NCBI GenBank assembly: GCA_965655095.1
Contig: OZ296650.1
Span: forward strand, 133,858,001 to 133,922,000
DNA length: 64,000 bases
Direction of reading: 5' to 3'
DNA from: Haplodiscus bocki
Lineage: Eukaryota
In this document: positions 1-64,000 of the stretch, one piece after another
How positions within the stretch are numbered: position 1 is the stretch's first letter
Layout of the letters: every line of letters starts with the position of its first letter
Notes under the pieces: generated by a model
The model's database searches: none
Told to the model about the DNA's origin: nothing
Seen by the model: the letters and a program-made list of their open reading frames with translations, nothing else
Program-made: the position numbers and the translations under genes

Positions 1-479
1 AAGTCAAAAATTGGTCGCATACCGAAAACATATAAATTGAAACACAGATAGTACATTAAACTGAATTTCCTCTGAACTATTTCTATTTCCAAAAACAAAA
101 CAATTTACAACAGATTCCAGTAAAAAAACCTGCATGCCAAAAGGATATAAACAAAATGCCAAAAAAGCGTTCAGCTTCAAATAACATCATCAAATGTAAA
201 ATCATAGTTCAACTAAATGAATGCAATATTGCCAATTCATTTTTTACATTTAAAAACCATATGGCAGCACAAATAGTGCAATTAAACAATAACACCAAAA
301 CATGACAGAAATGACCGCATTACAAATATTCACGCGGTGTTAAAACACCGACGGACTTCCTAATCATCAAGTTATCTTCATGGAGCTTGCGGTAATTGAT
401 GCCTATGCCGATTCGTGAAACTCACATCTGTTTCTTTTGACCTGCAAGAAACAGATAATCTTGAAATAGTTCGCAGAGG

Positions 480-519
480 ACTTGCTTGTTTTCACGATGA
501 ATCGTGAAAACAAGCAAGT
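480..519. repeat. Perfect inverted repeat, 19-bp arms and 2-nt loop (also 15475-15514, 30480-30519, 45231-45270)
   Basis: acttgcttgttttcacgat-ga-atcgtgaaaacaagcaagt. Confidence 0.95.
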
Positions 520-681
520 GCTGTTATTGAAGCATAAAAAACTCTCCAGTTAACTCTTCCAACTCCGGATTTGGTTACCAAAAACTTTAAACTATTGACA
601 CTGAGTAAAATGAATATGTTATGCACGAAATTTGTATCTACTCACTTGGTTCGGATGTTAAATGCATCAACCGTGTAATCA

Positions 682-1335
682 CTAACGTTCCGGTTTTCTT
701 TCAAAAATTGTGGCAAAAATATGTTGCTGCTTATCTTCGAAATTGTCAATAAAACAGAAACCAAAAACTAAAACACTAACTTTGTTTCGGAGATTATTGC
801 GTCTATTGCGGCACCGACGCAAAGTCAAATCCTGCAAACCATTGTTCAACAGTGTTCTGGATAGCATATGATTCTCTAACAAGCTATTCAGGTGCAGATC
901 GTTACTTTCATCAAGTAAAAGTTTGTACCGTTTTGATAGAATCGATTTCATTTTCAAAAAAATAATTCCTGTTGGACAATTTTCCAAGAGCTCGTTTAAA
1001 TTATGCGCTCCTGATCGTGGTAAGTAGGAAAAAGCCACGACATTGAATTTTCTCAAGTACGCCAGTTTACTGAAAAAAGCCTCAGGACTCATTGCCGGAT
1101 TCTTCTTGCTTGACAAAGAGTTATTGACAGCATCATGCCAAATGATAACCTTTCTTCCATTAGTGTTGCAGGAATTCGATTGAAGAAGATAACAAATGTT
1201 TTTTTCTGGTTGGTAGTTATTTAGCGAAGCACCAGAAATTGCACAAAATTGTGACTTGAAAGGATCAAAGAGGTAAGGTTTCTCCTGAGCTGCCCAATAA
1301 AGGGAAGAGGCCGCCAAAACAAAATATTCAGACAT
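682..1335 (-). CDS. SGNH/GDSL hydrolase-like accessory protein (217 aa; 3' end possibly spliced)
   Basis: ATG ORF with SGNH-like blocks: FVLAASSL (I), ISGASL (II), IIWHDAVNNSL (III), NDLH (V). Intact in all four copies. Confidence 0.55.
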   Translation of the reverse strand: MSEYFVLAASSLYWAAQEKPYLFDPFKSQFCAISGASLNNYQPEKNICYLLQSNSCNTNGRKVIIWHDAVNNSLSSKKNPAMSPEAFFSKLAYLRKFNVVAFSYLPRSGAHNLNELLENCPTGIIFLKMKSILSKRYKLLLDESNDLHLNSLLENHMLSRTLLNNGLQDLTLRRCRNRRNNLRNKVSVLVFGFCFIDNFEDKQQHIFATIFERKPER

Positions 1336-2676
1336 AACAACCGGAAACCGAAAGACAATGTATTATGAAAACAAACAAACGAACGAAACATACTTTATAT
1401 TGTTTACTTTGCAATTAGAAAAACCTACTCAAACTCCAGAATCTCCTTTCATTCATGTCATTTGCTTATTAGAACAAAAACGAAGTCAAACAAAAATTCA
1501 CAACGGCCACACAGCTACAGAGTCGTCAATACGGTCAAAAATCAGAAATGTTCTTTGAGGAAAGGAAATTTTATAAAAAATACAATAGCCACATACCCGA
1601 AGAATGAAAATCTCACTCAAACAACTCGATATGCACGAAATAAGAGCCCCTCTTTAATCGCTGCAAAGAAGTACATAGTGGTGAAACACTTCAATTCACA
1701 AAAGTAACGATAATAAAAAAGCTTCTCATAAAACAAATGATAGAGCGTTTAATGACTTGAAAGAAAAAGTGTTCACAGCTTCCGTAACAAGGAATATGGA
1801 ATGGATTTGAAAGGTGCCGCGCTACAAATGAACTCCGCTGCTATCTCTTTATGTTTCCAGGCCAGTTTGTAGAACATGGGTTGCTGGACAACCAACTCAT
1901 ATACGTTCATCTAACAAACAACATTCTAATTGAGAACTTGCGTCGGCGGTTGCTGAGCAACCAGCAAAACAAAACATGAAAGCTAAATTGCCTCCGTCAG
2001 CTATAAAAAAAATAAATCATTATATGAGTCAGAATTAACATCTAAAACAGCTCACAGTCAGTGATACAATCACAAAACATAAACAGCAATGTCACATTGT
2101 AGAAACCCCGTCACATTCTCTTGCAGTTGACAATTTTTTCAATAAATTTCTGCACTGATTACCGAACAAAAAGTTAAACCCCTATAGCGTCTGAAATATT
2201 GGAAACAATCTCCCAAAAACATCAAAACAGCTCCTTCAGTGTAATTACAGACACATGTCAAAACAAATTATGGCGGAAAAGGATTGTATGATTCTTTCAA
2301 TTACCGTGTGATATAATTGTGTACGTTATTCCATAAAGTATCATAGCATAAAAGTTCGATCACGAATCTAAACAAAGTTACTCAGTGAGTCCAACGAAAA
2401 GGTGATAAAAATGAAAACGACATCCCGTTACAAAATTAATCTTCCAACTATTACAACACATCCTCTTTTTCAAAGGTTGGCTCAAAACCAACAGCAAACA
2501 ATGGCAAAGAATCAAATCAATCAACATGATTGGCTACAAAAATTATTTGCTGAAAAGTTGGTTTCGGACAAACCAATGTTCAGGAATACTTTTGAAATAC
2601 AATCGGTTTTCTCGATGGCAGTTTTACAAAAGTCTAAATCGTTGTAGACAATTACATATGAACAATCAAATAAACA

Positions 2677-5600
2677 CTAAAAATTCTGCATGCAATCACA
2701 TTCCAGGGCTGTTTCGATACCTGTAACTTTATACAAATCCATAAGAACATGGCATTCTGACAAGTAATCTGCAAGCGTTAGCATCACATTCGAATATTTG
2801 TGATTAACCATTGCTCTTTGCCAATCCTGTTCGAAAGAGTAACGGCTTCGGGAAACAGCGTTGGAAAACCCCGTCACGTAAGCAACTAAAGCCCAGGGTC
2901 TTCTTTCAACAGGCTTTGTAAATGCGCTCCCATTTCCCGAATTATGCTCCTGCAATCGTCGCCGCAACGTCTTACAGCTTCCAATGTAAAAAAGTTCCCT
3001 GCGTTTAACGCTCACCAACAAATAACAGTAACCAATTGCCGAAAGGGGTACATCAAAAACACGTAAGGGAAAGGGATAAAATGTCTGGATCGCTGAAACA
3101 CCGGAATTACAACTGCCACGAGACGACAAAAAGTTATCTATCAAAGGTACCAAATGGCTATCTTTGCGGCAAAGAAGATTAATTGCATCAAGTGTACGCT
3201 GCTTGTCACCGACAAACGTTATATGGGAAAGATCAGTGACCCGACTAACAACTACATAAAGCTGCTCTTTCAGCCAGTAGGAAAATTTTTTACCACCAAC
3301 AATCTGTGTTGCCAAGCTTGGAACAGTGTCACCCATTATTTTGTGAACCGTTGACGCCACATACATTTTCAAAGGAAACTGAACACGTCTGCAAACGGTA
3401 GAATTGCTATACTTATGGAGAACGCCAATTCTTTTACGAACAACTACAAGTCTCCAGGAATTAACGTCCGGGTTGTTAGATGACACAGACCTTACTCCGG
3501 CTGGTGCAACTCTCACAACAATATGAGGATCATTTTCATCGAACGATTCAACTAAACACAATTGTCCCTGGAACAGTTTCAGCGATGGCAAATTGCAAGT
3601 TAAGCGCAATACACACCCAACATGTATAAACAAAGACTCTGGCTCAAGGCAACTTCGGTTGAGGAACTTGCTGACGGGTGCTGTTGCGGTAACCCAATTC
3701 TGGGTTCCTGTATTTGACATTTCATCCTTGCAATGGAAAGACACACTCTGTATGTTTTGATGTGTTGTCACAAACGATATTCTCTCTTCCACGGCCTCTT
3801 TTTCCGCAACTCGCGTACTGAACACTCTCAAAATATCCAGAGGGACTTCCGTCCACGTGCTTACAAAAATACAGAACTTGTCAATGATCTCACAACACTC
3901 CTTAATACATGCTTCTGTCACAGGATATTCAGACAGCAAATCCAGAAGTCTCTTTCCTTGCTGGTTCTGCATCCTCACATAGTGCTTCAAATACCGAACC
4001 TCGAAATTAGCTAACACCGAGTTGCTCAGCAAAAGGAACGTTCCCGTAGGAGGCGGAAGTTGACGAAAATCACCTGTGCAAATAACAATCTTTCCTCCAA
4101 AAGGAAGATTGTTTTCAGACACGGCTTGCAACACATTGTCCATTGCGGACCAAAGTTCAGCTGAAATCATTGAGACTTCCTCGACAAATAAAACATCCAA
4201 CCTCTCCAAAAAAGTAAATTTTAGAGGATCTCGGGCAAGAGTGTTCAATGCATGCGAAACTAGATGAGTCACCGTTCCATTTTGAACGACAGGGAAAGGG
4301 ATTAAAGCGTTTATGTGTCTTCCGCCGAAAAGTGAAGCTCTCTCCGCAGCGACACTAGTTATGACGCATCTCAATCCCCTAGCTAGAGCCGCGATCACAC
4401 AATGGATCAACACATGGCTCTTTCCTGTACCTGGTGGACCAACTATGAACTGATGTTTAATAAAGGCAGTCGTACAAGAACAATAATTATCGTACAAAGA
4501 ACAAACGTAATCCAAAATATTCTGTTGATCATGCAATGATTCGTCAGTCTGGTTGCGCGCTTTATGTATCTTCTGGCTCCAAGTAAAAGGACGTGCTAAG
4601 GTGGCGTTCATCAATTCTGCATACGTTGGTAAACCAACATAACCCCCATTGGCAATGGCACACAGAAGACTCTCTTTCTGCGCATTTAATTCGTGTGAAA
4701 TATTGCTGTCACTCTGCTGCACAATACTCTGTTCTAAGACGCGCGGTGTTGAGCACGGAAAAACGACCGAATTATTTTGTGCTGCTTGCTGGATGCACAA
4801 ATAGGCACTCGTAACAAATCGATCTAGTAAAGTAGATGATCCTGGATAATAGCGTAATTGTTCAAGCACAAAGCGCCGAACAACATCAATAACTTCGGAA
4901 TCTTCGCATCCCAAATGAGACCTCGCTAAAGAAGCCTCAAAGAACGCAGATTTCATATTCGATTGAGAAAAAATGTTAAGTTCGGTTACGTATTCTCCAA
5001 GAGACAACAGAATGTGGGTCAAAAAATTGGTTGTGTTCCTCGGAACAACGTTCGATAAAACTACTTGAGTTTGACAAACCTTTTTGTCATAAATGAACTT
5101 GTGACTTGAACTGCTCGTTGTACATGCAATGGCTTCATGACATTGCCTGGAGAAACGACGGACCCCACTAGAAAAGTTGCGACAGTAGTTGAAAAAAGCT
5201 TCTTTGTACAAAGCATTAAGGTATATGCAATAGCCGAGGCCATCCACCCAATATGATTTGGTTACATTTCTCTTTAGTAAACTTTCTGGTGTCAACTTTG
5301 AGGGCTTTCGGAAGCGGCAGAACCAAGTAAAATAGTTTTCCACTTTGAGCACAAAAGTTAGTTCAGGGGGTCGTACACCAAAAACTGTTATCTTGTCTGG
5401 AGAAAGAGAACTTTTTTCTGCATCAATTATCAGCAGCTTCTGATTAACCGTGAAGCAACGGTGAGGAGGAAAGTCCTTGCTGTGTCTAATGGAACTCTGG
5501 CGCCCAAAAAGAGGACCCTGATTGCTACTAGAAAGCCTGCATTTCGGTTCAATGACTATTCCAGCCCGTTTCTCTCGCGGGGCAGTGACAACATGAATGA

Positions 5601-8085
5601 ATTGTATATTGGTCACCACGTAAGGAAATCGCAATGACCACCACACGGATTCCGTTAAACTCAAAATGCGAGAGTTCAAACACTTTTTCTTTGGCTTTTC
5701 CTCCTTGCTCATATTGGTCAAGTATACCCCAGCGATTTTGTTGTTCACTTGTTGATCAACATGGAAGTCATACAAATCTGTTGCACTTGACGTAGAAATA
5801 GAAACTTCGGCGCGTTCCTCCACGCCTGCAACATATTTTGACAGATAACGGCTACTCATGTAAATGTCGCAAATTTGTAGATTGGTGCTAGATCGGACGA
5901 GGGCAAAAATTTTGGCGTTTGTTGGAGAAGTGTGCGTGTTACTTTCTGTTGGATAATGATGCTTGCCACCACAAAGGCGCTGATCAATGGTGACAGAACA
6001 ATCAAAGTCACTCGACTCAGCTAATCCGATGTTCTTCAAAACTGCTATCGTTTCCTCAGACAGTTCTTTGTGAATACATTTGTAGGTAAAATTAGCAGAA
6101 GGAGGGTATTTGGGCACGCGGCACGTTTTTCTTTTCAATTTGTCAGTTTTTTTCTGACAACGAAATTTAGCTTTAAAACAGCTGTGTGATTGGTAACGGT
6201 TGAACAGATCTCGTAACTCGTTCAACTCATCCAAACTATAATTGTGCGAACCAACTTCAGTCAATAAATTCCCCAGAAACGTTGTTGCCGAGCAACAAAT
6301 TCTAGACCTTACTGCTTCACTAAAGCAATCTTCTGCCGTCCAAATCAAAGCATGTACATGAGGGAACCCACAAGCTTCATCTTGAAACTCATACCGATAC
6401 CAAATCTTATTAACCTTTCCCAATGGCTGCTCGGGTGACGTTTCAATGTACTTCATGACAAGACGAGAAGCTCGTTCCCACGCTCTCAACATGGTGACCA
6501 TTTCAGATTGAATCGCTGATTTTCGGACCTCCTCTTTACAGACGTCTTTCGGAAACTTTGCGTCCAACGCACTAAAAATCTTCCTCAAGCCAGGATGCGT
6601 TGACTGCCCACAAGTGTAAGTGAAAAAATATGTAGCTGGTCGTTCTTTCAAAGCTGCTCCCAATTCATTGACATTCTTCCGAGAATCGCATTGATCAAAA
6701 AAAATTGCCCCTTCTCGCATGGCATGTACATTTTTTCGTTGCCGAGCGGCTTCACTCCAACCTCTGTTCAATACTATTCTGGTGTCATTGACACGCAGCT
6801 GTAGGTTAAATATTGTGTCAAATACGTATTGGACGTAACGAGGATCCGTTGACGTCAACAGAGACGAATCTTTCAAGCGCGTTTGTAAATGTTGTTCTAA
6901 GCTAGCGAAGCCGAGCAATTCGTTTTGTTTGTGATCATTATACAAAGGAGACGGTATTGCACCCGAATAACTGCCGTCTGTATTTTGGTGCCAAAAGATG
7001 GACGGAAACAACATGGCTTCCGGCTGAAGCAAAGGGACAGAATTAGGGGGCGACGTTGCAGTGATATTCTCCAGAAATCTCTTATGTCTAGCTGCAACAT
7101 ACAACGGAGACCCTTTACTCCTTTTCAGTAAACCGCATTGACCATTCAATAAAACATGTAGTGGGAGCTGAAAATCAGTGCTGTCTATTCGGAAATCACG
7201 TTCCAAAACAACAGTTGAATCTCCAGCAGCAGTTGTAACAGGCAGCGAAACATGCGATCCCTCAGAATCTTCCTCTAAAAGGCCAGGGTTGGTAACAAAT
7301 TCCGAGGACGCGACAGTGTTGGTAGGCGATGTGGACCGATTCTCTGAATCGACAGAAACACGGCTATAGCTACAATCATCTAACTGACTTGAGCCGCACG
7401 CTGAGTTTTTTGTGGACTCACCAAAGATCCTTTTTTTACCATCAAAAACAAAGTGCTTTTCCTGACTTTCATCTTCAGAATGCATCCTGCAAACACTTGC
7501 CAAACAACCAGACACTGGACAACGTAAAAAAGAACTTCTACCACATGAGCATTTGAAACCACTTGAAGGAAAATCACGGGTGAGTAACAGAGAATGCTTT
7601 TTACAAAAGAATTTTCCTTGACCTGCCAGTGTTTCAAAATATTTCGACCGCAACTCACTAATATCGGCAAAGGTCTGTCGATAGTAAACACAGATATTCC
7701 AATAGTCATTAATAAAATGATCAACCGCTCTATCACAAGGCAGCCTCACCTGTTCAGGAAAAATACTTTTGCTTTTATACACCCAAAAACTTTGAAAGAC
7801 ACCACCATGCCTCAAAAGAATGTTATTACGAGTCGCTAAACCTTCAGTAGCAATAAATTTCAACTCGAAAACGGACTGAGCAGTTTGGAAGTTCAGAGGA
7901 GCTTTGAATTTAGAACGCAAAGTATTTACTCCCGCGTATGAAAAAAGTATGACATTTACACCTTCAAATTCTTGAGCTTCCAAAAAATGCCAAATATCTT
8001 GACGGCTTGCCACGTTTTCATGGATGACATCATCACAAAATTGTGACACACCGAAACTGAGACAACGAGATGGACTTTCCGGAAA
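2677..8085 (-). pseudogene. Rep-PIF1 helicase-GIY-YIG part of the transposase, copy A, cut from its N-terminus by TGA at 8086-8088
   Basis: HUH motif RYEFQ..GFPHVHALIW (6340-6396), Y2 motif YLSKY, Walker A GPPGTGKS (4417-4440), GDFRQLPP, QLYVVVSRV, and C-terminal YCY..YIG..RRRLQEHN. The listed 1790-aa start is a GTG. Confidence 0.85.
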
Positions 8086-11009
8086 TCATGTAAACAACTT
8101 CGACAATCCATCACTCATAGACGCATCCACAGTTTTTCTTGTGCAGCGACGGAACCTTGGAAAAATTACAGGGTCCAAAAATTGCAGCAAAGGAAAAATC
8201 GCATTATCACCACCAGCTGAATCAGATATGGATCGACACAGTTGAGGAGAGATGCAAAATAAAGTTTGCAACAACGACAAAAAGTGAGTCTTGCAGCTCA
8301 AAATTTTTGGAGGAGAGGAACCAAACGAATTCGGAGGCTGAGCGAACGTCACAGACTTGAATTTTGCGCATAAGCGTTGTCCATCAGTCAATCCAGGAGA
8401 ACTGAATAAACGATACGTATCCGTTATAGACACACTTGTTGATGCGGAAAGAGAAGCAGCCGACTGTTCAATGTTCGGTTTACTTTGAATGCCTTGTCGG
8501 ATTTCATCAGTTGTTTCGCCAGAAGACACTAAGCTATTCAAAAAATATTGAATATCGCTTCGGTAAAAACTACATTGAGATTCCGCCTTCACTAACAGAT
8601 CCGAAGTAATATCCCAACGGCGTTGAGAGCTCAAGCGAATGCTACTAATGCCTGAATAATTACCGACAGCTTTCAGCAACTGGAAAGTGTGACTAGCGTA
8701 ATTCGCTTTGGCATTCTTCAAAATACGCAAATTTGGAGCAACAAATGCTAATCTGTCGTTGGTAGGAACACTGAGACGTCCCAGAGACGGGTGTGCAGGC
8801 GGGTGAAGATACTGCAGGTGAGACCCATTGTTATGCTGCACACAAGTTCCGATAACAAGGCCATATGCCCCATTAACACTGACAAAGCCGGAAACATCAA
8901 ACGCATCCAAAACTTTCATTGGTTTCAACCAATCGTCTCTTGCACCTCGCAAATGGTACAAGTAATCAGAGCTGAACGATGTGAATGAAGGCAAAATCCC
9001 ATTTACAAGGTGGTTGAAACCGATTCGACCTGTTTCTTCAACAAATGTGAAACAACCGAAGGGACATCTACAATTTGGATAACATTCATTATCTAAGGCT
9101 TCCTCCAAATCAGTGAAATTACCCGAATTTATTTTGTCCAGAAAAACTTCCTTCCGTTTTGTTATATCAACTAGAACAGATGGATCACCCATAGAAACAG
9201 CAGGATGCAGATGTTGACACATAGCCCAACTGTCGCGTATTTCGGGAGGTAAAAAAGAAACAAATTTTTTCATAGTACAATCTCGAATGCTGAGATCCTT
9301 CAGTAACGAATGAATCACGGAAGGCCAAGCGTACCGCCAACAATTTCCGCCATTATTGTAATTGAAACAACTTTGGCAGACCAGACAGGTAGCAGTAGGT
9401 CGCAAACCAAATCTCCTTCGTTTGATTGCTGTTTTTTCAAGAGTTTGCCATTGCAAAGGATAAGCAGGAGTTGAAATTCGACAACATTTACCGCACATTT
9501 CTCTGTTTTGTGCTTTGTCGGCTGAAAAAGTGGACGTCAAAACACAATTGTCACTCGAGGCATCCTCATTACGACAGGCGTTATCTTTCTTCATAATCAT
9601 TGTGGCTGTGCCATTGTGTGCGGATTGCGTGGATTGAATCTCCTGAGGCAGGGCATTGAAGCAAACACCTGGGCTCAACGGGTCACACTTAGAACCATTT
9701 TCTTCACATTCAATTGTCGCTAGGCTTAAACAACTGTTGCTGGGCAACAAAAGGTCGTTGTGCATACCGCCCAATCCAACAGAGGGTGATGTGAGGCCTT
9801 CATCGCACAAATGAGGCAAAACTTTAAATTCAGAACACGCACTACCTTTTGGATCAGAAGTGTTCGCATGAAATGACATTGCATTGTGATGCCGTATCTG
9901 GGAATGAACTCTGGACGCAACCATGAGGCAAACTTTGCTGTGAATTTGGATTTTCTGCCGACAACACTGCTACCGTTTCAAAATGGTTACCTGTATGAGT
10001 ATGTACCAGGAAGACAGATGGAACGTCCATTGAAGCACGATCTCCGGCATAGCTATAAACTATCCACAATTTTGTCATGCAATGGTAAACGTAAACATCA
10101 GCCACCGCAATTTGGGCGAAAGCATAGATCTCTACACAAGTGCCATACACACCATTCGATCTCATTCCGGAACGATTCAAATATTCGTTCACGTTTGAAG
10201 CTGTCTCTACCACAACATTTCCATCAATGGTTGTGTAAATTTCCAGAAAATGCGGAGCAATATCTACGGAGGGTAAAGCCAAACAAATACGCTGGCGTAG
10301 TTGTGAATGATACCAATATTGTGACCCAATTGACACCGCTAAAGCAGAGAACAAACAATTACCGTCACCTGGAACAGGATGAGTTTGTGATGGATGCAAA
10401 CTGTTCAAAGATTTGGCACCCAACAAGTGTGTGTTCAATGGTTTTGCCACAAACGGTATTCCAAACACAATGCAAATTCTCGTCAAATTAGCGATTGTGC
10501 ATGAAAAAGCTGTTGAATTCGGCACGTTCGAGAAAAGACTCATGGTATTGAATGGCGCAGAAAACAGCGACCGATCAAAATAGTCTTCACCAACTGAGGC
10601 TTTTACCATGGATGATTGGAAACAGGAGCAGTCTTTGCTGCCATAAAAACACCCACATGTTACGCATTTCCTGGGCTCTCTGCACAATTTCTTTTTTTTT
10701 TGGCGGGCCAGGGTTGGTTTCTATACCACTTCTCAACAGAAACAAAAGTAACATTCTGCGAGTCATCGAAACCTCATCAGAATTGCCGATCCTCATAAAC
10801 TGCAAGTGATCCTGAAGACACAAAGAGACACAAAATTCCCCAACGGTGACGTCTGAGCTGAAGACTTCTCCGACATTGTTCACATAAACAATTCCATCTT
10901 TTTCCAAAACTGTCCATAAAGAAGACCAAATCATCAACAAAGTTAAACAAAGTGAGTAAACCATTTTCTGAAAATGAGATTCGTCAAAACTCTGTACACC
11001 CATCAACAC
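8086..11009 (-). pseudogene. N-terminal part of the polyprotein, copy A (2A, OTU, Cys-rich), with two frameshifts
   Basis: The 140-, 277- and 612-aa ORFs join into the 977-aa ORF of copy B. T10 tract at ~10692-10701 and 11-bp deletion at ~9877. Confidence 0.85.
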
Positions 11010-11897
11010 TCAGTGGCGGCGCCTACATCTATAAAACTCAGTCAATGAAGGCTTTGAAACAGCCACATGCGTTACAGAAAAATCTTCTATCGAAAGGAAC
11101 TTCAAAAACAGTTGGATCATTTGAATTCAAAAGATTCACTGCATTGAATATTTGAAGTTCACCAGTTGAATTTTTAACTGTCTCTTCAGTGACTTTTCGT
11201 TTTTAATGCCGAAAATACCATGCTTGTGTGATTTCAGCAAGACTTGCAGTACTTGAAAAAATGATTAGTTAAATACGATTCAAATTCAAAACAATGAGGA
11301 CTGTTAGCGTTGTACACCAAACAAAACAAACTGCTGAGTAAGTATACTCTCAAAATATTCCTTGTCGAATGCCAAAGTGGTGCTTGTTGAACGCCAACCA
11401 TAAACTGACCAAAAAAATTAACAATTACATAACACACTCCAACTTACAAGGCATGAAAGAGGTTCAACTCTCGTAATGCAAACGTGGAAAGTTCCAACAC
11501 TGCTGATTTCTACAAAAAAACATAACAAGGAAAACGAAAGAACCTCATAGATGCTCAGAACAATAATATAACAAACTTAAAATTTCTGGCAAACAATTGA
11601 AATGGAATGCAAAACTTATTGCCAAAACTTTTATTTTTATTTTTCAAAATGAATGACACGTAATGGAAGCATCTATTGCATTCTACAACCAACAAAGAGC
11701 CCTGATCCAAGATATAATTTATGTATGCCATTATACTTGATGAGAAAAAATGTAGGATTATAAAATATAACTTACATAAGTAACGCCTAACTAGATTAAA
11801 TTTGAGTTTAGCTGAAAAAACTGTGTCATTTGAGACAAAATACTGTCAAAGTGTCAACGACCACTTGTGTAGAAGCTGCGAAACATTGTTAGCCGCA

Positions 11898-12620
11898 TTT
11901 TACGCGCAAAACGATCAATTCCAGCGTTTTTAGGCGCTTTTTACGCGCAAAGCGATCCTTTCCCGGGAATTTTTTTTTTTCTCACAAAAATATCCGTCAT
12001 TTCCGTCATTTTTTTCCCGTCATATCCGTCATTTTTTTTCGGCATTTCGATCGAAAATTTCTGGTTAACCGAAATCAATTGCCGGTTCAGTTTTGGCATC
12101 CTTAGCGAAGGCTAGCATACGAGAAAAAGTTGGTTTTGGCGATCAAAAATGACGGAATGACGCATTTTTTGCAAAAATTTACAAATTCATCAGCGCCTAT
12201 CTCCCGAACAAAAAAAGCTGGGCCAAAAATTTTTGGCATGCAAATTGTTCAAATCATTTGTGCCTCACACACAAAATTTGGGCCAATTGTATCGGGTAGA
12301 TGTGGAACTAAAGCGATGAGAAGTCAAAATCGGGACAAAAAACACGATCATTCCGTCATAACTCATCACGTTGTGAATGGAAAAAGTTTTTTCCCTCCTC
12401 CCCTTTCTCACCTCGCCATTTGAGGACCGCATGCAAATTATGAATAAATTCTATCGGGTAGGACCCGAGATCGGCTTCCCAGACCCCTAGTGCACCTAGA
12501 TGAAAATTTATCGACTAATATTTAACCTCGGCAACGGGACCCTACCCGGCCTCGGATTCTAAAAAGGTTACATCCCTGACCACCCAGTGGAGGCAAAGGT
12601 ACCGTTCGCTAGAGAGGCCC
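11898..12620. promoter_or_regulatory. Structured subterminal/control region (direct repeats, CCGTCAT motifs, inverted repeats, hairpins), present in each unit
   Basis: 2x ttttacgcgcaaa-cgatc; 4x ccgtcat (11994-12032); atgacggaatga/tcattccgtcat 12-bp IR; hairpin tcgggt-agg-acccga; cgggaccctacccg; ccac-cca-gtgg. Confidence 0.6.
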
Positions 12621-13740
12621 AGTGAATGTTGGATAGGTATCTGTGGACACCAACTGAAATGGAGTTTTGTCATAAAAGTAAAAAAAATTAACTCTCAATC
12701 TCAACAGAACAGAAGCTAAAACCGTTCAAGAAATGAACAACAATAGCCAAAACGGAAAAATAGATCCGACTTTATCAAAGAAAAACCCCTGAGTAAAAGA
12801 ACTTTTTCCAACTCCTATTGAAAAAACCAGGTCCAAAAATAACAATTAAATTTTGAGAAGAAACATAAAACTCAAAACAGCTGTTTATGAAAAATTTCAA
12901 AGCTCCTACACGTTTTCCCATTTATAAATGTTCCTAAAAGATCGATATGTCTACATAGCAAAACGAGGCTCACACACTGCAAAATTCGCTCAACCTTCTT
13001 TACTGTCTTATTTTAAACGAGAATTTCATCTCCGTTTAATCACTGCGACATTTTGAACAAAGACAACATAGACTTCTGTGAGCGTACCACTGACTTGGGA
13101 CATCGAAATGACTTCACGGCTCATGCAAACTATAAATCGTTGCTATTCACAGTGAATCTCTTTTAGAACTTTGAACACTTTCAAAGTATTTTCATTTGTT
13201 CCTCCAACTTTATGAGTAAACTATTTGAACACGAGGCAAATCGCGAACCAAAAGTTCCTATCTAATTTGAGTACGTTAAATTTATCAATATCTTGACAAA
13301 TTGGAGCAAATATATCTTCTAATACTAATGATAGCATCATTATTGAGAGGCCACTGACTTAAGAAAATTACTTCCAAAGTGCTTTACTAACATTGAAAAG
13401 CGTAGTGAAAATTTCATAAAACCTTCAACGAGGATTATTGAAGTAAATCGAACTACTTTACAGAGAATAATGCAGGGTACTGCCATAACGAAACAAGATT
13501 TATTTAGGTGAGAGAAAAACAGTTGTTTGTTTCATTGTAAAGTTTGTGGAAAGAAGGTTTAAATGTAAAAGAGACCATGTAAAGTTGAGTTGCTAAGGCA
13601 ACTGCGTTGAATTCATCGACGGCACTACAGAATAACAATAGATGTGAAACTTTCAAAAAGGAACATCCTTCTATATGTTCATTCTCATTCGACTTCAAAA
13701 AGCACATATCCGTAGGGGATTTTGAAAAATCCATAACAAA

Positions 13741-14733
13741 TCAATCGTGCTGAACATTCGGGTTGGCATGCTGTAGTGGAGGTGGCCGATTGGGCGGTTG
13801 CCGAGCATTACCAATAGTGTACTTCAAGTTGTTCGGGATTACCGAAGCTGGCATAAGACGACAAATTCGCACATGATGAACAGCTTGAGTAATTGACTCA
13901 TCACTGACACTGGATTTGCTGTAGCCAGATATTCTCCAACCACCATTATCGTTGACATATGCTGTCACCCTAGTCATTGATTCACGCAACAGATTCAATT
14001 CAACCGAGCTAGCTGGCAATCGAAGAACGTCATTGCTGCAAAAGAACGATGCCAACTGATGACTTTGGGTCATGTCTCCGCTCAGGGGATCGTCCGCTTC
14101 TTCTTCCACGTCCCTAGAAATGATGCGTGCGGCGACAGTCCACGACGAAACTGAATTCTTGTGTAAGCAAGCGCACACCGTTTCATTTCTGAGAATACGA
14201 CGGTCGCACATACTTCCAGAACACGTAGGTGATATAATGTTTCCATGCAAAAACAACAAATTTCTACTGTTCAGAGTGTAATGGAACATTGCGGGCGTGC
14301 TCGGTAGGGAAATAATTGGAATTGGCGGAAAATCCTCATTGCTTACGTTATTGATAACAACGATCGCCTGATGAGTTTCAATAATCGGATTATTTTTGTC
14401 ATTCCCTAAACACGTGTTCGAATATATAGGCTCTGTAACCTCTACAACAGAACCAACAGTCAGATGACGATCCGAAAACAGTTTAGCAGACTTCTGCGCG
14501 GAAACTGAGATGACGACAAAACAATCTTTACTATTCCATTGACCAATAATAGCCATTCTGTCATATGTCCCTTCAGGAAGTGGTCGTTTCAATTTTGTAG
14601 CTTGAGGTCTAAACAACTGAAGTGGCCGATCACTTTTTTTCAGAACCAAAACTATCCCCCTTATTACAGTGTTCTGGCTGTTGCGCAGGAAACCTTCGCC
14701 TGTAACTTCAGCAACAGTTACTTGTCTATTCAT
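13741..14733 (-). CDS. 330-aa accessory protein, putative tandem OB-fold with C4 Zn finger (ssDNA-binding-like)
   Basis: ATG ORF intact in three copies. Beta-rich pattern (LTVGSVVEVTEP) and C-x4-C...C-x-C cluster (CSGSMCDRR..CACL). Function is inferred. Confidence 0.6.
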   Translation of the reverse strand: MNRQVTVAEVTGEGFLRNSQNTVIRGIVLVLKKSDRPLQLFRPQATKLKRPLPEGTYDRMAIIGQWNSKDCFVVISVSAQKSAKLFSDRHLTVGSVVEVTEPIYSNTCLGNDKNNPIIETHQAIVVINNVSNEDFPPIPIISLPSTPAMFHYTLNSRNLLFLHGNIISPTCSGSMCDRRILRNETVCACLHKNSVSSWTVAARIISRDVEEEADDPLSGDMTQSHQLASFFCSNDVLRLPASSVELNLLRESMTRVTAYVNDNGGWRISGYSKSSVSDESITQAVHHVRICRLMPASVIPNNLKYTIGNARQPPNRPPPLQHANPNVQHD

Positions 14734-15676
14734 TTCTTAAAAAATGCAAAAGGATGTGTTTCAAACGAGGAAGTACACGATAAAAAACACAAGTCAAGAT
14801 TTGCAGTCTGATTTCTCTCAAACGGAAAAACGCCCAATGAACAAAGAAAAATTTTTGATGAAAGAAAACTTTAGAAAATCCGTTTTTTTATTAAAGCCTA
14901 GCAACTCTTCAGTCCCGTCTATGGTACACTTTGTCTGGAATCAACTGAATCTGCAGTCATTTATCGGGTGTGTCCTCAAAACAGTTTTCCACTCCAAGTC
15001 AAAAATTGGTCGCATACCGAAAACATATAAATTGAAACACAGATAGTACATTAAACTGAATTTCCTCTGAACTATTTCTATTTCCAAAAACAAAACAATT
15101 TACAACAGATTCCAGTAAAAAAACCTGCATGCCAAAAGGATATAAACAAAATGCCAAAAAAGCGTTCAGCTTCAAATAACATCATCAAATGTAAAATCAT
15201 AGTTCAACTAAATGAATGCAATATTGCCAATTCATTTTTTACATTTAAAAACCATATGGCAGCACAAATAGTGCAATTAAACAATAACACCAAAACATGA
15301 CAGAAATGACCGCATTACAAATATTCACGCGGTGTTAAAACACCGACGGACTTCCTAATCATCAAGTTATCTTCATGGAGCTTGCGGTAATTGATGCCTA
15401 TGCCGATTCGTGAAACTCACATCTGTTTCTTTTGACCTGCAAGAAACAGATAATCTTGAAATAGTTCGCAGAGGACTTGCTTGTTTTCACGATGAATCGT
15501 GAAAACAAGCAAGTGCTGTTATTGAAGCATAAAAAACTCTCCAGTTAACTCTTCCAACTCCGGATTTGGTTACCAAAAACTTTAAACTATTGACACTGAG
15601 TAAAATGAATATGTTATGCACGAAATTTGTATCTACTCACTTGGTTCGGATGTTAAATGCATCAACCGTGTAATCA

Positions 15677-16330
15677 CTAACGTTCCGGTTTTCTTTCAAA
15701 AATTGTGGCAAAAATATGTTGCTGCTTATCTTCGAAATTGTCAATAAAACAGAAACCAAAAACTAAAACACTAACTTTGTTTCGGAGATTATTGCGTCTA
15801 TTGCGGCACCGACGCAAAGTCAAATCCTGCAAACCATTGTTCAACAGTGTTCTGGATAGCATATGATTCTCTAACAAGCTATTCAGGTGCAGATCGTTAC
15901 TTTCATCAAGTAAAAGTTTGTACCGTTTTGATAGAATCGATTTCATTTTCAAAAAAATAATTCCTGTTGGACAATTTTCCAAGAGCTCGTTTAAATTATG
16001 CGCTCCTGATCGTGGTAAGTAGGAAAAGGCCACGACATTGAATTTTCTCAAGTACGCCAGTTTACTGAAAAAAGCCTCAGGACTCATTGCCGGATTCTTC
16101 TTGCTTGACAAAGAGTTATTGACAGCATCATGCCAAATGATAACCTTTCTTCCATTAGTGTTGCAGGAATTCGATTGAAGAAGATAACAAATGTTTTTTT
16201 CTGGTTGGTAGTTATTTAGCGAAGCACCAGAAATTGCACAAAATTGTGACTTGAAAGGATCAAAGAGGTAAGGTTTCTCCTGAGCTGCCCAATAAAGGGA
16301 AGAGGCCGCCAAAACAAAATATTCAGACAT
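15677..16330 (-). CDS. SGNH-like accessory protein (copy B)
   Basis: Same protein as 682-1335. Confidence 0.55.
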   Translation of the reverse strand: MSEYFVLAASSLYWAAQEKPYLFDPFKSQFCAISGASLNNYQPEKNICYLLQSNSCNTNGRKVIIWHDAVNNSLSSKKNPAMSPEAFFSKLAYLRKFNVVAFSYLPRSGAHNLNELLENCPTGIIFLKMKSILSKRYKLLLDESNDLHLNSLLENHMLSRTLLNNGLQDLTLRRCRNRRNNLRNKVSVLVFGFCFIDNFEDKQQHIFATIFERKPER

Positions 16331-17671
16331 AACAACCGGAAACCGAAAGACAATGTATTATGAAAACAAACAAACGAACGAAACATACTTTATATTGTTT
16401 ACTTTGCAATTAGAAAAACCTACTCAAACTCCAGAATCTCCTTTCATTCATGTCATTTGCTTATTAGAACAAAAACGAAGTCAAACAAAAATTCACAACG
16501 GCCACACAGCTACAGAGTCGTCAATACGGTCAAAAATCAGAAATGTTCTTTGAGGAAAGGAAATTTTATAAAAAATACAATAGCCACATACCCGAAGAAT
16601 GAAAATCTCACTCAAACAACTCGATATGCACGAAATAAGAGCCCCTCTTTAATCGCTGCAAAGAAGTACATAGTGGTGAAACACTTCAATTCACAAAAGT
16701 AACGATAATAAAAAAGCTTCTCATAAAACAAATGATAGAGCGTTTAATGACTTGAAAGAAAAAGTGTTCACAGCTTCCGTAACAAGGAATATGGAATGGA
16801 TTTGAAAGGTGCCGCGCTACAAATGAACTCCGCTGCTATCTCTTTATGTTTCCAGGCCAGTTTGTAGAACATGGGTTGCTGGACAACCAACTCATATACG
16901 TTCATCTAACAAACAACATTCTAATTGAGAACTTGCGTCGGCGGTTGCTGAGCAACCAGCAAAACAAAACATGAAAGCTAAATTGCCTCCGTCAGCTATA
17001 AAAAAAATAAATCATTATATGAGTCAGAATTAACATCTAAAACAGCTCACAGTCAGTGATACAATCACAAAACATAAACAGCAATGTCACATTGTAGAAA
17101 CCCCGTCACATTCTCTTGCAGTTGACAATTTTTTCAATAAATTTCTGCACTGATTACCGTACAAAAAGTTAAACCCCTATAGCGTCTGAAATATTGGAAA
17201 CAATCTCCCAAAAACATCAAAACAGCTCCTTCAGTGTAATTACAGACACATGTCAAAACAAATTATGGCGGAAAAGGATTGTATGATTCTTTCAATTACC
17301 GTGTGATATAATTGTGTACGTTATTCCATAAAGTATCATAGCATAAAAGTTCGATCACGAATCTAAACAAAGTTACTCAGTGAGTCCAACGAAAAGGTGA
17401 TAAAAATGAAAACGACATCCCGTTACAAAATTAATCTTCCAACTATTACAACACATCCTCTTTTTCAAAGGTTGGCTCAAAACCAACAGCAAACAATGGC
17501 AAAGAATCAAATCAATCAACATGATTGGCTACAAAAATTATTTGCTGAAAAGTTGGTTTCGGACAAACCAATGTTCAGGAATACTTTTGAAATACAATCG
17601 GTTTTCTCGATGGCAGTTTTACAAAAGTCTAAATCGTTGTAGACAATTACATATGAACAATCAAATAAACA

Positions 17672-20600
17672 CTAAAAATTCTGCATGCAATCACATTCCA
17701 GGGCTGTTTCGATACCTGTAACTTTATACAAATCCATAAGAACATGGCATTCTGACAAGTAATCTGCAAGCGTTAGCATCACATTCGAATATTTGTGATT
17801 AACCATTGCTCTTTGCCAATCCTGTTCGAAAGAGTAACGGCTTCGGGAAACAGCGTTGGAAAACCCCGTCACGTAAGCAACTAAAGCCCAGGGTCTTCTT
17901 TCAACAGGCTTTGTAAATGCGCTCCCATTTCCCGAATTATGCTCCTGCAATCGTCGCCGCAACGTCTTACAGCTTCCAATGTAAAAAAGTTCCCTGCGTT
18001 TAACGCTCACCAACAAATAACAGTAACCAATTGCCGAAAGGGGTACATCAAAAACACGTAAGGGAAAGGGATAAAATGTCTGGATCGCTGAAACACCGGA
18101 ATTACAACTGCCACGAGACGACAAAAAGTTATCTATCAAAGGTACCAAATGGCTATCTTTGCGGCAAAGAAGATTAATTGCATCAAGTGTACGCTGCTTG
18201 TCACCGACAAACGTTATATGGGAAAGATCAGTGACCCGACTAACAACTACATAAAGCTGCTCTTTCAGCCAGTAGGAAAATTTTTTACCACCAACAATCT
18301 GTGTTGCCAAGCTTGGAACAGTGTCACCCATTATTTTGTGAACCGTTGACGCCACATACATTTTCAAAGGAAACTGAACACGTCTGCAAACGGTAGAATT
18401 GCTATACTTATGGAGAACGCCAATTCTTTTACGAACAACTACAAGTCTCCAGGAATTAACGTCCGGGTTGTTAGATGACACAGACCTTACTCCGGCTGGT
18501 GCAACTCTCACAACAATATGAGGATCATTTTCATCGAACGATTCAACTAAACACAATTGTCCCTGGAACAGTTTCAGCGATGGCAAATTGCAAGTTAAGC
18601 GCAATACACACCCAACATGTATAAACAAAGACTCTGGCTCAAGGCAACTTCGGTTGAGGAACTTGCTGACGGGTGCTGTTGCGGTAACCCAATTCTGGGT
18701 TCCTGTATTTGACATTTCATCCTTGCAATGGAAAGACACACTCTGTATGTTTTGATGTGTTGTCACAAACGATATTCTCTCTTCCACGGCCTCTTTTTCC
18801 GCAACTCGCGTACTGAACACTCTCAAAATATCCAGAGGGACTTCCGTCCACGTGCTTACAAAAATACAGAACTTGTCAATGATCTCACAACACTCCTTAA
18901 TACATGCTTCTGTCACAGGATATTCAGACAGCAAATCCAGAAGTCTCTTTCCTTGCTGGTTCTGCATCCTCACATAGTGCTTCAAATACCGAACCTCGAA
19001 ATTAGCTAACACCGAGTTGCTCAGCAAAAGGAACGTTCCCGTAGGAGGCGGAAGTTGACGAAAATCACCTGTGCAAATAACAATCTTTCCTCCAAAAGGA
19101 AGATTGTTTTCAGACACGGCTTGCAACACATTGTCCATTGCGGACCAAAGTTCAGCTGAAATCATTGAGACTTCCTCGACAAATAAAACATCCAACCTCT
19201 CCAAAAAAGTAAATTTTAGAGGATCTCGGGCAAGAGTGTTCAATGCATGCGAAACTAGATGAGTCACCGTTCCATTTTGAACGACAGGGAAAGGGATTAA
19301 AGCGTTTATGTGTCTTCCGCCGAAAAGTGAAGCTCTCTCCGCAGCGACACTAGTTATGACGCATCTCAATCCCCTAGCTAGAGCCGCGATCACACAATGG
19401 ATCAACACATGGCTCTTTCCTGTACCTGGTGGACCAACTATGAACTGATGTTTAATAAAGGCAGTCGTACAAGAACAATAATTATCGTACAAAGAACAAA
19501 CGTAATCCAAAATATTCTGTTGATCATGCAATGATTCGTCAGTCTGGTTGCGCGCTTTATGTATCTTCTGGCTCCAAGTAAAAGGACGTGCTAAGGTGGC
19601 GTTCATCAATTCTGCATACGTTGGTAAACCAACATAACCCCCATTGGCAATGGCACACAGAAGACTCTCTTTCTGCGCATTTAATTCGTGTGAAATATTG
19701 CTGTCACTCTGCTGCACAATACTCTGTTCTAAGACGCGCGGTGTTGAGCACGGAAAAACGACCGAATTATTTTGTGCTGCTTGCTGGATGCACAAATAGG
19801 CACTCGTAACAAATCGATCTAGTAAAGTAGATGATCCTGGATAATAGCGTAATTGTTCAAGCACAAAGCGCCGAACAACATCAATAACTTCGGAATCTTC
19901 GCATCCCAAATGAGACCTCGCTAAAGAAGCCTCAAAGAACGCAGATTTCATATTCGATTGAGAAAAAATGTTAAGTTCGGTTACGTATTCTCCAAGAGAC
20001 AACAGAATGTGGGTCAAAAAATTGGTTGTGTTCCTCGGAACAACGTTCGATAAAACTACTTGAGTTTGACAAACCTTTTTGTCATAAATGAACTTGTGAC
20101 TTGAACTGCTCGTTGTACATGCAATGGCTTCATGACATTGCCTGGAGAAACGACGGACCCCACTAGAAAAGTTGCGACAGTAGTTGAAAAAAGCTTCTTT
20201 GTACAAAGCATTAAGGTATATGCAATAGCCGAGGCCATCCACCCAATATGATTTGGTTACATTTCTCTTTAGTAAACTTTCTGGTGTCAACTTTGAGGGC
20301 TTTCGGAAGCGGCAGAACCAAGTAAAATAGTTTTCCACTTTGAGCACAAAAGTTAGTTCAGGGGGTCGTACACCAAAAACTGTTATCTTGTCTGGAGAAA
20401 GAGAACTTTTTTCTGCATCAATTATCAGCAGCTTCTGATTAACCGTGAAGCAACGGTGAGGAGGAAAGTCCTTGCTGTGTCTAATGGAACTCTGGCGCCC
20501 AAAAAGAGGACCCTGATTGCTACTAGAAAGCCTGCATTTCGGTTCAATGACTATTCCAGCCCGTTTCTCTCGCGGGGCAGTGACAACATGAATGAATTGT

Positions 20601-23080
20601 ATATTGGTCACCACGTAAGGAAATCGCAATGACCACCACACGGATTCCGTTAAACTCAAAATGCGAGAGTTCAAACACTTTTTCTTTGGCTTTTCCTCCT
20701 TGCTCATATTGGTCAAGTATACCCCAGCGATTTTGTTGTTCACTTGTTGATCAACATGGAAGTCATACAAATCTGTTGCACTTGACGTAGAAATAGAAAC
20801 TTCGGCTCGTTCCTCCACGCCTGCAACATATTTTGACAGATAACGGCTACTCATGTAAATGTCGCAAATTTGTAGATTGGTGCTAGATCGGACGAGGGCA
20901 AAAATTTTGGCGTTTGTTGGAGAAGTGTGCGTGTTACTTTCTGTTGGATAATGATGCTTGCCACCACAAAGGCGCTGATCAATGGTGACAGAACAATCAA
21001 AGTCACTCGACTCAGCTAATCCGATGTTCTTCAAAACTGCTATCGTTTCCTCAGACAGTTCTTTGTGAATACATTTGTAGGTAAAATTAGCAGAAGGAGG
21101 GTATTTGGGCACGCGGCACGTTTTTCTTTTCAATTTGTCAGTTTTTTTCTGACAACGAAATTTAGCTTTAAAACAGCTGTGTGATTGGTAACGGTTGAAC
21201 AGATCTCGTAACTCGTTCAACTCATCCAAACTATAATTGTGCGAACCAACTTCAGTCAATAAATTCCCCAGAAACGTTGTTGCCGAGCAACAAATTCTAG
21301 ACCTTACTGCTTCACTAAAGCAATCTTCTGCCGTCCAAATCAAAGCATGTACATGAGGGAACCCACAAGCTTCATCTTGAAACTCATACCGATACCAAAT
21401 CTTATTAACCTTTCCCAATGGCTGCTCGGGTGACGTTTCAATGTACTTCATGACAAGACGAGAAGCTCGTTCCCACGCTCTCAACATGGTGACCATTTCA
21501 GATTGAATCGCTGATTTTCGGACCTCCTCTTTACAGACGTCTTTCGGAAACTTTGCGTCCAACGCACTAAAAATCTTCCTCAAGCCAGGATGCGTTGACT
21601 GCCCACAAGTGTAAGTGAAAAAATATGTAGCTGGTCGTTCTTTCAAAGCTGCTCCCAATTCATTGACATTCTTCCGAGAATCGCATTGATCAAAAAAAAT
21701 TGCCCCTTCTCGCATGGCATGTACATTTTTTCGTTGCCGAGCGGCTTCACTCCAACCTCTGTTCAATACTATTCTGGTGTCATTGACACGCAGCTGTAGG
21801 TTAAATATTGTGTCAAATACGTATTGGACGTAACGAGGATCCGTTGACGTCAACAGAGACGAATCTTTCAAGCGCGTTTGTAAATGTTGTTCTAAGCTAG
21901 CGAAGCCGAGCAATTCGTTTTGTTTGTGATCATTATACAAAGGAGACGGTATTGCACCCGAATAACTGCCGTCTGTATTTTGGTGCCAAAAGATGGACGG
22001 AAACAACATGGCTTCCGGCTGAAGCAAAGGGACAGAATTAGGGGGCGACGTTGCAGTGATATTCTCCAGAAATCTCTTATGTCTAGCTGCAACATACAAC
22101 GGAGACCCTTTACTCCTTTTCAGTAAACCGCATTGACCATTCAATAAAACATGTAGTGGGAGCTGAAAATCAGTGCTGTCTATTCGGAAATCACGTTCCA
22201 AAACAACAGTTGAATCTCCAGCAGCAGTTGTAACAGGCAGCGAAACATGCGATCCCTCAGAATCTTCCTCTAAAAGGCCAGGGTTGGTAACAAATTCCGA
22301 GGACGCGACAGTGTTGGTAGGCGATGTGGACCGATTCTCTGAATCGACAGAAACACGGCTATAGCTACAATCATCTAACTGACTTGAGCCGCACGCTGAG
22401 TTTTTTGTGGACTCACCAAAGATCCTTTTTTTACCATCAAAAACAAAGTGCTTTTCCTGACTTTCATCTTCAGAATGCATCCTGCAAACACTTGCCAAAC
22501 AACCAGACACTGGACAACGTAAAAAAGAACTTCTACCACATGAGCATTTGAAACCACTTGAAGGAAAATCACGGGTGAGTAACAGAGAATGCTTTTTACA
22601 AAAGAATTTTCCTTGACCTGCCAGTGTTTCAAAATATTTCGACCGCAACTCACTAATATCGGCAAAGGTCTGTCGATAGTAAACACAGATATTCCAATAG
22701 TCATTAATAAAATGATCAACCGCTCTATCACAAGGCAGCCTCACCTGTTCAGGAAAAATACTTTTGCTTTTATACACCCAAAAACTTTGAAAGACACCAC
22801 CATGCCTCAAAAGAATGTTATTACGAGTCGCTAAACCTTCAGTAGCAATAAATTTCAACTCGAAAACGGACTGAGCAGTTTGGAAGTTCAGAGGAGCTTT
22901 GAATTTAGAACGCAAAGTATTTACTCCCGCGTATGAAAAAAGTATGACATTTACACCTTCAAATTCTTGAGCTTCCAAAAAATGCCAAATATCTTGACGG
23001 CTTGCCACGTTTTCATGGATGACATCATCACAAAATTGTGACACACCGAAACTGAGACAACGAGATGGACTTTCCGGAAA
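17672..23080 (-). pseudogene. Rep-PIF1-GIY-YIG part of the transposase, copy B (after in-frame TGA 23081-23083)
   Basis: Same motifs as copy A. In frame with the 977-aa ORF. Confidence 0.85.
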
Positions 23081-26008
23081 TCATGTAAACAACTTCGACA
23101 ATCCATCACTCATAGACGCATCCACAGTTTTTCTTGTGCAGCGACGGAACCTTGGAAAAATTACAGGGTCCAAAAATTGCAGCAAAGGAAAAATCGCATT
23201 ATCACCACCAGCTGAATCAGATATGGATCGACACAGTTGAGGAGAGATGCAAAATAAAGTTTGCAACAACGACAAAAAGTGAGTCTTGCAGCTCAAAATT
23301 TTTGGAGGAGAGGAACCAAACGAATTCGGAGGCTGAGCGAACGTCACAGACTTGAATTTTGCGCATAAGCGTTGTCCATCAGTCAATCCAGGAGAACTGA
23401 ATAAACGATACGTATCCGTTATAGACACACTTGTTGATGCGGAAAGAGAAGCAGCCGACTGTTCAATGTTCGGTTTACTTTGAATGCCTTGTCGGATTTC
23501 ATCAGTTGTTTCGCCAGAAGACACTAAGCTATTCAAAAAATATTGAATATCGCTTCGGTAAAAACTACATTGAGATTCCGCCTTCACTAACAGATCCGAA
23601 GTAATATCCCAACGGCGTTGAGAGCTCAAGCGAATGCTACTAATGCCTGAATAATTACCGACAGCTTTCAGCAACTGGAAAGTGTGACTAGCGTAATTCG
23701 CTTTGGCATTCTTCAAAATACGCAAATTTGGAGCAACAAATGCTAATCTGTCGTTGGTAGGAACACTGAGACGTCCCAGAGACGGGTGTGCAGGCGGGTG
23801 AAGATACTGCAGGTGAGACCCATTGTTATGCTGCACACAAGTTCCGATAACAAGGCCATATGCCCCATTAACACTGACAAAGCCGGAAACATCAAACGCA
23901 TCCAAAACTTTCATTGGTTTCAACCAATCGTCTCTTGCACCTCGCAAATGGTACAAGTAATCAGAGCTGAACGATGTGAATGAAGGCAAAATCCCATTTA
24001 CAAGGTGGTTGAAACCGATTCGACCTGTTTCTTCAACAAATGTGAAACAACCGAAGGGACATCTACAATTTGGATAACATTCATTATCTAAGGCTTCCTC
24101 CAAATCAGTGAAATTACCCGAATTTATTTTGTCCAGAAAAACTTCCTTCCGTTTTGTTATATCAACTAGAACAGATGGATCACCCATAGAAACAGCAGGA
24201 TGCAGATGTTGACACATAGCCCAACTGTCGCGTATTTCGGGAGGTAAAAAAGAAACAAATTTTTTCATAGTACAATCTCGAATGCTGAGATCCTTCAGTA
24301 ACGAATGAATCACGGAAGGCCAAGCGTACCGCCAACAATTTCCGCCATTATTGTAATTGAAACAACTTTGGCAGACCAGACAGGTAGCAGTAGGTCGCAA
24401 ACCAAATCTCCTTCGTTTGTTTGCTGTTTTTTCAAGAGTTTGCCATTGCAAAGGATAAGCAGGAGTTGAAATTCGACAACATTTACCGCACATTTCTCTG
24501 TTTTGTGCTTTGTCGGCTGAAAAAGTGGACGTCAAAACACAATTGTCACTCGAGGCATCCTCATTACGACAGGCGTTATCTTTCTTCATAATCATTGTGG
24601 CTGTGCCATTGTGTGCGGATTGCGTGGATTGAATCTCCTGAGGCAGGGCATTGAAGCAAACACCTGGGCTCAACGGGTCACACTTAGAACCATTTTCTTC
24701 ACATTCAATTGTCGCTAGGCTTAAACAACTGTTGCTGGGCAACAAAAGGTCGTTGTGCATACCGCCCAATCCAACAGAGGGTGATGTGAGGCCTTCATCG
24801 CACAAATGAGGCAAAACTTTAAATTCAGAACACGCACTACCTTTTGGATCAGAAGTGTTCGCATGAAATGACGCGGAAATCACATTGCATTGTGATGCCG
24901 TATCTGGGAATGAACTCTGGACGCAACCATGAGGCAAACTTTGCTGTGAATTTGGATTTTCTGCCGACAACACTGCTACCGTTTCAAAATGGTTACCTGT
25001 ATGAGTATGTACCAGGAAGACAGATGGAACGTCCATTGAAGCACGATCTCCGGCATAGCTATAAACTATCCACAATTTTGTCATGCAATGGTAAACGTAA
25101 ACATCAGCCACCGCAATTTGGGCGAAAGCATAGATCTCTACACAAGTGCCATACACACCATTCGATCTCATTCCGGAACGATTCAAATATTCGTTCACGT
25201 TTGAAGCTGTCTCTACCACAACATTTCCATCAATGGTTGTGTAAATTTCCAGAAAATGCGGAGCAATATCTACGGAGGGTAAAGCCAAACAAATACGCTG
25301 GCGTAGTTGTGAATGATACCAATATTGTGACCCAATTGACACCGCTAAAGCAGAGAACAAACAATTACCGTCACCTGGAACAGGATGAGTTTGTGATGGA
25401 TGCAAACTGTTCAAAGATTTGGCACCCAACAAGTGTGTGTTCAATGGTTTTGCCACAAACGGTATTCCAAACACAATGCAAATTCTCGTCAAATTAGCGA
25501 TTGTGCATGAAAAAGCTGTTGAATTCGGCACGTTCGAGAAAAGACTCATGGTATTGAATGGCGCAGAAAACAGCGACCGATCAAAATAGTCTTCACCAAC
25601 TGAGGCTTTTACCATGGATGATTGGAAACAGGAGCAGTCTTTGCTGCCATAAAAACGCCCACATGTTACGCATTTCCTGGGCTCTCTGCACAATTTCTTT
25701 TTTTTTGGCGGGCCAGGGTTGGTTTCTATACCACTTCTCAACAGAAACAAAAGTAACATTCTGCGAGTCATCGAAACCTCATCAGAATTGCCGATCCTCA
25801 TAAACTGCAAGTGATCCTGAAGACACAAAGAGACACAAAATTCCCCAACGGTGACGTCTGAGCTGAAGACTTCTCCGACATTGTTCACATAAACAATTCC
25901 ATCTTTTTCCAAAACTGTCCATAAAGAAGACCAAATCATCAACAAAGTTAAACAAAGTGAGTAAACCATTTTCTGAAAATGAGATTCGTCAAAACTCTGT
26001 ACACCCAT
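23081..26008 (-). CDS. N-terminal polyprotein, copy B: leader, 2A-like, OTU protease, Cys-rich domain; truncated by a nonsense codon
   Basis: LLRSGIETNPGP, and OTU motifs GDGNCLFSAL...YGTCVEI...NHF. First ATG at 26008. The codon is AGA in copies C/D and TGA here. Confidence 0.8.
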   Translation of the reverse strand: MGVQSFDESHFQKMVYSLCLTLLMIWSSLWTVLEKDGIVYVNNVGEVFSSDVTVGEFCVSLCLQDHLQFMRIGNSDEVSMTRRMLLLFLLRSGIETNPGPPKKKKLCREPRKCVTCGRFYGSKDCSCFQSSMVKASVGEDYFDRSLFSAPFNTMSLFSNVPNSTAFSCTIANLTRICIVFGIPFVAKPLNTHLLGAKSLNSLHPSQTHPVPGDGNCLFSALAVSIGSQYWYHSQLRQRICLALPSVDIAPHFLEIYTTIDGNVVVETASNVNEYLNRSGMRSNGVYGTCVEIYAFAQIAVADVYVYHCMTKLWIVYSYAGDRASMDVPSVFLVHTHTGNHFETVAVLSAENPNSQQSLPHGCVQSSFPDTASQCNVISASFHANTSDPKGSACSEFKVLPHLCDEGLTSPSVGLGGMHNDLLLPSNSCLSLATIECEENGSKCDPLSPGVCFNALPQEIQSTQSAHNGTATMIMKKDNACRNEDASSDNCVLTSTFSADKAQNREMCGKCCRISTPAYPLQWQTLEKTANKRRRFGLRPTATCLVCQSCFNYNNGGNCWRYAWPSVIHSLLKDLSIRDCTMKKFVSFLPPEIRDSWAMCQHLHPAVSMGDPSVLVDITKRKEVFLDKINSGNFTDLEEALDNECYPNCRCPFGCFTFVEETGRIGFNHLVNGILPSFTSFSSDYLYHLRGARDDWLKPMKVLDAFDVSGFVSVNGAYGLVIGTCVQHNNGSHLQYLHPPAHPSLGRLSVPTNDRLAFVAPNLRILKNAKANYASHTFQLLKAVGNYSGISSIRLSSQRRWDITSDLLVKAESQCSFYRSDIQYFLNSLVSSGETTDEIRQGIQSKPNIEQSAASLSASTSVSITDTYRLFSSPGLTDGQRLCAKFKSVTFAQPPNSFGSSPPKILSCKTHFLSLLQTLFCISPQLCRSISDSAGGDNAIFPLLQFLDPVIFPRFRRCTRKTVDASMSDGLSKLFT
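25709..25771 (-). other. 2A-like (StopGo) peptide ..MLLLFLLRSGIETNPG/P (core also at 10704-10727, 40703-40726, 55455-55478)
   Basis: Matches the (D/G)(V/I)ExNPGP consensus and has a Leu-rich upstream helix. Confidence 0.75.
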
Positions 26009-28745
26009 CAACACTCAGTGGCGGCGCCTACATCTATAAAACTCAGTCAATGAAGGCTTTGAAACAGCCACATGCGTTACAGAAAAATCTTCTATCGAAA
26101 GGAACTTCAAAAACAGTTGGATCATTTGAATTCAAAAGATTCACTGCATTGAATATTTGAAGTTCACCAGTTGAATTTTTAACTGTCTCTTCAGTGACTT
26201 TTCGTTTTTAATGCCGAAAATACCATGCTTGTGTGATTTCAGCAAGACTTGCAGTACTTGAAAAAATGATTAGTTAAATACGATTCAAATTCAAAACAAT
26301 GAGGACTGTTAGCGTTGTACACCAAACAAAACAAACTGCTGAGTAAGTATACTCTCAAAATATTCCTTGTCGAATGCCAAAGTGGTGCTTGTTGAACGCC
26401 AACCATAAACTGACCAAAAAAATTAACAATTACATAACACACTCCAACTTACAAGGCATGAAAGAGGTTCAACTCTCGTAATGCAAACGTGGAAAGTTCC
26501 AACACTGCTGATTTCTACAAAAAAACATAACAAGGAAAACGAAAGAACCTCATAGATGCTCAGAACAATAATATAACAAACTTAAAATTTCTGGCAAACA
26601 ATTGAAATGGAATGCAAAACTTATTGCCAAAACTTTTATTTTTATTTTTCAAAATGAATGACACGTAATGGAAGCATCTATTGCATTCTACAACCAACAA
26701 AGAGCCCTGATCCAAGATATAATTTATGTATGCCATTATACTTGATGAGAAAAAATGTAGGATTATAAAATATAACTTACATAAGTAACGCCTAACTAGA
26801 TTAAATTTGAGTTTAGCTGAAAAAACTGTGTCATATGAGACAAAATACTGTCAAAGTGTCAACGACCACTTGTGTAGAAGCTGCGAAACATTGTTAGCCG
26901 CATTTTACGCGCAAGACGATCAATTCCAGCGTTTTTAGGCGCTTTTTACGAGCAAAGCGATCCTTTCCCGGGAAAAATTTTTTTTCTCACAAAAATATCC
27001 GTCATTTCCGTCATTTTTTTCCCGTCATATCCGTCATTTTTTTTCGGCATTTCGACCGAAAATTTCTGGTTAACCGAAATCAATTGCCGCTTCAGTTTTG
27101 GCATCCTTAGCGAAGGCTAGCTTACGGGAAAAAGTTGGTTTTGGCGATCAAAAATGACGGAATGACGCATTTTTTGCAAAAATTTACAAATTCATCAGCG
27201 CCTATCTCCCGAACAAAAAAAGCTGGGCCAAAAATTTTTGGCATGCAAATTGTTCAAATCATTTGTGCCTCACACACAAAATTTGGGCCAATTGTATCGG
27301 GTAGATGTGGAACTAAAGCGATGAGAAGTCAAAATCGGGACAAAAAACACGATCATTCCGTCATAACTCATCACGTTGTGAATGGAAAAAGTTTTTTCCC
27401 TCCTCCCCTTTCTCACTTGGCCATTTGAGGACCGCATGCAATTTATGAATAAATTCTATCGGGTAGGACCCGAGATCGGCTTCCCAGACCCCTAGTGCAC
27501 CTAGATGAAAATTTATCGACTAATATTTAACCTCGGCAACGGGACCCTACCCGGCCTCGGATTCTAAAAAGGTTACATCCCTGACCACCCAGTGGAGGCA
27601 AAGGTACCGTTCGCTAGAGAGGCCCAGTGAATGTTGGATAGGTATCTGTGGACACCAACTGAAATGGAGTTTTGTCATAAAAGTAAAAAAAATTAACTCT
27701 CAATCTCAACAGAACAGAAGCTAAAACCGTTCAAGAAATGAACAACAATAGCCAAAACGGAAAAATAGATCCGACTTTATCAAAGAAAAACCCCTGAGTA
27801 AAAGAACTTTTTCCAACTCCTATTGAAAAAACCAGGTCCAAAAATAACAATTAAATTTTGAGAAGAAACATAAAACTCAAAACAGCTGTTTATGAAAAAT
27901 TTCAAAGCTCCTACACGTTTTCCCATTTATAAATGTTCCTAAAAGATCGATATGTCTACATAGCAAAACGAGGCTCACACACTGCAAAATTCGCTGAACC
28001 TTCTTTACTGTCTTATTTTAAACGAGAATTTCATCTCCGTTTAATCACTGCGACATTTTGAACAAAGACAACATAGACTTCTGTGAGCGTACCACTGACT
28101 TGGGACATCGAAATGACTTCACGGCTCATGCAAACTATAAATCGTTGCTATTCACAGTGAATCTCTTTTAGAACTTTGAACACTTTCAAAGTATTTTCAT
28201 TTGTTCCTCCAACTTTATGAGTAAACTATTTGAACACGAGGCAAATCGCGAACCAAAAGTTCCTATCTAATTTGAGTACGTTAAATTTATCAATATGTTG
28301 ACAAATTGGAGCAAATATATCTTCTAATACTAATGATAGCATCATTATTGAGAGGCCACTGACTTAAGAAAATTACTTCCAAAGTGCTTTACTAACATTG
28401 AAAAGCGTAGTGAAAATTTCATAAAACCTTCAACGTGGATTATTGAAGTAAATCGAACTACTTTACAGAGAATAATGCAGGGTACTGCCATAACGAAACA
28501 AGATTTATTTAGGTGAGAGAAAAACAGTTGTTTGTTTCATTGTAAAGTTTGTGGAAAGAAGGTTTAAATGTAAAAGAGACCATGTAAAGTTGAGTTGCTA
28601 AGGCAACTGCGTTGAATTCATCGACGGCACTACAGAATAACAATAGATGTGAAACTTTCAAAAAGGAACATCCTTCTATATGTTCATTCTCATTCGACTT
28701 CAAAAAGCACATATCCGTAGGGGATTTTGAAAAATCCATAACAAA

Positions 28746-29738
28746 TCAATCGTGCTGAACATTCGGGTTGGCATGCTGTAGTGGAGGTGGCCGATTGGGC
28801 GGTTGCCGAGCATTACCAATAGTGTACTTCAAGTTGTTCGGGATTACCGAAGCTGGCATAAGACGACAAATTCGCACATGATGAACAGCTTGAGTAATTG
28901 ACTCATCACTGACACTGGATTTGCTGTAGCCAGATATTCTCCAACCACCATTATCGTTGACATATGCTGTCACCCTAGTCATTGATTCACGCAACAGATT
29001 CAATTCAACCGAGCTAGCTGGCAATCGAAGAACGTCATTGCTGCAAAAGAACGATGCCAACTGATGACTTTGGGTCATGTCTCCGCTCAGGGGATCGTCC
29101 GCTTCTTCTTCCACGTCCCTAGAAATGATGCGTGCGGCGACAGTCCACGACGAAACTGAATTCTTGTGTAAGCAAGCGCACACCGTTTCATTTCTGAGAA
29201 TACGACGGTCGCACATACTTCCAGAACACGTAGGTGATATAATGTTTCCATGCAAAAACAACAAATTTCTACTGTTGAGAGTGTAATGGAACATTGCGGG
29301 CGTGCTCGGTAGGGAAATAATTGGAATTGGCGGAAAATCCTCATTGCTTACGTTATTGATAACAACGATCGCCTGATGAGTTTCAATAATCGGATTATTT
29401 TTGTCATTCCCTAAACACGTGTTCGAATATATAGGCTCTGTAACCTCTACAACAGAACCAACAGTCAGATGACGATCCGAAAACAGTTTAGCAGACTTCT
29501 GCGCGGAAACTGAGATGACGACAAAACAATCTTTACTATTCCATTGACCAATAATAGCCATTCTGTCATATGTCCCTTCAGGAAGTGGTCGTTTCAATTT
29601 TGTAGCTTGAGGTCTAAACAACTGAAGTGGCCGATCACTTTTTTTCAGAACCAAAACTATCCCCCTTATTACAGTGTTCTGGCTGTTGCGCAGGAAACCT
29701 TCGCCTGTAACTTCAGCAACAGTTACTTGTCTATTCAT
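28746..29738 (-). CDS. 330-aa putative OB-fold/Zn accessory protein (copy C)
   Basis: Same protein as 13741-14733. Confidence 0.6.
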   Translation of the reverse strand: MNRQVTVAEVTGEGFLRNSQNTVIRGIVLVLKKSDRPLQLFRPQATKLKRPLPEGTYDRMAIIGQWNSKDCFVVISVSAQKSAKLFSDRHLTVGSVVEVTEPIYSNTCLGNDKNNPIIETHQAIVVINNVSNEDFPPIPIISLPSTPAMFHYTLNSRNLLFLHGNIISPTCSGSMCDRRILRNETVCACLHKNSVSSWTVAARIISRDVEEEADDPLSGDMTQSHQLASFFCSNDVLRLPASSVELNLLRESMTRVTAYVNDNGGWRISGYSKSSVSDESITQAVHHVRICRLMPASVIPNNLKYTIGNARQPPNRPPPLQHANPNVQHD

Positions 29739-30681
29739 TTCTTAAAAAATGCAAAAGGATGTGTTTCAAACGAGGAAGTACACGATAAAAAACACAAGTC
29801 AAGATTTGCAGTCTGATTTCTCTCAAACGGAAAAACGCCCAATGAACAAAGAAAAATTTTTGATGAAAGAAAACTTTAGAAAATCCGTTTTTTTATTAAA
29901 GCCTAGCAACTCTTCAGTCCCGTCTATGGTACACTTTGTCTGGAATCAACTGAATCTGCAGTCATTTATCGGGTGTGTCCTCAAAACAGTTTTCCACTCC
30001 AAGTCAAAAATTGGTCGCATACCGAAAACATATAAATTGAAACACAGATAGTACATTAAACTGAATTTCCTCTGAACTATTTCTATTTCCAAAAACAAAA
30101 CAATTTACAACAGATTCCAGTAAAAAAACCTGCATGCCAAAAGGATATAAACAAAATGCCAAAAAAGCGTTCAGCTTCAAATAACATCATCAAATGTAAA
30201 ATCATAGTTCAACTAAATGAATGCAATATTGCCAATTCATTTTTTACATTTAAAAACCATATGGCAGCACAAATAGTGCAATTAAACAATAACACCAAAT
30301 CATGACAGAAATGACCGCATTACAAATATTCACGCGGTGTTAAAACACCGACGGACTTCCTAATCATCAAGTTATCTTCATGGAGCTCGCGGTAATTGAT
30401 GCCTATGCCGATTCGTGAAACTCACATCTGTTTCTTTTGACCTGCAAGAAACAGATAATCTTGAAATAGTTCGCAGAGGACTTGCTTGTTTTCACGATGA
30501 ATCGTGAAAACAAGCAAGTGCTGTTATTGAAGCATAAAAAACTCTCCAGTTAACTCTTCCAACTCCGGATTTGGTTACCAAAAACTTTAAACTATTGACA
30601 CTGAGTAAAGTGAATATGTTATGCACGAAATTTGTATCTACTCACTTGGTTCGGATGTTAAATGCATCAACCGTGTAATCA

Positions 30682-31335
30682 CTAACGTTCCGGTTTTCTT
30701 TCAAAAATTGTGGCAAAAATATGTTGCTGCTTATCTTCGAAATTGTCAATAAAACAGAAACCAAAAACTAAAACACTAACTTTGTTTCGGAGATTATTGC
30801 TTCTATTGCGGCACCGACGCAAAGTCAAATCCTGCAAACCATTGTTCAACAGTGTTCTGGATAGCATATGATTCTCTAACAAGCTATTCAGGTGCAGATC
30901 GTTACTTTCATCAAGTAAAAGTTTGTACCGTTTTGATAGAATCGATTTCATTTTCAAAAAAATAATTCCTGTTGGACAATTTTCCAAGAGCTCGTTTAAA
31001 TTATGCGCTCCTGATCGTGGTAAGTAGGAAAAAGCCACGACATTGAATTTTCTCAAGTACGCCAGTTTACTGAAAAAAGCCTCAGGACTCATTGCCGGAT
31101 TCTTCTTGCTTGACAAAGAGTTATTGACAGCATCATGCCAAATGATAACCTTTCTTCCATTAGTGTTGCAGGAATTCGATTGAAGAAGATAACAAATGTT
31201 TTTTTCTGGTTGGTAGTTATTTAGCGAAGCACCAGAAATTGCACAAAATTGTGACTTGAAAGGATCAAAGAGGTAAGGTTTCTCCTGAGCTGCCCAATAA
31301 AGGGAAGAGGCCGCCAAAACAAAATATTCAGACAT
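30682..31335 (-). CDS. SGNH-like accessory protein (copy C)
   Basis: One substitution (R>S) relative to copy A. Confidence 0.55.
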   Translation of the reverse strand: MSEYFVLAASSLYWAAQEKPYLFDPFKSQFCAISGASLNNYQPEKNICYLLQSNSCNTNGRKVIIWHDAVNNSLSSKKNPAMSPEAFFSKLAYLRKFNVVAFSYLPRSGAHNLNELLENCPTGIIFLKMKSILSKRYKLLLDESNDLHLNSLLENHMLSRTLLNNGLQDLTLRRCRNRSNNLRNKVSVLVFGFCFIDNFEDKQQHIFATIFERKPER

Positions 31336-32676
31336 AACAACCGGAAACCGAAAGACAATGTATTATGAAAACAAACAAACGAACGAAACATACTTTATAT
31401 TGTTTACTTTGCAATTAGAAAAACCTACTCAAACTCCAGAATCTCCTTCCATTCATGTCATTTGCTTATTAGAACAAAAACGAAGTCAAACAAAAATTCA
31501 CAACGGTCACACAGCTACAGAGTCGTCAAAACGGTCAAAAATCAGAAATGTTCTTTGAGGAAAGGAAATTTTATAAAAAATACAATAGCCACATACCCGA
31601 AGAATGAAAATCTCACTCAAACAACTCGATATGCACGAAATAAGAGCCCCTCTTTAATCGCTGCAAAGAAGTACATAGTGGTGAAACACTTCAATTCACA
31701 AAAGTAACGATAATAAAAAAGCTTCTCATAAAACAAATGATAGAGCGTTTAATGACTTGAAAGAAAAAGTGTTCACAGCTTCCGTAACAAGGAATATGGA
31801 ATGGATTTGAAAGGTGCCGCGCTACAAATGAACTCCGCTGCTATCTCTTTATGTTTCCAGGCCAGTTTGTAGAACATGGGTTGCTGGACAACCAACTCAT
31901 ATACGTTCATCTAACAAACAACATTCTAATTGAGAACTTGCGTCGGCGGTTGCTGAGCAACCAGCAAAACAAAACATGAAAGCTAAATTGCCTCCGTCAG
32001 CTATAAAAAAAATAAATCATTATATGAGTCAGAATTAACATCTAAAACAGCTCACAGTCAGTGATACAATCACAAAACATAAACAGCAATGTCACATTGT
32101 AGAAACCCCGTCACATTCTCTTGCAGTTGACAATTTTTTCAATAAATTTCTGCACTGATTACCGAACAAAAAGTTAAACCCCTATAGCGTCTGAAATATT
32201 GGAAACAATCTCCCAAAAACATCAAAACAGCTCCTTCAGTGTAATTACAGACACATGTCAAAACAAATTATGGCGGAAAAGGATTGTATGATTCTTTCAA
32301 TTACCGTGTGATATAATTGTGTACGTTATTCCATAAAGTATCATAGCATAAAAGTTCGATCACGAATCTAAACAAAGTTACTCAGTGAGTCCAACGAAAA
32401 GGTGATAAAAATGAAAACGACATCCCGTTACAAAATTAATCTTCCAACTATTACAACACATCCTCTTTTTCAAAGGTTGGCTCAAAACCAACAGCAAACA
32501 ATGGCAAAGAATCAAATCAATCAACATGATTGGCTACAAAAATTATTTGCTGAAAAGTTGGTTTCGGACAAACCAATGTTCAGGAATACTTTTGAAATAC
32601 AATCGGTTTTCTCGATGGCAGTTTTACAAAAGTCTAAATCGTTGTAGACAATTACATATGAACAATCAAATAAACA

Positions 32677-35600
32677 CTAAAAATTCTGCATGCAATCACA
32701 TTCCAGGGCTGTTTCGATACCTGTAACTTTATACAAATCCATAAGAACATGGCATTCTGACAAGTAATCTGCAAGCGTTAGCATCACATTCGAATATTTG
32801 TGATTAACCATTGCTCTTTGCCAATCCTGTTCGAAAGAGTAACGGCTTCGGGAAACAGCGTTGGAAAACCCCGTCACGTAAGCAACTAAAGCCCAGGGTC
32901 TTCTTTCAACAGGCTTTGTAAATGCGCTCCCATTTCCCGAATTATGCTCCTGCAATCGTCGCCGCAACGTCTTACAGCTTCCAATGTAAAAAAGTTCCCT
33001 GCGTTTAACGCTCACCAACAAATAACAGTAACCAATTGCCGAAAGGGGTACATCAAAAACACGTAAAGGAAAGGGATAAAATGTCTGGATCGCTGAAACA
33101 CCGGAATTACAACTGCCACGAGACGACAAAAAGTTATCTATCAAAGGTACCAAATGGCTATCTTTGCGGCAAAGAAGATTAATTGCATCAAGTGTACGCT
33201 GCTTGTCACCGACAAACGTTATATGGGAAAGATCAGTGACCCGACTAACAACTACATAAAGCTGCTCTTTCAGCCAGTAGGAAAATTTTTTACCACCAAC
33301 AATCTGTGTTGCCAAGCTTGGAACAGTGTCACCCATTATTTTGTGAACCGTTGACGCCACATACATTTTCAAAGGAAACTGAACACGTCTGCAAACGGTA
33401 GAATTGCTATACTTATGGAGAACGCCAATTCTTTTACGAACAACTACAAGTCTCCAGGAATTAACGTCCGGGTTGTTAGATGACACAGACCTTACTCCGG
33501 CTGGTGCAACTCTCACAACAATATGAGGATCATTTTCATCGAACGATTCAACTAAACACAATTGTCCCTGGAACAGTTTCAGCGATGGCAAATTGCAAGT
33601 TAAGCGCAATACACACCCAACATGTATAAACAAAGACTCTGGCTCAAGGCAACTTCGGTTGAGGAACTTGCTGACGGGTGCTGTTGCGGTAACCCAATTC
33701 TGGGTTCCTGTATTTGACATTTCATCCTTGCAATGGAAAGACACACTCTGTATGTTTTGATGTGTTGTCACAAACGATATTCTCTCTTCCACGGCCTCTT
33801 TTTCCGCAACTCGCGTACTGAACACTCTCAAAATATCCAGAGGGACTTCCGTCCACGTGCTTACAAAAATACAGAACTTGTCAATGATCTCACAACACTC
33901 CTTAATACATGCTTCTGTCACAGGATATTCAGACAGCAAATCCAGAAGTCTCTTTCCTTGCTGGTTCTGCATCCTCACATAGTGCTTCAAATACCGAACC
34001 TCGAAATTAGCTAACACCGAGTTGCTCAGCAAAAGGAACGTTCCCGTAGGAGGCGGAAGTTGACGAAAATCACCTGTGCAAATAACAATCTTTCCTCCAA
34101 AAGGAAGATTGTTTTCAGACACGGCTTGCAACACATTGTCCATTGCGGACCAAAGTTCAGCTGAAATCATTGAGACTTCCTCGACAAATAAAACATCCAA
34201 CCTCTCCAAAAAAGTAAATTTTAGAGGATCTCGGGCAAGAGTGTTCAATGCATGCGAAACTAGATGAGTCACCGTTCCATTTTGAACGACAGGGAAAGGG
34301 ATTAAAGCGTTTATGTGTCTTCCGCCGAAAAGTGAAGCTCTCTCCGCAGCGACACTAGTTATGACGCATCTCAATCCCCTAGCTAGAGCCGCGATCACAC
34401 AATGGATCAACACATGGCTCTTTCCTGTACCTGGTGGACCAACTATGAACTGATGTTTAATAAAGGCAGTCGTACAAGAACAATAATTATCGTACAAAGA
34501 ACAAACGTAATCCAAAATATTCTGTTGATCATGCAATGATTCGTCAGTCTGGTTGCGCGCTTTATGTATCTTCTGGCTCCAAGTAAAAGGACGTGCTAAG
34601 GTGGCGTTCATCAATTCTGCATACGTTGGTAAACCACCATAACCCCCATTGGCAATGGCACACAGAAGACTCTCTTTCTGCGCATTTAATTCGTGTGAAA
34701 TATTGCTGTCACTCTGCTGCACAATACTCTGTTCTAAGACGCGCGGTGTTGAGCACGGAAAAACGACCGAATTATTTTGTGCTGCTTGCTGGATGCACAA
34801 ATAGGCACTCGTAACAAATCGATCTAGTAAAGTAGATGATCCTGGATAATAGCGTAATTGTTCAAGCACAAAGCGCCGAACAACATCAATAACTTCGGAA
34901 TCTTCGCATCCCAAATGAGACCTCGCTAAAGAAGCCTCAAAGAACGCAGATTTCATATTCGATTGAGAAAAAATGTCAAGTTCGGTTACGTATTCTCCAA
35001 GAGACAACAGAATGTGGGTCAAAAAATTGGTTGTGTTCCTCGGAACAACGTTCGATAAAACTACTTGAGTTTGACAAACCTTTTTGTCATAAATGAACTT
35101 GTGACTTGAACTGCTCGTTGTACATGCAATGGCTTCATGACATTGCCTGGAGAAACGACGGACCCCACTAGAAAAGTTGCGACAGTAGTTGAAAAAAGCT
35201 TCTTTGTACAAAGCATTAAGGTATATGCAATAGCCGAGGCCATCCACCCAATATGATTTGGTTACATTTCTCTTTAGTAAACTTTCTGGTGTCAACTTTG
35301 AGGGCTTTCGGAAGCGGCAGAACCAAGTAAAATAGTTTTCCACTTTGAGCACAAAAGTTAGTTCAGGGGGTCGTACACCAAAAACTGTTATCTTGTCTGG
35401 AGAAAGAGAACTTTTTTCTGCATCAATTATCAGCAGCTTCTGATTAACCGTGAAGCAACGGTGAGGAGGAAAGTCCTTGCTGTGTCTAATGGAACTCTGG
35501 CGCCCAAAAAGAGGACCCTGATTGCTACTAGAAAGCCTGCATTTCGGTTCAATGACTATTCCAGCCCGTTTCTCTCGCGGGGCAGTGACAACATGAATGA

Positions 35601-38600
35601 ATTGTATATTGGTCACCACGTAAGGAAATCGCAATGACCACCACACGGATTCCGTTAAACTCAAAATGCGAGAGTTCAAACACTTTTTCTTTGGCTTTTC
35701 CTCCTTGCTCATATTGGTCAAGTATACCCCAGCGATTTTGTTGTTCACTTGTTGATCAACATGGAAGTCATACAAATCTGTTGCACTTGACGTAGAAATA
35801 GAAACTTCGGCGCGTTCCTCCACGTCTGCAACATATTTTGACAGATAACGGCTACTCATGTAAATGTCGCAAATTTGTAGATTGGTGCTAGATCGGACGA
35901 GGGCAAAAATTTTGGCGTTTGTTGGAGAAGTGTGCGTGTTACTTTCTGTTGGATAATGATGCTTGCCACCACAAAGGCGCTGATCAATGGTGACAGAACA
36001 ATCAAAGTCACTCGACTCAGCTAATCCGATGTTCTTCAAAACTGCTATCGTTTCCTCAGACAGTTCTTTGTGAATACATTTGTAGGTAAAATTAGCAGAA
36101 GGAGGGTATTTGGGCACGCGGCACGTTTTTCTTTTCAATTTGTCAGTTTTTTTCTGACAACGAAATTTAGCTTTAAAACAGCTGTGTGATTGGTAACGGT
36201 TGAACAGATCTCGTAACTCGTTCAACTCATCCAAACTATAATTGTGCGAACCAACTTCAGTCAATAAATTCCCCAGAAACGTTGTTGCCGAGCAACAAAT
36301 TCTAGACCTTACTGCTTCACTAAAGCAATCTTCTGCCGTCCAAATCAAAGCATGTACATGAGGGAACCCACAAGCTTCATCTTGAAACTCATACCGATAC
36401 CAAATCTTTTTAACCTTTCCCAATGGCTGCTCGGGTGACGTTTCAATGTACTTCATGACAAGACGAGAAGCTCGTTCCCACGCTCTCAACATGGTGACCA
36501 TTTCAGATTGAATCGCTGATTTTCGGACCTCCTCTTTACAGACGTCTTTCGGAAACTTTGCGTCCAACGCACTAAAAATCTTCCTCAAGCCAGGATGCGT
36601 TGACTGCCCACAAGTGTAAGTGAAAAAATATGTAGCTGGTCGTTCTTTCAAAGCTGCTCCCAATTCATTGACATTCTTCCGAGAATCGCATTGATCAAAA
36701 AAAATTGCCCCTTCTCGCATGGCATGTACATTTTTTCGTTGCCGAGCGGCTTCACTCCAACCTCTGTTCAATACTATTCTGGTGTCATTGACACGCAGCT
36801 GTAGGTTAAATATTGTGTCAAATACGTATTGGACGTAACGAGGATCCGTTGACGTCAACAGAGACGAATCTTTCAAGCGCGTTTGTAAATGTTGTTCTAA
36901 GCTAGCGAAGCCGAGCAATTCGTTTTGTTTGTGATCATTATACAAAGGAGACGGTATTGCACCCGAATAACTGCCGTCTGTATTTTGGTGCCAAAAGATG
37001 GACGGAAACAACATGGCTTCCGGCTGAAGCAAAGGGACAGAATTAGGGGGCGACGTTGCAGTGATATTCTCCAGAAATCTCTTATGTCTAGCTGCAACAT
37101 ACAACGGAGACCCTTTACTCCTTTTCAGTAAACCGCATTGACCATTCAATAAAACATGTAGTGGGAGCTGAAAATCAGTGCTGTCTATTCGGAAATCACG
37201 TTCCAAAACAACAGTTGAATCTCCAGCAGCAGTTGTAACAGGCAGCGAAACATGCGATCCCTCAGAATCTTCCTCTAAAAGGCCAGGGTTGGTAACAAAT
37301 TCCGAGGACGCGACAGTGTTGGTAGGCGATGTGGACCGATTCTCTGAATCGACAGAAACACGGCTATAGCTACAATCATCTAACTGACTTGAGCCGCACG
37401 CTGAGTTTTTTGTGGACTCACCAAAGATCCTTTTTTTACCATCAAAAACAAAGTGCTTTTCCTGACTTTCATCTTCAGAATGCATCCTGCAAACACTTGC
37501 CAAACAACCAGACACTGGACAACGTAAAAAAGAACTTCTACCACATGAGCATTTGAAACCACTTGAAGGAAAATCACGGGTGAGTAACAGAGAATGCTTT
37601 TTACAAAAGAATTTTCCTTGACCTGCCAGTGTTTCAAAATATTTCGACCGCAACTCACTAATATCGGCAAAGGTCTGTCGATAGTAAACACAGATATTCC
37701 AATAGTCATTAATAAAATGATCAACCGCTCTATCACAAGGCAGCCTCACCTGTTCAGGAAAAATACTTTTGCTTTTATACACCCAAAAACTTTGAAAGAC
37801 ACCACCATGCCTCAAAAGAATGTTATTACGAGTCGCTAAACCTTCAGTAGCAATAAATTTCAACTCGAAAACGGACTGAGCAGTTTGGAAGTTCAGAGGA
37901 GCTTTGAATTTAGAACGCAAAGTATTTACTCCCGCGTATGAAAAAAGTATGACATTTACACCTTCAAATTCTTGAGCTTCCAAAAAATGCCAAATATCTT
38001 GACGGCTTGCCACGTTTTCATGGATGACATCATCACAAAATTGTGACACACCGAAACTGAGACAACGAGATGGACTTTCCGGAAATCTTGTAAACAACTT
38101 CGACAATCCATCACTCATAGACGCATCCACAGTTTTCCTTGTGCAGCGACGGAACCTTGGAAAAATTACAGGGTCCAAAAATTGCAGCAAAGGAAAAATC
38201 GCATTATCAACACCAGCTGAATCAGATATGGATCGACACAGTTGAGGAGAGATGCAAAATAAAGTTTGCAACAACGACAAAAAGTGAGTCTTGCAGCTCA
38301 AAATTTTTGGAGGAGAGGAACCAAACGAATTCGGAGGCTGAGCGAACGTCACAGACTTGAATTTTGCGCATAAGCGTTGTCCATCAGTCAATCCAGGAGA
38401 ACTGAATAAACGATACGTATCCGTTATAGACACACTTGTTGATGCGGAAAGAGAAGCAGCCGACTGTTCAATGTTCGGTTTACTTTGAATGCCTTGTCGG
38501 ATTTCATCAGTTGTTTCGCCAGAAGACACTAAGCTATTCAAAAAATATTGAATATCGCTTCGGTAAAAACTACATTGAGATTCCGCCTTCACTAACAGAT

Positions 38601-39924
38601 CCGAAGTAATATCCCAACGGCGTTGAGAGCTCAAGCGAATGCTACTAATGCCTGAATAATTACCGACAGCTTTCAGCAACTGGAAAGTGTGACTAGCGTA
38701 ATTCGCTTTGGCATTCTTCAAAATACGCAAATTTGGAGCAACAAATGCTAATCTGTCGTTGGTAGGAACACTGAGACGTCCCAGAGACGGGTGTGCAGGC
38801 GGGTGAAGATACTGCAGGTGAGACCCATTGTTATGCTGCACACAAGTTCCGATAACAAGGCCATATGCCCCATTAACACTGACAAAGCCGGAAACATCAA
38901 ACGCATCCAAAACTTTCATTGGTTTCAACCAATCGTCTCTTGCACCTCGCAAATGGTACAAGTAATCAGAGCTGAACGATGTGAATGAAGGCAAAATCCC
39001 ATTTACAAGGTGGTTGAAACCGATTCGACCTGTTTCTTCAACAAATGTGAAACAACCGAAGGGACATCTACAATTTGGATAACATTCATTATCTAAGGCT
39101 TCCTCCAAATCAGTGAAATTACCCGAATTTATTTTGTCCAGAAAAACTTCCTTCCGTTTTGTTATATCAACTAGAACAGATGGATCACCCATAGAAACAG
39201 CAGGATGCAGATGTTGACACATAGCCCAACTGTCGCGTATTTCGGGAGGTAAAAAAGAAACAAATTTTTTCATAGTACAATCTCGAATGCTGAGATCCTT
39301 CAGTAACGAATGAATCACGGAAGGCCAAGCGTACCGCCAACAATTTCCGCCATTATTGTAATTGAAACAACTTTGGCAGACCAGACAGGTAGCAGTAGGT
39401 CGCAAACCAAATCTCCTTCGTTTGATTGCTGTTTTTTCAAGAGTTTGCCATTGCAAAGGATAAGCAGGAGTTGAAATTCGACAACATTTACCGCACATTT
39501 CTCTGTTTTGTGCTTTGTCGGCTGAAAAAGTGGACGTCAAAACACAATTGTCACTCGAGGCATCCTCATTACGACAGGCGTTATCTTTCTTCATAATCAT
39601 TGTGGCTGTGCCATTGTGTGCGGATTGCGTGGATTGAATCTCCTGAGGCAGGGCATTGAAGCAAACACCTGGGCTCAACGGGTCACACTTAGAACCATTT
39701 TCTTCACATTCAATTGTCGCTAGGCTTAAACAACTGTTGCTGGGCAACAAAAGGTCGTTGTGCATACCGCCCAATCCAACAGAGGGTGATGTGAGGCCTT
39801 CATCGCACAAATGAGGCAAAACTTTAAATTCAGAACAGGCACTACCTTTTGGATCAGAAGTGTTCGCATGAAATGACATTGCATTGTGATGCCGTATCTG
39901 GGAATGAACTCTGGACGCAACCAT
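32677..39924 (-). CDS. Helitron-like RepHel transposase with C-terminal SLX1-type GIY-YIG nuclease (2415 aa; OTU lost by frameshift)
   Basis: Uninterrupted ORF with Rep motif 1 PATYFFTYTC, motif 2 EFQ..PHVHALIW, motif 3 YLSKY, PIF1 helicase motifs and GIY-YIG. Confidence 0.92.
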   Translation of the reverse strand: MVASRVHSQIRHHNAMSFHANTSDPKGSACSEFKVLPHLCDEGLTSPSVGLGGMHNDLLLPSNSCLSLATIECEENGSKCDPLSPGVCFNALPQEIQSTQSAHNGTATMIMKKDNACRNEDASSDNCVLTSTFSADKAQNREMCGKCCRISTPAYPLQWQTLEKTAIKRRRFGLRPTATCLVCQSCFNYNNGGNCWRYAWPSVIHSLLKDLSIRDCTMKKFVSFLPPEIRDSWAMCQHLHPAVSMGDPSVLVDITKRKEVFLDKINSGNFTDLEEALDNECYPNCRCPFGCFTFVEETGRIGFNHLVNGILPSFTSFSSDYLYHLRGARDDWLKPMKVLDAFDVSGFVSVNGAYGLVIGTCVQHNNGSHLQYLHPPAHPSLGRLSVPTNDRLAFVAPNLRILKNAKANYASHTFQLLKAVGNYSGISSIRLSSQRRWDITSDLLVKAESQCSFYRSDIQYFLNSLVSSGETTDEIRQGIQSKPNIEQSAASLSASTSVSITDTYRLFSSPGLTDGQRLCAKFKSVTFAQPPNSFGSSPPKILSCKTHFLSLLQTLFCISPQLCRSISDSAGVDNAIFPLLQFLDPVIFPRFRRCTRKTVDASMSDGLSKLFTRFPESPSRCLSFGVSQFCDDVIHENVASRQDIWHFLEAQEFEGVNVILFSYAGVNTLRSKFKAPLNFQTAQSVFELKFIATEGLATRNNILLRHGGVFQSFWVYKSKSIFPEQVRLPCDRAVDHFINDYWNICVYYRQTFADISELRSKYFETLAGQGKFFCKKHSLLLTRDFPSSGFKCSCGRSSFLRCPVSGCLASVCRMHSEDESQEKHFVFDGKKRIFGESTKNSACGSSQLDDCSYSRVSVDSENRSTSPTNTVASSEFVTNPGLLEEDSEGSHVSLPVTTAAGDSTVVLERDFRIDSTDFQLPLHVLLNGQCGLLKRSKGSPLYVAARHKRFLENITATSPPNSVPLLQPEAMLFPSIFWHQNTDGSYSGAIPSPLYNDHKQNELLGFASLEQHLQTRLKDSSLLTSTDPRYVQYVFDTIFNLQLRVNDTRIVLNRGWSEAARQRKNVHAMREGAIFFDQCDSRKNVNELGAALKERPATYFFTYTCGQSTHPGLRKIFSALDAKFPKDVCKEEVRKSAIQSEMVTMLRAWERASRLVMKYIETSPEQPLGKVKKIWYRYEFQDEACGFPHVHALIWTAEDCFSEAVRSRICCSATTFLGNLLTEVGSHNYSLDELNELRDLFNRYQSHSCFKAKFRCQKKTDKLKRKTCRVPKYPPSANFTYKCIHKELSEETIAVLKNIGLAESSDFDCSVTIDQRLCGGKHHYPTESNTHTSPTNAKIFALVRSSTNLQICDIYMSSRYLSKYVADVEERAEVSISTSSATDLYDFHVDQQVNNKIAGVYLTNMSKEEKPKKKCLNSRILSLTESVWWSLRFPYVVTNIQFIHVVTAPREKRAGIVIEPKCRLSSSNQGPLFGRQSSIRHSKDFPPHRCFTVNQKLLIIDAEKSSLSPDKITVFGVRPPELTFVLKVENYFTWFCRFRKPSKLTPESLLKRNVTKSYWVDGLGYCIYLNALYKEAFFNYCRNFSSGVRRFSRQCHEAIACTTSSSSHKFIYDKKVCQTQVVLSNVVPRNTTNFLTHILLSLGEYVTELDIFSQSNMKSAFFEASLARSHLGCEDSEVIDVVRRFVLEQLRYYPGSSTLLDRFVTSAYLCIQQAAQNNSVVFPCSTPRVLEQSIVQQSDSNISHELNAQKESLLCAIANGGYGGLPTYAELMNATLARPFTWSQKIHKARNQTDESLHDQQNILDYVCSLYDNYCSCTTAFIKHQFIVGPPGTGKSHVLIHCVIAALARGLRCVITSVAAERASLFGGRHINALIPFPVVQNGTVTHLVSHALNTLARDPLKFTFLERLDVLFVEEVSMISAELWSAMDNVLQAVSENNLPFGGKIVICTGDFRQLPPPTGTFLLLSNSVLANFEVRYLKHYVRMQNQQGKRLLDLLSEYPVTEACIKECCEIIDKFCIFVSTWTEVPLDILRVFSTRVAEKEAVEERISFVTTHQNIQSVSFHCKDEMSNTGTQNWVTATAPVSKFLNRSCLEPESLFIHVGCVLRLTCNLPSLKLFQGQLCLVESFDENDPHIVVRVAPAGVRSVSSNNPDVNSWRLVVVRKRIGVLHKYSNSTVCRRVQFPLKMYVASTVHKIMGDTVPSLATQIVGGKKFSYWLKEQLYVVVSRVTDLSHITFVGDKQRTLDAINLLCRKDSHLVPLIDNFLSSRGSCNSGVSAIQTFYPFPLRVFDVPLSAIGYCYLLVSVKRRELFYIGSCKTLRRRLQEHNSGNGSAFTKPVERRPWALVAYVTGFSNAVSRSRYSFEQDWQRAMVNHKYSNVMLTLADYLSECHVLMDLYKVTGIETALECDCMQNF

Positions 39925-41002
39925 GAGGCAAACTTTGCTGTGAATTTGGATTTTCTGCCGACAACACTGCTACCGTTTCAAAATGGTTACCTGTATGAGT
40001 ATGTACGAGGAAGACAGATGGAACGTCCATTGAAGCACGATCTCCGGCATAGCTATAAACTATCCACAATTTTGTCATGCAATGGTAAACGTAAACATCA
40101 GCCACCGCAATTTGGGCGAAAGCATAGATCTCTACACAAGTGCCATACACACCATTCGATCTCATTCCGGAACGATTCAAATATTCGTTCACGTTTGAAG
40201 CTGTCTCTACCACAACATTTCCATCAATGGTTGTGTAAATTTCCAGAAAATGCGGAGCAATATCTACGGAGGGTAAAGCCAAACAAATACGCTGGCGTAG
40301 TTGTGAATGATACCAATATTGTGACCCAATTGACACCGCTAAAGCAGAGAACAAACAATTACCGTCACCTGGAACAGGATGAGTTTGTGATGGATGCAAA
40401 CTGTTCAAAGATTTGGCACCCAACAAGTGTGTGTTCAATGGTTTTGCCACAAACGGTATTCCAAACACAATGCAAATTCTCGTCAAATTAGCGGTTGTGC
40501 ATGAAAAAGCTGTTGAATTCGGCACGTTCGAGAAAAGACTCATGGTATTGAATGGCGCAGAAAACAGCGACCGATCAAAATAGTCTTCACCAACTGAGGC
40601 TTTTACCATGGATGATTGGAAACAGGAGCAGTCTTTGCTGCCATAAAAACGCCCACATGTTACGCATTTCCTGGGCTCTCTGCACAATTTCTTTTTTTTT
40701 GGCGGGCCAGGGTTGGTTTCTATACCACTTCTCAACAGAAACAAAAGTAACATTCTGCGAGTCATCGAAACCTCATCAGAATTGCCGATCCTCATAAACT
40801 GCAAGTGATCCTGAAGACACAAAGAGACACAAAATTCCCCAACGGTGACGTCTGAGCTGAAGACTTCTCCGACATTGTTCACATAAACAATTCCATCTTT
40901 TTCCAAAACTGTCCATAAAGAAGACCAAATCATCAACAAAGTTAAACAAAGTGAGTAAACCATTTTCTGAAAATGAGATTCGTCAAAACTCTGTACACCC
41001 AT
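39854..41002 (-). CDS. Leader-2A-OTU protease fragment, copy C, separated from RepHel by the 11-bp deletion
   Basis: 384-aa ORF containing GIETNPGP and the OTU Cys/His boxes. Confidence 0.75.
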   Translation of the reverse strand: MGVQSFDESHFQKMVYSLCLTLLMIWSSLWTVLEKDGIVYVNNVGEVFSSDVTVGEFCVSLCLQDHLQFMRIGNSDEVSMTRRMLLLFLLRSGIETNPGPPKKKKLCREPRKCVTCGRFYGSKDCSCFQSSMVKASVGEDYFDRSLFSAPFNTMSLFSNVPNSTAFSCTTANLTRICIVFGIPFVAKPLNTHLLGAKSLNSLHPSQTHPVPGDGNCLFSALAVSIGSQYWYHSQLRQRICLALPSVDIAPHFLEIYTTIDGNVVVETASNVNEYLNRSGMRSNGVYGTCVEIYAFAQIAVADVYVYHCMTKLWIVYSYAGDRASMDVPSVFLVHTHTGNHFETVAVLSAENPNSQQSLPHGCVQSSFPDTASQCNVISCEHF

Positions 41003-43496
41003 CAACACTCAGTGGCGGCGCCTACATCTATAAAACTCAGTCAATGAAGGCTTTGAAACAGCCACATGCGTTACAGAAAAATCTTCTATCGAAAGGAACT
41101 TCAAAAACAGTTGGATCATTTGAATTCAAAAGATTCACTGCATTGAATATTTGAAGTTCACCAGTTGAATTTTTAACTGTCTCTTCAGTGACTTTTCGTT
41201 TTTAATGCCGAAAATACCATGCTTGTGTGATTTCAGCAAGACTTGCAGTACTTGAAAAAATGATTAGTTAAATACGATTCAAATTCAAAACAATGAGGAC
41301 TGTTAGCGTTGTACACCAAACAAAACAAACTGCTGAGTAAGTATACTCTCAAAATATTCCTTGTCGAATGCCAAAGTGGTGCTTGTTGAACGCCAACCAT
41401 AAACTGACCAAAAAAATTAACAATTACATAACACACTCCAACTTACAAGGCATGAAAGAGGTTCAACTCTCGTAATGCAAACGTGGAAAGTTCCAACACT
41501 GCTGATTTCTACAAAAAAACATAACAAGGAAAACGAAAGAACCTCATAGATGCTCAGAACAATAATATAACAAACTTAAAATTTCTGGCAAACAATTGAA
41601 ATGGAATGCAAAACTTATTGCCAAAACTTTTATTTTTATTTTTCAAAATGAATGACACGTAATGGAAGCATCTATTGCATTCTACAACCAACAAAGAGCC
41701 CTGATCCAAGATATAATTTATGTATGCCATTATACTTGATGAGAAAAAATGTAGGATTATAAAATATAACTTACATAAGTAACGCCTAACTAGATTAAAT
41801 TTGAGTTTAGCTGAAAAAACTGTGTCATATGAGACAAAATACTGTCAAAGTGTCAACGACCACTTGTGTAGAAGCTGCGAAGCATTGTTAGCCGCATTTT
41901 ACGCGCAAAACGATCAATTCCAGCGTTTTTAGGCGCTTTTTACGCGCAAAGCGATCCTTTCCCGGGAAAATTTTTTTTTTCTCACAAAAATATCCGTCAT
42001 TTCCGTCATTTTTTTCCCGCATATCCGTCATTTTTTTTCGGCATTTCGATCGAAAATTTCTGGTTAACCGAAATCAATTGCCGGTTCAGTTTTGGCATCC
42101 TTAGCGAAGGCTAGCATACGAGAAAAAGTTGGTTTTGGCGATCAAAAATGACGGAATGACGCATTTTTTGCAAAAATTTACAAATTCATCAGCGCCTATC
42201 TCCCGAACAAAAAAAGCTGGGCCAAAAATTTTTGGCATGCAAATTGTTCAAATCATTTGTGCCTCACACACAAAATTTGGGCCAATTGTATCGGGTAGAT
42301 GTGGAACTAAAGCGATGAGAATTCAAAATCGGGACAAAAAACACGATCATTCCGTCATAACTCATCACGTTGTGAATGGAAAAAGTTTTTTCCCTCCTCC
42401 CCTTTCTCACCTCGCCATTTGAGGACCGCATGCAAATTATGAATAAATTCTATCGGGTAGGACCCGAGATCGGCTTCCCAGACCCCTAGTGCACCTAGAT
42501 GAAAATTTATCGACTAATATTTAACCTCGGCAACGGGACCCTACCCGGCCTCGGATTCTAAAAAGGTTACATCCCTGACCACCCAGGTCCAAAAATAACA
42601 ATTAAATTTTGAGAAGAAACATAAAACTCAAATCAGCTGTTTATGAAAAATTTCAAAGCTCCTACACGTTTTCCCATTTATAAATGTTCCTAAAAGATCG
42701 ATATGTCTACATAGCAAAACGAGGCTCACACACTGCAAAATTCGCTCAACCTTCTTTACTGTCTTATTTTAAACGAGAATTTCATCTCCGTTTAATCACT
42801 GCGACATTTTGAACAAAGACAACATAGACTTCTGTGAGCGTACCACTGACTTGGGACATCGAAATGACTTCACGGCTCATGCAAACTATAAATCGTTGCT
42901 ATTCACAGTGAATCTCTTTTAGAACTTTGAACACTTTCAAAGTATTTTCATTTGTTCCTCCAACTTTATGAGTAAACTATTTGAACACGAGGCAAATCGC
43001 GAACCAAAAGTTCCTATCTAATTTGAGTACGTTAAATTTATCAATATGTTGACAAATTGGAGCAAATATATCTTCTAATACTAATGATAGCATCATTATT
43101 GAGAGGCCACTGACTTAAGAAAATTACTTCCAAAGTGCTTTACTAACATTGAAAAGCGTAGTGAAAATTTCATAAAACCTTCAACGTGGATTATTGAAGT
43201 AAATCGAACTACTTTACAGAGAATAATGCAGGGTACTGCCATAACGAAACAAGATTTATTTAGGTGAGAGAAAAACAGTTGTTTGTTTCATTGTAAAGTT
43301 TGTGGAAAGAAGGTTTAAATGTAAAAGAGACCATGTAAAGTTGAGTTGCTAAGGCAACTGCGTTGAATTCATCGACGGCACTACAGAATAACAATAGATG
43401 TGAAACTTTCAAAAAGGAACATCCTTCTATATGTTCATTCTCATTCGACTTCAAAAAGCACATATCCGTAGGGGATTTTGAAAAATCCATAACAAA

Positions 43497-44489
43497 TCAA
43501 TCGTGCTGAACATTCGGGTTGGCATGCTGTAGTGGAGGTGGCCGATTGGGCGGTTGCCGAGCATTACCAATAGTGTACTTCAAGTTGTTCGGGATTACCG
43601 AAGCTGGCATAAGACGACAAATTCGCACATGATGAACAGCTTGAGTAATTGACTCATCACTGACACTGGATTTGCTGTAGCCAGATATTCTCCAACCACC
43701 ATTATCGTTGACATATGCTGTCACCCTAGTCATTGATTCACGCAACAGATTCAATTCAACCGAGCTAGCTGGCAATCGAAGAACGTCATTGCTGCAAAAG
43801 AACGATGCCAACTGATGACTTTGGGTCATGTCTCCGCTCAGGGGATCGTCCGCTTCTTCTTCCACGTCCCTAGAAATGATGCGTGCGGCGACAGTCCACG
43901 ACGAAACTGAATTCTTGTGTAAGCAAGCGCACACCGTTTCATTTCTGAGAATACGACGGTCGCACATACTTCCAGAACACGTAGGTGATATAATGTTTCC
44001 ATGCAAAAACAACAAATTTCTACTGTTGAGAGTGTAATGGAACATTGCGGGCGTGCTCGGTAGGGAAATAATTGGATTTGGCGGAAAATCCTCATTGCTT
44101 ACGTTATTGATAACAACGATCGCCTGATGAGTTTCAATAATCGGATTATTTTTGTCATTCCCTAAACACGTGTTCGAATATATAGGCTCTGTAACCTCTA
44201 CAACAGAACCAACAGTCAGATGACGATCCGAAAACAGTTTAGCAGACTTCTGCGCGGAAACTGAGATGACGACAAAACAATCTTTACTATTCCATTGACC
44301 AATAATAGCCATTCTGTCATATGTCCCTTCAGGAAGTGGTCGTTTCAATTTTGTAGCTTGAGGTCTAAACAACTGAAGTGGCCGATCACTTTTTTTCAGA
44401 ACCAAAACTATCCCCCTTATTACAGTGTTCTGGCTGTTGCGCAGGAAACCTTCGCCTGTAACTTCAGCAACAGTTACTTGTCTATTCAT
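43497..44489 (-). CDS. 330-aa putative OB-fold/Zn accessory protein (copy D)
   Basis: One substitution (I>N) relative to the other copies. Confidence 0.6.
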   Translation of the reverse strand: MNRQVTVAEVTGEGFLRNSQNTVIRGIVLVLKKSDRPLQLFRPQATKLKRPLPEGTYDRMAIIGQWNSKDCFVVISVSAQKSAKLFSDRHLTVGSVVEVTEPIYSNTCLGNDKNNPIIETHQAIVVINNVSNEDFPPNPIISLPSTPAMFHYTLNSRNLLFLHGNIISPTCSGSMCDRRILRNETVCACLHKNSVSSWTVAARIISRDVEEEADDPLSGDMTQSHQLASFFCSNDVLRLPASSVELNLLRESMTRVTAYVNDNGGWRISGYSKSSVSDESITQAVHHVRICRLMPASVIPNNLKYTIGNARQPPNRPPPLQHANPNVQHD

Positions 44490-45432
44490 TTCTTAAAAAA
44501 TGCAAAAGGATGTGTTTCAAACGAGGAAGTACACGATAAAAAACACAAGTCAAGATTTGCAGTCTGATTTCTCTCAAACGGAAAAACGCCCAATGAACAA
44601 AGAAAAATTTTTGATGAAAGAAAACTTTAGAAAATCCGTTTTTTTATTAAAGCCTAGCAACTCTTCAGTCCCGTCTATGGTACACTTTGTCTGGAATCAA
44701 CTGAATCTGCAGTCATTTATCGGGTGTGTCCTCAAAACAGTTTTCCACTCCAAGTCAAAAATTGGTCGCATACCGAAAACATATAAATTGAAACACAGAT
44801 AGTACATTAAACTGAATTTCCTCTGAACTATTTCTATTTCCAAAAACAAAACAATTTACAACAGATTCCAGTAAAAAAACCTGCATGCCAAAAGGATATA
44901 AACAAAATGCCAAAAAAGCGTTCAGCTTCAAATAACATCATCAAATGTAAAATCATAGTTCAACTAAATGAATGCAATATTGCCAATTCATTTTTTACAT
45001 TTAAAAACCATATGGCAGCACAAATAGTGCAATTAAACAATAACACCAAATCATGACAGAAATGACCGCATTACAAATATTCACGCGGTGTTAAAACACC
45101 GACGGACTTCCTAATCATCAAGTTATCTTCATGGAGCTCGCGGTAATTGATGCCTATGCCGATTCGTGAAACTCACATCTGTTTCTTTTGACCTGCAAGA
45201 AACAGATAATCTTGAAATAGTTCGCAGAGGACTTGCTTGTTTTCACGATGAATCGTGAAAACAAGCAAGTGCTGTTATTGAAGCATAAAAAACTCTCCAG
45301 TTAACTCTTCCAACTCCGGATTTGGTTACCAAAAACTTTAAACTATTGACACTGAGTAAAGTGAATATGTTATGCACGAAATTTGTATCTACTCACTTGG
45401 TTCGGATGTTAAATGCATCAACCGTGTAATCA

Positions 45433-46086
45433 CTAACGTTCCGGTTTTCTTTCAAAAATTGTGGCAAAAATATGTTGCTGCTTATCTTCGAAATTGTCAA
45501 TAAAACAGAAACCAAAAACTAAAACACTAACTTTGTTTCGGAGATTATTGCTTCTATTGCGGCACCGACGCAAAGTCAAATCCTGCAAACCATTGTTCAA
45601 CAGTGTTCTGGATAGCATATGATTCTCTAACAAGCTATTCAGGTGCAGATCGTTACTTTCATCAAGTAAAAGTTTGTACCGTTTTGATAGAATCGATTTC
45701 ATTTTCAAAAAAATAATTCCTGTTGGACAATTTTCCAAGAGCTCGTTTAAATTATGCGCTCCTGATCGTGGTAAGTAGGAAAAAGCCACGACATTGAATT
45801 TTCTCAAGTACGCCAGTTTACTGAAAAAAGCCTCAGGACTCATTGCCGGATTCTTCTTGCTTGACAAAGAGTTATTGACAGCATCATGCCAAATGATAAC
45901 CTTTCTTCCATTAGTGTTGCAGGAATTCGATTGAAGAAGATAACAAATGTTTTTTTCTGGTTGGTAGTTATTTAGCGAAGCACCAGAAATTGCACAAAAT
46001 TGTGACTTGAAAGGATCAAAGAGGTAAGGTTTCTCCTGAGCTGCCCAATAAAGGGAAGAGGCCGCCAAAACAAAATATTCAGACAT
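45433..46086 (-). CDS. SGNH-like accessory protein (copy D)
   Basis: Same protein as copy C. Confidence 0.55.
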   Translation of the reverse strand: MSEYFVLAASSLYWAAQEKPYLFDPFKSQFCAISGASLNNYQPEKNICYLLQSNSCNTNGRKVIIWHDAVNNSLSSKKNPAMSPEAFFSKLAYLRKFNVVAFSYLPRSGAHNLNELLENCPTGIIFLKMKSILSKRYKLLLDESNDLHLNSLLENHMLSRTLLNNGLQDLTLRRCRNRSNNLRNKVSVLVFGFCFIDNFEDKQQHIFATIFERKPER

Positions 46087-47427
46087 AACAACCGGAAACC
46101 GAAAGACAATGTATTATGAAAACAAACAAACGAACGAAACATACTTTATATTGTTTACTTTGCAATTAGAAAAACCTACTCAAACTCCAGAATCTCCTTT
46201 CATTCATGTCATTTGCTTATTAGAACAAAAACGAAGTCAAACAAAAATTCACAACGGTCACACAGCTACAGAGTCGTCAAAACGGTCAAAAATCAGAAAT
46301 GTTCTTTGAGGAAAGGAAATTTTATAAAAAATACAATAGCCACATACCCGAAGAATGAAAATCTCACTCAAACAACTCGATATGCACGAAATAAGAGCCC
46401 CTCTTTAATCGCTGCAAAGAAGTACATAGTGGTGAAACACTTCAATTCACAAAAGTAACGATAATAAAAAAGCTTCTCATAAAACAAATGATAGAGCGTT
46501 TAATGACTTGAAAGAAAAAGTGTTCACAGCTTCCGTAACAAGGAATATGGAATGGATTTGAAAGGTGCCGCGCTACAAATGAACTCCGCTGCTATCTCTT
46601 TATGTTTCCAGGCCAGTTTGTAGAACATGGGTTGCTGGACAACCAACTCATATACGTTCATCTAACAAACAACATTCTAATTGAGAACTTGCGTCGGCGG
46701 TTGCTGAGCAACCAGCAAAACAAAACATGAAAGCTAAATTGCCTCCGTCAGCTATAAAAAAAATAAATCATTATATGAGTCAGAATTAACATCTAAAACA
46801 GCTCACAGTCAGTGATACAATCACAAAACATAAACAGCAATGTCACATTGTAGAAACCCCGTCACATTCTCTTGCAGTTGACAATTTTTTCAATAAATTT
46901 CTGCACTGATTACCGAACAAAAAGTTAAACCCCTATAGCGTCTGAAATATTGGAAACAATCTCCCAAAAACATCAAAACAGCTCCTTCAGTGTAATTACA
47001 GACACATGTCAAAACAAATTATGGCGGAAAAGGATTGTATGATTCTTTCAATTACCGTGTGATATAATTGTGTACGTTATTCCATAAAGTATCATAGCAT
47101 AAAAGTTCGATCACGAATCTAAACAAAGTTACTCAGTGAGTCCAACGAAAAGGTGATAAAAATGAAAACGACATCCCGTTACAAAATTAATCTTCCAACT
47201 ATTACAACACATCCTCTTTTTCAAAGGTTGGCTCAAAACCAACAGCAAACAATGGCAAAGAATCAAATCAATCAACATGATTGGCTACAAAAATTATTTG
47301 CTGAAAAGTTGGTTTCGGACAAACCAATGTTCAAGAATACTTTTGAAATACAATCGGTTTTCTCGATGGCAGTTTTACAAAAGTCTAAATCGTTGTAGAC
47401 AATTACATATGAAAAATCAAATAAACA

Positions 47428-50400
47428 CTAAAAATTCTGCATGCAATCACATTCCAGGGCTGTTTCGATACCTGTAACTTTATACAAATCCATAAGAACA
47501 TGGCATTCTGACAAGTAATCTGCAAGCGTTAGCATCACATTCGAATATTTGTGATTAACCATTGCTCTTTGCCAATCCTGTTCGAAAGAGTAACGGCTTC
47601 GGGAAACAGCGTTTGAAAACCCCGTCACGTAAGCAACTAAAGCCCAGGGTCTTCTTTCAACAGGCTTTGTAAATGCGCTCCCATTTCCCGAATTATGCTC
47701 CTGCAATCGTCGCCGCAACGTCTTACAGCTTCCAATGTAAAAAAGTTCCCTGCGTTTAACGCTCACCAACAAATAACAGTAACCAATTGCCGAAAGGGGT
47801 ACATCAAAAACACGTAAAGGAAAGGGATAAAATGTCTGGATCGCTGAAACACCGGAATTACAACTGCCACGAGACGACAAAAAGTTATCTATCAAAGGTA
47901 CCAAATGGCTATCTTTGCGGCAAAGAAGATTAATTGCATCAAGTGTACGCTGCTTGTCACCGACAAACGTTATATGGGAAAGATCAGTGACCCGACTAAC
48001 AACTACATAAAGCTGCTCTTTCAGCCAGTAGGAAAATTTTTTACCACCAACAATCTGTGTTGCCAAGCTTGGAACAGTGTCACCCATTATTTTGTGAACC
48101 GTTGACGCCACATACATTTTCAAAGGAAACTGAACACGTCTGCAAACGGTAGAATTGCTATACTTATGGAGAACGCCAATTCTTTTACGAACAACTACAA
48201 GTCTCCAGGAATTAACGTCCGGGTTGTTAGATGACACAGACCTTACTCCGGCTGGTGCAACTCTCACAACAATATGAGGATCATTTTCATCGAACGATTC
48301 AACTAAACACAATTGTCCCTGGAACAGTTTCAGCGATGGCAAATTGCAAGTTAAGCGCAATACACACCCAACATGTATAAACAAAGACTCTGGCTCAAGG
48401 CAACTTCGGTTGAGGAACTTGCTGACGGGTGCTGTTGCGGTAACCCAATTCTGGGTTCCTGTATTTGACATTTCATCCTTGCAATGGAAAGACACACTCT
48501 GTATGTTTTGATGTGTTGTCACAAACGATATTCTCTCTTCCACGGCCTCTTTTTCCGCAACTCGCGTACTGAACACTCTCAAAATATCCAGAGGGACTTC
48601 CGTCCACGTGCTTACAAAAATACAGAACTTGTCAATGATCTCACAACACTCCTTAATACATGCTTCTGTCACAGGATATTCAGACAGCAAATCCAGAAGT
48701 CTCTTTCCTTGCTGGTTCTGCATCCTCACATAGTGCTTCAAATACCGAACCTCGAAATTAGCTAACACCGAGTTGCTCAGCAAAAGGAACGTTCCCGTAG
48801 GAGGCGGAAGTTGACGAAAATCACCTGTGCAAATAACAATCTTTCCTCCAAAAGGAAGATTGTTTTCAGACACGGCTTGCAACACATTGTCCATTGCGGA
48901 CCAAAGTTCAGCTGAAATCATTGAGACTTCCTCGACAAATAAAACATCCAACCTCTCCAAAAAAGTAAATTTTAGAGGATCTCGGGCAAGAGTGTTCAAT
49001 GCATGCGAAACTAGATGAGTCACCGTTCCATTTTGAACGACAGGGAAAGGGATTAAAGCGTTTATGTGTCTTCCGCCGAAAAGTGAAGCTCTCTCCGCAG
49101 CGACACTAGTTATGACGCATCTCAATCCCCTAGCTAGAGCCGCGATCACACAATGGATCAACACATGGCTCTTTCCTGTACCTGGTGGACCAACTATGAA
49201 CTGATGTTTAATAAAGGCAGTCGTACAAGAACAATAATTATCGTACAAAGAACAAACGTAATCCAAAATATTCTGTTGATCATGCAATGATTCGTCAGTC
49301 TGGTTGCGCGCTTTATGTATCTTCTGGCTCCAAGTAAAAGGACGTGCTAAGGTGGCGTTCATCAATTCTGCATACGTTGGTAAACCAACATAACCCCCAT
49401 TGGCAATGGCACACAGAAGACTCTCTTTCTGCGCATTTAATTCGTGTGAAATATTGCTGTCACTCTGCTGCACAATACTCTGTTCTAAGACGCGCGGTGT
49501 TGAGCACGGAAAAACGACCGAATTATTTTGTGCTGCTTGCTGGATGCACAAATAGGCACTCGTAACAAATCGATCTAGTAAAGTAGATGATCCTGGATAA
49601 TAGCGTAATTGTTCAAGCACAAAGCGCCGAACAACATCAATAACTTCGGAATCTTCGCATCCCAAATGAGACCTCGCTAAAGAAGCCTCAAAGAACGCAG
49701 ATTTCATATTCGATTGAGAAAAAATGTCAAGTTCGGTTACGTATTCTCCAAGAGACAACAGAATGTGGGTCAAAAAATTGGTTGTGTTCCTCGGAACAAC
49801 GTTCGATAAAACTACTTGAGTTTGACAAACCTTTTTGTCATAAATGAACTTGTGACTTGAACTGCTCGTTGTACATGCAATGGCTTCATGACATTGCCTG
49901 GAGAAACGACGGACCCCACTAGAAAAGTTGCGACAGTAGTTGAAAAAAGCTTCTTTGTACAAAGCATTAAGGTATATGCAATAGCCGAGGCCATCCACCC
50001 AATATGATTTGGTTACATTTCTCTTTAGTAAACTTTCTGGTGTCAACTTTGAGGGCTTTCGGAAGCGGCAGAACCAAGTAAAATAGTTTTCCACTTTGAG
50101 CACAAAAGTTAGTTCAGGGGGTCGTACACCAAAAACTGTTATCTTGTCTGGAGAAAGAGAACTTTTTTCTGCATCAATTATCAGCAGCTTCTGATTAACC
50201 GTGAAGCAACGGTGAGGAGGAAAGTCCTTGCTGTGTCTAATGGAACTCTGGCGCCCAAAAAGAGGACCCTGATTGCTACTAGAAAGCCTGCATTTCGGTT
50301 CAATGACTATTCCAGCCCGTTTCTCTCGCGGGGCAGTGACAACATGAATGAATTGTATATTGGTCACCACGTAAGGAAATCGCAATGACCACCACACGGA

Positions 50401-53400
50401 TTCCGTTAAACTCAAAATGCGAGAGTTCAAACACTTTTTCTTTGGCTTTTCCTCCTTGCTCATATTGGTCAAGTATACCCCAGCGATTTTGTTGTTCACT
50501 TGTTGATCAACATGGAAGTCATACAAATCTGTTGCACTTGACGTAGAAATAGAAACTTCGGCGCGTTCCTCCACGCCTGCAACATATTTTGACAGATAAC
50601 GGCTACTCATGTAAATGTCGCAAATTTGTAGATTGGTGCTAGATCGGACGAGGGCAAAAATTTTGGCGTTTGTTGGAGAAGTGTGCGTGTTACTTTCTGT
50701 TGGATAATGATGCTTGCCACCACAAAGGCGCTGATCAATGGTGACAGAACAATCAAAGTCACTCGACTCAGCTAATCCGATGTTCTTCAAAACTGCTATC
50801 GTTTCCTCAGACAGTTCTTTGTGAATACATTTGTAGGTAAAATTAGCAGAAGGAGGGTATTTGGGCACGCGGCACGTTTTTCTTTTCAATTTGTCAGTTT
50901 TTTTCTGACAACGAAATTTAGCTTTAAAACAGCTGTGTGATTGGTAACGGTTGAACAGATCTCGTAACTCGTTCAACTCATCCAAACTATAATTGTGCGA
51001 ACCAACTTCAGTCAATAAATTCCCCAGAAACGTTGTTGCCGAGCAACAAATTCTAGACCTTACTGCTTCACTAAAGCAATCTTCTGCCGTCCAAATCAAA
51101 GCATGTACATGAGGGAACCCACAAGCTTCATCTTGAAACTCATACCGATACCAAATCTTTTTAACCTTTCCCAATGGCTGCTCGGGTGACGTTTCAATGT
51201 ACTTCATGACAAGACGAGAAGCTCGTTCCCACGCTCTCAACATGGTGACCATTTCAGATTGAATCGCTGATTTTCGGACCTCCTCTTTACAGACGTCTTT
51301 CGGAAACTTTGCGTCCAACGCACTAAAAATCTTCCTCAAGCCAGGATGCGTTGACTGCCCACAAGTGTAAGTGAAAAAATATGTAGCTGGTCGTTCTTTC
51401 AAAGCTGCTCCCAATTCATTGACATTCTTCCGAGAATCGCATTGATAAAAAAAAATTGCCCCTTCTCGCATGGCATGTACATTTTTTCGTTGCCGAGCGG
51501 CTTCACTCCAACCTCTGTTCAATACTATTCTGGTGTCATTGACACGCAGCTGTAGGTTAAATATTGTGTCAAATACGTATTGGACGTAACGAGGATCCGT
51601 TGACGTCAACAGAGACGAATCTTTCAAGCGCGTTTGTAAATGTTGTTCTAAGCTAGCGAAGCCGAGCAATTCGTTTTGTTTGTGATCATTATACAAAGGA
51701 GACGGTATTGCACCCGAATAACTGCCGTCTGTATTTTGGTGCCAAAAGATGGACGGAAACAACATGGCTTCCGGCTGAAGCAAAGGGACAGAATTAGGGG
51801 GCGACGTTGCAGTGATATTCTCCAGAAATCTCTTATGTCTAGCTGCAACATACAACGGAGACCCTTTACTCCTTTTCAGTAAACCGCATTGACCATTCAA
51901 TAAAACATGTAGTGGGAGCTGAAAATCAGTGCTGTCTATTCGGAAATCACGTTCCAAAACAACAGTTGAATCTCCAGCAGCAGTTGTAACAGGCAGCGAA
52001 ACATGCGATCCCTCAGAATCTTCCTCTAAAAGGCCAGGGTTGGTAACAAATTCCGAGGACGCGACAGTGTTGGTAGGCGATGTGGACCGATTCTCTGAAT
52101 CGACAGAAACACGGCTATAGCTACAATCATCTAACTGACTTGAGCCGCACGCTGAGTTTTTTGTGGACTCACCAAAGATCCTTTTTTTACCATCAAAAAC
52201 AAAGTGCTTTTCCTGACTTTCATCTTCAGAATGCATCCTGCAAACACTTGCCAAACAACCAGACACTGGACAACGTAAAAAAGAACTTCTACCACATGAG
52301 CATTTGAAACCACTTGAAGGAAAATCACGGGTGAGTAACAGAGAATGCTTTTTACAAAAGAATTTTCCTTGACCTGCCAGTGTTTCAAAATATTTCGACC
52401 GCAACTCACTAATATCGGCAAAGGTCTGTCGATAGTAAACACAGATATTCCAATAGTCATTAATAAAATGATCAACCGCTCTATCACAAGGCAGCCTCAC
52501 CTGTTCAGGAAAAATACTTTTGCTTTTATACACCCAAAAACTTTGAAAGACACCACCATGCCTCAAAAGAATGTTATTACGAGTCGCTAAACCTTCAGTA
52601 GCAATAAATTTCAACTCGAAAACGGACTGAGCAGTTTGGAAGTTCAGAGGAGCTTTGAATTTAGAACGCAAAGTATTTACTCCCGCGTATGAAAAAAGTA
52701 TGACATTTACACCTTCAAATTCTTGAGCTTCCAAAAAATGCCAAATATCTTGACGGCTTGCCACGTTTTCATGGATGACATCATCACAAAATTGTGACAC
52801 ACCGAAACTGAGACAACGAGATGGACTTTCCGGAAATCTTGTAAACAACTTCGACAATCCATCACTCATAGACGCATCCACAGTTTTTCTTGTGCAGCGA
52901 CGGAACCTTGGAAAAATTACAGGGTCCAAAAATTGCAGCAAAGGAAAAATCGCATTATCAACACCAGCTGAATCAGATATGGATCGACACAGTTGAGGAG
53001 AGATGCAAAATAAAGTTTGCAACAACGACAAAAAGTGAGTCTTGCAGCTCAAAATTTTTGGAGGAGAGGAACCAAACGAATTCGGAGGCTGAGCGAACGT
53101 CACAGACTTGAATTTTGCGCATAAGCGTTGTCCATCAGTCAATCCAGGAGAACTGAATAAACGATACGTATCCGTTATAGACACACTTGTTGATGCGGAA
53201 AGAGAAGCAGCCGACTGTTCAATGTTCGGTTTACTTTGAATGCCTTGTCGGATTTCATCAGTTGTTTCGCCAGAAGACACTAAGCTATTCAAAAAATATT
53301 GAATATCGCTTCGGTAAAAACTACATTGAGATTCCGCCTTCACTAACAGATCCGAAGTAATATCCCAACGGCGTTGAGAGCTCAAGCGAATGCTACTAAT

Positions 53401-54675
53401 GCCTGAATAATTACCGACAGCTTTCAGCAACTGGAAAGTGTGACTAGCGTAATTCGCTTTGGCATTCTTCAAAATACGCAAATTTGGAGCAACAAATGCT
53501 AATCTGTCGTTGGTAGGAACACTGAGACGTCCCAGAGACGGGTGTGCAGGCGGGTGAAGATACTGCAGGTGAGACCCATTGTTATGCTGCACACAAGTTC
53601 CGATAACAAGGCCATATGCCCCATTAACACTGACAAAGCCGGAAACATCAAACGCATCCAAAACTTTCATTGGTTTCAACCAATCGTCTCTTGCACCTCG
53701 CAAATGGTACAAGTAATCAGAGCTGAACGATGTGAATGAAGGCAAAATCCCATTTACAAGGTGGTTGAAACCGATTCGACCTGTTTCTTCAACAAATGTG
53801 AAACAACCGAAGGGACATCTACAATTTGGATAACATTCATTATCTAAGGCTTCCTCCAAATCAGTGAAATTACCCGAATTTATTTTGTCCAGAAAAACTT
53901 CCTTCCGTTTTGTTATATCAACTAGAACAGATGGATCACCCATAGAAACAGCAGGATGCAGATGTTGACACATAGCCCAACTGTCGCGTATTTCGGGAGG
54001 TAAAAAAGAAACAAATTTTTTCATAGTACAATCTCGAATGCTGAGATCCTTCAGTAACGAATGAATCACGGAAGGCCAAGCGTACCGCCAACAATTTCCG
54101 CCATTATTGTAATTGAAACAACTTTGGCAGACCAGACAGGTAGCAGTAGGTCGCAAACCAAATCTCCTTCGTTTGATTGCTGTTTTTTCAAGAGTTTGCC
54201 ATTGCAAAGGATAAGCAGGAGTTGAAATTCGACAACATTTACCGCACATTTCTCTGTTTTGTGCTTTGTCGGCTGAAAAAGTGGACGTCAAAACACAATT
54301 GTCACTCGAGGCATCCTCATTACGACAGGCGTTATCTTTCTTCATAATCATTGTGGCTGTGCCATTGTGTGCGGATTGCGTGGATTGAATCTCCTGAGGC
54401 AGGGCATTGAAGCAAACACCTGGGCTCAACGGGTCACACTTAGAACCATTTTCTTCACATTCAATTGTCGCTAGGCTTAAACAACTGTTGCTGGGCAACA
54501 AAAGGTCGTTGTGCATACCGCCCAATCCAACAGAGGGTGATGTGAGGCCTTCATCGCACAAATGAGGCAAAACTTTAAATTCAGAACACGCACTACCTTT
54601 TGGATCAGAAGTGTTCGCATGAAATGACATTGCATTGTGATGCCGTATCTGGGAATGAACTCTGGACGCAACCAT
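47428..54675 (-). CDS. Helitron-like RepHel-GIY-YIG transposase (2415 aa, copy D)
   Basis: Same motifs as 32677-39924. Confidence 0.92.
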   Translation of the reverse strand: MVASRVHSQIRHHNAMSFHANTSDPKGSACSEFKVLPHLCDEGLTSPSVGLGGMHNDLLLPSNSCLSLATIECEENGSKCDPLSPGVCFNALPQEIQSTQSAHNGTATMIMKKDNACRNEDASSDNCVLTSTFSADKAQNREMCGKCCRISTPAYPLQWQTLEKTAIKRRRFGLRPTATCLVCQSCFNYNNGGNCWRYAWPSVIHSLLKDLSIRDCTMKKFVSFLPPEIRDSWAMCQHLHPAVSMGDPSVLVDITKRKEVFLDKINSGNFTDLEEALDNECYPNCRCPFGCFTFVEETGRIGFNHLVNGILPSFTSFSSDYLYHLRGARDDWLKPMKVLDAFDVSGFVSVNGAYGLVIGTCVQHNNGSHLQYLHPPAHPSLGRLSVPTNDRLAFVAPNLRILKNAKANYASHTFQLLKAVGNYSGISSIRLSSQRRWDITSDLLVKAESQCSFYRSDIQYFLNSLVSSGETTDEIRQGIQSKPNIEQSAASLSASTSVSITDTYRLFSSPGLTDGQRLCAKFKSVTFAQPPNSFGSSPPKILSCKTHFLSLLQTLFCISPQLCRSISDSAGVDNAIFPLLQFLDPVIFPRFRRCTRKTVDASMSDGLSKLFTRFPESPSRCLSFGVSQFCDDVIHENVASRQDIWHFLEAQEFEGVNVILFSYAGVNTLRSKFKAPLNFQTAQSVFELKFIATEGLATRNNILLRHGGVFQSFWVYKSKSIFPEQVRLPCDRAVDHFINDYWNICVYYRQTFADISELRSKYFETLAGQGKFFCKKHSLLLTRDFPSSGFKCSCGRSSFLRCPVSGCLASVCRMHSEDESQEKHFVFDGKKRIFGESTKNSACGSSQLDDCSYSRVSVDSENRSTSPTNTVASSEFVTNPGLLEEDSEGSHVSLPVTTAAGDSTVVLERDFRIDSTDFQLPLHVLLNGQCGLLKRSKGSPLYVAARHKRFLENITATSPPNSVPLLQPEAMLFPSIFWHQNTDGSYSGAIPSPLYNDHKQNELLGFASLEQHLQTRLKDSSLLTSTDPRYVQYVFDTIFNLQLRVNDTRIVLNRGWSEAARQRKNVHAMREGAIFFYQCDSRKNVNELGAALKERPATYFFTYTCGQSTHPGLRKIFSALDAKFPKDVCKEEVRKSAIQSEMVTMLRAWERASRLVMKYIETSPEQPLGKVKKIWYRYEFQDEACGFPHVHALIWTAEDCFSEAVRSRICCSATTFLGNLLTEVGSHNYSLDELNELRDLFNRYQSHSCFKAKFRCQKKTDKLKRKTCRVPKYPPSANFTYKCIHKELSEETIAVLKNIGLAESSDFDCSVTIDQRLCGGKHHYPTESNTHTSPTNAKIFALVRSSTNLQICDIYMSSRYLSKYVAGVEERAEVSISTSSATDLYDFHVDQQVNNKIAGVYLTNMSKEEKPKKKCLNSRILSLTESVWWSLRFPYVVTNIQFIHVVTAPREKRAGIVIEPKCRLSSSNQGPLFGRQSSIRHSKDFPPHRCFTVNQKLLIIDAEKSSLSPDKITVFGVRPPELTFVLKVENYFTWFCRFRKPSKLTPESLLKRNVTKSYWVDGLGYCIYLNALYKEAFFNYCRNFSSGVRRFSRQCHEAIACTTSSSSHKFIYDKKVCQTQVVLSNVVPRNTTNFLTHILLSLGEYVTELDIFSQSNMKSAFFEASLARSHLGCEDSEVIDVVRRFVLEQLRYYPGSSTLLDRFVTSAYLCIQQAAQNNSVVFPCSTPRVLEQSIVQQSDSNISHELNAQKESLLCAIANGGYVGLPTYAELMNATLARPFTWSQKIHKARNQTDESLHDQQNILDYVCSLYDNYCSCTTAFIKHQFIVGPPGTGKSHVLIHCVIAALARGLRCVITSVAAERASLFGGRHINALIPFPVVQNGTVTHLVSHALNTLARDPLKFTFLERLDVLFVEEVSMISAELWSAMDNVLQAVSENNLPFGGKIVICTGDFRQLPPPTGTFLLLSNSVLANFEVRYLKHYVRMQNQQGKRLLDLLSEYPVTEACIKECCEIIDKFCIFVSTWTEVPLDILRVFSTRVAEKEAVEERISFVTTHQNIQSVSFHCKDEMSNTGTQNWVTATAPVSKFLNRSCLEPESLFIHVGCVLRLTCNLPSLKLFQGQLCLVESFDENDPHIVVRVAPAGVRSVSSNNPDVNSWRLVVVRKRIGVLHKYSNSTVCRRVQFPLKMYVASTVHKIMGDTVPSLATQIVGGKKFSYWLKEQLYVVVSRVTDLSHITFVGDKQRTLDAINLLCRKDSHLVPLIDNFLSSRGSCNSGVSAIQTFYPFPLRVFDVPLSAIGYCYLLVSVKRRELFYIGSCKTLRRRLQEHNSGNGSAFTKPVERRPWALVAYVTGFSNAVSRSRYSFEQDWQRAMVNHKYSNVMLTLADYLSECHVLMDLYKVTGIETALECDCMQNF

Positions 54676-55760
54676 GAGGCAAACTTTGCTGTGAATTTGG
54701 ATTTTCTGCCGACAACACTGCTACCGTTTCAAAATGGTTACCTGTATGAGTATGTACCAGGAAGACAGATGGAACGTCCATTGAAGCACGATCTCCGGCA
54801 TAGCTATAAACTATCCACAATTTTGTCATGCAATGGTAAACGTAAACATCAGCCACCGCAATTTGGGCGAAAGCATAGATCTCTACACAAGTGCCATACA
54901 CACCATTCGATCTCATTCCGGAACGATTCAAATATTCGTTCACGTTTGAAGCTGTCTCTACCACAACATTTCCATCAATGGTTGTGTAAATTTCCAGAAA
55001 ATGCGGAGCAATATCTACGGAGGGTAAAGCCAAACAAATACGCTGGCGTAGTTGTGAATGATACCAATATTGTGACCCAATTGACACCGCTAAAGCAGAG
55101 AACAAACAATTACCGTCACCTGGAACAGGATGAGTTTGTGATGGATGCAAACTGTTCAAAGATTTGGCACCCAACAAGTGTGTGTTCAATGGTTTTGCCA
55201 CAAACGGTATTCCAAACACAATGCAAATTCTCGTCAAATTAGCGATTGTGCATGAAAAAGCTGTTGAATTCGGCACGTTCGAGAAAACACTCATGGTATT
55301 GAATGGCGCAGAAAACAGCGACCGATCAAAATAGTCTTCACCAACTGAGGCTTTTACCATGGATGATTGGAAACAGGAGCAGTCTTTGCTGCCATAAAAA
55401 CGCCCACATGTTACGCATTTCCTGGGCTCTCTGCACAATTTCTTTTTTTTTTGGCGGGCCAGGGTTGGTTTCTATACCACTTCTCAACAGAAACAAAAGT
55501 AACATTCTGCGAGTCATCGAAACCTCATCAGAATTGCCGATCCTCATAAACTGCAAGTGATCCTGAAGACACAAAGAGACACAAAATTCCCCAACGGTGA
55601 CGTCTGAGCTGAAGACTTCTCCGACATTGTTCACATAAACAATTCCATCTTTTTCCAAAACTGTCCATAAAGAAGACCAAATCATCAACAAAGTTAAACA
55701 AAGTGAGTAAACCATTTTCTGAAAATGAGATTCGTCAAAACTCTGTACACCCATCAACAC
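54605..55760 (-). pseudogene. Frameshifted leader-2A-OTU region, copy D
   Basis: A T10 tract splits the 140- and 277-aa ORFs, and the 11-bp deletion separates them from RepHel. Confidence 0.8.
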
Positions 55761-57347
55761 TCAGTGGCGGCGCCTACATCTATAAAACTCAGTCAATGAA
55801 GGCTTTGAAACAGCCACATGCGTTACAGAAAAATCTTCTATCGAAAGGAACTTCAAAAACAGTTGGATCATTTGAATTCAAAAGATTCACTGCATTGAAT
55901 ATTTGAAGTTCACCAGTTGAATTTTTAACTGTCTCTTCAGTGACTTTTCGTTTTTAATGCCGAAAATACCATGCTTGTGTGATTTCAGCAAGACTTGCAG
56001 TACTTGAAAAAATGATTAGTTAAATACAATTCAAATTCAAAACAATGAGGACTGTTAGCGTTGTACACCAAACAAAACAAACTGCTGAGTAAGTATACTC
56101 TCAAAATATTCCTTGTCGAATGCCAAAGTGGTGCTTGTTGAACGCCAACCATAAACTGACCAAAAAAATTAACAATTACATAACACACTCCAACTTACAA
56201 GGCATGAAAGAGGTTCAACTCTCGTAATGCAAACGTGGAAAGTTCCAACACTGCTGATTTCTACAAAAAAAACATAACAAGGAAAACGAAAGAACCTCAT
56301 AGATGCTCAGAACAATAATATAACAAACTTAAAATTTCTGGCAAACAATTGAAATGGAATGCAAAACTTATTGCCAAAACTTTTATTTTTATTTTTCAAA
56401 ATGAATGACACGTAATGGAAGCATCTATTGCATTCTACAACCAACAAAGAGCCCTGATCCAAGATATAATTTATGTATGCCATTATACTTGATGAGAAAA
56501 AATGTAGGATTATAAAATATAACTTACATAAGTAACGCCTAACTAGATTAAATTTGAGTTTAGCTGAAAAAACTGTGTCATATGAGACAAAATACTGTCA
56601 AAGTGTCAACGACCACTTGTGTAGAAGCTGCGAAACATTGTTAGCCGCATTTTACGCGCAAAACGATCAATTCCAGCGTTTTTAGGCGCTTTTTACGCGC
56701 AAAGCGATCCTTTCCCGGGAAAATTTTTTTTTTCTCACAAAAATATCCGTCATTTCCGTCATTTTTTTCCCGTCATTTCCGTCATTTTTTTTCGGCATTT
56801 CGATCGAAAATTTCTGGTTAACCGAAATCAATTGCCGGTTCAGTTTTGGCATCCTTAGCGAAGGCTAGCATACGAGAAAAAGTTGGTTTTGGCGATCAAA
56901 AATGACGGAATGACGCATTTTTTGCAAAAATTTACAAATTCATCAGCGCCTATCTCCCGAACAAAAAAAGCTGGGCCAAAAATTTTTGGCATGCAAATTG
57001 TTCAAATCATTTGTGCCTCACACACAAAATTTGGGCCAATTGTATCGGGTAGATGTGGAACTAAAGCGATGAGAAGTCAAAATCGGGACAAAAAACACGA
57101 TCATTCCGTCATAACTCATCACGTTGTGAATGGAAAAAGTTTTTTCCCTCCTCCCCTTTCTCACCTCGCCATTTGAGGACCGCATGCAAATTATGAATAA
57201 ATTCTATCGGGTAGGACCCGAGATCGGCTTCCCAGACCCCTAGTGCACCTAGATGAAAATTTATCGACTAATATTTAACCTCGGCAACGGGACCCTACCC
57301 GGCCTCGGATTCTAAAAAGGTTACATCCCTGACCACCCAGTGGAGGC

Positions 57348-60300
57348 GACGGTGAAAATTACCAGAAGGCGGGATTTTTTGCATCCAATTTTTTTTGCTG
57401 CATCATTTCTGGTGATTGGTTCTTTTTTCTAAAGGGTTGTTTTTATAAAAGGAAACTGTTGTTTTTTTATTTACGATACCTTACTCCAGGCTGAAGATTA
57501 GCTCACACGACGCGGTACAACTGATACATGGATACATCGACAGTTTGTCTCACACCGTTAGATTGGGTTTTTTCCGCAAAACCTATAGTTTTCTTGACTT
57601 TTTTAAAAGTTGACAACAGCAGCAATGAAGGATGGCAAACATACTTTCTGGTCGATTTTTACACAAACTCAGGTCAAAACGGCGCTAATGTAACAAATTT
57701 TTAAAGTTGTCAGCTGCAGAAATAATATTTAACTTCACCCACCTACCCGTGACCGACTTACATAACAATGAACGTTTTCATTGGATATCCTTCCCATTTA
57801 TTTAATCCGGAATTTTTCAAAGAAATCATTGGCTTGCAGAATGGGTGATGTACCTGAAGCATTTCTTGGTGGTCCTCCATACCGTTTTTTGTTCTTCAGA
57901 GAAACAATATTGGTGTTGCGGGCTCGTCCACGTCATTTGGCCTTTTTCATACATGAAAAAGTACAGTTAGGTGTTCTGTACCAGAGAAATTCATGAACAA
58001 AAAGTTCCGCGCCAAAACATTTCATCCATTATGTAACTATTTTATTCATGCACCGTTCAAAACGCATTAAATACGTTTAATGCGTCCAGAAGCAGAACAA
58101 AAGGATTAATGGTAACTAGCCATTTTCATCGTTGACTTGAGACACTTGTCTCCATTGTCTCCATCAAGTCATCGTCAGCCATAGGTTATGACAAGTTAAA
58201 GGCCACTTTGATGACGTATCAGTGCTGATAGTAGACTAAATGTGTGTCTTTCTTTTGTCAAGTGGTGAAATTCGTGCTTTGATTTTCCTGATTTTCAGCT
58301 TTTACCAACAATAAACGTGGTTAGTGAAAGGAATCGAAACAGTTTCTGAAGGTAACATGCTCAGTTAAAACGATGCTTCTTTACTATTGATGTCTTTCAA
58401 GAGTGGTTTCGATTTTAATAATTTTTTTCTTCTACAGACCGAACCAGAACTGTCGCGTTCCACAAACGTTTTTGCGTGAGGTTCTTGGAAGAGGCTATTC
58501 GGTCGGTTCCGACGCATACATAACGGAGTTTTACACTTATTCCAAAATAACTTTTGAATTTTGTGTAAAAAATTACTTGTTGTCAGATAAAATGATCAGC
58601 GAACGAGCATGTTATGGATACGTTTTATTCTTGTGAAGTTTTGTCGAGGTTTCTTTTTGGATATTGCGTTTTTATATCAAATCATAAATTGTTTCACGTG
58701 AACTCGGCATCGCCAATTTCCAATCCCGCATTTGAACCCTTTCATGTAGATACCTTTTCGTATGTGATAGAAACGTATGAACTGTTCATCCTGTAATTCC
58801 TGACTCACTGAAGTCTCAACTGACTTTGGTGAACAATTTTTGGCTCGTGTCGATAAATTCGGCGCATTAACTTTGGTAAATTACTTTGCTAACGTTTTCC
58901 TGGGAGAAGAGTGCTGTGTAACGCTTGTCAGAATCGCTGGCTGACTACTAATACTCTTCAATAATTTCTAAAACTAAAAGGGGGACTACGCTGTTATCAT
59001 CGTACATGAAATGTTGAAATAGTTAATGGCGCATTGGAGACGTGGGAAATTGAAAAGTAAACAAAATAATCGTTACTTTTAATGTATCCCCTTGGTTGCC
59101 AACGTTGACTGGCATTAGAGGAACAATTTCTACAGGTTCAACAAAGTTGAGCATATTAATGGTTTTGCTTAGGAGGAGAACTTGCTTTCATTTACTTTTT
59201 AACCGTCTGCGGCCTAAACACTGGTCACGTAACATTTAGTGTTCGCCATTCGTTAGCTGGTGAGTTTGGTGTCAGTCATGCGGTAAACTGAAAACAAGGG
59301 ATAATTTCTTAGACAAACAGACCGTTTCCGCTGTCAGTGCGGGAATGAAAGATTACGTAACGTTCTTGTTTCACGCTTTTGAAATAAGGGTTTTATCTCT
59401 TTTCAACTGAGCAGTAAAACGCTGTAACATGATATCCTACTTTGTTCAACAGTTCAATGTCAGTTTAATTTAAGCTAATTTTTCATGTTTATTGCTTTAG
59501 ATATATTTGCTGTTCTTATCGCCAACTACAGGACGGTTAAGTTTCCAGCAGTAAAAAGCAAGCTTCAGATTGATTGCCATTGTAGTCAGCTTGAAGTAAA
59601 GGCAGATAATTGTGTAGTCTGTGTCATTATAGGAAATTCTTCATGATTTTCGGGTGCTCATTAAAAATAACGTTCGAATATATGAAAGGCAGAATAAACT
59701 TGAGTATTTTTTTGTTTTTGGTTGTGCTGTGCTGGCAGGGAAGAAAATGATGCAATTTTGCGTGTATCTGCAAAAGTTTATTTTCGTTTTTGTTTGTGTT
59801 TGCCAATTGTCACCATATTGAGTAAATTAATGACAAAAAGTGTGTTTCTCGTGCAGTTGTGTGAATGGTCTCTGTTTCATTCCACGTCAAAAGGGGCAAG
59901 TAATTGGCTGGTACCAATTATCGCAAGTGAAAGTTTTTGGGGAATTTTGACATACGCCTCCTTCCTGTAGGAGTTTGCTGGTTTTTGTTGCAGACCAAAA
60001 CTTGCGACCTGAAGTCAAAGATTTTATATCGGCTTCCCTTTCTTGAAGGGTTAATTTGGAAAGTAGTTTATTGCTTCTTGTAAATGTTTAGAGACTTTCA
60101 TTGTGTTTTCTATGTGCTTTGCCTGTAGGACTTTTGCTATTTGATGTCGGCACGAGTGAAGCACTATATGTAAAAGGCATCTTCCCAAAGCCTTGGTTTC
60201 GCTCAGAGGCCTTCGCAAAACCAAGGCGCTTCTGTTTTTCATTATTCAATTCGCAATGGAAACTGTAACCGTTATGGAAACAGTCCTTTCCTAAAAACTT

Positions 60301-63300
60301 CAAAAAGGTTTGAAATGCGGAAAGGAATAAATATCACAGTCTGTATGTCGAATTTATAGCAGCCTCTGGAGCTCTATTTGTCGCAAATGGGTCCTTGGCG
60401 GCTTCAATTATCTGGGGTCTGTAATTTTTTTTGTGTTTCAAATAGGTATGGTAAATTTTGACATGCTGCTTCCCTTTTTTGTGCAATCAAACCTGCAACC
60501 AAAAAGCAAAACATGAAGCGTCGCCGTTGTACTTCGTGTGGACAATTTGCTGTTGCAAGCCATGTTTGCTTGAAGGACATTGATCGAGAACTTCAATCTG
60601 ATGAGCCGCTGGGCATCTTATACAAAATTCCCGACGTTTCAATCTCCGTTTCACCTGTTGCAAGAAGTGAAACTCTGAACTGTCTCTCAACTTTAGGTCT
60701 AACTGATTTTTTAGTCTCTCCAGACGTTTCGATCGCAAATGACAGTATCATTTGTACTTTGCGTCCGGCGCGTGTAACTGCGATTCTTGGCGATGGTAAT
60801 TGTCTTTTCTCATCCTTAGCAGTTGCTCTCGGTTTGTCACAGGATTGTAGTTCAATTCTACGGAATATAATTGTTAGCAACATAATGTTCATCAACTTCC
60901 CTCCAAACAGCTTACAAACCACAATTTACTCCACTGATTTTCCAAACCAATACCGTGTTTTGCTTTGTACGTCGGTTCAAGAGTACCTCAGTTTGTCGAA
61001 AATGGAAGAAAATGGAGTCTTCGGAACATGCGTTGAAATATACGCGTTTTGTCAGATTTTCCAAGTGGACGTATATTTATACCATGTTCCTCTGAAATCC
61101 TGGTTGGTTTATGAATTCTCTCTGAGCACGAATCGACGTGGAATTTTCATTCAGCAAACCTGGAATGCAAATCACTTCGAAGTAATCAGTCAGTTGGTTT
61201 CAGTCGCAAATGAAGAAAACGTTGCAGGTTCACAAAGAATTTCGTGTCTTGGTTCCAACGCATTGCATTTGTCTTTGTCAATTTTGCGAGAAGATAATAA
61301 ATCTTTCAGGTACCCAGAAAACACAACAGGGGTGCCACCAGCGAAAAAAGCAAAACACACTGCGGATCCATCCACCTGGAAGACACGCCTTGAAACTCAC
61401 GTCACACCCACTCCAAGTCAAAAATTCTGTAACGCAAAGTCTGATCAAAATTTTCCGATGCTACCGTTGTCAGAAAACGCTACCAAACCTGTTGTGGACA
61501 AAGAAATACCCAAAATCAAGGATCTGTACACTAACACTGCTACGGCTTCACACAGTGATGCGACGATTGAACAAACGACAGATGGTAAATCTAAGTCTGC
61601 TGACGGAGAGTTTTGCGGCAAATGCTTGCGACAATCCACGCTGCAATATCCGTTAAAGCTTACTCAGAAACAAAAATCAGATTTTAAAAACCGAATGTTT
61701 GGTAACCGAATCAAGGACGCTTTTCCCATATTATGCAATCAATGTCTAATTTACTGCACTTCCGAACGCATCGAGTGGAGTCACGCATGGCCGTCTGTTT
61801 TTTTCACGCTTTTGAGTGATGAAAAAATGCCCAAGGAGCAGCAGTTGAATGTTTTAACGTTGTTATCTGGGGAACTGAGACAGCAATGGATGGGTTGCTT
61901 GGAAAAATTTACTCCATGTGTCCAACAATTTCTCAATGGGAAACAAATCAATGGGAAATGTGTCGTTGACGGAACCGCTCGTTTGCATTATTTCCAGAAA
62001 CTGATCAAAACTCTTCTACAAGAACAAATTGCAGTTGCTTTGGATAAAGAACCTTACCCGAACGTTCGGTGCCCATTTGGTTGCTGGTGTTTCATTGAAG
62101 ATTCCGGTTTCATCACTGCGAAACACTTTTTGAATCTATTCGACCCAGCTTTCACATCTTTTGGAGCTTCTAGTCATTTACATCTTAGAGGAATTAGGTC
62201 AGATTTCTTGGTTGCAACGTCATCATTGCGGAAGTTTCTAATTGCAACAACTGTGCGTGTAGACGAAGAAGAAGGATTGGTTGTTCACGCTTGCCCCATG
62301 CACTCGAAGGGGTCGTCTGTGCAATACCTTCATCCTCCATCGCATCCTGTCCTGTCAAGAACTGCGTTAATTCACGATGAACGTTTGAGTATGGTGGCAC
62401 CAACAATTTCGTGGATAACAAACATTAAAGCAAATTTCGCCAGTCATACCTACCAGTTATTGAAAAGTGTTGGCTCTTATAGTGGAATGAGTACAGTTCA
62501 GTTGCGGCGGAGAACGCGTTGGGACATCACCAGCGATATCTTGTACCACGCTGAAGGCCTCGCTTGCCGTTTTCGAGAAGATGTTAAAACGAAGATTCGT
62601 GAATGGGTGAGAGAAGGTAAAATCGTTGAAGATGTAGCTTTGGGGATTCTTGACTATCCTGCACAGATTGAGAACATTTCAGACTGTTTGTTGCCTGCCC
62701 TTTCTACAGATTTGGAGACTTGTGTAGAATTAGCTAAAGTTCTAGATAAAAATGATAAAGACTATTTAAACAACGTGGAAGCTTTGAGCTGTTATTCCTT
62801 CGCCCACGGAACCTGCGAGTATGGTTGTTCGCCCCCTCCTCTGAATTGTAAAGGCAGCAATGTTTTTTGGCTTGTACAAGCTGCACTGTGTCTGTCACCG
62901 TTGATGTGTCGTTCTTTGGTAACATCAGGTAAGTATTCTGTGACCTTGAAGCCCTTGATATCTTTGCTGAGGAATGTCTTTATTACCTCAAAGGCAATGA
63001 AAAAAACCAGCAATACCCTACTTCTACAGCGCTCGGAAGAAGCAATAAGCACCTTGCTAGAGAAAAACCGAACTGAAGAGCAGTTAAAAGGTGTGAAGTA
63101 CTGTTGTTGCCATCTCGCAGCACAATTTTTGGCAACTGTGTCTGGGAATTTTTGCCACATCCCCTTAACGAATCGAAAAAATATAACTTGTTATACAAAT
63201 GTGCAACTTCCCGTTGAAACAACTCACGCTTTATTCACCACCAATTCTCCCAATAATTTGCGGAGCAAAAGCGAACCTCCGTTAAGGTTGGTTGTCAACG

Positions 63301-64000
63301 ATATCGGCTATGAACTGATTGCAGTCGGAGCAAAGGACGGAGGCCCGGCCGACGAGCCAAGGTTGATGGTTCGACATGCACGTGACTTCCAAAAGTTCTG
63401 GCTTTTGGAGAAAAGCTGCAGATACGCTAGGAAGATGACAGAATCTAGAACTGAGGCTTTGAGTTCAGGTCTTCGTGGATATTGGACGATAGCATTTTAT
63501 GAGAAATCAAGAAATCTTGAATCAGCTGATTTGAAATGGAACTTTCTGAGCACTTTGACGGGTCAAGGCGTCTTCATCTGTGAATCTCATGACGTTCCTT
63601 TGACAAGAGACTTCAGAAAGAGCAGTTTTCGTTGTAGATGCACCCGTGCTTCTTTTTTGCGTTGCCCTTATTCCCAATGTAACAGTTGCGTATGCAAGCG
63701 TCACTTCAACGAAGGTCTACAGAGTCGGAATAGGCGTGTTCTTGTTGATCCAATGCCGATGTCGAAAAAGAGGGGAAATACGCAATTCTCACCTGTTAAT
63801 TCAGAGTCGTCTACCATGCAGGTTGTATCAGAAACATCATCTATTGTAGAGTCAATCGAATCAAGCGAGCCTGATGCAGCAGCAATTGCCTTTGGTAGGG
63901 TGTCCAACAACAATTTTTCTGTTGTTGGGGATTTCTCTTTCGAAGTTGACAACCATGAACCTCTTGAAGACAGCGTGAATGTATTGGCTAGTCTCCAAAC
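57348..64000 (+). mobile_element. Second, divergent Helitron-like element in head-to-head orientation (left boundary uncertain)
   Basis: Homologous polyprotein on the opposite strand. Rep and helicase are expected beyond the window. Confidence 0.65.
60513..64000 (+). CDS. Divergent sister-family polyprotein (OTU, Cys-rich domain, Zn finger; 3'-partial, >1160 aa)
   Basis: Manual translation is open from ATG 60513 to the window end. Motifs GDGNCLFSSL, FGTCVEIYAF, NHFEV, CGKCLR, AWPSV, YPNVRCPFGC, QYLHPPSHP, ANFASHTYQLLK, RWDITSD, LTRDF and SFLRCP are all collinear with the array protein. Confidence 0.9.
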   Translation, partial: MKRRRCTSCGQFAVASHVCLKDIDRELQSDEPLGILYKIPDVSISVSPVARSETLNCLSTLGLTDFLVSPDVSIANDSIICTLRPARVTAILGDGNCLFSSLAVALGLSQDCSSILRNIIVSNIMFINFPPNSLQTTIYSTDFPNQYRVLLCTSVQEYLSLSKMEENGVFGTCVEIYAFCQIFQVDVYLYHVPLKSWLVYEFSLSTNRRGIFIQQTWNANHFEVISQLVSVANEENVAGSQRISCLGSNALHLSLSILREDNKSFRYPENTTGVPPAKKAKHTADPSTWKTRLETHVTPTPSQKFCNAKSDQNFPMLPLSENATKPVVDKEIPKIKDLYTNTATASHSDATIEQTTDGKSKSADGEFCGKCLRQSTLQYPLKLTQKQKSDFKNRMFGNRIKDAFPILCNQCLIYCTSERIEWSHAWPSVFFTLLSDEKMPKEQQLNVLTLLSGELRQQWMGCLEKFTPCVQQFLNGKQINGKCVVDGTARLHYFQKLIKTLLQEQIAVALDKEPYPNVRCPFGCWCFIEDSGFITAKHFLNLFDPAFTSFGASSHLHLRGIRSDFLVATSSLRKFLIATTVRVDEEEGLVVHACPMHSKGSSVQYLHPPSHPVLSRTALIHDERLSMVAPTISWITNIKANFASHTYQLLKSVGSYSGMSTVQLRRRTRWDITSDILYHAEGLACRFREDVKTKIREWVREGKIVEDVALGILDYPAQIENISDCLLPALSTDLETCVELAKVLDKNDKDYLNNVEALSCYSFAHGTCEYGCSPPPLNCKGSNVFWLVQAALCLSPLMCRSLVTSGKYSVTLKPLISLLRNVFITSKAMKKTSNTLLLQRSEEAISTLLEKNRTEEQLKGVKYCCCHLAAQFLATVSGNFCHIPLTNRKNITCYTNVQLPVETTHALFTTNSPNNLRSKSEPPLRLVVNDIGYELIAVGAKDGGPADEPRLMVRHARDFQKFWLLEKSCRYARKMTESRTEALSSGLRGYWTIAFYEKSRNLESADLKWNFLSTLTGQGVFICESHDVPLTRDFRKSSFRCRCTRASFLRCPYSQCNSCVCKRHFNEGLQSRNRRVLVDPMPMSKKRGNTQFSPVNSESSTMQVVSETSSIVESIESSEPDAAAIAFGRVSNNNFSVVGDFSFEVDNHEPLEDSVNVLASLQ

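Follow-up and report, generated by a model that had tools for sequence, protein, structure and literature searches.

What kind of element lies at the centre of this locus, and how did it come to be there? The window (the whole stretch of 64,000 nucleotides analysed here) contains a unit of about 15 kb that a sequence-only reading had placed at 27600-42586 and had taken for a self-amplifying rolling-circle element of a distinct, possibly undescribed lineage. Our analysis supports the self-amplifying element and its distinct lineage. As judged from its sequence, the unit is likely a Helitron-like rolling-circle DNA transposon, autonomous and recently active, whose clade is large and deeply separate.

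The tandem array and its joints

Positions 1-57336 of the window are made up of four units of about 15 kb arranged head-to-tail, with their genes on the minus strand. The proposed 15-kb element is therefore present, not as a solitary copy but as one of four tandem copies. Its proposed boundaries fall 4-11 nt from the joints that we derive. The main landmarks are as follows.

1-12588, minus strand: unit 1, cut by the window start
12589-27588, minus strand: unit 2, 15,000 bp, both ends complete
27579-27588, minus strand: 5' start of the next unit, GTGGTCAGGG, directly after the 3' end of unit 3
27589-27599, minus strand: 3'-terminal 11-mer of unit 3, GCCTCCACTGG (element strand), abutting that 5' start
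27589-42582, minus strand: unit 3, the element under study, 14,994 bp, delimited by unit alignment and junction reading
27603-27608: GGTACC palindrome near the 3' end of unit 3
39875-39876, minus strand: 11-bp indel, the 11 bp being present in unit 2 and absent from units 1, 3 and 4
41009-42582, minus strand: 5' non-coding region, with five TCCGTCAT motifs at 41993-42358
42583-57336, minus strand: unit 4, about 240 nt lost at its 3' terminus, at the joint with unit 3
57337-57372, minus strand: upstream neighbour of the array, with a further copy of the terminal 11-mer and about 25 nt more
60513-64000, plus strand: divergent sister element that faces the array head-to-head and continues past the window end

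The element is multicopy, with further copies in other contigs, and the depth of sequence words is high over the whole unit in four sequencing runs. Each of the four window units carries a frameshift or a stop. In unit 1 the main ORF is broken by a stop, the 11-bp frameshift is present and a 1-bp insertion closely follows the 2A motif; unit 2 keeps its OTU and Rep domains in frame but has a single stop codon (23081-23083). In unit 3 these two domains lie in different frames because of the 11-bp deletion variant at 39875. This corrects the single polyprotein that had been proposed for unit 3, whose domains are all confirmed. Besides unit 2, the in-frame form is found in another assembly and as the main contig form of runs X1 and X2, the two sequencing runs that resolve the 11-bp site; an intact 2778-aa gene is present in the same array in an independent ENA assembly.

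How do the units meet? The 21-mer formed by GCCTCCACTGG and GTGGTCAGGG is found at unit joints only, and the terminal 11-mer recurs in joints on other contigs as well as at an outer 3' array end in L003. The joint consensus is …GGTACCYTWGCCTCCACTG(G)|G(G)TGGTCAGGG… (also given as …CCACTG(G)|G(G)TGGTCAGGG), in which microhomology leaves a margin of 1-2 nt on the exact nick position; the ends of unit 3 (5' at 42582, 3' at 27589) carry the same margin. One joint site serves autonomous copies of differing age as well as 1-kb non-autonomous relatives, all head-to-tail. An example is contig ctg88836, where a 99.7% copy, a 91% copy and two 1051-bp short units follow one another with the same motif at each joint, and the array finishes GCCTCCACTGGGT|flank. 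The 1051-bp units share with the element 84 nt at the 5' end as well as the terminal motifs. Two independent deletion joints both restart at (G)GTGGTCAGGG. That units of different age and kind meet at one site suggests insertion at the element's own joint. Outer array ends were read as one 5' and one 3' end, at different loci.

Could the host have built the array instead, by segmental duplication or unequal crossing-over of one insertion? Such an array would be uninformative on the mechanism of the element. The pairwise identity of the four units (99.6-99.85%) is what duplication would give, and single-base differences group units 1 and 2 against units 3 and 4, as if a two-unit block had doubled; junction deletions show microhomology, CTGG in the case of the 3'-terminal deletion at the joint between units 4 and 3. 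We nevertheless regard a purely host-built array as unlikely, since in another contig the identical joint is found at 9%-divergent units and at unrelated 1-kb elements, and since the neighbour of this array also has an end like that of a family member: about 25 nt of 57337-57372 resemble the 3' end of another member (CTGGTAATT…ACC), a short match with a 9-mer at the same offset. Element insertion and host duplication may both be acting together.

The termini have no stable 3' hairpin (z-scores 0.2-1.0) and no inverted repeat between the element ends, and no hammerhead or other Rfam RNA is found in the element. In the 5' non-coding region, a block of about 30 nt (42335-42363) is common to the element and its 1-kb non-autonomous relatives. 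Read depth is raised over 41940-42530, with loose ends at 42331 and 42363.

Genes of the unit

The gene order in each unit is leader, 2A motif, OTU, a Cys-rich region of about 1000 aa, HUH/Y2 Rep, PIF1 helicase and SLX1-type GIY-YIG. Every domain named by the earlier reading is found, together with both accessory ORFs. In unit 3 the coding features are these.

28746-29738, minus strand: ORF330, a conserved Zn-ribbon partner protein of 330 aa, dN/dS 0.095
30682-31335, minus strand: ORF217, SGNH/GDSL-fold hydrolase-like by AlphaFold2 model and fold search, dN/dS 0.165
32677-39924, minus strand: main ORF, 2415 aa in unit 3, with Cys-rich N-terminal region, Rep, PIF1 helicase and GIY-YIG
32812-33033, minus strand: GIY-YIG nuclease of SLX1 (URI) type, at the C-terminus
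33205-34497, minus strand: PIF1-type SF1B helicase, Walker A GPPGTGKS at 34417-34440
35725-36702, minus strand: Rep (HUH/Y2), HUH motif PHVHALIW at 36340-36363, Y2 motif YLSKY at 35824-35847
39854-41008, minus strand: leader, 2A and OTU ORF, first ATG at 41002, OTU at 39977-40372
40703-40759, minus strand: 2A peptide RRMLLLFLLRSGIETNPGP, NPGP at 40703-40714

Against the 2415-aa ORF, Pfam reports Helitron_like_N (aa 1095-1194, E 1e-7), PIF1 (E 3e-13) and GIY-YIG (aa 2298-2371, E 2e-9). The Rep residues H115, H117, Y286, K289 and Y290 are invariant across 16 diverse members of the family, and the language-model neighbours of this domain are all Helitron_like_N. The helicase, C-terminal of Rep within the same ORF, matches PIF1 helicases in PDB and the Helraiser helicase. 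For the GIY-YIG domain the nearest solved structures are SLX1 (PDB, E 2e-10), and the positions conserved in 128 representatives are G.Y, Y.G, R, HN and E..W. It is not an SLX1 orthologue, because it is without the following RING/PHD domain and is fused to a helicase. The predicted catalytic motifs (HUH, Y2, Walker A and the GIY-YIG residues) are all intact.

The 2A core is GIETNPGP. The segment LLLFLLRSGIETNPGP fits D(V/I)ExNPG|P after a hydrophobic, helix-prone stretch, but G replaces D. In six relatives whose Rep-helicase identity is only 43-58% the motif is conserved at the homologous position, while the leader upstream of it is not conserved. A basic stretch directly behind the motif is likely a nuclear-localisation signal. 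The OTU domain scores just below the Pfam cut-off (E 3e-4) and has a canonical DGNCLF Cys box and a GNHFE His box. In the sister element at 60513-64000 (40% identity to P0007) the frame is open across the OTU and N-terminal region, without a 2A leader.

Do these domains mean virus-like polyprotein processing, as had been suggested? That reading is unsupported. All that the predicted 2A would release is a short N-terminal leader of poor conservation, and nothing points to cleavage of the protein by OTU. If the unit were an episomal rolling-circle replicon or virus that had integrated, this might explain the giant multi-domain ORF with its 2A motif and protease domain, as well as the many relatives on metagenome contigs of recurring sizes (10-24 kb) with unknown ORFs alongside. 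We consider such an origin highly improbable: no contig has terminal overlap or another sign of circularity, the neighbouring ORFs match no capsid, polymerase or any other Pfam family, copies are embedded in contigs of 0.5-0.9 Mb, and the single predicted 2A would release nothing beyond the leader.

Both accessory ORFs are retained beside divergent relatives (30682-31335 at 33% and 28746-29738 at 45% identity), which agrees with their having been called conserved. ORF217 has no sequence match in Pfam or PDB. Its AlphaFold2 model, built from 10 sequences, has pLDDT 77 and pTM 0.73. The best 50 rows of a VIA fold search are SGNH-type esterases/acyl-hydrolases or designed scaffolds (Z 7.6-9.6, residues 1-169), and the top Foldseek matches are SGNH hydrolases with probability 1.0 but E only 2e-3. 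No variation is seen at S11, G35, N72 or H148, and hardly any at D146; the Asp-His spacing is atypical. The predicted structure upholds the SGNH-like assignment: ORF217 is modelled as a flavodoxin-like alpha/beta fold of SGNH type, and the Ser, Gly, Asn and His blocks are present. ORF330 contains an invariant Zn ribbon (C-x4-CDR-x8-10-C-x-C), and its language-model neighbours are POT1, CTC1, RPA and MEIOB; its single-sequence structure model has pLDDT 32. The OB-like assignment made earlier agrees with the Zn ribbon and the language-model features and finds no counterpart in profile searches of Pfam and PDB or in a fold match. ORF330 is probably, though not provenly, an RPA/POT1-like OB-fold single-strand-DNA binder.

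Relative to a 91%-identical copy, dN/dS is 0.10-0.27 for every gene and domain; all parts of the element are under purifying selection.

The clade and its relation to known elements

Helentrons (HLE2) have a Rep-helicase with a C-terminal AP endonuclease (Exo_endo_phos), often with an upstream OTU; HLE2 elements (Helitron2/Helentron) have short terminal inverted repeats and insert between T and T. Canonical Helitrons (HLE1) have the structure 5'-TC … hairpin … CTRR-3' and insert between A and T. Where does the present element belong? Its HUH and Y-x3-Y Rep, fused PIF1 helicase, and multiple copies with terminus-sharing non-autonomous derivatives make it Helitron-like in the broad sense.

Our Rep-helicase profile recovers 1028 representatives (50% clusters) at E<=1e-30, a count that may include other Helitrons; the best 150 all belong to this family, each spanning the full profile. 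Two unnamed Styela clava proteins are among the family representatives. The GIY-YIG tail is present in 128 of 168 representatives; of the 82 long ones 72 have it, and the remaining 10 stop at the helicase or just beyond. The domain is C-terminal in the window protein as well as in each of four scanned relatives. GIY-YIG in place of the Helentron AP endonuclease, as first proposed, is therefore a clade-wide trait, of SLX1 type by its nearest PDB matches. The Rep-PIF1-GIY-YIG core and the 330-aa partner, whose gene is conserved clade-wide, define a large clade. To these the present subclade adds the N-terminal OTU, the 2A motif and the SGNH-fold gene. OTU and 2A, offered earlier as markers of the lineage, are confined to the one subclade.

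In a FastTree tree the family stands apart from four classical Helitron proteins (SH-like support 99), which form the whole outgroup. Helitron_like_N scores only about 30 bits in Pfam, where classical Helitrons reach 200+, and both Rep and helicase lie far from the Pfam models. The family Rep profile, too divergent, gives no match to the Rep of Helraiser (HLE1, PDB 7LCC), although the order of Rep motifs (motif I, HUH, Y-x3-Y) and the helicase are collinear between the two. The 3' CTGG of the element may fit the canonical CTRR; however, its 5' end is GT/GG rather than TC, it has neither the 3' hairpin nor an A|T target, and its family carries the extra OTU and GIY-YIG domains.

The resemblance to Helentrons/HLE2 is closer. 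Shared features are the HUH/Y2 Rep and PIF1-type helicase in a giant ORF, the nuclease behind the helicase, the upstream OTU, an accessory gene of single-strand-binding type (only probable here) and a tendency to tandem arrays. Is the family then a sub-lineage of HLE2 that exchanged its AP endonuclease for a captured GIY-YIG, nesting within HLE2 like HelenSM92 and not as a separate major branch? The upstream OTU and the nuclease fused behind the helicase are Helentron-like, one HLE2 family is reported with a GIY-YIG domain, and Cnidaria are listed as hosts of HLE2 subgroup b (PMC11417382). We hold this placement to be quite possible, if tentative. On the other side, the GIY-YIG tail is clade-wide rather than a one-off capture and OTU is limited to one subclade; Pfam scores are far under those of ordinary Helitron-like elements; and neither short terminal inverted repeats nor T|T insertion is seen, the joints being CTG(G)|G(G)TGG. 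The element also differs in its downstream partner gene and in its extra 2A leader and SGNH gene.

Regarding the deeply separate clade that we favour, its branch is almost undescribed in the literature; the earlier suggestion of a possibly undescribed system is somewhat overstated. The qualification is HelenSM92, an HLE2 family of the moss Sphagnum magellanicum whose GIY-YIG is described in one sentence as a captured domain, and which is the only published case of GIY-YIG in a Helitron-like element that we found (PMC11417382). HelenSM92 is a plant family that inserts at TT/TT sites and carries short terminal inverted repeats, compared here by description only (PMC11417382).

A putative transposition cycle

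It is tempting to propose the following cycle. Rep would nick at the joint site, giving a 3' end CTGG (which fits the Helitron CTRR) and a 5' end GT/GG; the helicase would strip the strand off, and the ORF330 product would coat it. The strand would then be rejoined at a target resembling the element's own joint, and copies would therefore stack into arrays. The GIY-YIG nuclease might cut the target or the second strand, a role proposed for the Helentron AP endonuclease. The 2A motif would free the short leader, so that the transposase would start with Pro, followed by the basic stretch. N-terminal 2A-like peptides are also borne by ORFs of non-LTR retrotransposons, likewise cellular mobile elements with (D/G)(V/I)ExNPGP near the start of the main ORF (PMC3708506). 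The carrier here differs in being a rolling-circle DNA transposon, and our literature search found no paper tying 2A to Helitrons. The role of the putative ORF217 esterase may involve membranes or lipids, by analogy with retrotransposon esterases. Penelope-like elements and the rotifer Terminons are mobile elements that also use a GIY-YIG nuclease, and Terminons have GDSL esterases, Rep-like genes and head-to-tail arrays (PMC6431247); they are reverse-transcriptase elements, whereas the present element is without reverse transcriptase.

Genes of the unit and the clade to which it belongs

The window, which contains no N, holds four units of approximately 15 kb arranged head-to-tail from position 1 to about 57,336, with a spacing of 14,751-15,006 bp and an identity of 99.6-99.85% among them. 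All long ORFs of the array are on the minus strand. The features discussed here, with unit 3 as the copy under study, are as follows.

Features of unit 3 and of the array
42,582 (5' end) to 27,589 (3' end), minus strand: unit 3, bounded by the joints derived here
39854-41008, minus strand: leader-2A-OTU ORF, upstream of the main ORF
32677-39924, minus strand: main ORF (Rep, PIF1, GIY-YIG), 2415 amino acids in unit 3
30682-31335, minus strand: ORF217, SGNH/GDSL fold by model
28746-29738, minus strand: ORF330, with an invariant zinc ribbon C-x4-CDR-x8-10-C-x-C
8086 and 23081, array units: stop codon lesions
Unit junctions, element strand: joint core GCCTCCACTGG|GTGGTCAGGG

The unit had been placed at 27,600-42,586 in the sequence-only reading, off by only 4-11 nt from these joints. 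In the main ORF, Pfam identifies Helitron_like_N (E-value 1e-7), PIF1 (3e-13) and a C-terminal GIY-YIG domain (2e-9), for which SLX1 is the nearest among solved structures (E-value 2e-10). None of the catalytic motifs is disrupted: HUH reads PHVHALIW, Y2 reads YLSKY and Walker A reads GPPGTGKS, and the residues of the GIY-YIG site are in place. Between OTU and Rep lie approximately 1000 amino acids (window 36703-39924, minus strand; amino acids 1-1074 of the main ORF) that are conserved across the subclade, contain many Cys/His clusters (e.g., CGKCCR…CLVCQSC) and match no Pfam family.

Measured against a copy in contig ctg88836 with 91-93% identity, dN/dS ranges from 0.095 in ORF330 to 0.27 in the N-terminal region plus Rep, with 0.15 in GIY-YIG, 0.165 in ORF217 and 0.20 in the helicase. 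These low values throughout show that every part was kept by selection as the element spread.

A word-based search returned 23 full-length relatives, among them an unnamed Styela clava protein; they are 25-58% identical and share the order Rep-PIF1-GIY-YIG. We then built a profile from a trimmed alignment of 16 members and searched 1.84 billion cluster representatives, which gave 1028 proteins with E<=1e-30; the best 150 of these all span the Rep-helicase profile with E<=1e-166. The GIY-YIG tail is present in 128 of 168 family proteins and in 72 of the 82 with at least 2100 amino acids, the ten long proteins that lack it stopping at or right behind the helicase. Where members carry a database name, it is no more than “uncharacterized protein” in Styela clava or, at JGI, “predicted GIY-YIG superfamily endonuclease”. 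Distant relatives also occur on metagenome contigs of recurring sizes (three of approximately 20 kb, three of 22-24 kb and two of 15.2 kb).

The motif order of Rep and helicase is collinear with that of classical Helitrons. In a FastTree phylogeny of 111 Rep-helicase regions, the family is set apart from four classical Helitron proteins (SH-like support 99), and its Helitron_like_N and PIF1 Pfam scores are approximately 30 and 45 bits, compared with more than 200 bits in classical Helitrons. The Rep of Helraiser was matched by the family in neither sequence nor profile search.

Could the element instead derive from a virus or a circular episome? Five whole or near-whole contigs of relatives have neither terminal overlap nor inverted repeats, and terminal overlap is absent from the relatives' contigs of 9-24 kb. 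Pfam found nothing in ten ORFs neighbouring relatives, and family copies are embedded in contigs of 0.5-0.9 Mb. These three lines (no terminal overlap, no Pfam family in the neighbours, copies inside large contigs), together with the lack of any Rfam RNA in the unit, make such an origin unlikely. The element is a Helitron-like rolling-circle transposon in a large, practically undescribed GIY-YIG-bearing clade. The observation of the sequence-only reading is borne out as a whole; its interpretation is borne out in part, as the distinct Helitron-like clade stands and virus-like polyprotein processing is unsupported.

The 2A leader, OTU and accessory genes

In the upstream ORF, a leader of approximately 100 amino acids comes before the peptide RRMLLLFLLRSGIETNPGP, which is followed by a basic stretch and then by OTU. 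The Pfam E-value of the OTU domain is 3e-4, but its Cys box (DGNCLF) and His box (GNHFE) are both canonical. OTU is limited to the clade of proteins P0001-P0017, and its bearers form a single clade in the same tree (SH-like support 99); 2A is found in part of that clade. Six relatives (P0002-P0006, P0016), with Rep-helicase regions only 43-58% identical to that of the element, have the motif (G/C/N)(I/V/L)ExNPGP, after L-rich residues, at the homologous position. In contrast, the leader ahead of the motif can hardly be aligned, and leaderless relatives begin at the basic/CxxC stretch, just after the 2A position. Conservation of the motif against divergence of the leader bears, in these alignments, the mark of selection acting on the 2A peptide itself. 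An active 2A would free a short leader, and the transposase would then start with Pro and the basic stretch, which is likely a nuclear-localisation signal. Release of a leader by a single 2A falls short of polyprotein processing, and there is no sign that OTU cleaves the protein.

2A-like peptides occur in non-LTR retrotransposons (PMC3708506). Our literature search found no paper joining “2A-like” and “Helitron”; within the reach of such searches, no DNA transposon has been reported to have a conserved 2A peptide, and one that does would enlarge the short list of cellular uses of ribosome skipping.

ORF217 has no family by Pfam or by sequence profiles against Pfam and PDB; its fold is visible from structure only. 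Its AlphaFold2 model, from a 10-sequence alignment (pLDDT 77, pTM 0.73), matches mostly SGNH/GDSL hydrolases in PDB, PAF acetylhydrolase included (Foldseek probability 1.0), and a VIA search gave Z up to 9.6 across residues 1-169. No variation is seen at S11, G35, N72 or H148 and hardly any at D146, in agreement with the earlier description of the gene as SGNH-like. GDSL esterases and GIY-YIG nucleases are also found in Penelope-like elements and Terminons (PMC6431247). An SGNH esterase in both the element and retrotransposons hints at a common need of unrelated mobile elements. Rfam models, run on the unit in search of hammerheads like those of Penelope-like elements, gave zero RNA matches.

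The language-model neighbours of ORF330 are the OB-fold single-strand-DNA binders POT1, CTC1, RPA and MEIOB. The single-sequence AlphaFold2 model is unusable (pLDDT 32), and profiles from two ORF330 alignments (A3 and A6) gave nothing meaningful against PDB and Pfam. The label “OB-like” given to this gene is thus no more than plausible, and ORF330 is a candidate OB-fold protein. ORF330-like genes are found with even distant members (contigs L005, L008 and L009). In L005 the gene (465 amino acids, L005:126-1523, minus strand) is upstream of the Rep-helicase gene on the opposite strand; in the window it is downstream. L008 (ERZ27290073, 20.7 kb) and L009 (ERZ23498577, 23.8 kb) carry distant relatives and several unknown ORFs beside the ORF330-like gene, among them a further homologous pair, L008_374 and L009_298.

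Joints and variation of the array

On the element strand the units meet as …CGAACGGTACCTTTGCCTCCACTGG|GTGGTCAGGGATG…, and a 21-mer across the joint is found nowhere but at joints. Where units 3 and 4 meet, 244 bp are missing, and still more are missing from a second deletion joint, in contig ctg77218; both joints pick up again at (G)GTGGTCAGGG. The order in ctg88836 is a 99.7% copy, the 91-93% copy and then two non-coding units of 1051 bp, which are 86% alike. What these short units have in common with the autonomous element is limited to its first 84 nt, one internal block of 29 nt and the terminal motifs. All units of ctg88836 meet at the same site, and that array ends as …GGTACCCTAGCCTCCACTGGGT|unrelated DNA. 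Upstream of the first unit of the window's array, positions 57,337-57,372 resemble, over a short match, the 3' end of another member; 57348-57372 reads CTGGTAATT…ACC and then the terminal 11-mer. Judging by this motif, the array may go on there as a different, unrecognisable unit; BLAST of the flank against the unit and the short units found no similarity past approximately 25 nt.

Since the deletion joints, the units of ctg88836 and the array flank coincide, the compared sequences place the join at CTG(G)|G(G)TGG. That units differing in age and kind meet at one nucleotide position argues for insertion of units at the element's own joint, and not for one read-through event. Such apparent landing in its own joints suggests, in concrete and testable terms, how a transposon could turn into tandem (satellite-like) DNA. 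Single-base variants at many sites group units 1 and 2 against units 3 and 4, as though a block of two units had undergone duplication or conversion; block duplication thus probably also contributes.

The 3' end of the element, CTGG, is compatible with the CTRR rule of Helitrons. In other respects the element departs from the terminal rules of canonical Helitrons, with a 5' end other than TC and no stable terminal hairpin (the single-strand DNA folds no better than shuffles). A search for terminal inverted repeats gave internal pairs only.

Each of the four units carries at least one lesion. A 1-bp insertion lies directly behind 2A in units 1 and 4, and unit 3 lacks, at 39875, 11 bp that unit 2 retains, a loss that shifts its upstream ORF and its main ORF into different frames. 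The 11 bp are kept in the main form of the element contigs from two sequencing runs (X1 and X2), and an independent ENA assembly has the same array with an unbroken 2778-amino-acid gene. A coral metagenome run contains fragments 90-95% alike to the element.

A sister element lies head-to-head with the array at 60513-64000 (plus strand). It lacks a 2A leader, stays in one unbroken frame from OTU into the N-terminal region and has approximately 40% identity to P0007, another family protein. On the side of the sister element (57348-60520), the terminal motif of the array is absent from either strand.

Place among rolling-circle elements and the 5' non-coding region

Helitron-like elements fall into two groups, canonical Helitrons (HLE1) and Helitron2/Helentron (HLE2), split partly by accessory nuclease and termini. 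Four weak matches checked as possible HLE2 references (P0024-P0027) contain no AP endonuclease. According to the HELIANO paper, one HLE2 family from moss, HelenSM92 of Sphagnum (PMC11417382), has a GIY-YIG domain; this is the only mention retrieved by literature searches for “Helentron” or “Helitron” with “GIY-YIG”. No link between SLX1-type nucleases and Helitrons was found in the literature searched. Of real interest are the added 2A, OTU and SGNH parts and the way in which copies stack at their own joints.

We tentatively suggest, at somewhat less than even confidence, that the Rep-PIF1-GIY-YIG clade might be a third major eukaryotic rolling-circle lineage beside HLE1 and HLE2, with its own integration chemistry. 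Integration would combine an HUH nick at CTRG|GT with an SLX1-type nuclease, a partner single-strand-binding protein would belong to the clade, and insertion would be into the element's own end-to-start joint; the 2A skip peptide, OTU domain and esterase would be further acquisitions of one animal subclade. If own-joint insertion is true, the transposon would build satellite-like cassette arrays by itself. A large, widespread clade that differs in its nuclease (SLX1-type GIY-YIG) and in its ends, and that keeps a conserved partner gene, would broaden the two-group scheme and would serve as a natural experiment on the role of the extra nuclease in rolling-circle transposition.

Read depth at 41940-42530 is 2-3 times that of the rest of the unit, and many read contigs branch off as loose ends at 42331-42363. 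A block of approximately 30 nt at these latter positions, in the 5' region, also occurs in the 1051-bp non-autonomous tandem units of another contig (L003:13779-15881). Each unit has five copies of the 8-mer TCCGTCAT, spread over both strands inside approximately 370 bp of the 5' non-coding region (unit 3: 41993-42358); the window has 20 compared with 1.5 expected, a count inflated by the four near-identical copies. These 8-mers could be Rep-binding iterons or promoter (CRE-like) sites.

Follow-up and report, generated by a model that had tools for sequence, protein, structure and literature searches.

We report a 2415-aa Helitron-like Rep/helicase protein, encoded on the minus strand of a 64,000-nt stretch of Haplodiscus bocki DNA (contig OZ296650.1; the whole stretch is referred to here as the window), that almost certainly ends in a GIY-YIG nuclease domain of the SLX1 lineage. 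Taken together, our results make it probable that this domain is a fixed module of the transposase, one that would act as a nickase carried by the helicase. The narrower proposal that nicking is directed by DNA structure is put forward tentatively.

Domain architecture of the protein

The GIY-YIG domain makes up the last ~120 residues of the ORF (Table 1). Pfam GIY-YIG (PF01541, curated cut-off 22.6 bits) matches residues 2298-2371 (nt 32812-33033); the score is 37.8 bits with the full-length sequence and 43.0 bits when only the last 147 aa are scanned. Upstream in the same ORF, Pfam recognizes Helitron_like_N at residues 1095-1194 and PIF1 at residues 1823-1958, so the nuclease follows the helicase within a single reading frame. 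The original prediction of an SLX1-like peptide C-terminal to a PIF1 helicase is thus borne out in the minus-strand translation of this ORF, and the GIY-YIG profile match on which the domain call depended is present. The window's four tandem copies share an identical C-terminal stretch of 165 aa, and the window sequence contains no N.

Table 1. Positions of the GIY-YIG domain, its catalytic codons and neighboring features in the window
Feature	Position (nt)	Strand	Remarks
SLX1-lineage GIY-YIG nuclease and helical extension	32680..33042	(-)	Residues 2295-2415; Pfam PF01541, PDB sequence/profile, AF2, Foldseek, VIA-align
Catalytic codons, GIY-YIG	Y2301 33022-33024; Y2313 32986-32988; R2323 32956-32958; H2327 32944-32946; E2365 32830-32832	(-)	Codons verified
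Helicase-nuclease linker, ~45 aa, residues 2251-2294	33043..33174	(-)	Predicted flexible (pLDDT 49-64); conserved PFP...P motif
PIF1-type SF1 helicase, about residues 1823-2250	33175..34458	(-)	Pfam PIF1 50.1 bits; PDB matches to Pif1 helicases, Helraiser
Helitron-type HUH Rep nuclease region, about residues 1040-1480	35485..36807	(-)	Helitron_like_N 32.7 bits; HxH, RYxxxY
Full 2415-aa ORF (Rep, helicase, GIY-YIG, ~1000 aa unassigned N-terminal region)	32677..39924	(-)	Pfam
Overlapping ORF, upstream	39854..41008	(-)	Weak OTU protease match
GIY-YIG domain, tandem copy 1	2680..3042	(-)	165-aa C-terminus identical
GIY-YIG domain, tandem copy 2	17675..18037	(-)	165-aa C-terminus identical
GIY-YIG domain, tandem copy 4	47431..47793	(-)	165-aa C-terminus identical

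Helitron-like elements are characterized by a single protein that joins an HUH Rep, bearing two catalytic tyrosines, to a downstream PIF1-type helicase, and the present protein has this combination. At least 90% of 41 relatives share the HxH and RYxxxY motifs of Rep as well as the Walker A/B and later motifs of the helicase. Matches to Helraiser are weak, with three collinear Rep motifs aligned between the family profile and 7lcc (E 0.014) and a helicase match at 1.2e-7. The overlapping upstream ORF scores 21.5 bits against the Pfam OTU model, below its threshold of 23.3; in other copies or relatives the OTU-type ORF is in frame with the polyprotein, and PF02338 was found in relatives P0008, P0018, P0031 and P0033. 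Another protein, P0001 (2647 aa), is 100% identical across the regions searched (residues 1050-2415). The layout is that of a Helitron-like polyprotein, (OTU)-unassigned region-HUH Rep-PIF1 helicase-GIY-YIG.

Assignment of the nuclease to the SLX1 lineage

SLX1 ranks first by sequence, profile and predicted fold, which agrees with the proposal of an SLX1-type rather than a homing or UvrC-type nuclease. In phmmer searches of the PDB with the domain, SLX1 structures were matched at 2e-10 to 7e-7, UPF0213 at 2.6e-4 and UvrC at 1.3. With the family profile, E-values were 1e-17 to 2.5e-12 for SLX1, 1e-8 for UPF0213, 0.11 for T4 EndoII and 1.2 for UvrC. The AF2 model of the 165-aa C-terminal segment (pLDDT 85 overall, above 90 over segment residues 41-165) has the core order beta-beta-alpha-beta-alpha-alpha, that is, the three-stranded sheet and flanking helices of the GIY-YIG fold. 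Foldseek searches with this model gave Slx1 or At-HIGLE as the top 11 matches, and VIA-align superposed it on Slx1 with Z-scores of 10.8-12.8 (rmsd 2.2-3.1 over 101-117 residues), compared with 5.2 for I-TevI and 4.6 for UvrC.

The lack of a C-terminal Asn motif (motif E) is a mark of the Slx1 lineage, while UvrC and homing enzymes typically carry this motif (Dunin-Horkawicz 2006, PMC1564403). Among 40 relatives, no conserved Asn was found after the catalytic Glu, and no column exceeds 25% Asn. On the ranking and the missing motif together we reject a homing, UvrC or Penelope type, the Penelope type being judged from these two features.

No Pfam RING or SLX1_C match was found in the protein or the domain. 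The catalytic Glu is followed by 50 residues, predicted to be helical; the window copy has 3 Cys and 2 His among these, and Cys and His are absent from the nearly invariant columns of the alignment of relatives (alignment A1). Without a RING finger, the domain is to be regarded as belonging to the SLX1 lineage and not as an SLX1 orthologue. The possibility of a host SLX1 gene is ruled out by the missing RING finger and by the location of the domain within a 2415-aa ORF of a 15-kb repeat. Among further searches, comparison of the domain with NCBIfam yielded no relevant match, and an ESM Atlas feature search returned generic GIY-YIG clusters only, mostly from phage. A word-index search that took the isolated domain as query (targets of 80-257 aa) gave no match, a result of little weight, and a scan of viral contigs with the helicase-nuclease protein also gave none. 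In all, the C-terminal module is a RING-less member of the SLX1-lineage GIY-YIG nucleases with a complete catalytic set.

Conservation of the catalytic residues

Residues Y2301, Y2313, R2323, H2327 and E2365 align with Y14, Y26, R36, H40 and E79 of Cg-Slx1, confirming that the catalytic Arg and Glu (Arg36 and Glu79 in Cg-Slx1) are retained as anticipated. All five are nearly invariant, at about 90% or more, in the 40 relatives of alignment A1. Outside this set, Cg-Slx1 Arg72, which positions the scissile phosphate, is replaced by Ala, and Arg38/Gln39 by Gln/Glu, so substrate handling may differ from that of SLX1. The loss of these DNA-contact residues would also suit a fold kept without catalysis, as a module for DNA-junction binding or protein interaction, yet the preservation of all five catalytic residues, the metal-binding Glu among them, in diverse relatives is not expected of a dead domain, and we consider such a module very improbable. 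Slx1 itself cleaves Holliday junctions, flaps and splayed arms but not single strands or plain, nicked or gapped duplex, and its activity is abolished by E79Q (PMC4407285). At-HIGLE, a RING-less enzyme of the SLX1 lineage, is active without SLX4 (PMC9071465).

Fixation of the fusion and selection

A GIY-YIG domain was found in 43 of 52 RepHel relatives, whose RepHel region is 24-58% identical to that of the window, and it lies 3-32 residues from the C-terminal end in all but two of these carriers. The nine relatives in which it is missing all end inside or before the helicase. Every relative that reaches the helicase end (43/43) therefore carries the domain, and its presence in homologous elements, which the original prediction had made a test of itself, is established. 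The 51 relatives with precomputed Pfam lists all come from sources other than NCBI and UniRef. In a search of 1.84 billion proteins, none of the 150 nearest matches has the SLX1-like architecture (an N-terminal GIY-YIG in a protein of ~300 aa). The 145 nearest new representatives consist of 78 with an upstream RepHel match, 65 short fragments and 2 others.

Between two sister elements, dN/dS is 0.09-0.10 for the nuclease, 0.145 for the helicase and 0.225 for Rep. Copies from two other studies (coral metagenomes) are ~94-95% identical and differ by substitutions, without indels in the coding part. No RNA sequencing run containing the sequence was found. Within the linker, alignment A1 shows almost no variation at P43 and G48.

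These observations bear on whether the element could have captured a piece of a host SLX1-like gene that contributes nothing to transposition. Host gene fragments are frequently captured by Helitron-like elements, and the GIY-YIG of the HelenSM92 family was termed ‘captured and transposed’ in the HELIANO study (PMC11417382). The occurrence of the domain in every relative complete to the end of the helicase, even at 24% RepHel identity, speaks against this explanation, as do the near invariance of its catalytic residues, a dN/dS that is the lowest of the three regions, and the absence of SLX1-like architecture among the nearest sequences. Conservation and dN/dS rule out a recent passenger capture and largely refute the passenger explanation as a whole, which we regard as extremely improbable; a capture, if there was one, is ancient and has been under selection since. 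Across a deep lineage, the nuclease has been retained under selection as a constant component of the protein, and it is not a passenger. The lineage with the fusion is large and almost undescribed, and the sole prior mention of the combination in the literature searched is one HELIANO sentence on a moss family (PMC11417382).

Comparison with known systems

Helentrons belong to HLE2; these Helitron-like elements carry an AP endonuclease at the C-terminus and often have OTU and RPA-like genes as well (PMC11417382). The element described here resembles them in having RepHel with an extra endonuclease after the helicase, an OTU-like protease upstream and accessory genes after the polyprotein (PMC11417382). 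It differs in that the Helentron endonuclease is of the Exo_endo_phos (APE) type, for which neither the 2415-aa protein nor the precomputed Pfam lists of 51 relatives contain a Pfam match. At the unit ends within the window, no termini of the HLE2 kind, with short inverted repeats and a TT target, were seen. HelenSM92 of Sphagnum magellanicum is an HLE2 family that, going by its published description, likewise has a GIY-YIG beside RepHel (PMC11417382); unlike the present case, it appears in a single sentence as a captured moss domain, and its description is free of subfamily, conservation or selection analyses.

With SLX1 and At-HIGLE the domain shares the best sequence, profile and fold match, the catalytic residues, the missing Asn motif and a superposing helical extension. 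In SLX1 the nuclease is the N-terminal domain of a ~300-aa repair protein, whereas here it is the C-terminus of a 2415-aa transposase, and with no RING finger there is no evident interface of the SLX4-CCD kind. At-HIGLE is RING-less too (PMC9071465).

Penelope-like retroelements also have a C-terminal GIY-YIG on a mobile-element replicative enzyme, but they are RT retroelements, whereas this is a DNA rolling-circle element with no RT domain by Pfam. Within the superfamily, the endonuclease of Penelope groups with the homing enzymes, in the HEase/UvrC supercluster (PMC1564403); the domain studied here is of the Slx1 lineage, and homing-type structures score far below SLX1. Two further systems were compared by description only. 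Plant MSH1 has a C-terminal GIY-YIG fusion but is a host mismatch-repair homologue, and Tetrahymena Tlr8Rp, a protein of a mobile element, has an SF1 helicase and then a C-terminal GIY-YIG; its nuclease was assigned to the I-TevI-like type, and a Rep domain was not recognized in it (PMC1564403).

Possible role in transposition

The nuclease would probably act as a metal-dependent nickase with a single active site. The helicase could bring it to forks, flaps or hairpin junctions of the helicase's own making, where it would cleave duplex or branched DNA that is beyond the reach of the HUH Rep, which acts on single strands only. Such a cut might give Rep and the helicase access to donor or target DNA, or remove a flap or branch after strand transfer, making the nuclease a possible functional counterpart of the Helentron AP endonuclease at the same position. 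A role in nicking or resolving branches would be compatible with the known enzymes of the SLX1 lineage. That the nicking is specifically structure-directed is plausible, though we hold this at less than even confidence. The window is itself a tandem array, and a concatemer-resolving activity, if there is any, is at least not always effective.

The domain could instead be a target-site endonuclease in the manner of Penelope or of the Helentron/LINE APE, which nicks ordinary duplex, perhaps with some sequence preference, and so starts integration. The C-terminal position is the same as that of the Helentron endonuclease (HELIANO, PMC11417382), GIY-YIG domains play such a role in Penelope-like elements (PMC1564403), and a duplex nickase would be useful to an HUH Rep that needs single-stranded DNA. 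However, characterized SLX1 enzymes spare plain, nicked and gapped duplex (PMC4407285), only a ~50-aa helical tail and no extra DNA-recognition module follows the domain, and the domain is far nearer to SLX1 than to homing-type enzymes, a comparison made without the Penelope endonuclease itself. We judge a target-site endonuclease to be unlikely.

Rolling-circle transposons are thought to need an HUH Rep and a helicase only, and to our knowledge the role of the extra Helentron endonuclease has never been explained. The fixation of a different nuclease fold at the position of the Helentron endonuclease, under stronger constraint than Rep, argues that a second nuclease, one that cuts duplex or junctions, is really required for transposition of this kind. 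The split between APE and GIY-YIG mirrors that between LINEs and Penelope among non-LTR retroelements. Helitron annotation tools and Pfam-based screens handle GIY-YIG as a stray capture. The selfish GIY-YIGs of homing endonucleases and restriction enzymes derive from the UvrC side (Dunin-Horkawicz 2006, PMC1564403), so recruitment of a nuclease from the SLX1 lineage by a mobile element would be something new. It is conceivable, if somewhat doubtful, that RepHel-GIY-YIG elements are a major branch of eukaryotic rolling-circle transposons in their own right, old, widespread and separate from both canonical Helitrons and APE-bearing Helentrons. The SLX1-lineage nuclease would then be obligatory in this branch, coupled to the helicase as the second nuclease of the transposition reaction, and these would be the first selfish elements found to use the Slx1 side. 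The domain is small and foldable, and its catalytic residues are known, making it amenable to direct test.

The repeat unit and its ends

HLE1 elements have 5′ TC and 3′ hairpin-CTRR termini with an AT target, and HLE2 elements have short terminal inverted repeats with a TT target. At the ends of the ~15-kb repeat unit that makes up the tandem array of the window, nothing convincing was found as a Helitron-type 3′ hairpin-CTRR, and no exact inverted repeat of at least 8 nt was found between the unit ends, with the 3′ end of the array falling outside the window. Pfam gave no match in the 330-aa accessory protein or in a 217-aa ORF; the fold model of the accessory protein, built from a 4-sequence alignment, has a pLDDT of 33. 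On the minus strand, the junction between units reads ...GCCTCCA/CTGGGTGGTCAGGG..., the slash marking the unit boundary.

Identity of the C-terminal nuclease domain

The peptide that the original prediction quoted at 32730-33040 is the minus-strand translation of the 2415-aa Rep/helicase ORF there, and Pfam places the GIY-YIG domain C-terminal to PIF1 in the same protein. The Pfam GIY-YIG model scored 37.8 bits over the whole protein and 43.0 bits over its last 147 aa (cut-off 22.6). When these 147 aa were compared with all PDB chains by phmmer, the top matches were five SLX1 sequences (2e-10 to 7e-7), followed by bacterial UPF0213 (2.6e-4) and UvrC (1.3). A profile built from 40 family members gave SLX1 at 1e-17 to 2.5e-12, UPF0213 at 1e-8 and 1e-6, T4 EndoII at 0.11 and UvrC at 1.2. 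For an AlphaFold model from the same alignment (mean pLDDT 85, core >90), the eleven best Foldseek matches were all Slx1 or At-HIGLE chains (E 2e-6 to 5e-5), with UPF0213 (0.055), UvrC (0.6) and I-TevI (0.9) ranking lower, and in VIA-align model residues 45-165 superposed on Slx1 chains at Z 10.8-12.8 (rmsd 2.2-3.1 Å, 101-117 residues), against Z 5.2 for I-TevI, 4.6 for UvrC and 4.0 for UPF0213. SLX1 comes first in all four rankings, which we regard as independent. The original observation is confirmed, and its interpretation is supported as to identity. We describe the element as Helitron-like, with a GIY-YIG endonuclease of the SLX1 lineage.

The catalytic Arg and Glu are retained as predicted: phmmer pairs Y2301, Y2313, R2323, H2327 and E2365 with Y14, Y26, R36, H40 and E79 of the characterised enzyme Cg-Slx1, in which Arg36 is an active-site residue and Glu79 a metal ligand whose E79Q substitution kills activity (PMC4407285). 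The Slx1 lineage is marked by a missing conserved C-terminal Asn, motif E (Dunin-Horkawicz et al., PMC1564403), and Asn stays at or below 25% in every column past the Glu of the family alignment. Only 50 residues, helical by prediction, follow this Glu, and no RING finger was found in the domain by Pfam, in the predicted model or among these residues. Judging from sequence and model, the absent RING and short helical tail indicate that this is not an orthodox SLX1. The domain resembles At-HIGLE, a RING-less SLX1-lineage protein active without SLX4 (PMC9071465), and the Slx1-like domain appended at the C-terminus of plant MSH1 (PMC1564403).

Conservation of the fusion and selection

A query covering the Rep and PIF1 helicase part of the polyprotein (RepHel, residues 1050-2250), searched against 5.8 billion proteins, returned 51 relatives at 24-58% identity, mostly of 2.2-2.8 kaa, whose precomputed Pfam lists include PF01541 in most cases and Exo_endo_phos in none; JGI automatic naming calls some of them "predicted GIY-YIG superfamily endonuclease". 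An HMM of the family C-termini detected the domain in 43 of 52 proteins, lying 3-32 residues from the C-terminus in all but two carriers. None of the other nine extends past residue 2208 of the window's protein, each stopping within the helicase or ahead of it. These are truncated ORFs rather than nuclease-less architectures, and the nuclease is therefore present in 43/43 relatives that reach the helicase end. When 1.84 billion cluster representatives were searched exhaustively by HMMER, using the domain alone, there were 788 matches at E ≤ 1e-3 (165 at E ≤ 1e-10). Among the best 150 were 145 new sequences, 78 with upstream RepHel-matching sequence, 65 short C-terminal fragments and 2 others, and no SLX1-like architecture (N-terminal domain, ~300-aa protein) was found among the 145. 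The HxH and RYxxxY motifs of Rep and the Walker A/B and later motifs of the helicase are kept in at least 90% of 41 full-length relatives; the family Rep profile matched Helraiser, a Helitron transposase, weakly (E 0.014) over three collinear motifs.

Between two sister elements of another assembly (P0002/L001 and P0003/L003, proteins 80% identical), dN/dS was 0.09-0.10 for GIY-YIG, 0.145 for the helicase, 0.225 for Rep and 0.34 for the N-terminal third. In two independent coral-metagenome studies, contigs match the window at about 94-95% identity over the helicase end, nuclease and stop, with indels only downstream of the stop. Such partial matches suggest that the host is a coral or another organism of the coral holobiont. 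Six differences in the Pfam core are listed, 4 synonymous and 2 (K>R, T>R) in a variable loop; as the best-supported differences only, they are partial evidence on selection. A "captured" GIY-YIG domain was mentioned for the moss HLE2 family HelenSM92 by HELIANO, which gives no subfamily assignment or conservation analysis (PMC11417382), the one relevant statement found in a full-text search on Helitron, Helentron or RepHel with GIY-YIG or SLX1. A Tetrahymena Tlr protein combines an SF1 helicase with a C-terminal I-TevI-like GIY-YIG (Dunin-Horkawicz 2006, PMC1564403). For the present family, the conservation data speak against passenger capture, which we consider very improbable, and equally against a dead domain, which deserves hardly any credence. 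The lineage is widespread, under selection and essentially undescribed.

Possible role of the nuclease

The Helentron endonuclease reportedly occupies a C-terminal position (Poulter 2003; Thomas & Pritham 2015). A GIY-YIG domain has one active site and nicks one strand, and HUH Rep enzymes, as HUH nucleases in general, cleave single-stranded DNA only. Those SLX1 enzymes that have been characterised act, in falling preference, on Holliday junctions, 5′ flaps, splayed arms and 3′ flaps, and leave plain duplex and single-stranded DNA uncut (PMC4407285). We tentatively infer that the nuclease, tethered to a 5′→3′ Pif1 helicase through a linker predicted to be flexible, would cut fork, flap or hairpin junctions that the helicase makes; such a cut could open the donor or the target DNA to Rep or, alternatively, clear the branch remaining after strand transfer. 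The main rival, a Penelope- or APE-like nickase of ordinary target duplex, seems to us rather unlikely.

Element organization and tandem array

The OTU-Rep-helicase-endonuclease layout with accessory genes parallels that of Helentrons, GIY-YIG taking, as predicted, the place of their AP endonuclease (PMC11417382). The OTU match is weak and falls within an upstream ORF that overlaps the 2415-aa ORF; in copies 3 and 4 the two share 71 nt in different frames. P0001, the database twin of the polyprotein, is a continuous 2647-aa protein with OTU in frame, and several relatives have an OTU annotation; the frame break reflects either a frameshift mutation in copies 3 and 4 or programmed frameshifting. 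In a copy with the N-terminal part in frame, a 2A-like '...IETNPGP' skip motif and then a basic stretch precede the OTU region. The ~1000 residues before Rep have no Pfam match; family-wide conserved blocks upstream of Rep lie at residues 200-500 and 900-1000.

At least four ~15-kb units (99.66-99.85% identical) are arrayed head to tail in the window, all on the minus strand and each with one very long ORF; the window sequence contains no N. Copies 1 and 2 of the polyprotein are broken, each split into a 1790-aa ORF and an upstream ORF (612 and 977 aa); their GIY-YIG ends are intact, and the C-terminal 165 residues are identical among all four copies. In the unit nearest the array's 5′ end (on the minus strand), 232 bp are missing at the junction with the next unit. 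The 7 nt flanking the array there, GCCTCCA on the minus strand, repeat each unit's last bases (11/14 nt); they are explained either by what is left of a further unit end or by a target similar to the 3′ end of the element. Neither Helitron-type TC/CTRR ends nor terminal inverted repeats showed up at the array 5′ end or unit junctions.

Two accessory ORFs without Pfam matches follow the polyprotein, in an order kept in the related elements L001, L002 and L003. Homologues of the 330-aa ORF occur in all three (27-43% identity) and of the 217-aa ORF in L001 and L003 (32-34%). In L003, a homologue of the 330-aa ORF is also present upstream of the polyprotein, a hint that this element may likewise be arranged in tandem.

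Coordinates of the array, its ORFs and related features (window positions unless stated; residues refer to the 2415-aa protein)
Feature	Position	Strand	Remarks
Array units	about 1-12587, 12595-27592, 27600-42586, 42583-57340	minus	array spans 1-57340
Array 5′ flank; unit junctions	57341-57354; near 27593-27606 and 12588-12601		repeat of unit-end bases
Polyprotein ORF bearing the nuclease	32677-39924	minus	2415 aa
Helitron_like_N	residues 1095-1194		Pfam
PIF1	residues 1823-1958		Pfam
GIY-YIG	residues 2298-2371		Pfam
Region before Rep	36925-39924	minus	residues 1-1000
OTU ORF / polyprotein ORF	39854-41008 / 32677-39924; 54605-55438 / 47428-54675		71-nt overlap
Split polyprotein copies 1 and 2	2677-9924, 17672-26014	minus
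2A-like motif	25690-26008	minus	N-terminus of ORF 23081-26014
Accessory ORFs	28746-29738, 30682-31335	minus	330 aa, 217 aa
Accessory homologues, L001	15423-15914, 18218-19174
Accessory homologues, L003	591-1547, 18751-19245
Accessory homologue, L002	12713-13417
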